DNA of 64,000 bases, from assembly GCA_963823665.1 (NCBI GenBank), contig CAWGMQ010000005.1, positions 1,376,001 through 1,440,000 of the forward strand, read 5' to 3'. Positions 1 through 64,000 of this stretch are shown piece after piece. The stretch comes from an uncultured Planctomycetota bacterium (GTDB lineage Bacteria > Planctomycetota > Planctomycetia > Isosphaerales > Isosphaeraceae). The first letter of the stretch is position 1. Each line of letters opens with the position of its first letter. A model generated the notes under the pieces. It had not been told where the DNA came from. It worked only from the letters and a program-made list of their open reading frames with translations, and did not search any database. A program made the translations under genes and the position numbers.

Positions 1-2506
1 CGCCGCGGTTTGCGATAACCCCTTGACCGTGTTCCAGCCGAGCCGCACGGCCAGCGCACTGTTTTGCCCGGGGCGCTCCAGCGTGCAGTCGCAATCGCTG
101 TGATTGACGTCAACGGGAAGCACCGTCACGCCATGTCGTCGCGCGTCGGCCACCAGTTGCGCCGGTCCGTAGAATCCCATCGGCTGGCTGTTCAATATCC
201 CCGCCAGAAAGACGGCCGGATAGTGGCATTTGATCCACGCAGAGACGTAGACAAGCAGCGCGAACGATGCCGCGTGCGATTCCGGGAAGCCGTACAGACC
301 GAAGCCTTCGATCTGCTGAAAAAGGCTGCGGGCGAATTCCTCCGTGTAGCCGTTGGCGAGCATGCCCTGGATCAGTTTTTGCTCGAACTTGGTGATGGCG
401 CCGGTGCGCCGCCAGGCGCCCATGGCGCGGCGCAACTGGTCGGCCTCGCCCGGAGTGAACCCGGCTGCGACCACCACGAGCTTCATCGCCTGCTCCTGAA
501 AAAGCGGCACTCCAAGCGTTTTCTGGAGGACTTCGCGCACCGCTTCGCTGGGGTAAACAACCGGCTCCTGCCCGCAGCGGCGCCGCAGATAAGGATGCAC
601 CATCTTTCCCTGGATCGGTCCGGGCCGCACGATCGCCACCTCGACGACCAGGTCGTAGAACTCCTTGGGCTTTAACCTGGGCAGCATGCTCATCTGCGCA
701 CGCGATTCGATCTGAAAAACGCCGACCGTGTCGGCCCGCTGAATCATCTCGTAAACAACCGGGTCCTCGGCGGGAATGGTGGCCAGCGAGAAGGATTCTG
801 CGGTGTGCTGCCTGATCAGATCGAGGCACCGCCTGATTGCCGAGAGCATCCCCAGCGCCAGACAATCGACCTTGAGGATGCCGAGTGCATCCAGATCATT
901 CTTGTCCCACTGGACGACGGTGCGGCCGGGCATGCTGGCATTCTCGATCGGCACAATTTCGCACAGAGGCAGCCGGGTGAGGACCATGCCCGCCGACATG
1001 CTGAGACAGGTGACGCGGAAAGCCCAGGATCTCACGGACCAGGTAGATCAACTGGCGGCCGAGACGGCATGCAGGGTCGAACCCTGCCTCAGTTAGCTCG
1101 GCAAATAATCCGTCGCCGGTATCGGCGTGTCCAATGATATTGGCGAGTGAGTCGACACGATCGAGCGATAAGCCCAGGGCCTTGCCGACGTCACGCACGG
1201 CCGAACGCGGGCGATAGGTGATGAGCTCAGCCGTCATCCCGGCCCGCTCGCGGCCATACTTTTCGTAGATGTACTGAATCACCTCTTCCCGGCGCTGGTG
1301 CTCAAAATCGATGTCGATATCCGGGGCTTCGGCCCGTTCCCTGGAAATAAACCGCTCGAACAGCACGTCGATCCGGTCCGGGTCAACGGCCGTGACCCCC
1401 AGGCAATAACAAACGGCCGAGTTGGCAGCCGAGCCGCGCCCCTGGCAGAGGATATTCCGGTCGCGAGCAAAGCGGACGAGGTCCCAAACCGTTAGAAAAT
1501 AGGCTGCGTAGTCCAGCTCTTCGATGATGGCAAGCTCACGCTCGATGAGCTCGGTCAGCTTGGCCGGGACGCCGGTGGGATATCGCTCTTGCGCCCCTGC
1601 CCAGACCAGGCACGCGAGGTAAGAGCCCGGCGTCTGGCCTGCCGGGCATAATTCCTCAGGATATTCATATCGCAATTCGTCGAGGGAAAACGCGCAGCGG
1701 TCGGCCACCTCGCCCGTGCGGGAGAGGGCGGCCTGACTACCGGCATGGATCACGACAATCTCCTCGAGGGGCCTCAGCCGCCGTTCGCTGTTTGGAAAGC
1801 GGCTCGAGCCCAGCTCGGCGACGGTCGTCTTGAGTCGAATGGCCGTGAGCACATCCTGAAGATAGCGACGGCGGGCATCGTGATAATGAACATCGCCCGC
1901 GGCGACGAGTGGAACGCCCGCGGCCTGGGCCGCGCGCTGGCACTGGCCCAGCCGTCTTTCATCATGAGGCCCGCGATGCAGCTCGGCTACGGCGTAGGTT
2001 CGATCGCGAAAGACGTCCCGCCACTTGAATAGCTCGGACGGGTCTTCGTCCGAGGGTGGGAGGAGCGCGCCCAGAAGTAAGCCGCTTGCGTGCTCCGCGA
2101 CATCTGCAAAGGCGAGGTGGCATTCCCCCTTGGGGGCCCGACGACGGCCACGAGTCAAGAGCCGGCAAAGCCGGCCATAACCATCGCGGTTCATGGCCCA
2201 GAGCAAGACGGGTTGGGCGTCGACCAGGGTGATCTCGGCTCCGATCAGCAGTTTGAAGCCGATCTCCTTGGCGGCGACATGAGCGCGGACCACGCCGGCC
2301 AGGCTGTTCCGATCGGTGATCGCCATCCCTGCATAGCCCAGCCGGGCCGCCTCGGCAACCAGCTCGTTCGGGTGGGACGCACCTTCTAGGAAAGAGAAGT
2401 TTGTCTTGCAATGAAGCTCGACATAACGGACCGGAGGCGTCTTCACGGGCTCTAGGTCCCGAGCGGGCTCCGGCACATAGAGTTTGGAAGGAGGCTGTTC
2501 GGGCAT
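1..2506 (-). CDS. dnaE2: Error-prone DNA polymerase III alpha DnaE2; runs off the left edge; one frameshift near 990
   Basis: PHP domain ([19 protein letters not shown]), [35 protein letters not shown]; an alternative frame continues with [27 protein letters not shown] and [11 protein letters not shown]; follows imuA-imuB. Confidence 0.95.
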
Positions 2507-2512
2507 GATGAT

Positions 2513-4032
2513 TCAGTCGAAGAAGCCGTGGAGGAACCAGCGGCCGCTGCGCCGGTCGCGATAGATCCAGACGTGCGTGCCGTCTTCCCATTCGGCGCGA
2601 TAATAGTCGCGCTCGACGTCCTGGGCGCGCCACCAACCCGTCTCGATTCGCTCCGGCCCCCAGGAATGGACCACCCGGACGTTTTCCCGTTGCCAGGCCA
2701 TGCGAAGCGGCGGTCCATCCGGGATAATTGAGGTCACATCAATTGGCTCAGGCGCACCGAGGAGCCGGAGAGGACGTGCACGTGACTGTTCTGGAGGTAA
2801 ACGGAAACAGTCCGATTTCTTATCCGATTTCCTTGCTTGAAAGTTCATCCATGGGAAGAGCCGGACCGCGTGCTCAGGTTGCGCGTCGGGAATCACCTCT
2901 ACTCGTAGAACCGCCTTGGGATCAAGGCGGCTGCTGAGCCGCTCGACTAAACTGCTCACGGCCCGTGAGGCTCTCGTCTGGGAATCGTCACCAAACCAAT
3001 TACCCTGCGCTTGCTCGGGCCTCCCCAGTTTGAGCGCGGTCCAGCGAACGGCGATGATGCCGCCAAGAGATGTCTTGCGCTCCAGTTGCAGCTCGACGAG
3101 CTGAGCGAGATGCCGATCGTCCTGCGTGGGTTCCACCAGACGAATGTCGATCGAGACGGGACCGGTTTCGGCGTGGAGCTCACCTTCTAGTTCCTGGAGG
3201 CCCATGCCCAGCCGGCTGGCCATCGCCAGAAGCTCTTCGATCATCTGGCGGCACAAAAATACCAGCATATTACGATCGTCAACTGGCACGTCCCACTCGC
3301 GAAAGACGGAAAACGGCTCTCTCAGGCGCTCGCAGATAAAGGTCTCCGGAATGGAACCGAGAGCCTGGCCGAGCCTCTGAGGCAAGATCGCGCCGAACCG
3401 GCTGGCCAGCGATTCGCGAGGAAGGCCCAGCACGTCGCCGATTGTCCATAGGCCCAGGGCTTCGAGAGACTCAAGGACGACAGACGGCAGCCGCAGTGCG
3501 GCCACGGGGAGTTTCGATATAGCCGGCTCTTCGTCTCCCGCCTCCACGAAAGAGGTTCTTGAGGTGTGCGCAGCGCCCATGAAGCACACAACGTGGAGCT
3601 TAGCGCGAGTTGGATCTGGAAACCTCGCTTGATCCAGTAGTCGCGAACAGCCTCGAGAAACTGGGCCTCGCTACCCCAGAGATGCGTACAACCCGTGACC
3701 TCGCAGAAGAGCGACTCGGGATGAACGCCATCTTCCAGACCGACTGAAGGCGTGAATCGCTGACAGTCGAGGGCGAGCTGGCAAAGGGCATCGCGGTCGG
3801 CAACGAAGTCAGCAGGCAGGAAAACGGCTTTGGGCAGAAGCGATCTGGACTCGGCCAATGGTTGACCGATCCGAACGCCGAGCCGTTCCGCATCAAGACT
3901 GCAGACGGTAATCAGAGGCCGTTGATTCTGGGCGGCAAACAGCACGATCTCCGAGCGTCTAAGCTCGGGCCTTGCGCATCGCAGCCTCTGAATGGGCCAT
4001 CTCGGGAACCAGACGCACAAAACCCGCGGCAT
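2513..4032 (-). CDS. imuB: ImuB, inactive Y-family polymerase; frameshift near 3590
   Basis: N-terminus MPRVLCVWFPRWPIQR; C-terminus WGPERIETGWW...RDYY...WFLHGFFD; lies between imuA and dnaE2. Confidence 0.9.
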
Positions 4033-4687
4033 GGTCGATCTCCCAGGCCTGGGCGCTGCCTCCCTTGCCTCCCCGGCGATACAGAACCTCGATATTCAAT
4101 CGTCTGGATTCCTCCTGGGCTCCAGGCATCGGTGTGACCAGCAATCGCAACTCGGCCCAAACAGGCTGCCTTCTCGCTGAAACTGGCCTGAAAAATAGAC
4201 CCATTCCCCCGCCGGCCTCTGCGGCCAGTTGCCAGCGCCTGTGAACGCGTGTGGGAATTCGCTCGTCGACCCAGGCCCACGTAGCCGAGACCCCGGGGCA
4301 TCTCAGGCATTCCTCGATCGCCCAGCACGTTTCTGTTCGAGTCTGAGGACGGATAAGCATTGCCCTGCCTGAATCAACACCCCACCCCGATAAAGCAGGT
4401 ACGTAGAACTCCCCCGCAGGATCCACAACCGCCCAGAATCCACAGCCCGCAGAGGAGGACTGTGCCATGATTTGCATGGCCGCAGTAAGAGCCCCTGCGC
4501 CCTGTCTGGCCACCAGGCACTCCACGATGCCGCCCGGTCCAATGCCAAGCTCCGGCGATATGCTGTTTCGACGGACGGATTGAGCCGGCAGGACGTCATT
4601 CCGGAACGAGAACAACCCGCTATGCCGGCGAAGCTCCTGAACGGTCTGACGAACTTCACGACGCGGAGAGATCAGGTGACCTGACAT
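3959..4687 (-). CDS. imuA: ImuA, RecA-like mutasome accessory protein
   Basis: GGIVECL...GAGAL, WAVVDPAGEFYVPAL, WAIEECLRCPGV, RRWQLAAEAGGG; AGGAG RBS before ATG at 4687. Confidence 0.85.
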   Translation of the reverse strand: MSGHLISPRREVRQTVQELRRHSGLFSFRNDVLPAQSVRRNSISPELGIGPGGIVECLVARQGAGALTAAMQIMAQSSSAGCGFWAVVDPAGEFYVPALSGWGVDSGRAMLIRPQTRTETCWAIEECLRCPGVSATWAWVDERIPTRVHRRWQLAAEAGGGMGLFFRPVSARRQPVWAELRLLVTPMPGAQEESRRLNIEVLYRRGGKGGSAQAWEIDHAAGFVRLVPEMAHSEAAMRKARA

Positions 4688-4725
4688 GGGCAGCTCCTGA
4701 TGACGGCAGATCAGCACCGAAGGGA

Positions 4726-4755
4726 ATACTACCCATTTGTACAGGTATCTGTCAA
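4726..4755 (-). promoter_or_regulatory. Sigma70-type promoter of the imu operon (TTGACA-N18-TAGTAT) overlapped by an imperfect palindrome, candidate operator
   Basis: Minus strand reads ttgaca gatacctgtacaaatggg tagtat about 40 nt upstream of imuA; ACAG-GTAT-CTGT dyad at 4741-4752. Confidence 0.6.
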
Positions 4756-4762
4756 TGGCATC

Positions 4763-4903
4763 CGGAGACTTATCTAACTCCGCCTGAAATGTAGAAGGTC
4801 TCACCGGTGATCCAGGCCGAGTCGGACGACGCCAGGAACACCGCGGCAGGTGCGATATCCTCTGGCTGCCCGATAGCGCGTCCAACCCCGGAGGCAAGCG
4901 CTC
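4763..4903 (-). pseudogene. Internally deleted copy of the SDR locus at 43468-44300
   Basis: Encodes GQPEDIAPAAVFLASSDSAWITGETFYISGG, nearly identical to the SDR C-terminus, joined directly to gatagcgcgt..cccggaggcaag, which matches the SDR upstream region at 44267-44293. Confidence 0.85.
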
Positions 4904-6860
4904 TGAATCCGAGGCTGAAACCTCGCTCCTGACCACGTCGCTTAGGCCCAAAATCACCGCCGCGCTGCCGGCGAAGCGCCTCACGCTCCGAATCCGGTCC
5001 GGCCGCCCTCCGCAAGTGCACATGCGAAAATGGCTTCCGTCGATTCATCAGCATCTTACCCCGTGATAAAAAATGATTAAAAATGATTAAAAAAAACGGA
5101 CAATCCTCGCCCTTCTCATCGTTCAGAGCCCGGTGGGCAAACCCTGCGCTCACCTGATGACACGGCAAAGCTGCCAAGCCCCGCGCAGACATCCCGCCGA
5201 GCGGTAAGGCCTGGGTTTCGGAGCGAATCTCAGCCTCTTTGCCGATGGCACTATTTGGCATTGGATGTCACTCTATGCGTGAAATTGACCGCGGTTCTCA
5301 GGATGAGTCGAGATCGATGAGCAGGTAGGCAAGCAGATCGAGCCGCCCATCGCGCTAGCATCGCGCGCTCGCCGACCCTCCTCTTATGTAGAATATGTGC
5401 CCGGTTTCGGCTTTCGGCAATAAAAGCCTCCAAAAAAAGTGCAATCGCGCAATCGAGACGGCTGCAACGTCACGAGATACGGCTTTGCGCGATTTCTTTG
5501 TTAATTGTGAACACGCGGTCGAATCAAAACGGGTGTCGCGGTCGCCCGATCGGTCGTCGTTGGGGGTGCTGAAAGTCAAGCAGATCGCCTCAGAGAACCT
5601 GAACCAGCTCAGCAGTGCGCTACCCGACCTTGAACCAGGTCGTTCCCCTCGCTCGGGTTCGTTCGCGAAATTCAGCCACGTTGTCAAGTCACCGTTCATG
5701 CGTGTTTTCGTGATCCAACCTTCACTCTAATTCCAGGTTACGCATTTCCAGCCACCTGAGCTGCGTTGGGTTCGTTCGTCACATTCCGCACCAGCCCGCC
5801 CCGCAACCGACGCAAATGCCCGAAGTAGGTTAGGCTTTAGCCTGACAATCTCCCCGCTCCCACATCCGGATCGAAATGCCACAACCGAGTGCAAACGCAA
5901 GTTGCTATTACACACTCTTTCACGACATCCTCCGATCATTGATGCGAGCTTCCCCAAGAAATGGTACGAAATGGTATTGGATGGTACGAATTTCAAAAAA
6001 TCCCTTTCTCTCCCAATCGCGTTTTTCACCCCGCGGCAAGGCTTTGCCTCGCGCGCCACCGATAAAATGACGGCCTGGGTGCCTTAAAATTATCACGCCC
6101 GTGCCAAGGTCGAAGCTCTTTGCGCAAGTCCAACTGCGAGTTGGATTCTCTCGCGGTCACGAGCATCGCCGGCTGTGCGAAAATGTGATAATCCGTGATC
6201 AATTTCCAGCGAAATTCCATCCGGCCCCAGTCGCGGATCTCGGCATCGCCGAGGCTGATCCGACGCGCCCTCGCAGGCCAAGGAACGGACTCGTTCGAGA
6301 CGGGAAGGTCGATGGTTGAAACCCCCTCATTGAAGCAGGGCAAAGATGCTGGAAAAGAGAATGAGGCTACGTCTCTGACAATGAGGCGCGTACATTCTCT
6401 TTCCCTTTAGTATACACCATCCGACAGCAATCGGCAACGAAAAATGTCTATATATTTCTGGGCCCACTTCGGGTTTTAACGATCAGGCCGGTTCCAGTGT
6501 TCCCTTTAGAATGATGTGCGCGCTTTCTGTGCCGCGCGCGGCAGTTTCCACGCGCCCTATTCCAGTTTCAACGAGAATCGCCACTGGGTTTCGATGCATT
6601 CTGCAACTGACAACTGACATTTGCCCCCACCAAGAATGATCCGCACAAACGGCGATCCAGTTGCCAAAAGAAAAAGATTCTTGTCCGTTTCGAGTCGGTA
6701 TTCCTCCCCCCGCCCTACCAATGAGACCAGCGAACGCCGTCAGCTTGAGTGCTGCTCGTGCTCGTACTCCCGATCCCAGCCCTCCGTCCTGATGCCCGCC
6801 CTCCGTCCCCCGGGCTCGACGCCGTTCCAAAGATTTGCCACTTCCTCCAGCCCTTCGATT

Positions 6861-6898
6861 TTCGGATTTCGAGCTTCGGATTTCGAACTTCGGATTTC
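6861..6898. repeat. Heptamer tandem repeat (TTCGGAT/TTCGAGC/TTCGAAC, about 5 units)
   Basis: ttcggat ttcgagc ttcggat ttcgaac ttcggat read directly. Confidence 0.8.
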
Positions 6899-7133
6899 CT
6901 CCCCGAGTTCGTTTTGATGATTTGTCGCGCGTCCTTCTCCCGTAATGGTTAAGGGAACGGCACGTCCCCGGCGTCCACCCCTCACCTACGCGCTTCTTGC
7001 TCTGCGCCCGCAGATGGTACCCTGATGTTTGCCCTTCAACGCGAAGCCGGTTGAAGTTATCGCTTCCGGGCCGGAAGAGCGACCATCCGTCATTCATGGC
7101 TCGGGGAGCGGACAGTCGAGTCGCGGAGGACCA

Positions 7134-10100
7134 ATGGACGTATTCAATCTTCGCCGCAACCTCGTTGACTCCTACGCGAACTACATCCGCAGCTTCATCC
7201 AGATTCGCGACGACCGAATCAGTGCGAAGGTCAAGGAAGAGCTCAATTCCGGGCTGCTCTGGCCCGAGCCGCTGATTCAGCTCAACCCATCGTTCGAGCC
7301 AGGCCACACAATCGACCAGCTTGTAATCGAGGGCCTGCTGCACCCGACCTGTCGCGACGTCTTCCGCATCAAGAAATCCGAGGCCGACTCAGGCGGTCAG
7401 CCCCTGCGGTTGCATCGCCACCAAGAAGAGGCGATCCGCGTCGCGCGCAGCGGAGCCAACTACGTCCTGACGACCGGAACCGGGTCCGGTAAGAGCCTGG
7501 CGTACATGATCCCGATCGTCGACCACGTCTTGCGCCAGGCGCGCGCCGGGGCATCTCGGCGATCGTGGTCTATCCCATGAATGCACTGGCCAACAGCCAG
7601 TACGGTGAGCTCGAGAAGTACCTGTTACGCGGTTTTCCAGCTAACCAGGCCCCCGTCCGATTCGCGACCTACACCGGGCAAGAAGGCAAGGACCGCAAGG
7701 ACCAGATCATTGCCAGCCCGCCCGACATCCTGCTCACAAACTACGTGATGCTCGAGCTGATTCTGACGCGCCCCGAAGAAGACAATCTCATCGCCGCGGC
7801 CAAGGGCCTGAAATTCCTCGTGCTTGACGAGCTCCACACTTATCGCGGGCGCCAGGGCAGCGATGTCGCCATGCTGGTGCGCCGCGTTCGCGACCGGCTC
7901 GAGGCCGATCATCTCCAGTGTGTCGGAACCTCCGCCACGCTGGCCAGCGAGGGCACGTTCGACGAACAGGCGCCAGGATCGCCGATGTGGCGTCCAATCT
8001 GTTCGGCTCGGAAGTCCTGCAACAGAATGTGCTCGGCGAAACCCTTCGTCGCGCCACGGCGCATCGCGACATCGGCGATCCCGGGTTCCTCGCTGACCTC
8101 AGACAGCGCCTCGCGACAGGCGAGAGCACGCCACCGGCTGATTACGCGAGGCTTATCGCCGACCCACTCTCAGTCTGGATTGAATCCACCTTCGGGCTTC
8201 GCTCCGAGGATGAAACCGCCCGACTCGTCCGCGCCCATCCTCGCGGCATCGCCGGCAAGGACGGTGCCAGCACCGAGCTTTCGAAGCTGACAGGTACTGA
8301 CGAGCGCAGGTGCGCGGCGGAAATCCAGACGGCACTCATGGCCGGCTACGCCTGCTCCAACCCCGAGACTGGCTTCCCGGGCTTCGCCTTCAGACTCCAC
8401 CAGTTCGTCAGTCGCGGTGACACCGTGTACGCGACCGTTGAGCCCGAAGATGAACGGCACGTGACGCTTCAGGGACAGCAATTCGTGCCCGGGGACCGAG
8501 GCCGCGTGCTCTTGCCGCTCGTGTTCTGCCGCGAGTGCGGACAGGAGTACTACTCCGTGCGAATGACCGCCGATCAGGAGGCAGGCGTCCGCGTTTTCAC
8601 GCCCAGGGGTGCAACCGATCTTCAGGCGGAGGAGGGCGAGGAGCCCGGGTTTCTCCATGTTTGTGCAGCGGAGCCCTGGCCCACCGACCCCGACGCGGTG
8701 CTGGCCAGACTCCCCGATGATTGGCTTGAAGATCATAAGGGCGCAACACGGCTGCGGTCGTCCCGCCGGAAAGAGCTTCCTCGTCCCGTACGCATCGGGC
8801 CTGATGCCCGCGAATCGGAAAGTGGATTGGATTGTCACTTCCTCCCCGCGCCGTTCCGGTTCTGTCTGAGCTGCGGAGTCTCGTATGGCTTTCGGTTGCA
8901 TTCCGATTTCGGCAAGCTCGCCACGCTCAGCTCCGAAGGTCGCAGCACCGCGACCACCATTCTGTCCCTCACGACGATTCGGGAGCTTCGGCGCGCCGCT
9001 GGCCTCCCCTCCGGCGCGCGGAAACTCCTGAGCTTCACAGACAACAGACAGGACGCCAGCCTCCAGGCAGGCCATTTCAACGACTTTGTCGAGATCGGGC
9101 AGCTTCGCTCTGCCCTCTATAAAGCCGCCGTGAAAGCCGGTGCCGAGGGCATCACCCATGACGCACTCGCACAAAAGGTGTTCGATGCGCTCGACTTGCC
9201 GTTCGAGTCATACGCGAGCGATCCCGCAGTCCGTTTCTCGCAGGCCGATGACACGCGCCGCGCCCTGCGGCAAGTACTTGCTTACCGGCTCTATCGTGAC
9301 CTGCGCCGCGGCTGGCGAATCACCGCGCCGAATCTCGAGCAATGCGGACTGCTCGAGATCCGCTATCAGTCGCTCGATGAGCTGTGCACGGCGCACGACG
9401 TTTGGGCCGACAAGCATCCCGCACTGGCCGGCGCCCCGAATGTAACCCGGCGCGACGTTGCCAAGGTGCTCCTCGACTTCATGCGGCGCTCGCTTGCGAT
9501 CAAGGTCGATTACCTGGAACGAACGGCCCAGGAGCGAATTCAGCAGTTGAGCAGCCAGAAGCTGGCACCGCCCTGGGCACTGGATGAAAATGAGAAGCTA
9601 GACTACGCGACGATCTTGTACCCCAGAGCGCAATTCCGATCGGGACGACCGCGAGAGCATTTACCTCTCTCCGCAAGGGGGCTTCGGCCAGTACCTCGGC
9701 CGGCGCACCACGTTTCCCAGCATGTTCGCGCCGCTTGGCCTGGACCAGCGCCTCGCGATCATCCGCGACTTGCTCGAGGCCCTCCGGATCGCGGGGCTGG
9801 TGGAGATTGTCGCCCGGCCGGCCGCGCCCGGCGACCCGCCGGGCTACCAGGTTCCGGCCTCGGCCATGCTCTGGGTTGCCGGCGACGGCACGAAGGCATT
9901 TCACGACCCGATCGCCGTTCCCAGCCAGCCCGACTCCGGCGGCCGGACCAATCCCTACTTCGTTGAATTCTACCGCAACATCGCCAGCGACCTGCTTGGC
10001 CTCGAGGCCCGCGAACACACCGCCCAGGTCCCGTACGAATACCGACAGGATCGCGAAGATCGCTTCCGCGAGGGTAAGCTGCCTGTGCTGTTCTGTTCGC

Positions 10101-12319
10101 CCACGATGGAGCTTGGCGTCGACATCGCCGAGCTCAACGTCGTCAGTCTGCGCAATATCCCTCCCACCCCCGCTAACTACGCGCAGCGCAGCGGCCGCGC
10201 CGGACGCAGCGGACAGCCCGCCCTCGTGTTTTCCTACTGCGCCACCGGCAGCCCGCACGATCAGTATTTCTTCAAACGCCCCGCGCTCATGGTTGCCGGT
10301 GCCGTCACACCGCCCCGGATGGATCTCGCCAATGAAGACCTCATCCGCGCGCACGTCCACGCGATCTGGCTGGCGGAAACGCACCAGAAACTGGGAAGCA
10401 CGCTCAAGGATATCCTCGAGCTGAGCAAGCACCCCGAGCTCCCGTTGCTCGAATCCGTCCGCGCAAGCCTTGACAGCGCGTCCGCCCGCCAGCGAGCATT
10501 TTCACGGGCCGGCAAGGTACTCGCCACGCTCGCAGAAGAGCTTCGAGGCTCGGACTGGTTTACCGAAAGCTGGCTCGCCGATGCGATCAACCAGTCCTTG
10601 AATCGCTTCGATGCAGCCTGCGATCGCTGGCGCGGGCTCTACCGTTCCGCCATGGCCCAGCGCGAGCTGCAGAACCGCATCATCGGCGACGCTTCGCGCA
10701 GGTCATCGGACAAGGACCGAGCCAGGCTCCTGCGCAACGAGGCCGAATCGCAGCTCGAGCTGCTGACCGAGGCAACCAATATCGCCCAGGCCGATTTCTA
10801 CAGCTATCGCTACTTCGCGAGCGAGGGCTTTCTGCCCGGCTACAACTTCCCGCGGCTCCCGCTCTCTGCTTATATCCCCGCGCGCCGCGCGCGGCAAACG
10901 CGTGACGAATTCGTGTCGAGGCCCCGCTTCCTCGCAATCTCGGAATTCGGCCCTCGATCCATCCTCTATCATGAAGGCTCGCGCTATCAGATCAACCGCG
11001 TGATCCTGCCGGTCGAGGAAACCGAAAGCCTCTTGACCGAGCAGATCAAGCTGTGCCCCCAGTGCGGTTATCTCCACCCGATGCCAGGCCAGACCGGCCC
11101 CGATGTCTGCGACCGCTGCGGCAAGGAGCTTGGCACCGCGATGCAAGAGCTGTTCCGCTTGCAAAACGTGTCGACGAAGCGCCGTGAGCGCATCAACTGC
11201 GACGAGGAAGAGAGGCTTCGTCTCGGCTACGAGATCCAGACCGCCGTTCGGTTCAGCGAGCAGGGCGGTCGACCCTGCTACCGAACCGCCGAGGTCGTTC
11301 ACGATGGCGAGCAGGTCGCGTCCCTTGCCTACGGCCAGGCAGCAACCCTCTGGCGAATCAACCTTGGCGAGAACCGCCGCAGCAACAAAGCGCAGCACGG
11401 GTTCGTGCTCGACATCGAGCGCGGCTACTGGGCGCGGAGCGATCAGCTCGTCGACGAAGACGAGGACACCGATCCGCTCACCCCGCGGACCGCGCGTGTC
11501 ATCCCCTACGTCGAGGACCGGCGCAACGCGCTGCTCGTCGAATTTCACGAGCACCACGACGATGGCGTCGTCGCCTCCCTTCAAGCCGCCCTCAAGAACG
11601 CCATCCAGGTGCAATTTCAGCTCGAAGACGGCGAGCTCGCAGTCGAGCCGCTGCCCACGCGCGACAAGCGCCGGTTGATCCTCATCTACGAGTCGGCCGA
11701 AGGCGGCGCCGGTGTTCTGCGCAGGCTCGTCGAAGACCCACAGGCGCTGCCGGCAGTCGCGCGTGAGGCACTGAGGATCTGCCATTTTGACCCCGAAACC
11801 GGCAAGGATCTTCGCCGCGGCCGCGGAGCCCGTGAGGACTGCGAGGCCGCGTGCTACGACTGCCTCATGAGCTACCGGAACCAGCCCGACCACGCGCTGC
11901 TCGACCGCCAGTTGATCCAGCCTGTGCTGACCCTCCTCTCCCGCTCCCATGTTGCCTCCGCCCCTGCTCAATCTTCCCGTTCGGAGCACCTCGAAAAACT
12001 CATGCGCCTGGCCGGCTCAGACCTCGAGCGAGCCTGGCTTCGCTTCCTCGAAGCGCGCGAGCACCGGCTGCCCACCGGCGCCCAGGAGTTGATCGCCCAG
12101 GCCGGCACGCGGCCCGATTTCGTGTACACAGGCCATTACGCCGCGATCTACATCGACGGTCCCATCCATCAGTACGCGGACAGGCACAATCGCGATCTCG
12201 AGCAAACCGAGCGGCTCGAAGACTTGAGCTTTACCGTCATCCGGTTCACGCATCAAGACGACTGGGCGCGCATCATCGCCCGCTATCCCAGCGTCTTCGG
12301 CGCGGGGAGGCCGGGATGA
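7134..12319 (+). CDS. Large YprA-like DEAD/DEAH helicase with DUF1998 zinc-binding domain and C-terminal Vsr/DUF559-like nuclease; about 3 frameshifts
   Basis: GGAGGA RBS then [73 protein letters not shown]-terminal RPDF...IYIDGPIH. Confidence 0.9.
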
Positions 12320-15149
12320 GCTTTGCCGTCGGCTCGCTGGTCAAAGCACGCGACCGCGAATGGGTCGTACTCCCCGAATCGACCGACGACCTGCTCGTGC
12401 TTCGCCCGCTGGGCGGCACCGAGGACGAGACAACCGGGATCTACCTGCCGCTCGAGCGCGTCGAGCCCGCCCGATTCAACCTGCCTGATCCCACCAGCGT
12501 CGGCGACTTCGCTTCCTGCCGGCTGCTGCGCGACGCCGTCCGGCTGGGCTTCCGCTCGAGCGCCGGGCCGTTTCGCTCGTTCGCCCAGATCGCCGTCGAG
12601 CCCCGCCCTTACCAGTTGGTGCCTCTCCTGATGGCGCTCAAGCTCGACCCGGTGCGCCTCCTGATCGCCGACGACGTTGGTATCGGCAAGACCGTCGAGG
12701 CATGCCTCATCGCCCGCGAGCTGCTCGACCGCGGCGAAGCCCGAAACCTCGCTGTCCTCTGCCCGCCTCACCTCGCCGAGCAATGGCAGGGCGAGCTGCG
12801 CACCAAGTTCAACATCCCCGCCGAGCTGCTCCTGGCCAGCACCGTCACACGGCTCGAGCGCGACCTGCGCCTGGGCGAATCACTCTTTGACCACTACCCG
12901 CACCTCATCGTTTCAACCGACCTGATCAAGTCAGACCGAAGACGCAGCGATTTCCTCCGCGGATGCCCCGAGCTTGTGATCGTCGACGAAGCACACACCT
13001 GCGCATCACAGGGCGCCGGCTCATCCGGCCGGCACCTGAGGAACCAGCTCCTCCAGGGGCTCGCGCGCGACGGTGATCGCCACTTGATCCTCGTCACCGC
13101 CACGCCGCACAGCGGCAAGGAAGAGGCGTTCCGCTCGCTCCTGGCCCTGCTCAAGCCCGAGTTTGCCGCCTTGCCGGACGACCTGAGCGGTAAGGATGGA
13201 GAGCACGAGCGCCGCGTGCTGGCGCAGCATTTCATCCAGCGCCGGCGCGGCGACATCCGCCGCTATCTCGACGCCGACACACCATTTCCCGATCGTGCCG
13301 AATCCGAATCGACTTACAAGCTCTCCCCCGAATTTAAACGTCTGTTCGACCGCGTTCTCACCCTGCGCGCGAGTCCGTGCAGGACGAACAAGGCGGCCTG
13401 CGCGTCCGCCAGCGCGTGCGCTGGTGGTCGGCTCTGGCCCTGCTTCGTTCGATGGCCTCGAGCCCTGCCGCCGCAACCGCGGCCCTGCGCAGCCGGGCCG
13501 CCGTCGCGAGCGCCGAAACCGCGGAGGACGTCGACGAGATCGGCCGCCGCACCGTCTTCGACCTGGAAGAAGACGAGGGCACCGAGACGCTCGACGTCGC
13601 CCCCGGCGCAGACCCCACCGAACCGGATGCCGCCGGCGGCGACGAATCGCTCCACCGCCGCCTGCTCGATCTGGCTCGCGACGCCGATGCCCTCCGCGGC
13701 GACGGCGACGAGAAACTCCTGAAAGCCGTGAAGCTGGTCAAGGAGCTGCTGCGAGACGGCTTTCGTCCCATCGTCTTCTGCCGGTTCATCGCCACGGCTG
13801 ACTATGTGGCGGCCGAGCTTCGCAGCCGCTTACCCCGGGGCGTCGAAGTGATCTCGGTCACAAGCGAGCTTCCACCCGTCGATCGCGAACATCGCGTCGT
13901 CGAGCTCGCCGCGGCGCCGAAGCGAGTTCTGGTCTGCACCGACTGTTTGAGCGAAGGCATCAACCTGCAAGAGCACTTCGACGCCGTGATCCACTACGAC
14001 CTGGCGTGGAACCCCACCCGCCACGAGCAGCGTGAGGGCCGAGTCGACCGCTTTGCCCAGCCCAGCAAGATTGTGCGCGTCGTCACTTACTACGGTCTCG
14101 ACAACCAGATCGACGGCCTGGTGCTCGACGTCCTGATCCGCAGGCACAAGGCGATTCGTAGCTCTCTGGGTGTGTCCGTCCCGGTGCCAGCCAATACAAA
14201 CCAGGTGATCGAGGCGGTCATCGAGGGCCTGCTCCTGCGCGGCAAGAGAGTTTCAACTGAGCACCAGGGCCTGCTGCCGTTGGGCGACCTCGAGGCTCAA
14301 ACGGAGGCCCTTTCCACCGAATGGCAGGCGGCCGCCGATCGCGAAAAGCGGTCGCGCACCATGTTCGCGCAAGAGACGATCAAGCCCGATGAAGTCTTGC
14401 CCGAGCTACGCGCCGTCCAGGCGGCGATCGGCTCCAGCGTGGACGTCGCCCGGTTCATGCGCGACGCCATCCGGGTTAACCGCGGGGTCGTTTCCGAGGG
14501 CGACAATGGAACAACCCGCATGGACCTTGCCGAAGCGCCCGCGCTCTCCGCGAGCGGATTGATGCGCCGGGAAACATCCTGACCGCCCGATTCGAGCTGC
14601 CGGTCAAAGACGGAGTCGCCTACTTGAACCGCACCCACCCGGCGGTCGAGGCGGTCGCGGCTTACGTGATGGATAGCGCGCTCGACTCGCTCTCCGAAAG
14701 CGCCTCGCGCCGCGCCGGGGTTGCACGCACCAGCCAGGTGTCGCGCCGGACGACCCTTCTGCTGGTGCGCTTCCGCTATCACATCGTCACGCGACAAGAG
14801 GAGAACGAGACCGCCCTGCTCGCCGAGGATTGCCAGATCATCGCCTTCGCCGGCTCGCCGCAGAACGCCCAGTGGCTCGAAGACGAGCAATGTGCCGCCG
14901 CTCCTGGACGCGAGGCCGGAAGGCAACGTATCGCCGGAGCAGGCGTCTGACTTCATTCGCAAGGTCGTCGAGGGCTTTGACGCCGTCGCGCCGCACCTGA
15001 ACGACGTGGCAATCCGCCGCGGCAATGAATTACTCGACTCACACCGCCGCGTTCGCCAGGCTTCGCGCCGAAAAGGAATCAGCCAAAGAGTGGAGCCCAA
15101 GCTCCCACCCGACGTGCTTGGAATCTTCGTGTTCTTACCAAAACTCTAA
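12316..15149 (+). CDS. SNF2-family helicase (DrmD-like); about 3 frameshifts
   Basis: ATGA overlap with the upstream gene; [46 protein letters not shown]; ends [13 protein letters not shown]. Confidence 0.9.
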
Positions 15150-15170
15150 GAGAACGCCCATGGCGAGCCC

Positions 15171-16983
15171 AAGCCCCGCAAGCGGCGACATCATACAGCC
15201 CGCCGTGCAAACGCCGGGACGCGGTCAACCCATGCCATCCCAGCCCCGATAGGGGCGAAATCATACAGCCCGGCGTGTCAACGCCGGGAGGAGACCACCG
15301 CCGCACAAAAAACCCAAGCCCCGCAAGGGGCGACAACATACAGCCCGGCGTGTCAACGCCGGGAAGAGACCACCGCCGCACAAAAAACCCAAGCCCCGCA
15401 AGGGGCGAAATCACACAGCCCGACGTGTCAACGCCGGGAGGAGACCACCGCCACACAAAAAACCCAATCCCCGCAAGGGGCGACATCATATAGCCCGGCG
15501 TGTCAGCGCCGGGAGGAGACCACCGCCACACAAAAAACCCAAGCCCCGCAAGGGGGCGACATCATACAGCCCGGCGTGTCAACGCCGGGAAGAGACCACC
15601 AACACACAAAAAACCCGAGCCCCGAAAGGGGCGAAATCATACAGCCCGGCGTGTCAACGCCGGGAGGAGACCACCGCCGCAGAAAAAGACCCAAGCCCCG
15701 CAAGGGGCGAAATCATACAGCCCGGCGTGTCAACGCCGGGAGGAGACCACCGCCACAAAAAAAAACCAAGCCCCGCAAGGGGCGAAATCATACAGCCCGG
15801 CGTGTCAACGCCGGGAGGAGACCACCAACACACAAAAAACCCGAGCCCCGAAAGGGGCGAAATCATACAGCCCGGCGTGTCAACGCCGGGAGGAGACCAC
15901 CAACACACAAAAAACCCAAGCCCCGCAAGGGGCGAAATCATACAGCCCGGCGTGTCAACGCCGGGAGGAGACCACCGCCACAAAAAAAACCAAGCCCCGC
16001 AAGGGGCGAAATCATACAGCCCGGCGTGTCAACGCCGGGAGGAGACCACCAACACACAAAAAACCCGAGCCCCGAAAGGGGCGACATCATACAGCCCGGC
16101 GTGTCAACGCCGGGAGGAGACCACCGCCACACAAAAAACCCAAGCCCCGCAAGGGGCGAAATCATACAGCCCGGCGTGTCAACGCCGGGAGGAGACCACC
16201 GCCGCACAAAAAACCCAAGCCCCGCAAGGGGCGAAATCATGTAGCCCGGCGTGTCAACGCCGGGAGGAGACCACCGCCACAAAAAAAACCAAGCCCCGCA
16301 AGGGGCGAAATCATACAGCCCGGCGTGTCAACGCCGGGAGGAGACCACCAACACACAAAAAACCCGAGCCCCGAAAGGGGCGACATCATACAGCCCGACG
16401 TGCAAACGCCGGGGAAAACCGCGACCACCCCAAACAACCCGAGCCCCGCAAGGGGCGACATCATAAAGCCCGGCGTGTCAACGCCGGGAAAAACCGCGAC
16501 TCCCCCAATCAACCCGAGCCCCGCAAGGGGCGACATCATACAGCCCGGCGTGTCAACGCCGGGAAAAGATCGACCAACCCAATCCACCCGAGCCCCGCAA
16601 GGGGCGACATCATAAAGCCCGGCGTGTCAACGCCGGGGAAAACCGCGACTGCCCCAATCAACCCAAGCCCCGCAAGGGGCGACATCATACAGCCCGGCGT
16701 GTCAACGCCGGGAGGAGACCACCAACACACACAAAACCTGAGCCCCGAAAGGGGCGACATCATACAGCCCGACGTGCAAACGCCGGGGAAGACCGCGACC
16801 ACCCCAAACAACCCGAGCCCCGTAAGGGGCGACATCATAAAGCCTGGCGTGTCAACGCCGGGGAAAACCGCGACTGCCCCAATCAACCCGAGCCCTGCAA
16901 GGGGCGACATCATAAAGCCCGGCGTGTCAACGCCGGGAAAAGATCGACCAACCCAATCCACCCGAGCCCCGCAAGGGGCGACA
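15171..16983 (+). repeat. 75-bp tandem array: 24 units plus a terminal hairpin; two conserved hairpins (about 48 bp) and a variable A/C-rich spacer (about 27 bp) per unit; REP/BIME-like
   Basis: 25 copies of AGCCCC-GNNA-GGGGCGA counted at about 75-bp spacing; 24 are followed by a CCCGGCGT-GTCA-ACGCCGGG type hairpin. Confidence 0.95.
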
Positions 16984-17025
16984 CCTCCAACCCCGGCTTT
17001 CCAACCCCCACGGAACTCCCCCCCG

Positions 17026-17478
17026 ATGGCTTCCACCCTGACCAACCTGCTCTACCACATCGTCTTCAGCACCAAAGACCGCGAACCCCTCATCCGCCCC
17101 GCCTTCCGCGACAATCTCGAAAAATACATCGCCGGCATCATCCGCAACGAGGGCGGCATCCTCCTCGGCATCGGCGGCATGCCCGACCACACGCACTTGA
17201 TCACCAAATTCAAACCCGACCGATCGATCTCCGACATGGTACGCCTCATCAAGGCCAACTCGTCCAAATGGGTCAACGAAAACCACGGCGACCCCGGCCG
17301 ATTCGCCTGGCAATCAGGCTATGGAGCTTTCTCCGTGAGCCAATCACAATTGGAGGCACTCAAAGCCTACGTCTCAAACCAGGAGTCTCACCACCGCACA
17401 CGATCATTCCAGGACGAATTCCGCGATTTCCTGACCAAACACGAGATCACATTCGATGAACAATACGTTTGGGGTTAG
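17026..17478 (+). CDS. tnpA: IS200/IS605-family Y1 HUH transposase (RAYT-like context), no tnpB
   Basis: LYHIVFSTKDREP, HUH motif DHTH, KANSSKW, WQSGYGAFSVS, catalytic YVSNQESHH; 150 aa, intact. Confidence 0.93.
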   Translation: MASTLTNLLYHIVFSTKDREPLIRPAFRDNLEKYIAGIIRNEGGILLGIGGMPDHTHLITKFKPDRSISDMVRLIKANSSKWVNENHGDPGRFAWQSGYGAFSVSQSQLEALKAYVSNQESHHRTRSFQDEFRDFLTKHEITFDEQYVWG

Positions 17479-17534
17479 CCGGGAGAAAGGAACCTGATCG
17501 AACACATGGGGCGATCCGCGTCCCCGCCCATACG

Positions 17535-17648
17535 ATGTCGCCCCGTCGGGGCTCCGCTCCTGTCATTCGATTTCTGTACCCCCCGGCGCTCACGCCTCGA
17601 ACTCGGGGCTCACGCCCAGAGCTAGATGATCCTGCCCCGATAGGGCTC
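17535..17648 (-). repeat. Inverted, diverged copy (about 1.5 units) of the array hairpins downstream of tnpA
   Basis: Reverse complement reads agccctatcggggcaggatcatctagc...gcgtgagcgccgggg...agccccgacggggcgacatc. Confidence 0.8.
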
Positions 17649-17677
17649 CTTTTCACGTAGGCCCTGAGACCACCCGC

Positions 17678-20600
17678 ATGCAATCCCGCCGGCGCGACCT
17701 CTTCACAACCGTGCGATCCGAGGGCGCGATCCTCCCGGCCGACCTGCTCGCGCGCGTGGTCGCGAGGGATTCGGGCCTCGACGGATTGACGCCCGCCGCC
17801 TATCACCTCGTCGAGGGTGAGAAGCTGAACGAAGCAATCAATCGCTCCTGGAATCGCCTCGTTGGCGTCTGGGCGAGTTTTCGATCCGTGGTCGCCAAGG
17901 CCCCGCCGGGCGATCCCGCCACAGCCGCCACGCGCGAGAAATGGCTGCTGCCGCTATTCCAGGAGCTTGGTTATGGGCGATTGGTCCCCGCCAAGCCGGT
18001 TGAGATCGACGGCAAGAGCTACACGATTTCGCACACCTGGCAGCACGCGCTGATCCATCTCGTCGGGTTCAACGTCGAGCTCGGCCGCCGCCTCGCTGGT
18101 GCCCCAGGAGCAAATCGTACGAGCCCGCACAGCCTGGTCCAGGAGCTGCTCAACGACTCTGACGACCATCTCTGGGGCTTTGTCTCCAACGGCCGCGCCC
18201 TGCGCATCCTCCGCGATAACGCAAGTCTCACGCGCCAGGCCTTTGTTGAATTCGACCTCGAGGCGATGATGTCAGGCGAGGTCTTCGCCGATTTCGCGTT
18301 GCTCTGGCTGCTCTGCCATCAGTCGCGTGTCGAGGCCGAGCGTCCGGCTGACTGCCAGCTCGAGCGGTGGTCCAAAACCGCTCAGGATCAGGGCACTCGC
18401 GCCCTTGACGACCTGCGCGACGGTGTGGCAACGGCGATCGCCGTGCTGGGGCGGGGTTTTCTCTCCCACGTTCGCAATGCTGACCTTCGCGACAAGCTGC
18501 GCTCCGGCGTGTTACCTGCCCAGAACTATTACCGCCAGCTCCTGCGCCTCGTTTACCGCCTGCTCTTCCTCTTCGTGGCAGAAGACCGCGAGCTACTTCT
18601 CGATCCCACCGCCGACCCCGCCGCCCGCGAGCGTTTTGAAAAATACTACGCCACGGATCGCCTTCGGCGGCTTGCTGAGCGCCGGCGCAGCTCGCAGCAT
18701 GTTGATCTCTATCGCGTGTTGTCTCTCGTCATGGAGAAGCTGGGCAACGATGCAGGCTGCCCGGCCCTGGCCCTGCCCGCGCTCGGCAGCTTCCTGTGGT
18801 CGCCTGAAGCGATCGTCGACCTCGCCGGCTGCGACCTGACGAATGCAGACTTGCTCGAGGCCATTCGAGCGTTAGCCTTCACGATCGACGGCAAGACGCG
18901 GCGCGCCGTCGACTACAAGAACCTTGGCTCCGAGGAGCTAGGCAGTGTCTATGAATCCTTGCTGGAGTTGCACCCCGAGCTGAACACGACGGCCGGCACC
19001 TTCGAGCTGCGCACGGCGGCGGGCAACCAGCGGAAGACCACCGGCAGCTATTACACCCCCGCGAGTCTCGTTGCCTGCCTTCTCGATTCCGCCCTCGACC
19101 CGGTGCTCGCCGAGGCAGCGAATCAGCCGAATGCCGAAGCATCGATCCTGAAGCTGAAGGTTTGCGATCCAGCCTGCGGCAGCGGCCACTTCCTGATCGC
19201 CGCGGCGCACCGGATCGCCAAGAAGCTCGCCGCGGTGCGCACCGGCGATGAAGAGCCCGCGCCCGAAGACGTGCGCAAAGCCCTCCGCGACGTCATCGGC
19301 CAGAGTATCTACGGCGTGGACATCAACCCCGACGCGGTTGAGCTTTGCAAAGTCGCCCTCTGGATGGAAGCCCTGGTCCCCGGCAAGCCCCTGTCGTTCC
19401 TGGACCACCACATTCAATGCGGCAACAGTCTATTGGGCGCAACCCCGCGCTCCTGAAGCGCGGCATCCCCGACAGTGCTTTCGAGCCAATCGAGGGCGAC
19501 GACAAATCCGCCTGCCGTGACTATCGAAAGCAGAATAAAGACGAGCGCACCGGCGGCCTGATGATGTTCGACCTGTTTGCGAAATCCGAGATCATCCGCC
19601 TTTCAAACGTCCGCCCCGCCCTCGCGCGAATCGAAGCGCTCGGTGACGACTCGATCGAGAGCATCCACGCCAAGGAACAGGCATACCGTGAGCTCAAGGA
19701 GTCAACCGCCTACGAGTTTGCCCGCCAGCTCGCAGACGCCTGGTGCGCCGCTTTCGTGATTCCGAAGGTCATCGTGCCGCCGTTGCAGCCAAGAATCACC
19801 CTCACCGAATCAACCTTTCGCAAGCTGGAAAATAATCCAAACGTCGTGCCCCGTGAGGTGAAGGAGGAAATCGCCAGGCTGGCCGCTCGCTACGGCTTCT
19901 TTCACTGGCACCTTGCATTCCTGAGTGTGTTTCAGGCCAAGCCGGGCTCGGAAATCGGCGAGGAAGAAGTCGCTCGGTTGGGATGGCGGGTTTGACGTCG
20001 TGCTCGGCAACCCGCCGTGGGAGCGCATCAAGATCCAGGAGCAGGAGTGGTTCGCGCAGCGCCGGCCGGATATTGCCAAAGCGGCCAATGCCGCCGCCCG
20101 CCGAAAGATGATTGCGCAGCTCGCAGACGAGGACGCAGCGCTCTACCGGGCTTTCCAGGACGATCGTCGCGTGGCGGAGGGCGAGAGCCACATCGCCCGC
20201 AATTCCGGCCGATTCCCGCTCTGTGGACATGGCGACGTAAACACGTACACGCTATTCGCCGAGCTGAACCGGCAGCTAATTGGCGGGAGCGCGCGGCTTG
20301 GGTGCATCGTGCCTTCCGGTATCGCCAGCGACGACACAACAAAGCTTTTCTTCCAGGACCTCATCACAACGCGATCCCTCGTCAGCCTGTACAGCTTCGA
20401 GAACGAGGAGTTTCTGTTCCCCGGCGTCCATCACTCCACGAAATTCTGCCTCCTGACGCTGTCGGGTCCCGAGCGACCACAGTCCGAATCAGACTTCGTT
20501 TACTTCGCACGTCGCACCGAACACCTACGCGAGCCCGATCGCCACTTCTCCCTCACCGTCGACGAAATCCGCCTCATGAACCCCAATACCGGCACCTGCC

Positions 20601-21709
20601 CGATCTTCCGGTCGAAGCGCGACGCCGAGATCAACAAAGCGATCTACCGCAGCATGCCCGTTCTGTTCCGCGAGGAAGACCCCGCGGGAAACCCATGGGG
20701 GATCAGCTTCCTGCGAATGCTCGACATGGCCAACGACTCCGGACTCTTCCGCACGCAGGAGCAATTGAAAACGGAGGGCTGGACGCTGAAAGGCAACGTC
20801 TTCCACCGCGGCGATGAGACCTACCTCCCGCTCTACGAAGCAAAAATGGTCCACCACTTCGATCATCGCTTCGGAACATACGAAAGCCAGACCGAATCCC
20901 AGGCCAACCAGGGCAAGCTCCCCGAACTAGACGAGGCCCAGCACGCCGACCCCGACCGCGTCAGCCTACCGTGGTACTGGGTACCGGTTGAAAAAGCAAA
21001 TGATCGATTGCAGGAGAAGTGGGACCGAGACTGGCTTCTGGGCTGGAGAGACGTGTGCCGGAACACGGACACTCGAACGCTGATTGCTAGCTTTATCCCG
21101 AAGGCGGGAGTCGGTGACAAGTTCCTCCTGATGTTTCCGAACGCCGCCAAACCCCGTGAAGCGTCCTGCCTCCTCGCAAACCTCAACTCCTTAGTTCTGG
21201 ACTACTGCGCTCGGCAAAAGATCGGCGGGACCGCGCTTAAGTACTTCATCATACGCCAGCTCCCGGTGCTTCCGCCGTCGATGTACCGGAGCGAGGCGCA
21301 CGAATCATTCGCACCGAACTTGGCAGAATGGTTTGCCCGCCGCGCGCTCGAACTGACCTACACCGCCTGGGACCTCGCCCCCTTCGCCACCGACTCCGGC
21401 CACGACGGCCCGCCGTTCCGCTGGGACAACGCCCGCCGCTTTCTGCTCCGTTGCGAGCTTGACGCCGCCTTCTTCCACCTCTACGGCATCAACCGCGACG
21501 ACGCGGCCTACATCCTCGACACGTTCCCCGTCGTCCGGAAGAAGGACGAGACCGCGCACGGCGAATACCGAACAAAGCGGGTCATACTCGAAATCTACGA
21601 CAAACTAGCCGAAGCATCGCGCACCGGCGTCCCCTACCAGACACTCCTCGACCCACCCCCCGCCGACTTCCGCGTAGCACATTCGCCGCGCGGGCCTGGG
21701 TCACCATAA
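17678..21709 (+). CDS. Eco57I/type IIG-like N6-adenine DNA methyltransferase (DrmMI-like); 2 frameshifts
   Basis: [21 protein letters not shown], motif [16 protein letters not shown], motif [29 protein letters not shown]. Confidence 0.92.
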
Positions 21710-21969
21710 TCGAAGCGAAGCACACTCCCCGCCTGTTTGCGTGGGTGCCTGTTCTCGCTGCACGATCCTGACGCCAACCTCGCCGTCGTTCGGCCGAAAA
21801 AACCGTATCCCTTCAATTCCCTCAGGTCCTGACTGGAACGGGCGCGATCGTGTTCGGAGGTTCGATGTGCGCTCGCGATTTGGTCTTTAGGTTAGCGCCC
21901 TAATCTGACTCCTTCAACAAAAGGTGTGGGGAACAGCCAGACCCGCGCGGCCGGGTTCGAGCTCTCGGC

Positions 21970-22638
21970 TCAGGCTGCGATCAATTCGCCGCTGATGTCC
22001 GTCTCGAAAACCGGTAGATCCAGGTCTCGCCCGACCTCGATCGCAGCCCTGACGGCCTGCTCGTGAGTACGGTCCGCGGACCGCAAGTCGCTCGGGTACG
22101 AAACGATCGTGATGCGGTCCCAATGGCCACCGCTGGCGTCGACTTCGTCCAGCGTAACGACGAACGTGATGTGCTCGCCGTCTTGGTGCTCGTCGGCCCA
22201 CAAGGCAACGTGGTGCGTCGTGGGCTCCGGGGCAATCTTGCGGTCGGCCCGCAGGCCGGCGATCAAGGTATCAGTGCGGGCAATCAGAGCGTCCGCGTGC
22301 GCGATCCCGGCGGCGCGGAGGATTGCTGTCACTCGCCTGTCATCGACTGATTCACCAACAACAGCGTTAGAGCTCGGTCGCGAATCCCGCAAAGCGGTCC
22401 ATAATCGCACCTTCGGAGCGAGTTCGCCGATCATCCGATCCACGGTCAAATCGTCCGCGTGCGCGATCCGGGCGGCGCGGAGAACCCCTGTCGCCCGGCC
22501 GTTATCGGCCGATTCACCAGCAACAACCGCAGCCTTCGGTCCGGAATCCCGCGGGGCGGTCCATAATCGCACCTTCGGGGCGAGTTCGCCGATCTTGCGA
22601 ACCAAGGACGGGTCTGACGGATTATTAAGCACTCGCAA
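21970..22638 (-). CDS. Hypothetical protein with a 54-aa internal tandem duplication; overlaps the ECF sigma stop
   Basis: IGELAPKVRLWTA...LRAA.IAHAD occurs twice; 162-bp DNA period (22291 vs 22453). Confidence 0.55.
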   Translation of the reverse strand: MRVLNNPSDPSLVRKIGELAPKVRLWTAPRDSGPKAAVVAGESADNGRATGVLRAARIAHADDLTVDRMIGELAPKVRLWTALRDSRPSSNAVVGESVDDRRVTAILRAAGIAHADALIARTDTLIAGLRADRKIAPEPTTHHVALWADEHQDGEHITFVVTLDEVDASGGHWDRITIVSYPSDLRSADRTHEQAVRAAIEVGRDLDLPVFETDISGELIAA

Positions 22639-23236
22639 TGTCCTTCTCAGGCACGCCTTGAGGGATGTGCATCCGGACGCCGTGACCGGAAAGTCCCATG
22701 CTTGCCGCGATTCTGCCTCGGAGCCTAGAAAATCGAACCCGATTCTGGCTTTTCGTTTTGTCGATCATGTCGCCTTCGACGTAGTCAAGCGCGAACTCGC
22801 GATCTGATGTTGAGAGAGACGCAAGTATTTCGAACAATTTCTTCTTCGCCGGACACGCAGGCATATCGCAATCGTCGTCTCGCGAAATGACCCGAAACGG
22901 CAAACGATCAAGAATCCCGTCGGACTCCCCGCGCAACAGTTTCTTTTTCAGAATGTCTAAGATTTTTCGTTTCGCGATAATGAAGAGCCAATTGTCGAAC
23001 GTGCCTCTCTTACAATCAAATCTATCTGATTGACTTAATACAGTACGGAACGCCTCTTGTATCCCGTCGTCAATGTCGTGCGCCGTTATAGATTGGCGTG
23101 CGCTCCAAAACTGCGACGTGAGCCGCTGAACCAGCACCTTAGTGAGCCTGGCCCAAGCGACTCCGTCCTCAGGCGCAGGCACCTGAGAGAACTCCGCTGG
23201 AGCCACCGCATCGGGCTGACAATCCTTCTCACCCAT
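22625..23236 (-). CDS. ECF-type sigma-70 factor
   Basis: Region 2 pattern DIDDGIQEAF...RFDCKRGTFDNWLFIIAKRKILD. Confidence 0.75.
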   Translation of the reverse strand: MGEKDCQPDAVAPAEFSQVPAPEDGVAWARLTKVLVQRLTSQFWSARQSITAHDIDDGIQEAFRTVLSQSDRFDCKRGTFDNWLFIIAKRKILDILKKKLLRGESDGILDRLPFRVISRDDDCDMPACPAKKKLFEILASLSTSDREFALDYVEGDMIDKTKSQNRVRFSRLRGRIAASMGLSGHGVRMHIPQGVPEKDIASA

Positions 23237-23488
23237 CGCAGCCCCGCCATCAAGGAGCCTTATCCCCGTTTGATTACACTACAAATTCACGTTACAAGTC
23301 GGCTCAGAAAATTAGAGAGCACGCCACAACCAGCGAAAGCAACGTTGGTCGATGCCGTGGTAACGGGCGAAAGTAGTACTCACGTTACCTGACAAGGCCG
23401 TGTCCGCCTACTAGGTCCGACTATCCGCCTAGGCTCGCGAGGACCCTGCTTCGAAGGTGCACTTGGCAGCCGCCGACCCCCGCCCTCG

Positions 23489-24418
23489 TTGGAAACATCT
23501 TACAGGTTTAACATCGGGGACGTAACCTCCGAACGATACCTCGTTCGGGGCCTCCTCGGCCGCGGGGGTATGGGTGCGGTCCTGCGCGTCCACGATAGAA
23601 TCCGGGAGACCGAGTTCGCGTTGAAGTACTGTGAGGAAATAAGACTTCATCAGCGTTTCGGGCGCGAGGTTAGATGCATGAGTCGTGTGAAGAGCAACCA
23701 CGTTATCGAGATCGTCGATTCCAGTATCGACAACGACCCGCCGTACTTCGTTATGCCCCTCGCCGTCGGATCGCTCGAAGAAAAGTTAACCGAGTACAAA
23801 GGCGACGAGGCAGGAATCTTGTCCATCATGGACCGGATCTGTTTCGGCGAGGATGCCGGACACCCACCTTCTGCGGAGCGTCGGACACTCGCCTTATGCA
23901 TGCTGGTAATGACCAGGGGCCGCGGTATTGCGCCGAATGTGCGAGCCGCTAATGAATGGATGCGGGAGGCCGCGACAAAAGGATGGGTATCTGGAATCCC
24001 TCTGGCTCCCCTCAGAGGTTATGTGTCCGGCTCCCCCGGCGGTGAAGAAGAGAACCTCGATCGTGCACTGACCGTGATCTTGAACGCATCGGCGACGGAA
24101 GTCTCCCAGCAGCCCGCGCCGCCGATCGGCCTACGTGCGTTCGCGACCGCCAACGCCGGTATCCGCGTCGAGTGGGCCTATAACACGATCAGCCCGCCGG
24201 TCGTCCTGATCGGCTTCCATGTCTACATCGGCACCGGCGGCAGCCCGAACTATTCCAGCGCCGCGGCGACGATCAGCTACGCGGGCGCGATCGCCGGGAC
24301 GTTCGTCGCCAACGTGGCCGGGCTTACAAGCGGTACGAACTACACCATCGGCGTCCGGGCCTATAACACAGTCACCGAAGAACCGAACACCATCACGTTT
24401 TCGAGAAAGTGTACGTGA
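23489..24418 (+). pseudogene. Chimeric ORF: Ser/Thr kinase N-lobe, Sel1-like piece, fibronectin-III-like piece
   Basis: LGRGGMGAV, FALK, PYFVMPL but no HRD or DFG; then GRGIAPNVRAANEWMREAATKG; then GIRVEW...YTIGVRAYN. Confidence 0.65.
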
Positions 24419-24759
24419 TCTCATGAGGTCCATTCGGAAACCATCGAAACGTGGGATAGCTCCCGATGCGCTTAGGGTCGATATCGATATCAAGGTGCAA
24501 GCGAATAACCTCGAGATTCCAGTTGGCACCCTGGTCAGGATCGCACTTAAAGCCCTCGGAGCGATCACAGCGCTGTTAGGAATTATTTGGGCTCTCCGGA
24601 AGTGATCCGGCCGCCGCCACCATCGCCCGTAGGCTGTCGGCATTGCGAAGCATGGTCACCATCGCCCGTCAAATTGGACGTGTCGCGTGGTGGCTCGACG
24701 TTGGTGGTCCGAAATCCGAGCCATAACGTGACACCCGAGGCCCCGGCCTCGACGGCTGG

Positions 24760-25110
24760 CGACGCCTGCCCAAGAAGGCCGCGGAGCTGGCGCCATCGCC
24801 CCGCGGCAAGCGAGACTTGGCCCTCTTGCTCTTGATGCACGATCTCGGCTTGCGCCGCGGCGAATGCGTCGAGCTCGACCTGGGCGACGTCGAGCTGGAC
24901 GACAACCCGGCCGTGTCGGCCGTCGGCAAGGGAAAGACGGAATCGGAGCGTCTAACCCGGGCCTCCGGGCCGTGCGCGGCACTCCGCGGATCACCGCGCA
25001 CGGCCCCGAGGCCGGTCCGTTGTTCGTCAGGCTTGATCCCGAATCTGGGCCCGCGCTCGAGCGATTGACCGGCGATTCCGTGTGCCGAATGGTGGCGCGT
25101 TTGGGGGAGT
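24760..25110 (+). pseudogene. Tyrosine recombinase fragment, truncated at a REP-like motif
   Basis: KRDLALLLLMHDLGLRRGECVELDLGDV (box I), VGKGKTE, RLTGDSVCRMVARLG; the HxxR and Tyr region is missing. Confidence 0.75.
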
Positions 25111-25130
25111 GAAACCGGGGACGCGGCTAG
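25103..25130 (+). repeat. Family-B REP-like motif GGGGAGTGAAACCGGGACGCAGCTAG (copy 1 of 10)
   Basis: Other copies at 25623, 35008, 35035, 35748, 35926, 35949, 37508, 37542 and 41639, all on the + strand. Confidence 0.9.
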
Positions 25131-25162
25131 ATTCGCCGTTACACGAACACCAATCCTAACGA

Positions 25163-25622
25163 TGTCGTTCCGAGTTCCGAGACTCGCGTTCCGGGGACAC
25201 CATCCCTAACTCCCCGCCTCAGTGCCCATCTTCACGAGGTCCGCGTTGGCTCGGCATGCCGCAGGTACACTGTGCGCCAGAAGCCGATCCATCGGACCGA
25301 GCACCGCCCATATCCTCGATCCGTTCGGGCCGTCTCACACGGATAGAATCTGTTCCAGAACCCAGTCATAAACACCGAGCAATGCTTCCACTCGTCCTTC
25401 CTCCACCATGGATTCCAGCGGGATGGACGGCCTCCTGGCGATGCTATCTACGGGAAGGAAAATGCCTGGAATCGCATTGAGTCGATTCAACTTCTCAATC
25501 CGAAGAGCCTCTGCGCCAAAGGGCGGCCTTTTCAGGTAATGCTGGAAATGCGTCTCGAAGGTGCCGTACGTGTAAACCGCGAAGAGCGGGTAGTCGATCC
25601 CCTTGAGCTGAGCGACCGGGAC
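25163..25622. repeat. Roughly 460-bp diverged duplicate of 37598-38058, including the 3' end of the nuclease gene
   Basis: Continuous high similarity from tgtcgttccgagttccgagact to gaccgggacg. Confidence 0.9.
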
Positions 25623-25907
25623 GGGGGAATGAAACTGGGACGCAGCTAGTTTTTCATCCCGTTGGCAAAATCAAATCGACACACTTCGCACTTGAACCAG
25701 AAAAAGTGGCGCGAACCGAAAACACGAACACCAACAAAGGCCGAACCAATCAGCAGACCGCTGCGCAGCGAAAAAGGGAATTCTCCCGCTTTCCCTTTTG
25801 CAGTCGCGCGGACTCGGCTAGAATAACGGTCTAGTCCGTTTCTAGAAAAGTTCTAGGCTTTGACTTGGTCATCGCCAACGGCAAGCCTTGACCTATCTGA
25901 AGGCAAA

Positions 25908-26149
25908 ATGGGAGCTAGGTCTAAGAGGCAAGATAAGCGCATCCGATACCACGATCACGCTCTCGATCGTATTCGCGAACGCGGAATATCTCGCGAACAA
26001 GTGGCTCGAACTTTGCGAAGTCCAGACGCGGAAAGGCCAGCGTAAATCCAGAATGCCAAGCGATTCGAGAAGGCCCTCTCGCGCGCAGGCGATTGGTTGT
26101 GATCGCGAAAGAGACGCCAACCGAATTCTCGGTAATCTCTGCTTGGTGA
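25908..26149 (+). pseudogene. DUF4258/BrnT-like toxin with an internal stop (26043) and a frameshift
   Basis: IRYHDHALDRIRERGISREQVARTLRSPD; downstream piece LVVIAKETPTEFSVISAW; upstream of a DUF2283 gene. Confidence 0.65.
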
Positions 26150-26173
26150 TCGGCGTTTTCGCGGAACAAGACA

Positions 26174-26464
26174 ATGCAAACAGCACGAAAGGTTGTCGGA
26201 TTCGAACTGTCTCTCAGCGGCCGCAGTGACGGCACGCTCGAGACCGCATACGTCCGTTTTCAAAAAGGCGACGTCGCGAGCACGCGGGAACTTGTCGAAG
26301 ACACACTCATCGCTGATTACGACAGCAGAGGACGGCTGATCGGGATCGAGATTCTTGCACCTGTCAGTCTTGCCACTCTCGCCAGGCAAGTAGGCGTTGC
26401 ACGAAGGAGCTCGTTCCGCAAATTCCTGAAGCACTCAGCACCGCGGCAGTTGATCCAAGCCTGA
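26174..26464 (+). CDS. DUF2283-family antitoxin-like protein
   Basis: AYVRFQKGDVASTREL...IADYDSRGRLIGIEIL. Confidence 0.8.
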   Translation: MQTARKVVGFELSLSGRSDGTLETAYVRFQKGDVASTRELVEDTLIADYDSRGRLIGIEILAPVSLATLARQVGVARRSSFRKFLKHSAPRQLIQA

Positions 26465-26500
26465 AGACTACGTCCACCGAAAGGGTGTCACTCAGGAATC

Positions 26501-26513
26501 CCAGACACCCATC
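26501..26513 (+). repeat. Family-C REP-like motif CCAGACACCCA(T/C)C
   Basis: Further copies at 27531, 33758, 34297 and 34368 (+) and 27586-27604 (-). Confidence 0.75.
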
Positions 26514-26781
26514 AACCGTGCCGATCAATGATTGTTCGGGGTTCGACGCAGGGCCTCGAGCCAGCCATCGATTACGCCGATTAACGACTGCACTCTCGGT
26601 TGGCTCTTATTCTGTGAGTGTCTCCCGCCGATCGCCATTGCGATCTCAGAGCGACACAGCCGAGATCGCCCTCCCAGGGTGGCGCCTCCGCGGTCGATTC
26701 GAACTGGAAAACCGGTGTCTGTCGAACGATGTCTTGCGATCCAGCGACAGTGCGTGTGTCTCGATCGGTGTCTTGCGATCC

Positions 26782-27192
26782 TCATCGGACCTGCCAATCC
26801 TCGATCACGAGGCCAGCGACGCGGCTGAACTCGGTGGTGTTGTGCGTGACGAGCGTGCAGCCGTTCGCAAGGGCGATAGCCGCGATCAGCATGTCATTGC
26901 CGCCGATCGTCTGTCCGCGCGCGGACAGCTCCGCTCGAATCCGGCCATACGGTGCGGCGGCAGCATCATCGAACGGGAGCGAAAGGAATTGTTGCCGTAA
27001 CTGTTGAACGCGCAAGGCTGTGTTCGCCCGGTGGGCCGGGTCGGATCGTTCGACGCCGAACAGGAGCTCGGCGACGACCACCGAACACAAAACGATCTCG
27101 GTCGGTGTTTGTGCCTGGATACGGGCGACGATTCGCGGCTGATTCTGCCGCAGCCAGCCGATGCAGGTGTTGGAATCGAGCGGGTACGTCAC
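26782..27192 (-). CDS. vapC: VapC PIN-domain toxin
   Basis: LDSNTCI, CSVVVAELLFG, LPFDDAAA..YG.IRA, IGGNDMLIAAIALA...LVTHNTTEFSRV. Confidence 0.92.
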   Translation of the reverse strand: MTYPLDSNTCIGWLRQNQPRIVARIQAQTPTEIVLCSVVVAELLFGVERSDPAHRANTALRVQQLRQQFLSLPFDDAAAAPYGRIRAELSARGQTIGGNDMLIAAIALANGCTLVTHNTTEFSRVAGLVIEDWQVR

Positions 27193-27425
27193 GACAGCGG
27201 CTCTCGCTCTTCCACGGGGAGTTGGGGCAGACGCTCGAACGTTGGATCGGTGATGCTACCGGCCATCGACTGCACCCAGGCCGCCCATTCTGCGTGGGTA
27301 ATCTCCTTCGCCGCCGCTTCGATGACGACTTGGACCTCCCGGTCGGCCTGGTCGGGACCGAGCGGCACGTCCAGGTGGAGCGTGCCGTCGGGGCCGGTCC
27401 GGGAGTGAAGAACAATGCGGGTCAT
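27189..27425 (-). CDS. Cognate antitoxin of vapC
   Basis: 78 aa, 4-nt overlap with vapC, AGGAG RBS; paralog at 40581. Confidence 0.8.
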   Translation of the reverse strand: MTRIVLHSRTGPDGTLHLDVPLGPDQADREVQVVIEAAAKEITHAEWAAWVQSMAGSITDPTFERLPQLPVEEREPLS

Positions 27426-27603
27426 GGTCGATTCTCCTTTCGCTTAGATTATACCTCGCCGCGTACTTCAATCTGCCCGGAGAGATCCAAGACACCTAGT
27501 ATTTGCGCGGCCTTCAGATCTGAGACGCAAGGACACCCATCAATCACACCGGCGAATGATTGCATGGTTCGTTGACGTGCGTTCTGTGGGTGTCTGAATT
27601 CCC

Positions 27604-28032
27604 CACGACTGCGACGCGTGCATGGACCCGGCCGCACGCGTCGTAGTACTCGCGAATCGCTATATCGGTCCCGGAACCGGCCGCCTCGGGTGCGAATCGT
27701 CGGGTGACCCAGCCGCTCACAAGCCCCCCCAGCACTGCGATTGGTACGAGGAGCCACACGCGCGGAGTTCCTCCCACGGCAGAAGGAACCAAGAGAGTTT
27801 CCCCTGCCGGTCCTCCGGGCCGATACCCTGCGCACTGGGTGAGCGCCAATCGCGTCACGACCTCGCAGGCCGCGAGGAACGCAATCGCCAGGGCCGCGAC
27901 GACCGCGCCGAGAACCACGGAAGCAATCAGCAAACGAAACCGGCTTACGGGTGGGACGTCGGAACTCACGGTACGTTGACCATTAATCGCCGTCTGGATA
28001 ACCAAGGGTGAGGGGAGCGTCGCGAAGCTCAT
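27604..28032 (-). pseudogene. ClC chloride channel N-terminal fragment, truncated at a family-C motif
   Basis: Two hydrophobic segments then GGLVSGW...FAPEAAGSGTD (GSGxx selectivity motif); homology ends at ggggaattcagacacccac. Confidence 0.7.
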
Positions 28033-28212
28033 AATATTCTCCCGGTGACGGATGCGGCATTCCCCTGAAACTCCGGTCAAGACGGTTGTCAGTTGTCCGC
28101 CGCTCAAGTTCTGCAGCTCATTGCGCAGCCCTCTGCACCGATCACGCGCAGCGAAATGACGAACAGCCGGCATGAACGATCGCGCCTGCTCCAACTAGCG
28201 CTCGAACGAGAC

Positions 28213-28596
28213 TCACGTCATCCGTTCCACCCACCTGGCCCGCCACGCCGGCGGCTCAAACGGCTCCGCGAAGTACTGCGTCTCGCGCACGACCTTTCCT
28301 GCCTCAAACTCCATGATGCTCACCGTGTTGACGCGACGCCCCTCATACGTGATCTCATACTCGGTGACCCAGAGATCACCACCGCCGACAATCCGCCGGA
28401 CGACAAAGCCCGACGGCCTGGCCGGGTGCTGGCTGCGGAGGGCTTGCACGTTGTGCCGCCCGCGGACTCGCTCCCCCGACTGTGGGTACTCGACGACGGC
28501 ATCCTCGTTGTAGATCTCGTGTTCGGCCTCCTGATCACCCGCAGCGGAGGCGGTCCAGTGTTTTTCCAGGGCTGCGCGGATTTGCATATCATTCAT
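28213..28596 (-). CDS. SnoaL/NTF2-like protein
   Basis: HEIYNEDAVVEYPQSGERVRGR, SIMEFEAGKVVRETQYFAEPF. Confidence 0.85.
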   Translation of the reverse strand: MNDMQIRAALEKHWTASAAGDQEAEHEIYNEDAVVEYPQSGERVRGRHNVQALRSQHPARPSGFVVRRIVGGGDLWVTEYEITYEGRRVNTVSIMEFEAGKVVRETQYFAEPFEPPAWRARWVERMT

Positions 28597-28643
28597 TTCA
28601 GCCTCCCTTCGTCTGGGCTGCGCTGCCGGACACCTGCCCCGAG

Positions 28644-28920
28644 TTACCCGAGGTGCCCCTGAGTTTCGTGGACGTAGCACCACGTCCACGTAGCCCCGGG
28701 CATTACGGATCGCATCACCGGATGACCCGCCTCATGGAAGTGCCTTGTCGCATGCTTGCCGGGCGAGGAGTCACAGCAGCCGACATGGCCAAACGCCTGG
28801 CACTCCCGCAGCCCGTGCCTTCTTTCAGGCTCAGGCGCTCCTCACAGGCCCCTGGGGCGTTCGCGGCGGTGGGAAGTCGGCCGCTGTCAGCTCCTGCAGG
28901 TGTTCACACGGCTTTTTCAT
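28644..28920 (-). pseudogene. UBP-type zinc-finger protein, damaged in the middle
   Basis: MKKPCEHL start after an AGGAG RBS; GHVGCCDSSPGKHATRHFHEAGHPVMRS...WTWCYVHE; not in the ORF track. Confidence 0.75.
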
Positions 28921-28969
28921 AGGCTTCTCCTTGTGAATACTTGGCAATCTCTGTGTTTTGCCTTACCGA

Positions 28970-30019
28970 TCAAACCCAGCCATCCTCCGGCGCCTCGGCA
29001 CCGAACCAGCGTTCCGTGATCACTTTCTTTCGCGTGTAGAAAGCAACGGCGTCAGCACCCTGCGTATTGAGATAACCGTAAATTGAATTCTTCCAGCCTC
29101 CGAACGGAAAGAACCCCATCGGCGCCGGCACGCCGACATTGATGCCGAGCATCCCGGCCTGGATGCGTTCGCGGAAAGTGCGGGCCGCCGCCCCGGATTG
29201 CGTGAAAAGGCAAGCCGTGTTGCCGTATCGGCTGCGGTTCGCCAACGTGATCGCCGCGTCCAGGTCCGGGGCGCGCATCAGGCTCACCACCGGGCCAAAG
29301 ATCTCCTCTCGGCCGACGAACATCTCCGGCGTAACATCGTCGAAGACCGTCGGCCCGATGAAGCAACCCCGCGGCCTGTGAGGTACGGTTTGGGAACGGC
29401 CGTCGAGGCGAAGCCGGGCTCCTTCCGCCACACCTCGCTCGATCGCTGCCCGGATCCGCTTTTCCTCCTTCGGGTTCACCACGGGACAGAGCGTCGCGGT
29501 GTCGTCTAGGCCGTCTCCCAGTTTGAGTTCACCCGCCGAGCGGATGAAGGCATCGACGACGGCGTCCTGTCGCACTCGATCGCCGACCGCCACCAGCACG
29601 CTCCCGGCGAGACAGCGCTGTCCCGCGGAGCCAAAGCACGATCCAATCAGGTCGGGCAGGATGCGCTCCAGGTCGGCATCGGGCAGGACGAGCAGATGGT
29701 TCTTCGCTCCGCCGTGCGCCACGTCCGAGAAGTTCTTTTCCAGCAGCCCCCGGAACTTGAACAGGACGTGGGCCCGATCCGGCGCTGGAGTGGCGCGCCA
29801 GCCAGGGAAGGCTCGGGCGGCAGCAGCGCATGCCTCGTCCACCTGCTCCGGCGCGGCCTCGCGCACCGGCGCCAGCATCTCGGCCGTGTCCGCCGGATTG
29901 TAGATGTCGCGGCTCGTGTTCCCACGGCCCTCGACCCAGGTTCCACCGATTAGGTTGAGCGCGGAAGCCGAACGCGAGGACCTGGCCGGCGACCGATCGA
30001 TGGCAGCAATAATGCTCAT
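28970..30019 (-). pseudogene. mmsA: Methylmalonate-semialdehyde dehydrogenase-like aldehyde dehydrogenase with a large in-frame internal deletion
   Basis: GGAKNH, FGSAGQRCLAGS, EEIFGPV, GINVGVPAP present; the NAD-binding segment (PFNFP, KPSE, FVGS) is missing between KNFSDVA and HGGAKNH. Confidence 0.8.
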
Positions 30020-30107
30020 AAAGTCCTCCGAAAGCATGAGAGTCTGTTCACGGACGTTCTGTCGAGGTCGCTCAGTCTGCTGTCGAGCGGACAGGGGAGC
30101 GGTCGGT

Positions 30108-31091
<984 letters not shown>

Positions 31092-31177
31092 GGACTTTCT
31101 CCTCATGCACTCTCTGGCGGGATTTCCCAGCGTTAGGTGACCCTGGGAGGGGCTGTCTGTCCGAGTTCTCCCCCGGA

Positions 31178-31826
31178 TCAGTTGTCAAGGAACACCACGT
31201 TCTTCTCGATGGCCTCGCGGCCGATGTGCAGCTTATTGGCGGGGAACTCCGGGTCGGAGTAGCCGACCGCCAGGCCGCACAGGATCGACAGTTCCGCCGG
31301 GATCGCCAGTTGCGCGGACGATCTCGGGATACCCCGCAATCGAGACCTCGACACAAGTCCCCACGCCTCGTGCGGTCAAGGCCAGCAGCAACGTCTGCAG
31401 GTACATCCCCACACCCAGGGCGTCCGCCGGGCCGAGATCCCGGTGCATGCAGACGATCCCGGCCAGCGGCGCTCTGAAGAATTCCCAGTTGCGCAAGACG
31501 GCGGCATCATGGCCCGCCTTGTCCTCGCGGGCGATTCCCATCGCCCCGTAGACTTGGGCGCCCAGCTCGCGGCGATAGTGCCGAAACGCTTCGGGCAGGG
31601 GCGGGATGTTGGGTGGCCGACGCTGGGCCTCCTCGAGTAGGGCCTTGACCAGCCGGTCTCGAGCCGGCCCGGATGCGAACACCACGTGCCACGGCTGGAT
31701 GTCGGAGTTGGACGGCGCGTGCTGAGCCAGGACGAGAGACTCTTCGACCAATGCCCGCGGCACCGGCTGGGGCAAAAACAGCCGCGTCGAATGGCGCTCT
31801 CGGATCACCTGCTCAAGGTCGAACAT
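31178..31826 (-). CDS. Nitroreductase family protein; frameshift near 31310
   Basis: [36 protein letters not shown]; alternative frame [16 protein letters not shown]. Confidence 0.88.
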
Positions 31827-32085
31827 GGTGACTCCTCCTGCCGAAAGAAAGCATGTAAGCCATGCGTTCCCCCAAAGCGGGTGTCCTTGAGGGGTGACAA
31901 CTCCCTGACAACCACCCGTCAGGAGCCATGGTCACGATTCTCGGGCTGGCCCCCGGCACGGTCAAGTCCTAGAGATGGTGCTGTGCTGTCGCTCCGCACG
32001 ACGTTCAGGTTAATTCTCCCGGGATGGATCGTCCCGGGCAGCGAGGCGGCTACCCGTCCGACGGGGAGGCTATTGACGGGCCGAG

Positions 32086-33681
32086 TCAGATATTGGCCAG
32101 CTCGCCGAAATACCCCCGGTCCTCGTGTTCGCCGCCCTCCCCCTCGCCGAAGGCTTTGTGGCTCTCGCAGAACTGGATTTCCCGGATCCACTTGACCATC
32201 TTGAAGCCGAGCTGGTTCTCGACCCGCAGCCGTAGGGGCGTGCCGTGCAGCGTCTTGAGCGGCTCGCCGTTCATCTCGTAGGCCAGCAACGTCTGGGGGT
32301 GCATGAGGTTCTGCAGCGAGTGGCAGTCGTAATACGGGCCCCCATCATGTCCTTCGCCGAACGAGTAGAACGCCGCCACCCGCGCCTCCGGCTTCGGCCG
32401 GACCAGCTTGATCAACTCCGCCATGGGAAGCCCGCCCCACTCGGCGATGCCCGACCAGCCTTGAATGCAATGGTGCAGCGTGATCTGGGTATTCTTGCCC
32501 ATCGCCCGGATCTCGTCCAGCGACAGTTCGACCGGGTTCTCCACCAGGCCGGAGACCTTGAGGCGGTAGTCCCTGAAGTCATCGGCGGCGAGGGTCCTCC
32601 ATTCGTCGCTAGTGGGCACCTTGCCGTTCGGCCAGAAGTAGGGCGAGATGTCCTCACGGCGGAACTCCGCAACCGGAACGGCGCGATCGAGCAGGAGCTC
32701 CATGACGGGCGTGACGATCGCCCGAGCGAGATGCTGGATGGTCCGGGGATACCACCACGACATCCCGTTGGCCAGCGCGTTGAGCGCCACGACCACGCCG
32801 AGTCCCACTAGGCCCAGATACAGCCCGAGCGAGCCGGTATCGTCCGTGCCGAGCACGATATGGTTCATGTTCCGCATGAGCCCGGTGAGGGCCACCATGG
32901 TCACATGGCCGACGAGGAAGGCGACGAAGGCGCACATGATGAGGAAGTGGAGTGACCGGCCGATCTGGCGGTTGCCGGGCAGCTTCGGATACCACGCGAA
33001 TCGATTGGTCAGGGCCGGCGACATCGAGAGCCCGGTCAGGATCGCCAGGGGAGCCAGGAGGAAAACCACCGCGAAGTAGGTCAAATGCTGGAGGGCGTTG
33101 TAGCGGTAGAACCCGTTCGGTTCGGGCGGCATGTGGAACGTGGCGTAATGGACGAAGATGGTCCAGGCATCAGGCACGATCGACCAGGAGGGCGGCACCA
33201 GCCGCCTCCATTGCCCGGTCCCGAAGAGCAGGGCTACGAAGACCAGGCCGTTGCCCACCCAGAACAGCACGCACAGGAAGTGCCAGTGCCGGGCCATGCC
33301 GACGGTGAACCGGTAGCCGGGCAGGCCGATCCAGGGAGAGAGGTAGCGGTTGTCGTCGTTGGCCGTCCAGACGCGGTCCTTCGGCACGTCGATCGGCGTC
33401 AGTCGCAGCCACTCGGTGCCGGGTGTGCAGTGGACGTTCCAATACAACCGAGGGTGGTCCATGAGGATCTGCAAGCCGCTACGGACGAGCAGGATGAGGA
33501 ACAGGAAGTTGACGTAATGGGTGATCCGGAGCCACGCCGGGAAGCCGTGGGGCGCGGCAGCCTCGGGAGCCGCCTCGGGACTGACGGGAACCTGCGGCAG
33601 GCCGAATACGGCCCATTGCGCGTAGGCCGCGGCCACAGGGAGCAGGACGGCCGCGAGGAGCATCACTCGCCGATTTCTCAT
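32086..33681 (-). CDS. Cytochrome b plus molybdopterin oxidoreductase fusion (sulfite oxidase/MsrP-like)
   Basis: RITHYVN...SGLQI, RHWHF, YNALQ, HCIQGWS, LAYEMNGEPL..HGTPLRLRVENQLGFKMVKWI. Confidence 0.9.
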   Translation of the reverse strand: MRNRRVMLLAAVLLPVAAAYAQWAVFGLPQVPVSPEAAPEAAAPHGFPAWLRITHYVNFLFLILLVRSGLQILMDHPRLYWNVHCTPGTEWLRLTPIDVPKDRVWTANDDNRYLSPWIGLPGYRFTVGMARHWHFLCVLFWVGNGLVFVALLFGTGQWRRLVPPSWSIVPDAWTIFVHYATFHMPPEPNGFYRYNALQHLTYFAVVFLLAPLAILTGLSMSPALTNRFAWYPKLPGNRQIGRSLHFLIMCAFVAFLVGHVTMVALTGLMRNMNHIVLGTDDTGSLGLYLGLVGLGVVVALNALANGMSWWYPRTIQHLARAIVTPVMELLLDRAVPVAEFRREDISPYFWPNGKVPTSDEWRTLAADDFRDYRLKVSGLVENPVELSLDEIRAMGKNTQITLHHCIQGWSGIAEWGGLPMAELIKLVRPKPEARVAAFYSFGEGHDGGPYYDCHSLQNLMHPQTLLAYEMNGEPLKTLHGTPLRLRVENQLGFKMVKWIREIQFCESHKAFGEGEGGEHEDRGYFGELANI

Positions 33682-34072
33682 GTATAAATTCCTATCATAT
33701 GTGGCCTGGGGAGCTCGGCCCCTCGCTCGAGGGGCACGGCGTCGTTTTCCTGAGAAGCCAGACACCCACCCTCTGGAGTCAGTTTATTCGGATGCGAGGC
33801 GCACGTCACTCGCGCACCGGTCCGAACTCCGCGCTCGCTGTATCGCCGCGGCCGATGCCGCGCGTCATACGCGCCGTGGCACCACCGTGAACAAGCCTCT
33901 GCGCTTCGTCGCCGGCGCTTGCACCGTCGGTTGCTGGTAACCGCTCAGTATGGACAGCGGTACTTCGTCGCTTACCGCGCCGGCCACGGCAACGCCGCTA
34001 GCTGGCCTCAAGTCAACCGAGTCCTGCGTCTGGCACTGCGACCAGGGCTCAACGAGTAAGCGAGCAGCTTAC

Positions 34073-34290
34073 TTACAAAAACGCAGCTTGCGCGGCAGCC
34101 TTCCCCTGAAACCACTGCCGCGAGCAACGTGGCGCCGTGCGCACGAGCGAAGTTGCTCGAGCTGCGGCCTGCTTGAACATGCGGCCAAACTCGCGCACCG
34201 TGTCGACCCAGTTCGATCGATCCACACCGAGCCGGTCCAAGATCGGAGCCAGGTCTTCAGCACGCCAGAATTGCAGCCTCATCAAGCAAG
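34073..34290 (-). pseudogene. C-terminal remnant of a long RAYT-like Y1 transposase
   Basis: LAPILDRLGVDRSNWVDTVREFGRMFK resembles the C-terminus of long REP-associated transposases (recognised from memory); abuts a family-C motif. Confidence 0.55.
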
Positions 34291-34296
34291 TGGATC

Positions 34297-34436
34297 CCAG
34301 ACACCCATCCTTTCGTGGATCCCGTACACCCACTCATTCGCGGCTTGCACGTTCAGCGCAATGTATTCCAGACACCCATCATTTCGTCATGGCCCCAGCA
34401 TCCACTCATTCGCAGCTCGCACGTTCGATGCAAGAC
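34297..34436 (+). repeat. Two tandem units of about 71 bp, each starting with the family-C motif
   Basis: ccagacacccatc...ccactcattcgc.gct.gcacgttc occurs twice. Confidence 0.8.
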
Positions 34437-34533
34437 CACGGCCTCTGGTCATTTCGAAAACGCAGAACGCGGGTGCCCGACGCTCGACAAACGGTGAGTG
34501 TTCGACATCCCCGCAAGCGTCGGCCGTCGCGCC

Positions 34534-35007
34534 TCAGTCGCTTCGCGCGCGGCGGCCGACTCGGCGTTGCCGGCGCCGCAAGCGTTGAACGCCGCGCTCA
34601 TACTCAAGAAGGCGGGCAAGCGACGACCCGCCAGGCAAGCCTCGCAGCCCCAGGTAGAGCTCGTTCTGGACCATTTGCCAGTTCTCTCCAGGCGCTTCAA
34701 GAATCGGACCCGAGTGCGGCTTCGGCCATCCGCCGGTGCGCGCACGGTGTGCATCAGCCCACGCCAGGATATGTTCCACAGTGAAGGGAACAAGGCCCTG
34801 CACATTCCGCAATCCGCGCTCTTCAGCGAGCAAGCGAGCAATCGATGATCCGCCAGCAAGACCGCGCAAGCCAACGTAGAGAGCGTCATGAACGCTGTGC
34901 CATGTCTCGCCCGGTGCCTCAGGGATGGCGCCGGATCCGGGCTTCGGCCAGGTGCCGTGGCGGGCTTGGTGCGCGTCAGCCCATCGGAGTATTTCTTGAA
35001 TTCGAAA
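34534..35007 (-). pseudogene. 3' fragment of a planctomycete repeat protein (ILAWADAH..RTG.WP...RGLPGGSSLARLL)
   Basis: RGL(A/P)GGSS(I/L)ARLL occurs twice; the 5' part is cut at the family-B motif at 35008. Confidence 0.6.
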
Positions 35008-35266
35008 GGGGGAGTGAAACCGGGACGCAACTAGGGGGAGTGAAACCGGGACGCAACTAGTTTAGACGTTCTACGGACACCACGCCGTATTCCTTGGCAA
35101 AATCAAATCCACACACTTCGCTCTCGAGACGGCGTTTCTTTTGCAGAACGTCTCGCTTCTTCGCCAGCGTATTTCGTTGATTCCTCTCGATCGGCAAAGC
35201 GCCTCCAGCCTGACGCGCCGATCACCTGCACAGTGCGACGGGCCTCTTCACGTTCGGGTTGTCGGA

Positions 35267-35645
35267 CTACCGGGACTGGCCCCTTCGCAGGCTCCACAGT
35301 CCGCGCCGAGAGGATGAAGGTGAAGCCCCCGAGCCCGCCGAGCGCCCAGAGTGTCCAGACGAAGAAAAAGCCGCCGGGGGATCTGGCGATCTCGCCGTAA
35401 TGTGCCCCCCTCATGTGGATGACGGGCGTGCCTGCCGCGAACAATCCGACGAGCAGCATGATGACGTGCCCCGATCGCCGCTCGGGGAGCACGAGCGTCC
35501 CGTACAGGAGGACCGCGAGGATGAGCAGCGCGATGTTTGAGCTCTCGGCCTCCGATATCCCACGGACGATGTCGTCCGTAATGTGAAGCGTCAGCAAGAG
35601 GATCGAGAGCAGAGACGCGATGGTTAACATGGTGTTGTGTTTCAT
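35267..35645 (-). CDS. Small four-TM membrane protein; probable frameshift near the 3' end
   Basis: AGGAG RBS, MKHNTMLTIASLLSILLLTLH, four hydrophobic segments. Confidence 0.65.
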
Positions 35646-35677
35646 TGGAAATTCTCCTTGTTGGATTTGTGCGTGCC

Positions 35678-35747
35678 TCATTGCCCTGCTGCCTTTGCCT
35701 GCTCCCTCCAGCGCTGCTCGTTCACACCAAACACCAGGAGCCACAGC
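35678..35747 (-). pseudogene. C-terminal stub of a DUF4386-like membrane protein
   Basis: LWLLVFGVNEQRWREQAKAAGQ-stop begins directly at the edge of the family-B motif at 35748. Confidence 0.5.
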
Positions 35748-36267
35748 GGGGAGGGAAACACGGACGCGATTAGTTTGTCTATGCTCCCTCGGCTAAACAA
35801 GGTGTCGGGAACCCTATTGTAAGTTCGAAGCCCTCACCGCGGGATCGACGCCACGGCCGCCGTACGCCGCGCCGGGCTGGCCTCGAGGGCGTCGAGCAAG
35901 ACGACGGCTGCCTCGGCGTCGGCGAGGGGAATGAAACAGGGACGCGACGGGGAATGAAACAGGGACGCGACGAGTATTTCCAAGGACATCGAGAACGAGG
36001 AAAATCTGGTCGCCGATTTTTAGGCGACTGCCGGCCCGTCGAAGCTCCGCGCGAGGCTCGCCGAATGGAATGCTTCGCTCGATCCGCTCTTATCTTGAAG
36101 CAACTCCGACTCGGCTCGATCTCGCCGTTGTTCTCATTCGGGAAGCGCCCGAGATCGAGGCGTTCACGAAGGGCCACGCGGTTGCACACCACCGTTGAAA
36201 TCCGTGCAAAACACGCGAATTACCGAAACAGTAAGTGCCAGAGGCGTATGGTCTTCCGCTTCTTGGA

Positions 36268-36314
36268 CCATCCTCACACGGTGGAAGTCGCCGGTTCGAA
36301 GCCAGCGCCGCCCA
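36268..36314 (+). tRNA. 3' half of tRNA-Val(CAC); not a full tRNA, likely an att-site remnant
   Basis: Anticodon arm ccatc-ctCACac-ggtgg, variable loop aagtc, T-arm gccgg-ttcgaag-ccagc, acceptor strand gccgccc-a; no D-arm or 5' acceptor strand upstream. Confidence 0.75.
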
Positions 36315-36336
36315 TGAGAGTCCCGGCGAATTCGAA

Positions 36337-36708
36337 TCAAACGGGTTCAAGGTCCAGCACCACCCGCATGCCCAGTGCCGACGCCAAGGTTTCCATGGTC
36401 GCGATGGTCGGATTGAATTGCTTGCCCGTCTCCAGCTTCGACAGATTTGCACCCTTGATCCCGGTGCGCCGCTCCAGATCGCTTAGACTCAGACCTTGCC
36501 GCTCTCGCTCACGCCTGATCTTTGCGAGAAACTCCACAACGACCGGGGGCGCCTCCTTCGGTGGAAATTCCTCTTTGATCTCCTCGATTTCCTGGCCAAG
36601 TTTGGCCTGGTATTCGGGGGAGCGCCAGATGCGGCGGGCCTCATCGAGCTTCGCCTGTTCTTCGGGCGTCAGCGGCTTCCCTTTGGTTCGGTTAGATCGT
36701 TCGCTCAT
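36337..36708 (-). CDS. XRE-family HTH regulator or antitoxin
   Basis: IRRERERQGLSLSDLERRTGIKGANLSKLETGKQFNPTIATM. Confidence 0.88.
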   Translation of the reverse strand: MSERSNRTKGKPLTPEEQAKLDEARRIWRSPEYQAKLGQEIEEIKEEFPPKEAPPVVVEFLAKIRRERERQGLSLSDLERRTGIKGANLSKLETGKQFNPTIATMETLASALGMRVVLDLEPV

Positions 36709-37146
36709 GGTCCCTCTCCTCAGTCCAATTCGCAGGCCGTTGCAGGCCGGATGATGTTAAACGACTTGTCACCCATCACGTCGTATCCCTTCTCGACGAA
36801 AAGTTCCGTGCGATCATCGACCCCGCCCCACCAAGCCCCGACGACCCAGTACTGAGTCATGACCAATTCCCTTGAAGCGCGTGTTCTTATTGCAAGAGCC
36901 ACTCGATCATCGTGCGGTCCGAAGCGACCTGAACCTCGTCGTAATGGCTCGAGGCTCACCGCAACCGTGTCACACCCTCAGTCGAATGGCAAGTCACACA
37001 TAGCCGCTCGGCAACGCCAAGTTTTTCGTCGAGCGCACGATCCCGCCGCCGCACGCGGCGCACGCGCGGTCCGTCGCTCCGCCCATGATTATAGACGACT
37101 GGAATACGGTACAATGGGTTTGTTCGCTCTAAACAGAAAGGCACCC

Positions 37147-37497
37147 ATGACAACGTTGGATTTCGAACCCTTAAGCGTGGCTGTTCGTCTGCGCGAAGAC
37201 CCTCCCGGCGTGATCCGCGTCGGAAATAGCCACGTCCTTCTCGAATTGGTCCTCAACGCCTTCAAACGGGGAGAGTCTCCGGAGGGCATCGTCAGGTCTT
37301 ATCGGACACTGCAACTTGCCGACGTTTACGCGGTCGTCAGCCGTTACCTTGCTAATCCCGCCCCGTTCGACGAGTACCTTCGGCGATGTGACGAAGAAGC
37401 GGAAGCCATTCGACGCAAGATCGAAGCATCGCAGCGGCCAGGGCCAAGCAAGGAAGAATTGCTCGCTCGCGCCCGGGCGAAGGGACTGATCCCTTGA
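37147..37497 (+). CDS. DUF433-family antitoxin
   Basis: IRVGNSHVLLELVLNAFKRGESPEGIVRSYRTLQLADVYAVVSRYL. Confidence 0.88.
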   Translation: MTTLDFEPLSVAVRLREDPPGVIRVGNSHVLLELVLNAFKRGESPEGIVRSYRTLQLADVYAVVSRYLANPAPFDEYLRRCDEEAEAIRRKIEASQRPGPSKEELLARARAKGLIP

Positions 37498-37769
37498 TCG
37501 CGTTCCTGGGGAGCGAAACCGGGACGCAGCTAGATTCGCATGGAGTGAAACCGGGACGCAGCTAGACTCGGAGTTCCACGGACACCAAACCTGACTCTGT
37601 CGTTCCGAGTTCCGAGACTTGAGTTCCGGGGACACCATCCCTAACGCCCCGCCTCAGTGCCCATCTTCACCCGGTCCGCGATCGCTCGGCATGCCGCAGG
37701 TACAGAGTGCGCCAGAAGCCGATCCATCGGACCGAGCACCGCCCATATCATCGATCCATTCGGGCCGAC

Positions 37770-38897
37770 TCAAACAGAAAGAATCTGTTCCAGAACCCAT
37801 TCATAAACACCGAGCAAGGCTTCCATCCGTCCTTCCTCCACCAGGGATTCCAGCGGGAAGGACGGCCTTCTGGCGATGCTATCTACCGGAAGGGAAATGC
37901 CTGGAATCGCATTGAGTCGATTCAACTTCTCAATCCGAAGCGCCTCTGCGCCAAAGGGCGGCCTTCTCAGGTAATGCTGGAAATGCGTCTCGAAGCTGCC
38001 GTACGTGTAAACTGCGAAGAGTGGGTAGTCGATCCCCTCGTGCTGAAAGACCGGGACGAATGAGCCGGATTGTGCGCCCGCCCCCCAGTCGATTCTGGGA
38101 ACCTTCGATCTGCACCAATCGAGAATTCTCCTCGCAACTGGCACAGCGTCCGGGTGCTTCGCCTGCAAATCGGCGAAAAAGGAGGCTTCGTCCCATTTCC
38201 GCCCGGAGCTCGCTCCAACCGACTTGATCCTCTGCGCGGTCGCCGTTTGACCGATCAGAATCGGCGCAAGTGTACGCAGCCCTTGACCGACGCACTGCCT
38301 GATCTCGATCGCTAGGACTTCCGCAGGGTTCATCTGGCCGTTGAGAAACTCAACAATCCGACGCAGGCCGGGGGGTATCTCATCAGCCACGAAGATCAGC
38401 CGGATTCGACCGGCTTGGAGGTTCGTTTGAACGGCCTGCCAGAAATCTTCCCGTCCGTCTTCCGTACCGAGGAAATCCGTTAGCCTCTCGTCGGGGTCGA
38501 GCCCCCGCTCGCCACACGTCCGTTCGTAACGACTCCGGATCTCCTCAACCCGCCAGAACGCCGCACCGTTCGCGGCGTAATCCAGCATCTGGCCAACGAC
38601 CTCCCGACGGATCTGAGTGTTCGCGCTTCTCTTGACCTCCACAAGTGTCGGCACTGCATCCTGGTCGACAAACAAATGATCAAGAGAACCGCGATCGGCA
38701 CCGTCATCGCCGGAAACGCGCATCTCCCTGCTGACCAGCAGCCAACGCCTCGGCTTCTCCGGATCGATTTGGTCACCGGCTAATAAGTTCGAATAGTCGG
38801 CCAGGAGCCGTTGCAACAGAGCTTCAGAGTCATAAGGCGTTTCGCGCATCTCGACCAGCGCGCCGTCCTCGTGTAGAACGAAAATGCTGCCCGGCAT
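37770..38897 (-). CDS. PD-(D/E)XK (NucS/DUF91-like) nuclease-domain protein
   Basis: SEALLQRLL, SLDHLFVDQDAVPTLVEVKR, EVVGQMLDYAA. Confidence 0.75.
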   Translation of the reverse strand: MPGSIFVLHEDGALVEMRETPYDSEALLQRLLADYSNLLAGDQIDPEKPRRWLLVSREMRVSGDDGADRGSLDHLFVDQDAVPTLVEVKRSANTQIRREVVGQMLDYAANGAAFWRVEEIRSRYERTCGERGLDPDERLTDFLGTEDGREDFWQAVQTNLQAGRIRLIFVADEIPPGLRRIVEFLNGQMNPAEVLAIEIRQCVGQGLRTLAPILIGQTATAQRIKSVGASSGRKWDEASFFADLQAKHPDAVPVARRILDWCRSKVPRIDWGAGAQSGSFVPVFQHEGIDYPLFAVYTYGSFETHFQHYLRRPPFGAEALRIEKLNRLNAIPGISLPVDSIARRPSFPLESLVEEGRMEALLGVYEWVLEQILSV

Positions 38898-39118
38898 GTT
38901 GCTGACTCCTCGAAATCAAGAAGGCAATTCGCGCGAGAAGTGCTGCCAGTATGAGCGCACGCGGCTCGCATGTAAAAGTGTGGGGTTTTCCCGACCGCCG
39001 CCGCTCGATGCCCTATTCGGCCCTTGACCGCGGTTTGTATTTGTCGCGAAAGTCCTCGACGCTCATCATGGGCTTGGTTCTGTGGAAAAGGTGTCAGGAA
39101 CCGAAAACGGTCTTCCCG

Positions 39119-39553
39119 TCACACGTCACTTGGCGGATGCCAGCTCGCGAGCACCCAGTACGCTCGCACAATGAGCGCATCAGGATCGTCCGCAAGATGC
39201 AAAGCGGCAACAGTAGCACGCCCCGTCGGCGTCAGGCCCACCACCCGAATGCCGTCCGCGGACCAGCAAAAATGCTCGGACCAACGCTGAGTCCGCGGAT
39301 TGAACAGGGCCGTTTCAATGCCAGACTCGGGATCTCGTGCCGATGTCCGATCCGATTTAAAACGGTTGCAAAGCGGGCAACACAACCACAGGTTTGATTC
39401 CGTGCTGACGCCCCCTTTACCCTTGGGAATGATGTGCTCGATCTCCAGTCGCGCCATCACAAGTCGCTGCGGACTGAGACAGTAACCGCACCGATTCCCC
39501 GCGCTCGCACGAACGCGCCGTTCAACCTCCGGCGAAATCCAGTCACGCGGCAT
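39119..39553 (-). CDS. HNH endonuclease (TA-like pair with the upstream gene)
   Basis: RCGYC, EIEHIIP..KGG...NLWLCCPLCNRFK, LFNPRTQRWSEHF. Confidence 0.9.
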   Translation of the reverse strand: MPRDWISPEVERRVRASAGNRCGYCLSPQRLVMARLEIEHIIPKGKGGVSTESNLWLCCPLCNRFKSDRTSARDPESGIETALFNPRTQRWSEHFCWSADGIRVVGLTPTGRATVAALHLADDPDALIVRAYWVLASWHPPSDV

Positions 39554-39935
39554 GATCAGCATCTGCCCCGGCAGCGTCCACCGACGCTCGAAGGCCGCGC
39601 GCCACTGCTTCCTTCCACGCGCGCGCCTTCTGCACCAACCCCCGTCGATAAACGACGATAAGCTCGTCAAGCCGCGCACGCTCCGATCCCGCCAGCTTGC
39701 CCTCTCGGGCATCCGATAGCAAACCGCTCAGCTCCGCCTGAAGATCGGCGCCGATCACCGCGTCGCAAAGGGCTAAGACATCGCCATCGGGCATACCCGC
39801 CATCTCTTGCTCCGCGACCGCCTGGCCAATCCAGTCGACCGCCGCATCCTCGAGCCGGCGATTGGAGGCTGCGGCCGCGCTACGCGCGCGCCGGGCAAGC
39901 TCGTCCGAAAGTTCCACTGTGAGTGATTGACCCAT
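39543..39935 (-). CDS. Putative antitoxin partner of the HNH gene (RHH-like N-terminus)
   Basis: LTVELSDELARRARSAA; overlaps the HNH start. Confidence 0.7.
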   Translation of the reverse strand: MGQSLTVELSDELARRARSAAAASNRRLEDAAVDWIGQAVAEQEMAGMPDGDVLALCDAVIGADLQAELSGLLSDAREGKLAGSERARLDELIVVYRRGLVQKARAWKEAVARGLRASVDAAGADADHAA

Positions 39936-40114
39936 AAGCCCCACCTCGACAAGCTACCGCATCCGCCGGAGCTTCCCACGCCCTGCTCGCTCGGGCCGAC
40001 CGCCCAAACCTCCTGATGATCATACCATTTCGCCGATGCCCAGGCGAAGACCAACGCAAGCCCGATTCACCCCGCCAATGGATCTTCGTCCACGAGGTCA
40101 GACCCTCCACGGGG

Positions 40115-41133
40115 TCAGACCCAGTTTCAATTTAGTTCAGAATCCGGCCAACAACGGCAGCGTCGAGCCCAAATCGCGAAGCGTGTCCCCTACCCAAGAA
40201 ATTACAACCGAGCACACGCGTTGAGCCGGCCCGCCCGGATTGATATCCCGCTCATCCCGAAAGACAAGATCTTCAAACGGATAGCATTTGGTCCCGGCGA
40301 TTTTGGGAATTCCTGATCAGTCACCCCGGAGCAACCAGAAGTATGATCCGTGTTCGACCAGTATTTCGTGAGTCGCTTTGAAGCGACGTGTTCAGTGAAA
40401 TCGAGAAGCTCGCACGGGAGCTTCGGCCAAGATTGGAGCACGATGAACGACGTTCATCCGAAAAACGTCCAAAAACAACTGGCACAAACCACATCTGGCT
40501 CTCGAGAATGAAATGTGCCACGCGGACGTTCCGGCAAACAAGGTCTCTAACTGGAAAGCCTCACTCATGTGGAGATTAGCATGACTCGTCTGGTTATTCA
40601 TTCGCGAGTCGGCGCGGATGGTGTTGTGCACATCACCGTACCGATAGGCAAAGAAGACGCCGATCGGGACGTACAAGTGACCATCGATCCGGCTCCGGTC
40701 GAGCCGCCCCCGATGACGGAGCAGGAGTGGCGGGCCTTCGTCCTGTCAACAGCCGGCTCTTGGGAGGGAGACCTCGAGCGACCCAAACAGGGAGAGTAGC
40801 TCTTCATCCCAAAGCGACCGGAAACGGCGGTTCAGCTCGTTTTTCATTCCAATACATTGCCCTTCCATCGGCCCTCCATTCGATCAGACCCAATTTCAGT
40901 CTGATTCAGACGCCGGCCAAGAACCGCAGCATCGAGCCCAAAGCACGAAGCGTCTCCCCTCCCAAACAAATTTCAAGCGAGCACACGCGTTGAGCCGGAC
41001 CGCCCGGATTGATACCCGCTCATCCCGAAAGACAATATCTTCGAACGGATAGCATTTGGTCTCGGCGATTTTGGAACGTCCTGATCAGTCAGGCACCCTG
41101 GAGCAATCAGAAGTATGATCCGTGTTCGATCAG
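40115..41133 (+). repeat. Pair of non-coding direct repeats of about 250 bp (40115-40361 and 40884-41133)
   Basis: Colinear similarity from tcagaccca.tttca to agaagtatgatccgtgttcga. Confidence 0.9.
40581..40799 (+). CDS. Orphan antitoxin-like protein, paralog of 27189-27425
   Basis: MTRLVIHSRVGADGVVHITVPIG..DADRDVQV vs MTRIVLHSRTGPDGTLHLDVPLG..QADREVQV; no vapC follows. Confidence 0.75.
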   Translation: MTRLVIHSRVGADGVVHITVPIGKEDADRDVQVTIDPAPVEPPPMTEQEWRAFVLSTAGSWEGDLERPKQGE

Positions 41134-41559
41134 CATTCCATCAGTGGCCAAGCTCTCCGACTGCTTTCCTCTTCGATTTCTTGATTGTCCCGCCCCTGTG
41201 GCTCCGATCCGTGCCCCGCAATCCAAACGTCCCCGAGACCGCCCGTCCGAACCATCCCTCAGGAATGTGAGCGCCCGTCACGGCGCGCCCTACGACTCGA
41301 AGCAGCCCTATCACAGCGAGCCGTTAGCCCCCGATGTGGACACGGACGCAAGAGATCGCCAACGGAGCGCGGGCAGTAGCCCGGGAGATGAGTATGATAG
41401 AGAGAGAAAGCGGCGCACGAATCCTTCAATAAAAACCTGGGCTGAACGCTGGAGTATGATCGATGCCACGACCCAGAACAGAGACGAAACCACCCACCCG
41501 CACGAAACAGCCCGCCAGCACTAGAGCAATCCCAGGCGTCGAGGCCTCTCCGGTCCGTG

Positions 41560-41640
41560 CGCACGAGTGGCCCGAGGTGCTCACCCTGGCCGAGGCTGCC
41601 ACCTACCTGCGGGTCCCAGAACTTGAAGTGGTCCGCATGG
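41560..41640 (+). pseudogene. Excisionase-like HTH_17 fragment cut at a family-B motif
   Basis: EVLTLAEAATYLRVPELEVVRM followed immediately by the motif. Confidence 0.6.
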
Positions 41641-41856
41641 GGAGGGAAACAGGGACGCGATGAGTTCGTCTATGAATCTAACCGCTGGATGGAATCCGCG
41701 TAATTAGCTTATTGCCTCGGTCGCCATCCCGCCGACGGATCGGTTCAGGAAAAATGGTGATTTCAGCCCCTGTTTTCTTTACAATGAAGGGTAATTACAC
41801 GATGTTCACGGATGGGGGAATTGCCGTACGGGCGTCTCTCATTGCGGAGGTGGCAT

Positions 41857-43077
41857 ATGCTGGGCCTTGAGTATCTGTTGCTCTTTGGCGTCCCGGGCAA
41901 TAAATGGGAACTGATCGACGGCCGAATTCGCTGGGCATTCCCGTTTCTTGAGCGAGATGTTGCTGAATCGCACTTCGAGGCCTGGACGGAAACGCTCAGT
42001 CGCTGGCAAAACGCCGGCGCGCTCCAGGCTCACTCGACAACGACCGCCAACGGATCGCCCAAGCAGATCATCCAGTTCAACGGCATCGAGATGGGGCTCT
42101 ATCCAAAGCCGATCGAGTTGCGAATGCCCGTGGACTCCGAGGTCTTTGATGCCCTGTACCCTTCATTCTGGTGCCGCGATCTCTGGCCGGGCCAGAATCC
42201 CGGCTGCGAGACCGGATGGGAATGGTCTCAACGACATCATGATGTGCAGCTCAACCTCTGGAAGCTTTTCAGAGAGTTCTGTCACGTTTACGGAGGCAAG
42301 CAAAGCGGCCGCGTGGCAATCGCGCTCGATGACCGAAACGCCGTCGAGCCGGACCAATACTACTTTGCCTCGCCACGCAGCGAATGCATGATTGAGAACG
42401 ACTACTTCCAAGGTGTTCCACCACTGATCGCCGAGGTATTTTCCCCGGCGGGCCGAGCACTCGACGAAGGCGAGCGCATGCAAGTCTACCGGCGGGCCGG
42501 CGTCCGTCACTTGTCGCTACTCGATCCTGAGGCAGAGACGATCGATGAATACACGCTGGACAAAGGGGCGTATTCCAAGACGGGACGATATCAAGCAGGA
42601 GAAAGCTTCCAGCCGGTCGCGTTTCCCAAGGAATCTGTCGCGGTGGACGCACTCTTCGATACTCAAGAAAAGCGTCACGGTTTCTCGCGGTCAGAGACGG
42701 ACCTGGAGCCGGTGCCGCCATGGTTGATTTCCCCCGAGAAACGGGTCGGGCTCGAGGCATTGTTTTTCTTCGGCCATCCCGAGCGCCGCTACGAGATCTG
42801 GAACAACCGTGCACCGTGCATGTTAGCTTTTGGTTCCGTTGAAGAGGCGCAGGTGCGATTCCGGCATTTCCTCGACGAGATCTGCCGGTGGGAACAAATG
42901 GCGCTGGCCGAGCCGAGCTCGATCGAGCCCGGCATCGATATCGCCGAGGTTGGGCGCTTTCGGCTCATTCGACGCGGGACGCTCGTCCGGTTAGACGTCG
43001 CAATCGACGCCCGAAACTACCGCGAACTCTTGCGCGTCTGGAGCAAGCGGGAGGCATGGGATTGGGGCGAAGAATGA
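41857..43077 (+). CDS. Uma2/DUF820-family endonuclease flanked by a duplicated domain
   Basis: AVEPDQYY, GVPPLIAEVFSP, YRRAGVRH..LLDPEAE; GGAGG RBS before ATG 41857. Confidence 0.8.
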   Translation: MLGLEYLLLFGVPGNKWELIDGRIRWAFPFLERDVAESHFEAWTETLSRWQNAGALQAHSTTTANGSPKQIIQFNGIEMGLYPKPIELRMPVDSEVFDALYPSFWCRDLWPGQNPGCETGWEWSQRHHDVQLNLWKLFREFCHVYGGKQSGRVAIALDDRNAVEPDQYYFASPRSECMIENDYFQGVPPLIAEVFSPAGRALDEGERMQVYRRAGVRHLSLLDPEAETIDEYTLDKGAYSKTGRYQAGESFQPVAFPKESVAVDALFDTQEKRHGFSRSETDLEPVPPWLISPEKRVGLEALFFFGHPERRYEIWNNRAPCMLAFGSVEEAQVRFRHFLDEICRWEQMALAEPSSIEPGIDIAEVGRFRLIRRGTLVRLDVAIDARNYRELLRVWSKREAWDWGEE

Positions 43078-43474
43078 CCCGAGGGACGGCGCTTCGTGTC
43101 CCGGTCGCGCGCAGATTGGGGCTGAATACTCTGTGGATCTTCACGCTGCGCTCGACTTGTTTGACTCCGCAGCAGGCTCGCTCGATCTGCCGGTGACACA
43201 AAAGTACACACCGATCATCCCTCCGGCGACCGCGAACAGCAGCAAGAAGAGCATCTCAGCGATCCGGTAGCATCGGGTCAGTCCGTCCGACTTGATTCGG
43301 TTCATGCCGACCCATTCGTCCCAGCGGCCCTGCGGGTCGCTATCGTCAGAGACATGGCACCCTCCCAGAATGCGGTCGGGTTTGCGAGCGCGGCAAACCC
43401 GACGGCAATCGGCACCATCGCGGCCAGAATCATCGCGATCGAGATTCGCGGTTTCATCGATTTCGCTCGGAGAT

Positions 43475-44224
43475 TTATCGAAATCCGCCTGAAATGTAAA
43501 ACGTTTCCCCCGTGATCCAGGCCGAGTCGGACGACGCCAGGAATACGGCTGCGGGCGCGATGTCTTGGGGCTGCCCGATCCGCCCAAGAGGCGTATGTGA
43601 CTCGTACTGCTTGCGGAAATCGCCCTCGGACAATCCGGCAGCGTGCACACCTTCGGTTTCGACCATTCCCGGATTGATCGAATTGACCCGGATCTGGCGC
43701 GCACCGAGCTCCTGGGCGAGAGAACGCGTGATTGCATCGACCGCAGCCTTCGTCGCGCTGTAAACCGAAGTGCCGGGTGGCGCAGAGCTCGCGACCACAG
43801 AGCTGATGTTGATGATGCTTCCCCCCTCCGAACCGAAATGCTTCACCGCTTGCTGTGTCGCCAAGATCAGTCCCAGCACGTTCAAGTTAAACAACTTGTG
43901 GAAGTGCTCGGACGTGACCTCCTCGATCGGAGCGAATTCATACACGCCTGCATTGTTGACGAGGATGTCAAGATGTCCGAACGCCTTCTTCGATTCGGAG
44001 AAAAGTCGGGCGATCTCCGCCTGCTCCGCGCAGTTTGCCCCGATCGCAACCGCTTTGCCACCATTGCGCTCGATCTCGGCGACGACGCGGTCGGCGCCCG
44101 TCTTGCTACTGGAATAGTTTACGACAACCGACGCCCCCGCCGCAGCCAGGTGCTTGGCGATGGAAGCGCCGATGCCTTTCGATGCACCCGTGACGATTGC
44201 GACCTTGCCTGCAAGCTTTGACAT
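43475..44224 (-). CDS. SDR-family oxidoreductase (glucose 1-dehydrogenase/FabG-like)
   Basis: VTGASKGIG, NNAG, YSATK, RVNSINPG. Confidence 0.95.
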   Translation of the reverse strand: MSKLAGKVAIVTGASKGIGASIAKHLAAAGASVVVNYSSSKTGADRVVAEIERNGGKAVAIGANCAEQAEIARLFSESKKAFGHLDILVNNAGVYEFAPIEEVTSEHFHKLFNLNVLGLILATQQAVKHFGSEGGSIINISSVVASSAPPGTSVYSATKAAVDAITRSLAQELGARQIRVNSINPGMVETEGVHAAGLSEGDFRKQYESHTPLGRIGQPQDIAPAAVFLASSDSAWITGETFYISGGFR

Positions 44225-44296
44225 GGAAACCACTCCTCTGTTGGTGATCGATATCAACGCAGATATGATAGCGCGTGCGATCCCGGAGGCAAGTAC

Positions 44297-47200
44297 TCAC
44301 CTTGCGGTAAATGTTGCTCGGAACCGTGGGGCCTCCGCCCTCCTCGCGAACGACCGAAGGAGCTCGAATGGTCCGCCGATTCTATTGGACGCAATCGGAT
44401 CGATAACGATCCTCGGCCCGTTTATGGGCGCAGCCGCCCGTCCGCTCATTCCTGCCAATTCGACCACATCGATCGTCACGCTCTTCTTGGTCAATATGGC
44501 GACGGCGTTGCCCCCAGCCTGGCCGTTCTTGTCGCCGTCGATCAACCGGCCGTAGGTGTCCTGCAATCCCGACGCGCCCGTGCCTGAGACCACGAGCTGG
44601 ACCGGTTTCGCGAGCGTGAACGGGCTCTTCGGCGTCAGGGTCACCGCGTCGCTCGCGCTGGCATACATTGCGGACTTGAGCTTGATGATGCCGGCATTCT
44701 TCGCGGTGTACGAGCCCTTCTTGCCGGCAGTGGCCAGGCGGTAGATCGAGGTCTTGTCGGCTAGGGCGGCGTCGACGGCGCCGCTGAAGCTCACCACGAT
44801 CTCCTTGACCTGATGTTTCTTGTTCATCACCTCGGTGACACCGGTCATGGTCACGAGCGGTGGCGGTGGAGGGGGTGGTGGCGGTGGAGGGGGAGGCGGC
44901 GGCGGAGGTGGCGGAGGGGGATTGGTCACGACGACTCCGTCGACCACGACTTTAGGGGCGCTGATCAACCCGTTCAAGGTGATCTGGGGGCCGGTGCCAC
45001 TCTGGTTGTCGTAGTCGCCGGTAATCGTGATCGAAACCGCGGCCCGGATGGTGTTGCCGGCGTCCTGGGTGAAGTTGTCGCCGGCTTGCAGGAACACCGA
45101 GCCGGTGGTCGAATCGATCGACCCACCGCTCGCGACCATGTCGCCTCGGTCGGCGTCGTGAGTCGATGTCAAGGTGATGTTCCCCACCGCGTCGATACTC
45201 TTCGCGATCGTGATCGGGCTCATCGCGGTGATGTTGACAGTGCCCCCAGCTTGCAATCCGGAGGGAGCCGTGTTGGTGAGCACGCCGCCGATGGTCAAAG
45301 CACCGTCGTTCAGCAGCCAGATGCTGCCGGTGGTGGCCTGAGCCTGGATGTTTCCGACCTCGGTCATGAGCGGGGTGCGGGCTGAGCCGATGTTGTCGCC
45401 GGCGAACAAGTACACTCCGTCCGCTTGAATGTTCTCGTTATTCTGGCCGGCGGGGTTCCCATTCAGGATCGAGCCGGCGGCGCTCAGGTCGACGTCGCCG
45501 GTGGCCGAGAATGCGCTCTCGAGGTTCAGGTCGCCGTTCATCTCCGAGATACACACGCTCAGCTCGGCGTTCGCTTCTTCCAGCAGAGCGGTGGGTGCCA
45601 GGTCGATGGCGATCGGGTGCACGCTCGTGCCGATCCCGCCGCTATTGCCTCCTTCCAGGAATAGATTGCCGCCGGTGATGTTGATGCCCCCGGCCGGCTG
45701 GCCGTTCACGATGCCCGCGAGACCCAGGATGCGCACCACGCCGTCCGCATGCCCGCTCGAAACGCCACCTCCGGCGGTCACGACGTCGAGCGTGATCGGC
45801 AAGAGTGCACCCTGGTTCGCAACGTCCTGGCCGGAATCGAGGCAGATGTTCTGGCCGGCGGTCGCGTCCACGACACCGGTGTTTTCCAGGCTGATGCCCT
45901 TTTCAAGGTTGATGGTCAGCTCGACCGGATTAAAAGAAGGATCACTCGGCGACACCTGGACGAGAGTGTTGTTCGGACCGGCGTTGTAGAACGTGACGTC
46001 CGCGGGCTGCGCCGCCGCCAGGTCGAGGGCCTCTTGCTCGGGGAGCGCGGCCGTGATCGGCAACGGGATGGTGTCCTCGCCCGTGACCGTGCCGATGTTG
46101 CCGGAGACGACGAGCGCGACGTTCTTGCCCTCGAGGTTGGGATCGGGAATCGTCTGGACCGTCGACGGGAACAACACCGGCTCGACGATGCTGAGGCTCA
46201 TCGAGCTTTGTAACTGGCTCTGGGTCCACGCCGCCCGCTCCGCCTCGACGTCGACTTCCGAGAGGTAGTTGCCGGTGCCCGTGACGTTCGTGAGCTGGAT
46301 CGGGTCCGGCGGCGTGGCGGTCGCGTTCGCGAAGCTGGAGGCAAGGCCGATGAAAGCAGAGCTGCCCGTGTCGTTGGGGTCGACGATCACGTAGTAAGTA
46401 TCGCCGTCGGTCAAGCCGCCCACCGACCCGCCGCCCGAGTGGTAGACCACGGCCTGCGCCCGTGGTAAAGACGTTTTGAGGCAGATCGATCGACAAACCA
46501 GTCGGGGCCACTTGAGAAGCGCCAAACGTCTGGAAGATCTCGGAGAGAACGTTGTCGGTGCCGGTTACGGTTGAAAGCTCGATATAGGTCGGGTTCAGCC
46601 CGATTGAATTTGCATAGCTCGATGCGAGACCGATCTGGCTCGGATCTGAGCCGATGATCACGTAGTACGTGTCGCCGTCGGTCAGTCCGCTGACCGACCC
46701 GCCGTTGGCGTGGTACACAACGGCCTGTCCAGTCGTGTAGTCATTACCGGGCAGGCTGATCAATTCATTGAACTGAATGTTCCCCGGTCCGAAGGCCTCG
46801 TCGGAGCTGGCGAAAACATCCGAGAGGGAATTGCCGGTGCCGGTGACATTGGAAAGCTGGATCGGGTTCGCGTCCGTGGCATCCTCGTAGCTCGCGGCGA
46901 GGCTGATCTCGTTCGAATCGGCAGGGTCGACGATCGCGTAGTACGTGCTGCCATCGGTGAGCCCGCCGACCGTCCCGCCGTTGGCGTGGTAAACGATCGC
47001 TTGGCCGGTGACGTAGCCATTGCCGGCCAGGTCGATCAAGTAGCCGGTGGAATCGATGTCGGCCGGGCCGAACGTCAGGGACACGCTGCCACCAAGCGGA
47101 GTCTGATTGGCAAAGTACATGTAATTCGGATTGTAGCTGTTGCCCAGCTTGCCGAAGATCGCGTTGTAGCTGCGATATTCCTGGGTATCACCGTTGGCCA

Positions 47201-50200
47201 GCGTGGTGAGGGCGTTGTTCACGAACGCGGAGAGCGCGCTGCCGGAGAGCCCCTGCGAGGTGCCCTGGCTCGTGTAATACGTGGTCCAGGCAGCCAGTTG
47301 CCCGGGCGACAGCGTCACCTGGAAACTGGGGTCGAACACGTTGGGGTCGGGCTGTAGGTCGCGGAACATCCAGTAGGTTTGATACTCCTGATCGATCTCG
47401 TTTTCGTAGGCGCTGATGGTGTCCTCGACGCTGATCTGGGCCGTCGATTGCGTGGCCAGCATGCCCGTCCACTGCCCTTCGAGCTCGCTCAGGTTCTGGG
47501 TGTCGGGTACCGAGATATTGTTGGCATCGATTAGATTTCCGTCGGGAACTTCAACGCGGATGTTGCCCGTGGACGAGTCGATCTTGTCGACGCGCAAGTC
47601 TCCGCTCGACTGACGGACGAAGACGTCGCGGTCTGACGTCACCTCGAGGTTGTCGACGCTCGCGGTGCCGACGTCGACGACGATGGGGAGCGCATCGGCC
47701 GCAAGCGAGTCGGCCGTGCCGCCAGGGCCCAGGCTGCCGACGGAGCCGAACGACGCGGTCAGGTCGAGTGCCCCCCCTTCGACGAGACTGCCCGCATTGG
47801 CCGCGAGAATGCTCCCGTCCGCTGCCAGCGCGACGTTTCCGGTCGTCTGCGACGTGATGACCTGGCCGACCATGATCGAACCCGATTGGTCATCGATGTT
47901 GATGTTCCCGTCCGTCGAGGTCGCGTTCAACGTGCCCAGGACCGGGCTTGACGCGGTGCCGCTGTTGGTCAAATTGACGAGCAGCGGGGTAGTGCCGCCG
48001 ATGCCGGTCGCGGCGGTCAGAGTGATGTCGTTGCCGCCAACCGATCCACCTGCGTTCTCTTCCTGGATGCTGCCATCGGGGGCGCTCAAGCTCGTGAGTT
48101 CCGGCGGCGTTCTCTATCGGGCCATCGATCAGAAGGTCGCCCTCCGTGCTCACGGATACCTGTTGCTGCGTAGCGCCTGCGTCGTAGCCGGTGAAGGTGA
48201 TGTTGATCGGCCAGTCGGCCCGAATGCTGTTCGTGTTGATGTTCTTCTCCGGCGTGGTCGTGACCGTTGTTGTAGTAATAGGTCGTCACGCCGTACCAGG
48301 TCGAATCCTGTGACGATGTTGTGGTGGTCGTGGAAGTGCCGACGTTGATCTGCTGGAACGAGTACGTGTAATCAGCGGAGTCCAGGCCGGTGCCCGGGGC
48401 GACGCTTCGCCAAGCTCGCGTCGTTCGAGGCGTTATCGATCCACTCGCCGGCAAGCAACGGCTCGGACTTTCCGGCAGTCGTGGTCGTGCTGACCAGGTC
48501 GCTCGAGCCCAGATCGACGACCGAGATAAAGAGGATGTCTCGTAGTTATTGGTGACAGTCACCGAAACGGTCTTGCCCATCCTCCCAGACGAACCGCGCG
48601 GTGGCCGGCTGATAGCTCGCCGTGCGGGCGCCTGCGTTCGGGCCGGTAGTACTGCGCCGGCGGCGATACGACCGAAGCCACCGAGCCGTCGGGGTTGGCG
48701 TAATAGCTGTAGGTGTAGACCTGTCCGTTCTCGCGATAGTACTCCGTGACCAGGGGAAGGAATTCCGGGTGCAGTGGATTGGAGACGGACAGCTCTTCCT
48801 TGCCGGTGTCGGTGATCTTCAACAGGCCCGCGGTGCCCTGACCGGTCGATAGGCCGGAAGTGACCAGCGGATAATCGGTGTCGTTAATGACATTGATCGC
48901 TCCGTAGCCGTCCAGGACGTTGATGTTTCCGCTGCCGGTGGAGAGCATGTCGCCATAGAGCTCAACCAGCCCGCCCTGGACGTCAGTCTGCCCCAGGACG
49001 AGCTGGCCCGTCGGGGCTTCGTAGTAGACATCGATGTTGTCAGTCGGTGGCCTCAGGGAGCAAGAATTCCTTATAATCATTGGTGAACAAACCGTTTGAT
49101 GAGACGAAGGATTGTGCGTCTAGCAGATCTCCATTCTCGTAATCCTGGTACGCGGACACCGCGTCGCGAGATGGCGTCCGGCCATGCTCCCGTCAAACGT
49201 GCTCCCCGGGATGTCCGGGTTGTAAAGCGTCTGGAACGTGTCGTCGATCGTCACCTGCTGGTCGGGCTGGCCGCTCTGGATGGTGCCGTCGATGTTCAAG
49301 TACTGGGCGCTCACGAAGACGTCGTTGGCCACCATGATGTTGCCGGTGGCGGGTGCTCGCCAGAACGGCGGCGACCGCCTGCAGCAGCGAGGCGCCGCTG
49401 GAATTCCCAGTGCTGACAGGAGTCGCCCAGCGGCGGATTGGGATTGGCGGCGGCGGCATTGGCCTCGGTCAGGCTCGAGACGCTCGACCAGAGAGTAGAC
49501 GGGGTCGCCGCCGATGTTGTCGATCCCGGGGACGTAACTCTGGATGAAGCTCTCGCCGGCGTGGATGGTGACGCGTCCCGACGTCGATGTTTGCGTTGAC
49601 GACCACGTTACCCTGGCTCGTGACGGAGAGGACCGTCGGCGGGGCGGAGATGTTTCCGTTCAAGTCAATATCCGGGCGTGGTGAAATTGTCGCCTTCGAA
49701 ACCGGCGTTCGCAGGGTCGCTCGCGCTGTATGTGTTGGTGATCGTGATCGTGGGCGCCACGGAGGTGTTGGCAACCTGTATGGTAAACGACGGCGCCGTC
49801 TGGTTCTGATTGACGTCCTCCGATGCGCCGAGTTGCTCGTGACAGTATTCCCGTCGAAGAAGACGGTGCCGCCGGAGCTTTGCGGGATCGTGATCTGGCC
49901 GACGCTCAGGTAGGCAGGGCTGTTGTTGGTGATGGTGATGCTCACGTTGCCCGGCGCGATCAGGCTGCCGTCGCCCTCCAGGTTGTCGGCGTTCACGAAG
50001 ATGGTGCCGGCCTCGGCGAAGATGGGAGCGAGTTTGATGAATGGCACGGCGTCGATCGCACCGGCGTAGACGACGGTTCCGTCGGTCTGCGGTGTAGGCC
50101 AGGCCCAGTTGCGCCAGTTCGAACTCGACCTGCTGGATTTCGGACGTCATAGGCGCTCGACGGCGGCCGATGTCGCCCGCGTAGGCGACCACCAGGTTTT

Positions 50201-53200
50201 CCAGATTCGTCAGCTCGGTGGTCAGGTCGTTGACGAGGTTTTCCGTGTCCTGTGTGAACGAGATGGGGCCGCTCACCGTGTAATCGGTCGGGTTTGCCAG
50301 GATGTCCTTCTGGATCGTGAGCGACTGGATGTTGTCGATGCCGAGCTGGATCGTGCCATTGACGGTGACAGTGGTCGTGGTGTTCACGATGCCGGTGCCG
50401 GTATGAACGTCCGAGGAAACGCCGCTGCCGCCGAACAGGCTGGCCACGCCGCCGGCCACGGCTGTGAGCCAGTCCTTGCCGGTGCCGAACGCGTTGGTGA
50501 CCGCGTTGCCGTTTTGTTCGGCCATGAGGTTGGCGTTGCCGGCCGCCAGGAGCATCGCGCCGGAGCCGACGTTGACGGTATTGGTCTGGTCGACCTCGCA
50601 TTTCGAGACCAGCTCGAAGGCCGGGACGGCCGAGGCGTTGAGCTCGTACGCGTTCGATCCCGTGGTCAGATCGTTGAGATCGCCGTTCATATCGCCGCCG
50701 GCGATCAGGTTCAGGTTGCCCTGCGCCTGAACGAAGGCGCCCGATCCGACGTTGACGGCGTCGTTCTCGGCGATCGGTTGCTTCACCGTCGATCGAGCCT
50801 GGCGAAGCCAGGCCGTAGGTGTGGACCGTCGGCGCCACCGTGAGGTCGGCCGTGGTGCGAGTGTCGAGGTTGACGTCGCCCACCGTGTAAATGGTGGCAT
50901 CCGGGCCGATCTGGGCAGTCGCGTCGTTGGTTCCCGCGTCAATGGTCGAGGTCGCGTCGGAGCCGTCGATCACGCCGCCGGTATCGAGGTCCACGGTGTC
51001 GGAGCCATCGACGTTGTTCAAGGCGTACAGCTCGAAGAGGCCCGGGTTTGTGATGCTGCCGGTGACGTTGATATTGGCGCTTGCGCCCACATCTGCCGTG
51101 GTGTCATTGGCGATGGTCGTCGTGCTCTGGGCGGCGTTGCCCTTGCAGCACGCCTCCTGACCCGGCACTGACGTTGTTCTGGCCCGCCGGCACCAGGTTT
51201 TTCTCGGTCGTGTTCGTCGCCAGGACCTGGAGGCTCTGGGTGACGATCTGAGCGAAGTTGCCGATGTGGGCGTTCACCGTGGAGCTGTCGGTGTTGTTGG
51301 CCCACGAGCCGCTGAAGCCCGACGGCATCGGCCTGGGTCGTATCGGTCTGGCTGTCGAACTGGGCGGTGTGCAGTGCACTGATCGAGAGGCTGGAGACAT
51401 CGAGGCTCGTCCCCGGTCCGGTGTTATCGGCGATGGAGGCGGAGGTGCCGCCCCCGGTGTTGGTGTTTGCCATGGCGGCGGCGCCGGCGACCACGCCGCC
51501 GCTGCCGGCGACCGCCTGGGCGAAGTTGATGTCGTCGCCGTTCGGCAGTGATCGAGAGCGTCGGGCCGCCGCTCTGTTGGTATTCAACCGGCTCGCCGAG
51601 ATAGAAGCTGTTGGGCCCGACGTCGATGTAGCTCGTGCCGCCGCTCTGCGATAGGGCCGTCGCCGGATCGAAGGCAACGGGCGCGGCACCGACCAGATCG
51701 ACGGGGGTCAGGAGGTGGTCGCCGACCGAGAACTCCGGCTGGGAAAGCGCGATCGTGACGGCGCCGCTGCCGGGCTGCGGGAAGGTGCCGCCGGAGGTCA
51801 TGAGCGCGTTCTGAGACGAGCTTGCCAGGCTGATCAAGCTCGGGATTGGACGGATCAGGGACGACGTAGTAGATCGTCCCGTCCTGGAGATTGCCGATCG
51901 GATCGCCTGCGCTCGACGGAGACGTCGGTGCCCACCGTTGCGGTCGTCTCTGCGCTCGACTCGGCGGTCGCCGTGTTGGAGCCGGCCGCGATGATCCCGC
52001 CAAAGTCGCTGGTGCCAAGCGCGGTACTGGTCGGTATAGCTGTCCGCCTCGATGTTAACCGCATTCGAGATGTAGAGCGTCGTATTGTTGGCAATCGAAG
52101 TGGTGACGGTCCCGGAGTCGTTCGCGGTGCTCGAGGTGGCCGTGGCGCCGTACAAGGCGCCGGCCGACCCACTGGCGCTGGCGCTCGCGGTGTCGGTGTT
52201 GTTGGTCGGAAATGCCGCTGCGCTCTGGATCGAAGAAAAATCTCCGACGGAGCCCTCTTCGACTTGGGGGCCGGGAGGTAGTTCGCCACGCCCACGTCCA
52301 GGGTTGCGCCGATGATCGTGGTGCCGGCTCCGCCGGCTGTCGCGGTGACCATCGGCGAGTCGGTCGCATTGGCGACGGATGCGCCGACGCCAAGTTCGCC
52401 CGCGGACACGCCGGTGACGTCTGCGGTGGCCAGGGGCGTCACGTTCGCGAGGACGGAGACCTCGTTGACCGCATCGATCTGACTGCCGCTGCCGGTGCGT
52501 GGCGGTGATCGTCGGGTCGATGGTGGCTGTGCCGTCTGCGCCGTCGCCCGAGACGATTCCGCCCGAGGCCGCGGTGGAGTCGGCCGTCGCGTCGTCGACG
52601 CCGCTGGCGGCGATCGACACGTCGTCGCCGCTGGTCAGGTTGACGTTTGCATCCGAATGGGCATCGGTCGTGCCGGCGTCGGTGGCGGTGGCGATGCTGA
52701 CGCCGACGCCGACGACCCCCAGCCCCGCGCCGATCGCCTGCGCAAGGGCGGTGTCATTCGACGTCGCGTCGAGCGAGACGTCGTCCCCGGCGGTGAGCGA
52801 GGCACCCGTGGCGACACCGGCGTCGACAGTGGCCGATGCCGTCGACGTCGCATCCGAGCCCGCAGCGCCGACCAGGATCGCTCCCGCGCCGGAACCGGCC
52901 ATCGCGTCGGCCCCGTCCCCATCATTCTGATACTGCTGGGCCGTGACGGAGATGTCGTCGCCCGCCTGGAGCTGGGCGCCGGCGTCGACCTCAGCCGAGA
53001 TCGTGGGAGACACGTCGGCATTGGCGATGGACGCTCCCAGCGACGCGCCCGCCGAAACGGCAACGCCGTATGCGCTCGCCGACGCTTCGTCGCCGGCATC
53101 GGCATCAACGTCGATCTCTCCGGTGACGTCGATGTTGCCGGTGATCGAAGCCAGCGACGCTGGGATTGGTCGCGGCGCTGGCGTACACGCCCGTCGCACC

Positions 53201-56200
53201 GTTGCATCCGGCCGCGACGCCGTACGACTCGGCCGTGGTTGTGTCATAGGAGTCGGCACTCGAGGTCGACGTCGTCGACGGTTCCCGTCTGGCCGATCTT
53301 GACGCCGGAGTCGATGCCGGCGGATGCACCGCCGGTGGCATTGGCGATTGCGACGCCCACCCCGGCCGCGACTCCCCCGACATCGCCGCCCAGCGCCTGG
53401 GCCGTCAGCGAGCGAGACAAGTCAGCCGTGATAAATACCTCGCGGCGCCTGCGGGATCGTCACCCCGCTGTCGAGGGTGGCCGATACGGTGCTGCCGTCC
53501 TGGATGTCGACGACCTGGGCGCCCAAGCCGACAGTTCCCGCCGTGCCGGCGTAGGCGGTGCCACTCGAATTGTCGTCGAACTCGGCGTCGACAATCACGG
53601 TGTTGCCGGCGGTCACCGACGCAGTTCTGGTCGATGTACGACTGTGTATTTCCATCGATGTTGGCGATCTCGACCGATCCGCCGATGCCGACCGCCCCGG
53701 CCGACAGGCCGCCCACCATGCCGGTGTAGTTGAGCCGGTCCAGAGCGGTCGACGGTGACGACGCCCCCCGCAGTGACGCTGACACCGGAACCGATGAACG
53801 CCACCGTGCCCTGCGGCACCGCCGTGCTGTCGACCGCGGTCGCGACGGGGTCACCGGTAATCGAGCCGCGCGAGCCCGCTCTGGGCCGAGCTGATGTTGC
53901 CGCTGATATCCTGCGTGTTGCCGGCCGCGCCGTTATTGTTCGGGTCGGTCAGCGAGCCGATCAAAGCGGACGCCGCTCCGGTCTGGCCTTCCGCGTTCGT
54001 GCTGGAGCCGGAGAGCCCGTTGTTCGGCAGGGCTTGAACCGTGCCGTCGCTCGCGTTGCCGTCGGTATAGCCGGCGCTGTAGGGGTCGCCGATCGACCAG
54101 ACCGATACCGACCCGACCAGTCCCACGATTCCAGCGGCGGCACCAGGGCGTAGGTCTGTACGCTGTCATCAGACAGCGCGTTGATGGCGACGTAGTCCGT
54201 TGCATGGACGTCGGCGCCGTTGCCGAGGTAAGCCTGGGTCGAATTGTTCAAGAGGCCGACGTCGACGCCGCCGGCGATCCCGGCGATACCTCCGCCCAGC
54301 CCGCCCGCGAATGAGAAATTGGTGGCCTGGTTGACCGCCGACACGTTGACGGCCTGGTTCGAGCTGGCCCCGCTCGAGCTGGCGTTCAACCGCGCGTCAT
54401 TGCCGACGTACGCCTGCGTGTCGGAGTTGAAGATCTCGACCGACACGCCGCCGGCCAAGCCAGCGAAGAAGCCGGCCGCACCCGCCGCCGCGACATTGGT
54501 GACGTTCTCACTAGTGGCCGCCTGGACCGCGACACCGTAGAACTCCGGGTCAGTTCCGAAGGGCGACCCGTCGTAAGCCCCATCAAAAATGCCTGGAAGG
54601 CTGGAGCCGTTCCCCAGGGCATTGACTGTCGCGTGGCTGCCGATGAACGCCTCGGTGTCCTTGTTCAGGAGAGCAATACCGACCGCCCCGCCTACGCCCG
54701 CACCAGCAGCTCCGACGGAGAGGCTGCCGGTGATCAGGTAGGCAACGGTGTCGTCGGTGGCGTCGACCAGGACGCTGCCGCTGGCGTTGGCTTGTGCGCC
54801 AGCGGAGTCACTCGTCGCGTTATCGCCGATATACGCCCAGGTCGTATCGTTCACGCCGACGTATGAGACCGAACCGCCGACTGCGGCGGTGCCGGCGACC
54901 GCGCCGGCGGCGGCGATCGACAGGACGTCGCCGCTTGAGTGCGCCTCGACCTCGATATTGCCAAGGGCCGTTACCAAAGCGCCGTCGTCGATCGCGGCGG
55001 TGGTCGTGTTGTTGATCACCACCACGACGACCCCCGGCGTGATGCTGGCCGTGCCCGAGATCGAGAGTGCGGCGGCAATCCCCAGGAACGAAGCATCGTT
55101 GCCGGCCGCGACCAGGACCGACTGGCCGGCGCCGGCGCCGCTGTTGCTCGCGTTGATGGCAGCACCTGAGCCGATGTATGCGTCGGTGTGGTTGGTCAGC
55201 ACGGCGACCGAGCCGCTCAAGTTCACGGCGACGGTCCCAGAAACGCCGCCGTCGACTCCGACGCCCTGCAAGGCGTCGGAGTTCACGGCCGTGACCGCCA
55301 GCCCGGCGACCGGCTGCGTCGCGGGCGTGGCGATCCGTTCCTGGTCGAGTCTGGGGCTGGTCAGATTATTGCCCGAGCCGGTCAGGTCGGCACTGATCGG
55401 CTTGGGCTGGGCCACGCCGACCGATGAGGTGTAGGGGGCGTATGAGATGTCAAACTGGCCGTTGTCGGCTTCGATCCCGTTGCCCAATCCCAGGGCGCCG
55501 ACGTGGGCACCGGCCCCGATGAAGGCTTCGGTCGTCTTGGTGATGACCGGTACTCCCGCCGCCGCCCCGACGCTTGCCGTGCCCGAGCCGGAAAAGTTGC
55601 CCGACAGGATGTTGAGCACGGTTTGCTCCGACGCCGCGACCAGGATGTTCCCGCTCGCCTGAACGGTCGTGGCGCCTGAGGTCGGGTTGTCGGGGTCGTC
55701 GCCGATGAACGCCCGCGTGGTGATTCCCAGGACGTAAACTCCAGCCGAGCCGGCGATCGCGACGGTGCCGCTGATCCCAACCGCCCCGGTGACCGAGGTC
55801 AGGTTCTCGGCCGATGTGGCCTGGACAAGGATGTCGCCGTCGGCTGTGACCGTCGACGTTGCAATATATGCCTGTGTGTTCTTGGTGATCGAGTCGATGT
55901 CGACGCCTGCGCCCAAGCCGGCGTCGGCGCCTCCGGCGAGCGCACCGGCCGTGGAGAGGAGAGTGAGCAGGTCGGCCGCCGTGACCATCACGCCCGGGCC
56001 CGCTTCCCGGCGAACCGCCCGTTGCCGTGATGTTCGCCCCCGGCAGGACGTAGGCCAGCGTGGTGTACTTGAGATCGTTCACCGCAGCCGAGCCGGCGAT
56101 GGCCGCCGCCAGCGAGGCCGAGCCGCCCACGGCGGTCGTCTGCAAGTTCTGGAACGCCGTCGCCGTGACCGCTGCCCCGCTGAATGACGTCGTGTCGCCC

Positions 56201-59200
56201 GGCGAGTTGCCGGTGAGCACCTGGATTGCGGCCGTGGTTCCCGCCACCTTGATCGTGTCGTTGACCCCGATGTATGCATCGGTGTTCTCGGTATCGACAA
56301 CCGTCGAGACCGCGGCGCCCACGCTGGCATTGCCGCCCACGTCGAGCTGCCCGGCGAGCGTGGTCACCGCCGACTGATGGTTCGCCTGGACGAGCAGGCT
56401 GCCCTGGGCGTCGACCGTCGTATCGTGGTCGATGAACGCGCTCGTCGTGAGCGACAATTCCTCGATCGAGGCCGCGCCGGCGATGCCCACTGACTCGCCC
56501 AGCCCCGCCGCCGCGCGTGACCGAGTTGAAGGTTCCGTTCGTGTCCGACTCCACCGCCACGTTCTGGGACGCGTCGACGGTTGCCATGATTGGAGATATA
56601 GGCCTGCGTGTCTTCGGTGACGATGTTGACGTCGAGCGCCGCACCGACTCCGACGTTCAGACCGCCACCGACCCCGCCGGCCCAGTCGGTGATCGTCATG
56701 GTGTCGGATGCCGACACGGTCACCCCTTCGTCGGAATTGGCGCTCGGGTAAGTCGCCGTTCCGGTCAAGGTGTTGAGCAACACGTTATTGTTGATGTAGG
56801 CTGTCGTCGTCTCAGTGATCACGTTGACGATGAACGAGCCGGCGACCCCCGTGCCGCCTGACGCGGCGCCGGCACCTGCGGCGAACGCCGTCGGATGGAG
56901 CCCCGAGATATCCGGGATGCCGAATGAAGACGGGATGCTGTCCGCCGACGGTGTAAACGACGACTCGGCCGTGACCTGAGTTCCGTCGGCCACATTCGCC
57001 TGGACGTTCGCATCGATATAACGAGAGCGTCGTGTCGTTCACGACGTTGACGGCGACGGCGGCCCCCGCCCCTGTACTCGCCCCGACACCGAGGGTGAAG
57101 GCGATGTTCTGGAGCGTGTTGTCGCTCGACGATTCGACGGCGAGCGCGCCGAATGACTTGAGCTGGGTGCCGGCGCCGATGGAGGCCTGCGTGTTCACGG
57201 TGATGACGTTGATACCGACCGAGCCCGCGACCCCGACCTGCTTCCCGTTCGCGACTCCCAGCCCCTGCGACGTGAAGTCGTTCACCTTGCCGCTCGTTTC
57301 GAGTGCTGTCACATTCACACCATGCAGCGGAGATGACGTCGGAGGAGCCGATCGTGGCATCGTTGGTCACGTTGGCGACATTCAATGACACGGCGGCGCC
57401 GATGGAATCCTGGTTGGTCTCTGCCTGGCCGTTCGCCAGGGCGTTGGCGCTCGTCTGGTTGGTGGTTCCGGCCGTCAGCATTCCCCCGGACGTGACGGTC
57501 ACACCGTCGTCGATCGAGGCGACCGTGCTGGTCGTGATCACGTTGACCGAGACGGCCGCGGCGACACCCACTTGCGATTGGCCTTTGGCCCCGCCGGAGG
57601 CGCTGCTGGCCTTGCTGCCCGGCGAGGTCAACTGGCTGTTCGATGACGGTGGCGCCGCGACGTTGGGTGCATTCGATCCGCTTTCAGACAAGCCGAAAAC
57701 CGCTTGATTGGCCGTCTCCTGGTCCGCCGTCCCGTTGCTCCCGGTGGTCTTGGAGCTGGAGGAGGGCGCGCCGTTCTCACTGGCCTTGGCGGTGGCCTGG
57801 CTCGACGCAGTGGCGGTCGCGGTGATCGAGACGGCGCCTGAGGCCGTCACGTTGCGGTCCAGATCGGCCAGGAACGAATCTTGCACGTCATTGACGACTA
57901 CAGTGGCCCCTACCCCGACGCTTCCGCCCTGGTCGGCGGCGTCGGCATCGGCCTGCGAAACCACCGTGAACGACCCGCTGGATCCGATCGTGACTGCACC
58001 GGTGGCATCAAGCGTCTGGGTGTCCGAGCCGATGCGGGCAGTCGTCTGGTCGCTCGCGATCACAATCGCGATGCCCGCGCCGACGGCCACCGAGCCGGCC
58101 GCCCCGTTTTTCGCCGTGGTCGTGATCGTGTGGGGCGAGCTCGCGGTCACCGTCACGGCGCCGGCACCCGTCAGGCCCGCGCCGTCCTGCGACCTCTGAG
58201 TCCGTGGTGTCCGAAATGACGTTCAGGGCCAGCGAACCGCCAACGCCTACGCTGGAGGCCGAGGCGCCGCTGTTGGTCGCTGGCACGGCCGTCGCGGTGT
58301 CGGCCGCGTTGTTCGCCGAGGTCAACGAGACGTTTCCGCGGCCGGCGGAGACCGAGGCGCCGGTCTCGATCAGGGCTTGACTGGTGTCGCTCACGATGTT
58401 GATCGCGACCGAGCCGGCCACGCCCACGGTCGCCTTTTTGCCACCGGCTCCGGAGGTCGCCGAGGCGGTGAACGCATTCATTGGAGTGCCAGAGCCCGTC
58501 ATTCCCGCATTGATCGACACGCCCTGGGCGTTGATCGTCGTCGGCTCTCCGCTGGCTGACTGGATCGTCGCCTCGTCCGATGCACTCACCAGGTTCAAGG
58601 CCACTGCCGCCCCGACGCCGATCTGATCCGTCCCCGACGAGTTGCCGCTCGCGGTCGAGGTGGCGCTCGTGGTGTTGGTGGCGCTGAGTCGAGAGCGCGC
58701 CGCCCGTCGACGTGATGGTCAGACCGCTGGGAATCGTGGCATCGGCCTCGCTGTCGGCGATGTTGACGCTGACGGCCGCCGCCACGCTGACCTGGCCGTC
58801 GGAGGTGCTGGCCGAGGGAGTATTCGCAGCGCCGCTCGAGTTGCCGGCGCCAACGGAAGGCATCGCATTGCTTTCCGTGTTGGCGTAGTTTCGCTGCGCC
58901 GTGTTCTGGCTGTCGATGTTGTTGCCGTTCGTGTCTTTACCATCATTCTTGCCGTCGTCGTTATTTCCTCCGGCGGCGCTGGCCTTCGCGCTGGCCGCGC
59001 TCGAGCCTGCGGCGGTGGCCACGAAGGATATGGCGCCGCCTGCGGTGATGTTGCTGGCGGTGGTGGCGATGGTCGAGTCGGTAGCGATCGTGATGGCCAC
59101 CGAGGCGCCGATCGCCGCGCTCGAGCCGGCCGCAGTGCCGCCGGCAGTGTTCGTGGTCGAGCCGGTGTGCGTGGCCGTCGCCGACAGCGCGCCGCTCAGG

Positions 59201-61108
59201 GTAAGGGGGCTCCCGCTGCCAACTTGAGCCGTCGTGGTGTTGCTGGCAATCGAGAGCGCGACGGCGGGGCTGACGGCCACACCGCTTTTCGAGGTGGCCC
59301 CTGTCGTACTCGTCGTGGTCATCGTATCGCTCGAGCCGGCGCCCAGAGTCAAATCGTCGGCGCCCGTCAGTTGTGCCGTGTTTTCGAGGTCGGCTTGCGC
59401 GGTATTCGTGGCAACGTTCAAGGCGAGCGACGCCCCGACGCCGACGTTCGAGCCCATGCTGCCCCCGGTGAAAGGCATCGCTGACGCCGTCTCGGTGACG
59501 TTGTTCTGGGCAGAAAGTGTCACGTCGTCGCCACTGGAGACCGCCAGCGTGTCGCCGGCGTCGACCACTGCGTCACTGGTGTTGGAGACCAGGTTGATGG
59601 CAAGGGCACCGGCCACACCGACGTTCGTGCCGCCTGGCCCGGAAGTCGCCTGGCCACCGTAATTGTTTGAGCCGGGCGTGAGGGTCTGGACCGTGATCGC
59701 CGGTGCAGAGAGATTCGCATTCGCCTGGATCGAGGCCTCGTTGGTCGAATGGGCAAGGTCGATGGCGACGGCGACTCCGACTCCTGTGGCGCCAGTCGTC
59801 GCGCTGCCGTCGGCCGTGGTCGAGTCGCTCGTGCTCGAGCTCGCGTTGATGTTGATCGCGACCACGCCTGAGATCTTTCCGGTTGAGGCAATGTACGCCT
59901 CGGTGTCTCGCGTCAGGTCGGTCACTGCCAGCGCGCCCACAAGCCCGACGGCCCCGTCGCTGGTCTGCGCGTTGTACGTCGTCAGGTCCGTCTGGGTACT
60001 CGGATCGTTTTGAGTCGCGCCCAGAGGCGTCGACTTGGCCGTGGTTGTGGCGGTCGTGTTCGACGTCGACGAGACGGTGACCGTCGAACCCGAGGCGGTG
60101 GCGCTGCCGTCGATGTAGGCTTGGGTAGTCGAATTGACCAGCGAGACGACGACCACGCCGCCAGCGGCGGCCGGCCCAGCCGCCGTGCCGTCGGCGTCCG
60201 CCGTGGCGTTCGTGGTATTCGTCGCCGTCACGGCAAGGTTGCCCCCTGCCGAGATCTTTGCGGAGCCCGAAACCTGCGCGATGGCTCTCGACGTGACGGA
60301 CGAGTTGGCGACCGCCGCATCGACTCCGGTGGAACCCGGTGCGTTGGCGGGCGCGTCCGCGGTGATCATGGCGGTCGAAGTCGCTGCGATCGTGACGTCA
60401 CCTGTGCCGATGATCTGCGAGCCCGTCGCTCGGCGATGTCGGGTCGATCGCGATGGTGGCATTCGAGCCAACGTTCACATTCGCCAGGTTCGCACCCAGG
60501 ACGCCGTTGCCGTTGGTCGAGGCCGTCATCGCCCCGGCGGCGTCGATGGTGATGTCCGCGCCCTCGATCATGGAGCTCGAGATGGTGATCTGGGCACTGG
60601 CCTGGCCGGTCGTGCCGGTCATCGTACTCGTGCCGGGCTCGCTGTCGGCAATCTGAAAGGAGACGTTGCCCGTCGTGCTGAAGCCGCTATTGGTGACGTT
60701 CAGCGTGGTGACGTCCGTGACACTCGCCATCTGACCGAGACTGATCGGGCCCGCGACGCTGCCGAGATCTTTGAAGGTGACACTCTGGTTCGACAGGCTA
60801 TTGCCAGTAATGCTCAGCCCGGACGGAAACGCCGCGGGGCTGAATGCTCCGCCGCCGTAGCCCGTGCCGCTGACATCAACATTCGTGCCGTCAAACGAAA
60901 TCGTTGCACTGTCTCCGGCGGCGCTCAGGGTCACATCCAGAACCGAAGAGTTCACACTCGCGCTGACAGCGAGCAGAGTCCGGTCTTCCAAGACTTGAAC
61001 GATCAGGTCCCGAAACTCCAGGCGCCTGCGCCGCCCCGAAGAGCGAGGCCGAGAATTATCAGCCTGTACATGCCTCGAGCCGAAACGGTGCAACCAGTTG
61101 CGAGTCAT
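44297..61108 (-). CDS. Giant secreted adhesin-like protein (about 5,500 aa if frameshifts are corrected) with a LEPR-XLL N-terminus
   Basis: VQVLEDRTLLA near the N-terminus; continuous G/A/S/T/V-rich beta-helix-like repeats (GVAGSVAINIV, TQAYI) across many shifted frames; poly-Pro linker; C-terminal GRLIDGDKNGQAGGNAVA. Confidence 0.8.
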
Positions 61109-61348
61109 GGGTGTAACTCCGACGGGTCGGACTTACTGAACTAATGATTACGAAGTGCTTTTCTGACCGCTCGGCCCGCGTTAGAATCCCCAGGGAGCCG
61201 GGTCTCTTGTTTCGATCGGGATTGGGGACTTTTGTTCCGCTGTCACCCTCCTTCTACTGGGGGTGTGACCGGGCCGGCTCAAATTGATCTCCGGAGGCGC
61301 TCCTCCAAATCGGGCCAGTTCATCAGTGCACCGCGGGGGACTGGGCGG

Positions 61349-62071
61349 ATGGACCGTAACGAGCTGGACCAACATCTCAGCCGCGTCTCGACGATGTGGA
61401 CGATGGTCCTCCAGGCACACGGCGGCCAGGCCGACTCGGCGGCTCGAGCGCTCGCGGATCTGACACAGCGGTATTCTGGGGTGGTCTACCGCTACCTTCT
61501 CGGGGCCGTTCGCGACCCCGACGCAGCCGCCGAGCTCTCCCAAGAATTCGCCCTTCGCATCCTCCGAGGTGCCTTCCATCGCGCCGACCCCAGCCGTGGC
61601 CGCTTTCGCGACTACTTGAAGACGGCCCTCATCCACCTGGTCGACGACTACCATACGGCCCAGCGATCACGCCCCAGACCGCTCCGGCATGACGTCCCTG
61701 CGGGCTCCCCTCAGGATATCCCGGATACAGACCCGGATTTCCTTGCGAACTGGCGGGCGGAGCTGCTGGAGCGGACATGGAAATCGTTGGCGGACGCCCA
61801 GCCGACCTATCACGCAGTGCTGCTGTTCCGCGTCGAGAACCCCGAAGTCCCCTCGCCCGAGATGGCCGAACAACTCGCCGCTCGGCTGGGCGCATCGATG
61901 CGGCCCGATCAAGTCCGCAAAGCACTCCAGCGGTCCCATGCCAAGTTCGCCGAATTGCTGGTCGACGAGGTCGCCACCTCGCTGGGAGCCCCATCGCGTG
62001 ATGAGCTGGCCGAAGAGCTGCGCGAGCTCGATCTCCTGAAGTACTGCCGCTCCGCTCTGGAGCGGCACTGA
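61349..62071 (+). CDS. ECF sigma factor (planctomycete type)
   Basis: STMWTMV, RYSGVVYRYL, AAELSQEF, ADPSRGRFRDYLKTAL. Confidence 0.88.
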   Translation: MDRNELDQHLSRVSTMWTMVLQAHGGQADSAARALADLTQRYSGVVYRYLLGAVRDPDAAAELSQEFALRILRGAFHRADPSRGRFRDYLKTALIHLVDDYHTAQRSRPRPLRHDVPAGSPQDIPDTDPDFLANWRAELLERTWKSLADAQPTYHAVLLFRVENPEVPSPEMAEQLAARLGASMRPDQVRKALQRSHAKFAELLVDEVATSLGAPSRDELAEELRELDLLKYCRSALERH

Positions 62072-62083
62072 ACGTCGTCAGTT

Positions 62084-64000
62084 TCACCGCTTCTGAAATC
62101 GTCCTAGAAGCTGCCGGAACCGGCCCGACGACCGTAGCGAGTCGAGGTGCTCGTCCGACTTCAACAGCTTGATGCCCTCCGGAATGCGGAAGTAGCCGGC
62201 CTTCTCGGCCGCTTCGAGCATGGTGAGCGCATGCCCGGCGCAGTCCTCGGCAAACGTCTTCGAGTCGACCGGCATCGTGCCCGGCCCGGCCGGGATGACT
62301 TTCGCAGGAAAGCGCAGGTAGACCAGGGCTGCTTCGTAGTAATAGTCGCTGGACTCCGGATGCTCCCGGAGGAGCTTCTCCTCGATCTCCCGCGCGGACC
62401 GGCGGGTCGCTTCGGCCTCCGCCGGCCCACCACGCGCGTCGGCGACCAGGCTCAAGCACCGCAGGTCAAGCGCCAGGTTGTATCGGTAACCCCATGTATC
62501 GGGATGCTCGCGGACCAGCGACTCGAGCAACGCCCGGCACTTTCCCCACGAATCGGCCGCGTGGTCGATCTGCCCGTTGGATTCCAGCACCCCCAGCTCG
62601 TAGTGGCTCTTAGCCAGGAGATGCCGGTAAATGCTCCGCGCTGGCTGCTCGCGGACCAGCCGGCCCATGCGATCGAGCGCCTGAGCAAATCCCTCGGCCG
62701 CTTCGTCGGTCCGTCCGATATCGCGAAGCAGCACCGCCAAATTGAAGTGCGTGAACGCCAGGTCGTAGCGGACGCGGGTCGCGTCCAGGGCGAACGGCGT
62801 GACGGGCAGGTCGGTCCGTGGGCGTGAGGAATCTGGCGCTTCCTCCGCCAGGCCGCCGAAAATCGAAAGCGCGCTACGATACGACTCCTCGGCCCGCTCC
62901 CACTGCTTCTCAGTGCGATACCAGTTGCCCAGGTTCAGCCGGGTCTGCCCCAGGTCGCGGCGAAAGAGGAAGTTGCCGGGTTGCTCACGTACGAGTTGAT
63001 CCCGCAGGGCCAGGGCGCGCTCCCAGTCCACTCCACCCTGTTCATTTTGATTGTTTCGGCGGTGCAAGATGCCCAGGTTGTTGAAGCTGCGCGCCAGATC
63101 GCTGCGGTATTCCGGCCGGTCGGGATGGCGCTGGGCCAACCGCTCCTGAATCGCGATCGGCTCGGCCAGGAGTCTGATCCCCTCCGGAACCGAACGGGCT
63201 TCAGACACCATCACCGCCAGACGCCACCCCGCCCGCGCCCATCCAGCCTGGACGTCGGGATCGTCCGGTCGCTCCTGGGCGATTCGCTGATAAAAGTCGC
63301 GGGCCCGCTCGAGCAAGTCGATCCGCAGAGGGTCCATGGTCGCGACGTTCAGCAGCTTGTTCTCGCTCACCTCGGTGTAGAATCGCTGGACGGCGTCCAG
63401 GGCGAGCCGAAAGTCGGCCTCGGATTGCTGCTGTGCAACCTTGGCGGCGTCACGCTCGGCCTGGGCGATCGCACGTTCACGGCGCAGCCGCGCGTTGTAA
63501 GCGAGGGTCGACGCCAGGAGGGCGACCGCCGCAAGCGTGCTGACGGCGATCACCATCGCCGTGCCCGGATGCCGCCTCGTCCACTTTACGACTCGCTCCC
63601 ACGAGGCCGTGGGACGAGCCTGGATCGGCTTTCCATCCAGATAGCGCCGCAAGTCGTCGGCCAGAGCGCCCGCGCCTGCATAACGCCGTGACGGCTCCTT
63701 CTGAAGGCACCGCAGACAGATCGTCTCCAGGTCGCGAGACATGTGCGGTTGGAGCCGAGTCGGCGGCACTGGGTCCTCCGTCAGCAACTGGTGCACGGTC
63801 TCCTGCGCGGTGGCACCCTTGAATGGCGGCCGGCTCGTCACCATCTCGTACAGAATCGCGCCCAGCGCGTAGACGTCCGTGGCCGGCCCCGTGAGCTTGG
63901 CTTCTCCCCGGGCCTGTTCGGGCGCCATGTAGCTCGGCGTGCCCATGATCGCACCGCTCTGCGTATGCCCCGACGGAACATCCACCCACTTGGCCAGCCC
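62084..64000 (-). CDS. Ser/Thr protein kinase with TM segment and TPR repeats; 5' end outside the window
   Basis: GTPSYMAPEQARG, DVYALGAILYE, DLETICLRCLQKEP; TPRs such as LARSFNNLG. Confidence 0.93.
   Translation of the reverse strand, partial: GLAKWVDVPSGHTQSGAIMGTPSYMAPEQARGEAKLTGPATDVYALGAILYEMVTSRPPFKGATAQETVHQLLTEDPVPPTRLQPHMSRDLETICLRCLQKEPSRRYAGAGALADDLRRYLDGKPIQARPTASWERVVKWTRRHPGTAMVIAVSTLAAVALLASTLAYNARLRRERAIAQAERDAAKVAQQQSEADFRLALDAVQRFYTEVSENKLLNVATMDPLRIDLLERARDFYQRIAQERPDDPDVQAGWARAGWRLAVMVSEARSVPEGIRLLAEPIAIQERLAQRHPDRPEYRSDLARSFNNLGILHRRNNQNEQGGVDWERALALRDQLVREQPGNFLFRRDLGQTRLNLGNWYRTEKQWERAEESYRSALSIFGGLAEEAPDSSRPRTDLPVTPFALDATRVRYDLAFTHFNLAVLLRDIGRTDEAAEGFAQALDRMGRLVREQPARSIYRHLLAKSHYELGVLESNGQIDHAADSWGKCRALLESLVREHPDTWGYRYNLALDLRCLSLVADARGGPAEAEATRRSAREIEEKLLREHPESSDYYYEAALVYLRFPAKVIPAGPGTMPVDSKTFAEDCAGHALTMLEAAEKAGYFRIPEGIKLLKSDEHLDSLRSSGRFRQLLGRFQKR

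Follow-up and report, generated by a model that had tools for sequence, protein, structure and literature searches.

The described elements closest to the repeats of this locus are the TIRYT/TIRtron elements (Di Nocera et al. 2013, PMC3733652), which, as far as the accessible parts of the three papers go, correspond approximately to TnpA-Y1 subclass 2.1 (Quentin et al. 2018, PMC6006769) and to RAYT Group 1 (Bertels et al. 2017, PMC5581495). The accessible text puts the TIRYT transposase near 238 aa with an HTH-like C-terminal extension and reports subclass 2.1 Y1 genes in about 15% of strains (PMC6006769). No cleavage site, strand transfer or mechanism for TIRYT or subclass 2.1 was found in the examined portions of the published accounts, and how an enzyme of the single-strand Y1 type would move an element with inverted ends is not evident. 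For TnpA-REP, the accessible parts of two papers give the 5'-phosphotyrosine/3'-OH chemistry with loose second-site specificity (Ton-Hoang et al., PMC3333891; PMC8266576) and a nick-extend-rejoin model. According to the accessible part of PMC13181058, the HUH enzyme of IS91 moves adjacent DNA from a single end without target duplication. A subclass 2.1 TnpA-REP occurring with prochlorosin genes was proposed to diversify neighbouring genes (Laurenceau et al., bioRxiv 10.1101/2020.03.09.984088); many truncated transposase copies were described, no inverted repeats were found, no breakpoints were mapped, and the authors later regarded the causal link as lacking strong evidence.

The window analysed here is a 64,000-nt stretch of contig CAWGMQ010000005.1 from an uncultured Planctomycetota bacterium. 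Allowing up to 3 mismatches, nine matches of the motif were detected at 25624, 35009, 35035, 35748, 35926, 35949, 37508, 37540 and 41639, all on the plus strand; none of 100 shuffled sequences gave any match at this threshold. A tenth copy, at 25103, carries one additional G. The ten same-strand copies at seven sites claimed in the original prediction were thus recovered, with coordinates corrected by at most 1-2 nt, as were the three doublets (periods 26, 23 and 32) and the common right-flank words; the word at 25662/35094 had no match in the contig database searched. With a profile of 53 copies from beyond the window, no minus-strand copy was found in the window (best 2.5 bits; shuffle maxima 1.5-20.4), and one decayed, doubtful plus-strand copy at 40815 scored 8.4 bits, within the shuffle range.

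Judged from sequence, the motif belongs to a TIRYT/TIRtron element with a Y1 (HUH) transposase, of which it forms the terminal inverted repeat. Elsewhere in the genome an inward-facing pair, C3:707318(+)/708158(-), brackets a Y1 gene, so the search for a transposase flanked by the motif was successful. Inverted ends of this type were present at 45 of the 62 related transposase loci examined. PF01797 was found in all 37 aligned relatives of the transposase, N59-H60-x-H62 and Y122 were invariant, and N126 was conserved in at least 90%. Only one open reading frame of this subfamily occurs in the assembly; it encodes 232 aa, has lost its right end and has Ser at 126 in place of the Asn of Y---NP. 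The two-ended C3 copy has a stop and a frameshift. Given these defects, the joins may be old or may have been made by the enzyme of another family. The best structural match of the 232-aa model, which was built from the alignment (single-sequence prediction pLDDT 37), was TnpA-REP 4ER8 (E 5e-8). A helical extension at residues 135-208 was confidently predicted; it gave no Pfam HTH or Bac_DnaA_C match. The earlier suggestion of a polar joining site tied to an HUH transposase encoded elsewhere is supported by the C3 pair and the 4ER8-like model.

As in the accessible descriptions of TIRYT, inverted repeats bracket a Y1 gene whose product, about 230 aa long, has HUH, Y---NP and a C-terminal extension, and the repeats are also scattered as singles, dimers and clusters without a REP hairpin. 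In contrast to the published portions, the middle HUH residue is Trp, outside the published list, and the core, (G)GGGACGC, is one position from the GGGGWSAS consensus (GGGG[AT][CG]A[CG]) found in most published repeats; close protein relatives carry GGGGTCAG- or GGGGACAT-type cores. The consulted parts of PMC3733652, PMC6006769 and PMC5581495 mention neither a cleavage site nor tip-anchored stubs, deletions of adjoining DNA or relocated cargo. The prochlorosin system has the subclass and the truncated transposase copies in common with the window family but no inverted repeats.

None of five ends tested had a significant fold (z -1.3 to +1.5), and the end consensus has no GTAG foot; a hairpin, REP or attC reading of the motif was rejected, as was membership of REP/RAYT groups 2 and 3. 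As far as the accessible sources describe them, REPs are GTAG-tagged hairpins cut between C and T, whereas here hairpins are lacking, the joins precede G, and kilobase deletions and relocated genes are among the products. The IS91 enzyme is of the Y2 type. Single-end movement by an HUH enzyme and the absence of target duplication are common to IS91 and this system; however, in the IS91 text accessible the ori and ter ends are distinct and without inverted repeats, while here each end is an inverted copy of the other and solo ends of the left as well as the right type occur, and IS91/ISCR membership was discarded. IS200/IS605 elements have non-inverted subterminal hairpin ends and a short TnpA and are excised precisely as a unit. 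The window family resembles IS608 and ISDra2 in its Y1 fold, lack of target duplication and possible fork strand bias, but its inverted, non-hairpin ends and 232-aa protein, nearer to 4ER8, do not fit the IS200/IS605 end type.

Comparison with intact homologues shows that the left neighbour is cut short at the outer edge of the motif at six of the seven window sites, at nucleotide level at 25624, 35748, 35926 and 41639 and at protein level at 25103 and 35009. The prediction that a gene is cut at all seven therefore stands for six; at 37508 the truncation is suggestive. At the solo end 25103..25130 (+), the neighbour is a frameshifted tyrosine-recombinase remnant (24656..25102, +; weak PF00589 match) without its catalytic C-terminal part, and the full-length homologue in G042 (L176) extends about 56 residues further. 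The next unit (25106..25623, +), an end with about 495 nt, is a 91.5% copy of 37542-38058 and stops exactly at the following solo end (25624..25649, +), inside the 3' part of a 375-aa minus-strand gene. Left of the doublet 35009..35060 (+) lies a WADAH-repeat gene remnant with two repeats (34537..35007, -) and no start codon from the first repeat to the motif; paralogous open frames reach 564 aa. The solo end 35748..35773 (+), which retains about 10 nt of right-end interior, adjoins an upstream gene's final 22 codons (35681..35747, -). Homologous DNA in Acidobacteriota records, up to 98% identical, aligns exactly to the motif edge and then runs on motif-free. At this site the cut gene is the 22-codon stub (35681-35746) and not the membrane-protein gene at 35328-35642, which retains its start codon and was rejected as a truncated gene; this 126-aa protein had no homologue among 60 family genomes. 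The doublet 35926..35974 (+) follows the final 30 codons of a roughly 155-aa gene (35834..35925, -), putatively HEPN-like by its motifs; the G001 homologue (91%) extends beyond the edge. The 22-aa and 29-aa stubs had no meaningful Pfam match, and the earlier labels 'nuclease' and 'DUF4386-like' found no Pfam match to those genes. Before the doublet 37508..37565 (+), a DUF433-like antitoxin gene (37147..37507, +; weak PF04255 match) is followed by four codons of a probable partner, and an overlapping partner ORF lies downstream of its G014 homologue. At 41639 an HTH_17 antitoxin gene (41463..41638, +) ends at the motif edge; it continues in G008 and is full length in the sister species G001, where an end lies 3.39 kb further on. 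With G001 as reference, this junction is a simple deletion of about 3.4 kb of adjoining DNA. The right-type end here (41639..41750, +) retains 60 nt of interior and, on the minus strand, a remnant of some 25 nt from the N-terminal part of the transposase gene.

Across the genome, homologues lacking the motif end at its outer edge at 17 of 61 sites (20 flagged, 3 dropped), against 0-1 sites for the inner edge (6 flagged); any nearby homologue was available for 28 of the 61 outer flanks in a database assembled round motif sites. The polarity expected from the original prediction was thus observed. The join precedes G in 14 of 17 targets and in 25 of 29 stubs (p about 0.01 for each). Target-site duplications of at least 3 nt were found in none of the genome's own 8 pairs and in 2 of 20 related elements, with 21% in shuffled pairs. 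At the inner junctions, 10-60 nt of interior is followed by unrelated motif-free DNA.

The window doublets are tandem stubs of 26, 23 and 32 nt (35009..35060, 35926..35974 and 37508..37565). All 16 tandem duplications, found without prior anchoring, begin -5 to +1 nt from the motif start, and the control gave 2 of 294 windows. In other genomes tip-anchored duplications were carried by 27 of 129 ends. The nick-extend-rejoin route to tandem copies in the accessible TnpA-REP/BIME literature fits these stubs.

End-plus-cargo units are found again at distant loci, where no second end accompanies them. The unit 25624..26496 (+), an end with a DUF2283 antitoxin and the partner upstream of it, has a 99.7% copy on another contig at G000:C8:466617-465744, and the unit 35951..36656 (+), with most of an HTH_3 gene, a shortened 96% copy at G000:C8:467342-466637; both have different left neighbours there. 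Each consists of an end and 0.7-0.9 kb of toxin-antitoxin DNA, and their ages differ (30/706 against 3/874 differences, p=3e-8). On its right side the 873-nt unit does not provide a separate cut into intact DNA, since the C8 copy stops at the tip of an end of a second Y1 family in the window (26495..26510, +; subclass 2.3-like by our assignment). For a 19-nt filler at one C8 join no source was found in the DNA compared. An end of a third Y1 family (39084..39102, +), the repeat flanking the C10:640000 transposase, has the orientation of the motif copies, and homologies begin exactly at its tip.

We consider it probable, though well short of certain, that the window is a field of scars from one-ended joining at TIRYT ends by a transposase encoded elsewhere. 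Joining one end at a time likely deleted, duplicated and probably relocated adjacent DNA, and true gene cassettes were likely not built. The nick, its chemistry, the action in trans and any circular intermediate are what we infer from the joined products. The transposase would nick the DNA outside the GGGACGC core, about 12 nt away, and hold the tip through a 5'-phosphotyrosine bond, and a free 3'-OH from another place would attack the tip. This single type of reaction could give all three product classes: an upstream 3'-OH would produce an adjacent deletion, the outcome seen at 41639; a 3'-OH just inside the end, from polymerase extension or the sister strand, a tip-anchored tandem stub, as observed; and a 3'-OH supplied by a remote locus or by the tip of a different Y1 end, a copy of end and cargo elsewhere, as seen at C8. 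The inner junctions lack a direct explanation in this model. Among joints listed from low-depth contigs, no excision-circle joint was detected.

Alternatively, two-ended TIRYT insertions could have accumulated in an accessory region and decayed, the outer-edge truncations being insertion sites or deletions next to them, the C8 copies unrelated segmental duplications and no single-end movement having occurred. Insertion of any kind leaves a gene cut at the outer edge, 16 of the 61 genome sites form inward-facing pairs, Y1 transposase sequence lies within 400 nt inside 11 of the 45 solo ends, and the junction at 41639 is an eroded element plus a deletion, adjacent deletions being common for IS elements (PMC11708052, in the part accessible). 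This explanation is nevertheless unlikely. The other halves of the cut genes and the opposite ends were not found in the window, the order of the two units is reversed at C8, and seven independent site pairs have 44-847 nt of non-transposon DNA in common inside and at most 3 nt outside, with no pair showing the reverse pattern with real flank DNA. Moreover, the search for a clean empty site failed for the single two-ended copy that was checked: one flank matches G001 up to the tip and the other has no match, so this copy is not a clean insertion.

Host repair alone, in which template switching and slippage would use the scattered 25-bp G-rich repeats as stall sites or short stretches of homology and no enzymatic nick would occur, is quite unlikely. 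Most joins do have 1-3 nt of G microhomology, the G before which they fall could equally have served host repair in this way, the 12-13-nt stubs are accounted for by an internal repeat of 12-nt period in the motif, and the genome has no clearly functional transposase. However, homology-driven switching predicts equal sharing of outer and inner flanks, against the 7 versus 0 observed; most targets have only one G in common with the motif, and stubs of 15-59 nt all begin at the tip.

A third reading takes the motif as a reusable recombination site bounding cassettes that are captured, excised and reordered, as in integrons. Like integrons, the window has short co-oriented sites between accessory genes, toxin-antitoxin genes among them, and units that recur reordered; neighbouring solo ends less than 50 kb apart have the same orientation in 17 of 20 cases, and in 11 of the 14 that lie outside the window, and the least diverged unit adjoins a following tip at both C8 and the window (two cases only). 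The reading is very improbable and is already largely refuted by boundaries that run through genes and destroy them. The site is a transposon end present in both orientations genome-wide, attC-like hairpins are absent, and none of 18 TIGR02249 matches to the integron integrase exceeded the cut-off in the 92% complete genome; together with the cut genes, this means that the locus is not an integron. The 'integron-like cassette' of the original prediction is therefore not supported in the strict sense, one or more of the window junctions being simple adjacent deletions; its one-ended events are supported by the units that recur without a second end. That the stubs and near-identical C5/C8 copies are assembly artefacts is scarcely credible in spite of the 12 contigs (92% complete, 3.5% contaminated) and the one 99.7% identical pair, as short-read contigs from public soil runs, which may hold the same strain, bridge the 25103 join (24771-25323, 3 differences), the 35009 doublet (34948-35154, 0 differences) and the C8 joins at 465745 and 465478, all within 0-3 differences, and stubs occur at ends in many other assemblies.

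Returning to one-ended joining, the mapped breakpoints and relocated cargo are new at this locus, and a literature search with thin coverage of subscription journals found no published account of such joining at TIRYT ends. It is possible, if not quite probable, that TIRYT ends act as single-ended gene movers, nicked by a Y1 transposase at a set distance from the core and joined to a free 3'-OH, which may lie at the tip of an end belonging to another Y1 family, so that units of 0.1-0.9 kb or more are copied afar and stacked head to tail with the newest at the receiving tip. If so, this would be an undescribed gene-shuffling route common to several HUH families in large planctomycete genomes, and lone ends that delete, duplicate or relocate toxin-antitoxin and other accessory genes would help to explain fragment-rich islands. 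The predicted nick, 12-13 nt outside the core and before G with the tip as the 5' partner, is of the kind that a published cleavage-and-strand-transfer assay addresses.

Genome-wide the two orientations are nearly balanced (30 plus versus 28 minus). The local co-orientation, complete in the window (10/10), probably reflects stacking at existing tips or one-strand exposure at the fork, two causes not separable here. In IS200/IS605 elements orientation is tied to the lagging-strand template; here replichore strands are unassignable because the GC skew changes sign frequently along the contigs, and on these contigs the motif strand was C-rich in 17 of 28 clusters (p=0.13). The motif is co-oriented with the subclass 2.3-like ends in 4 of 4 cases in the window, with 5 versus 4 clusters in the wider DNA. 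The promoter scan of 25000-26200 gave a single weak site.

Two motif copies on contig C3 of the source genome, 707318(+) and 708158(-), faced inward around a Y1 transposase gene, and the motif-flanked transposase sought after the original prediction was thereby located. This gene copy contained one stop and one frameshift. A second copy, C4:654461-655159, was open (232 aa) but was accompanied by the left end only and lacked the conserved Asn. A PF01797 match was obtained with 37/37 aligned transposase relatives, and TnpA-REP 4ER8 was ranked top by both the profile and the fold search. The closest relatives were mostly Planctomycetota records, which makes a planctomycete host likely. After exclusion of 13 mostly partial matches from the 75 related loci returned, inverted ends were detected at 45 of the 62 examined, many with the core type of the source genome. 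A Y1 gene bracketed by inverted repeats is called TIRYT or TIRtron (PMC3733652), which is equated with Y1 subclass 2.1 (PMC6006769) and also with RAYT Group 1 (PMC5581495). Judged by its gene and ends, the element is grouped with TIRYT. The GGGACGC core differs from the published consensus at one position, and a helical C-terminal extension is predicted, with no Pfam match to HTH or Bac_DnaA_C. With the motif as the TIRYT terminal inverted repeat, its 5' side is therefore the outer tip of the element. At loci L332-L400, the outer six end bases varied among elements, but both ends of an individual element often had them in common, a hint that one is a copy of the other.

The search at ≤3 mismatches resulted in 9 motif copies in the window, all on the + strand, while 100 shuffles of the window gave no match. 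The tenth copy, at 25103, had one additional G. A profile trained on 53 copies from outside the window found no minus-strand copy in it. The ten co-oriented copies of the original prediction are present. Throughout the assembly (16.46 Mb, 12 contigs), in which the window occupies C5:1376001-1440000, the 25-nt pattern matched 77 times versus 1 in the control, and the 13-nt core occurred 58 times (control 6). The core was found in 30 of 41 searched genomes, the source genome counted. The census, based on 1.76 Mb of the source genome that comprised the surroundings of nearly all pattern hits and 40 spaced pieces, gave 90 copies at 61 sites: 45 solo sites, and 16 in 8 inward-facing pairs of <1 kb. 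In the genome-wide scan proposed with the original prediction, the orientation of the core copies was about balanced (30 on + and 28 on -). Adjacent solo ends <50 kb apart agreed in 17/20 cases. The corresponding value outside the window was 11/14 (p=0.03), and 9/16 agreed at distances >50 kb.

The gene to the left of the motif had been predicted to be cut at all seven window sites. Homologue comparisons supported this at six, and at 37508, where a DUF433-like gene is followed by four codons before the motif, a truncation is suggestive only. At 25103, a full-length integrase of the comparison genome G042 extends ~56 residues beyond the motif edge. At 25624, the paralogue 37542-38058 departs from the sequence at the edge. 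The repeat-protein frame at 35009 starts at the edge without a start codon; the WADAH-repeat piece of the window gave no match in Pfam and NCBIfam. Many paralogues of this protein family were observed at C11:302000-820000 and C5:445400-446900. At 35926, a 91% match of the sister species G001 reached the edge, and the G001 sequence goes on in a longer gene. At 35748, DNA from Acidobacteriota records aligned exactly to the edge with up to 98% identity, and the outer flank had 21 motif-free alignments. The membrane-protein gene with its upstream stub, 35328-35747, was up to 98% identical to such DNA and was not found in 60 family genomes; both observations point to a recent transfer between phyla. 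At 41639, the HTH_17 gene is whole in G001, and 3.39 kb beyond it lies an end of the same type. The transposase N-terminal remnant and the downstream gene known from the window come later in G001. The window arrangement is therefore best read as an adjacent deletion with its endpoint at the tip. The orthology of the two ends was assigned by position, since their 87% identity is not diagnostic.

The flanks of the 61 sites were compared with 3.1 Mb of fetched DNA. A homologue ≤60 nt from the edge was available for 28/61 outer flanks, and 20 sites were flagged for a motif-free homologue extending to the outer edge, of which 17 were kept (the others had a motif-bearing homologue, a mis-set edge and a second instance of one event). 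The inner edge was reached in 29 cases, 28 of them with motif-bearing homologues. The 6 inner-edge cases flagged motif-free comprised hits to one decayed end (4), a stub joined to an end of another family and a weak match of 76 nt. As anticipated, the breaks fell on the 5' edge and almost never on the 3' edge. The target base at the join, read by eye, was G in 14/17 outer-edge cases (p ~0.01, conservative null). Target-site duplications were looked for and none was detected.

Stubs, i.e. short tip-anchored tandem duplications of the end, were determined with two scans. The unanchored scan gave 16 duplications at 14/60 sites, all beginning -5 to +1 nt from the motif start, compared with any duplication in 2/294 control windows. 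The anchored scan gave 29 stubs of 12-59 nt, 25 of which ended before G (p ~0.01, conservative null). Tandem duplications were also present at 27/129 ends from other genomes, with 21 beginning 9-14 nt outside the core, 4 more doing so after a one-period shift, and 2 doing neither.

Ends were also found together with relocated cargo. Along the motif strand, contig C8 carries an end with a 706-nt stretch that corresponds to window positions 35951-36656 (96%). A 19-nt filler separates it from a second end, whose 873-nt stretch corresponds to window positions 25624-26496 (99.7%). Next come a stub, joined to the left end and transposase start of another family, and one more end. Both units are in reversed order relative to the window with different left neighbours, and their divergences from the window copies were unequal (p=3e-8). 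The 873-nt unit stops at a subclass 2.3-like tip in the window, and its boundary thus represents two families joined at one nucleotide and not a fresh cut, a point against the one-ended joining proposed below. The all-against-all comparison of sites resulted in 10 pairs, 7 of them independent, sharing 44-847 nt on the inner side and ≤3 nt outside; the inner DNA matched none of three reference element pieces. The remaining three were a redundant pair, a pair with only stub arrays in common and a tandem triplication. At C6:341540-358665, a ~5-kb segment is triplicated in tandem (85-90% identity); two of its copies halt at an identical nucleotide, the tip of an end, and the remaining copy runs on without an end. 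The match between C5:464152 and C10:2568862 comprises a 60-nt miniature element (99%) and extends past the second end of the element, a pattern suggestive of read-through.

HUH enzymes form a 5'-phosphotyrosine and a free 3'-OH, which can serve as a primer for synthesis or attack the phosphotyrosine bond (PMC8266576), and nick-extend-rejoin was put forward for BIME amplification (PMC3333891). In the proposed mechanism, the end would be nicked at its tip, and an attacking 3'-OH of varying origin would be joined to it. The deletions, stubs and relocated units, though not the inner junctions, the filler and the co-orientation, would then be explained by the origin of the 3'-OH. We consider such one-ended joining steps probable. 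Two-ended insertion with subsequent decay is unlikely, and host repair at short repeats is slightly less likely still. The integron-like cassette system of the original prediction is very improbable; no integron integrase exceeded the cut-off, and the motif gave no stable hairpin. Short-read contigs, which may be of the same strain, spanned the join at 25103, the doublet at 35009 and two joins on C8, and an artefact was given hardly any credence. In its proposed working, the studied element resembles both one-ended transposition of IS91 (PMC13181058) and IS adjacent deletion (PMC11708052), but it belongs to neither family. In a preprint (10.1101/2020.03.09.984088), subclass 2.1 is linked with the diversification of genes, and no breakpoints are given. 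Literature searches, which covered few subscription papers, brought up no published description of tip-anchored joining for TIRYT.

The ends of other TIRYT families near the clusters shared the orientation in 9/10 clusters. An end of a third TIRYT family lies at 39084-39102 in the orientation of the studied ends, and homologies in G001, C10 and C5 start exactly at its tip. The ends of a second Y1 family that we assigned as subclass 2.3-like (26495-26510, 27483, 34292, 34363) were co-oriented with the TIRYT ends in 4/4 cases in the window and in 5 versus 4 clusters elsewhere. A transposase remnant is located at 34072-34333 (-), and the segment 33750-34260 has >20 look-alikes in the genome. At fourfold sites of contigs C3-C11, the GC skew was pronounced, with values of up to 0.38 for 20-kb blocks, and its frequent sign changes suggest a heavily rearranged chromosome. 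The motif strand was C-rich in 17 of 28 clusters (p=0.13). Judged by eye, the skew seemed nearer zero in blocks with TIRYT ends. A diverged direct repeat (84-92%) was observed at 40103-40323 and 40872-41091, and its second copy is closely preceded by a putative decayed end (40815). A repeat array with a 75-nt period adjoins another Y1 transposase at 15161-17034 and 17038-17382.
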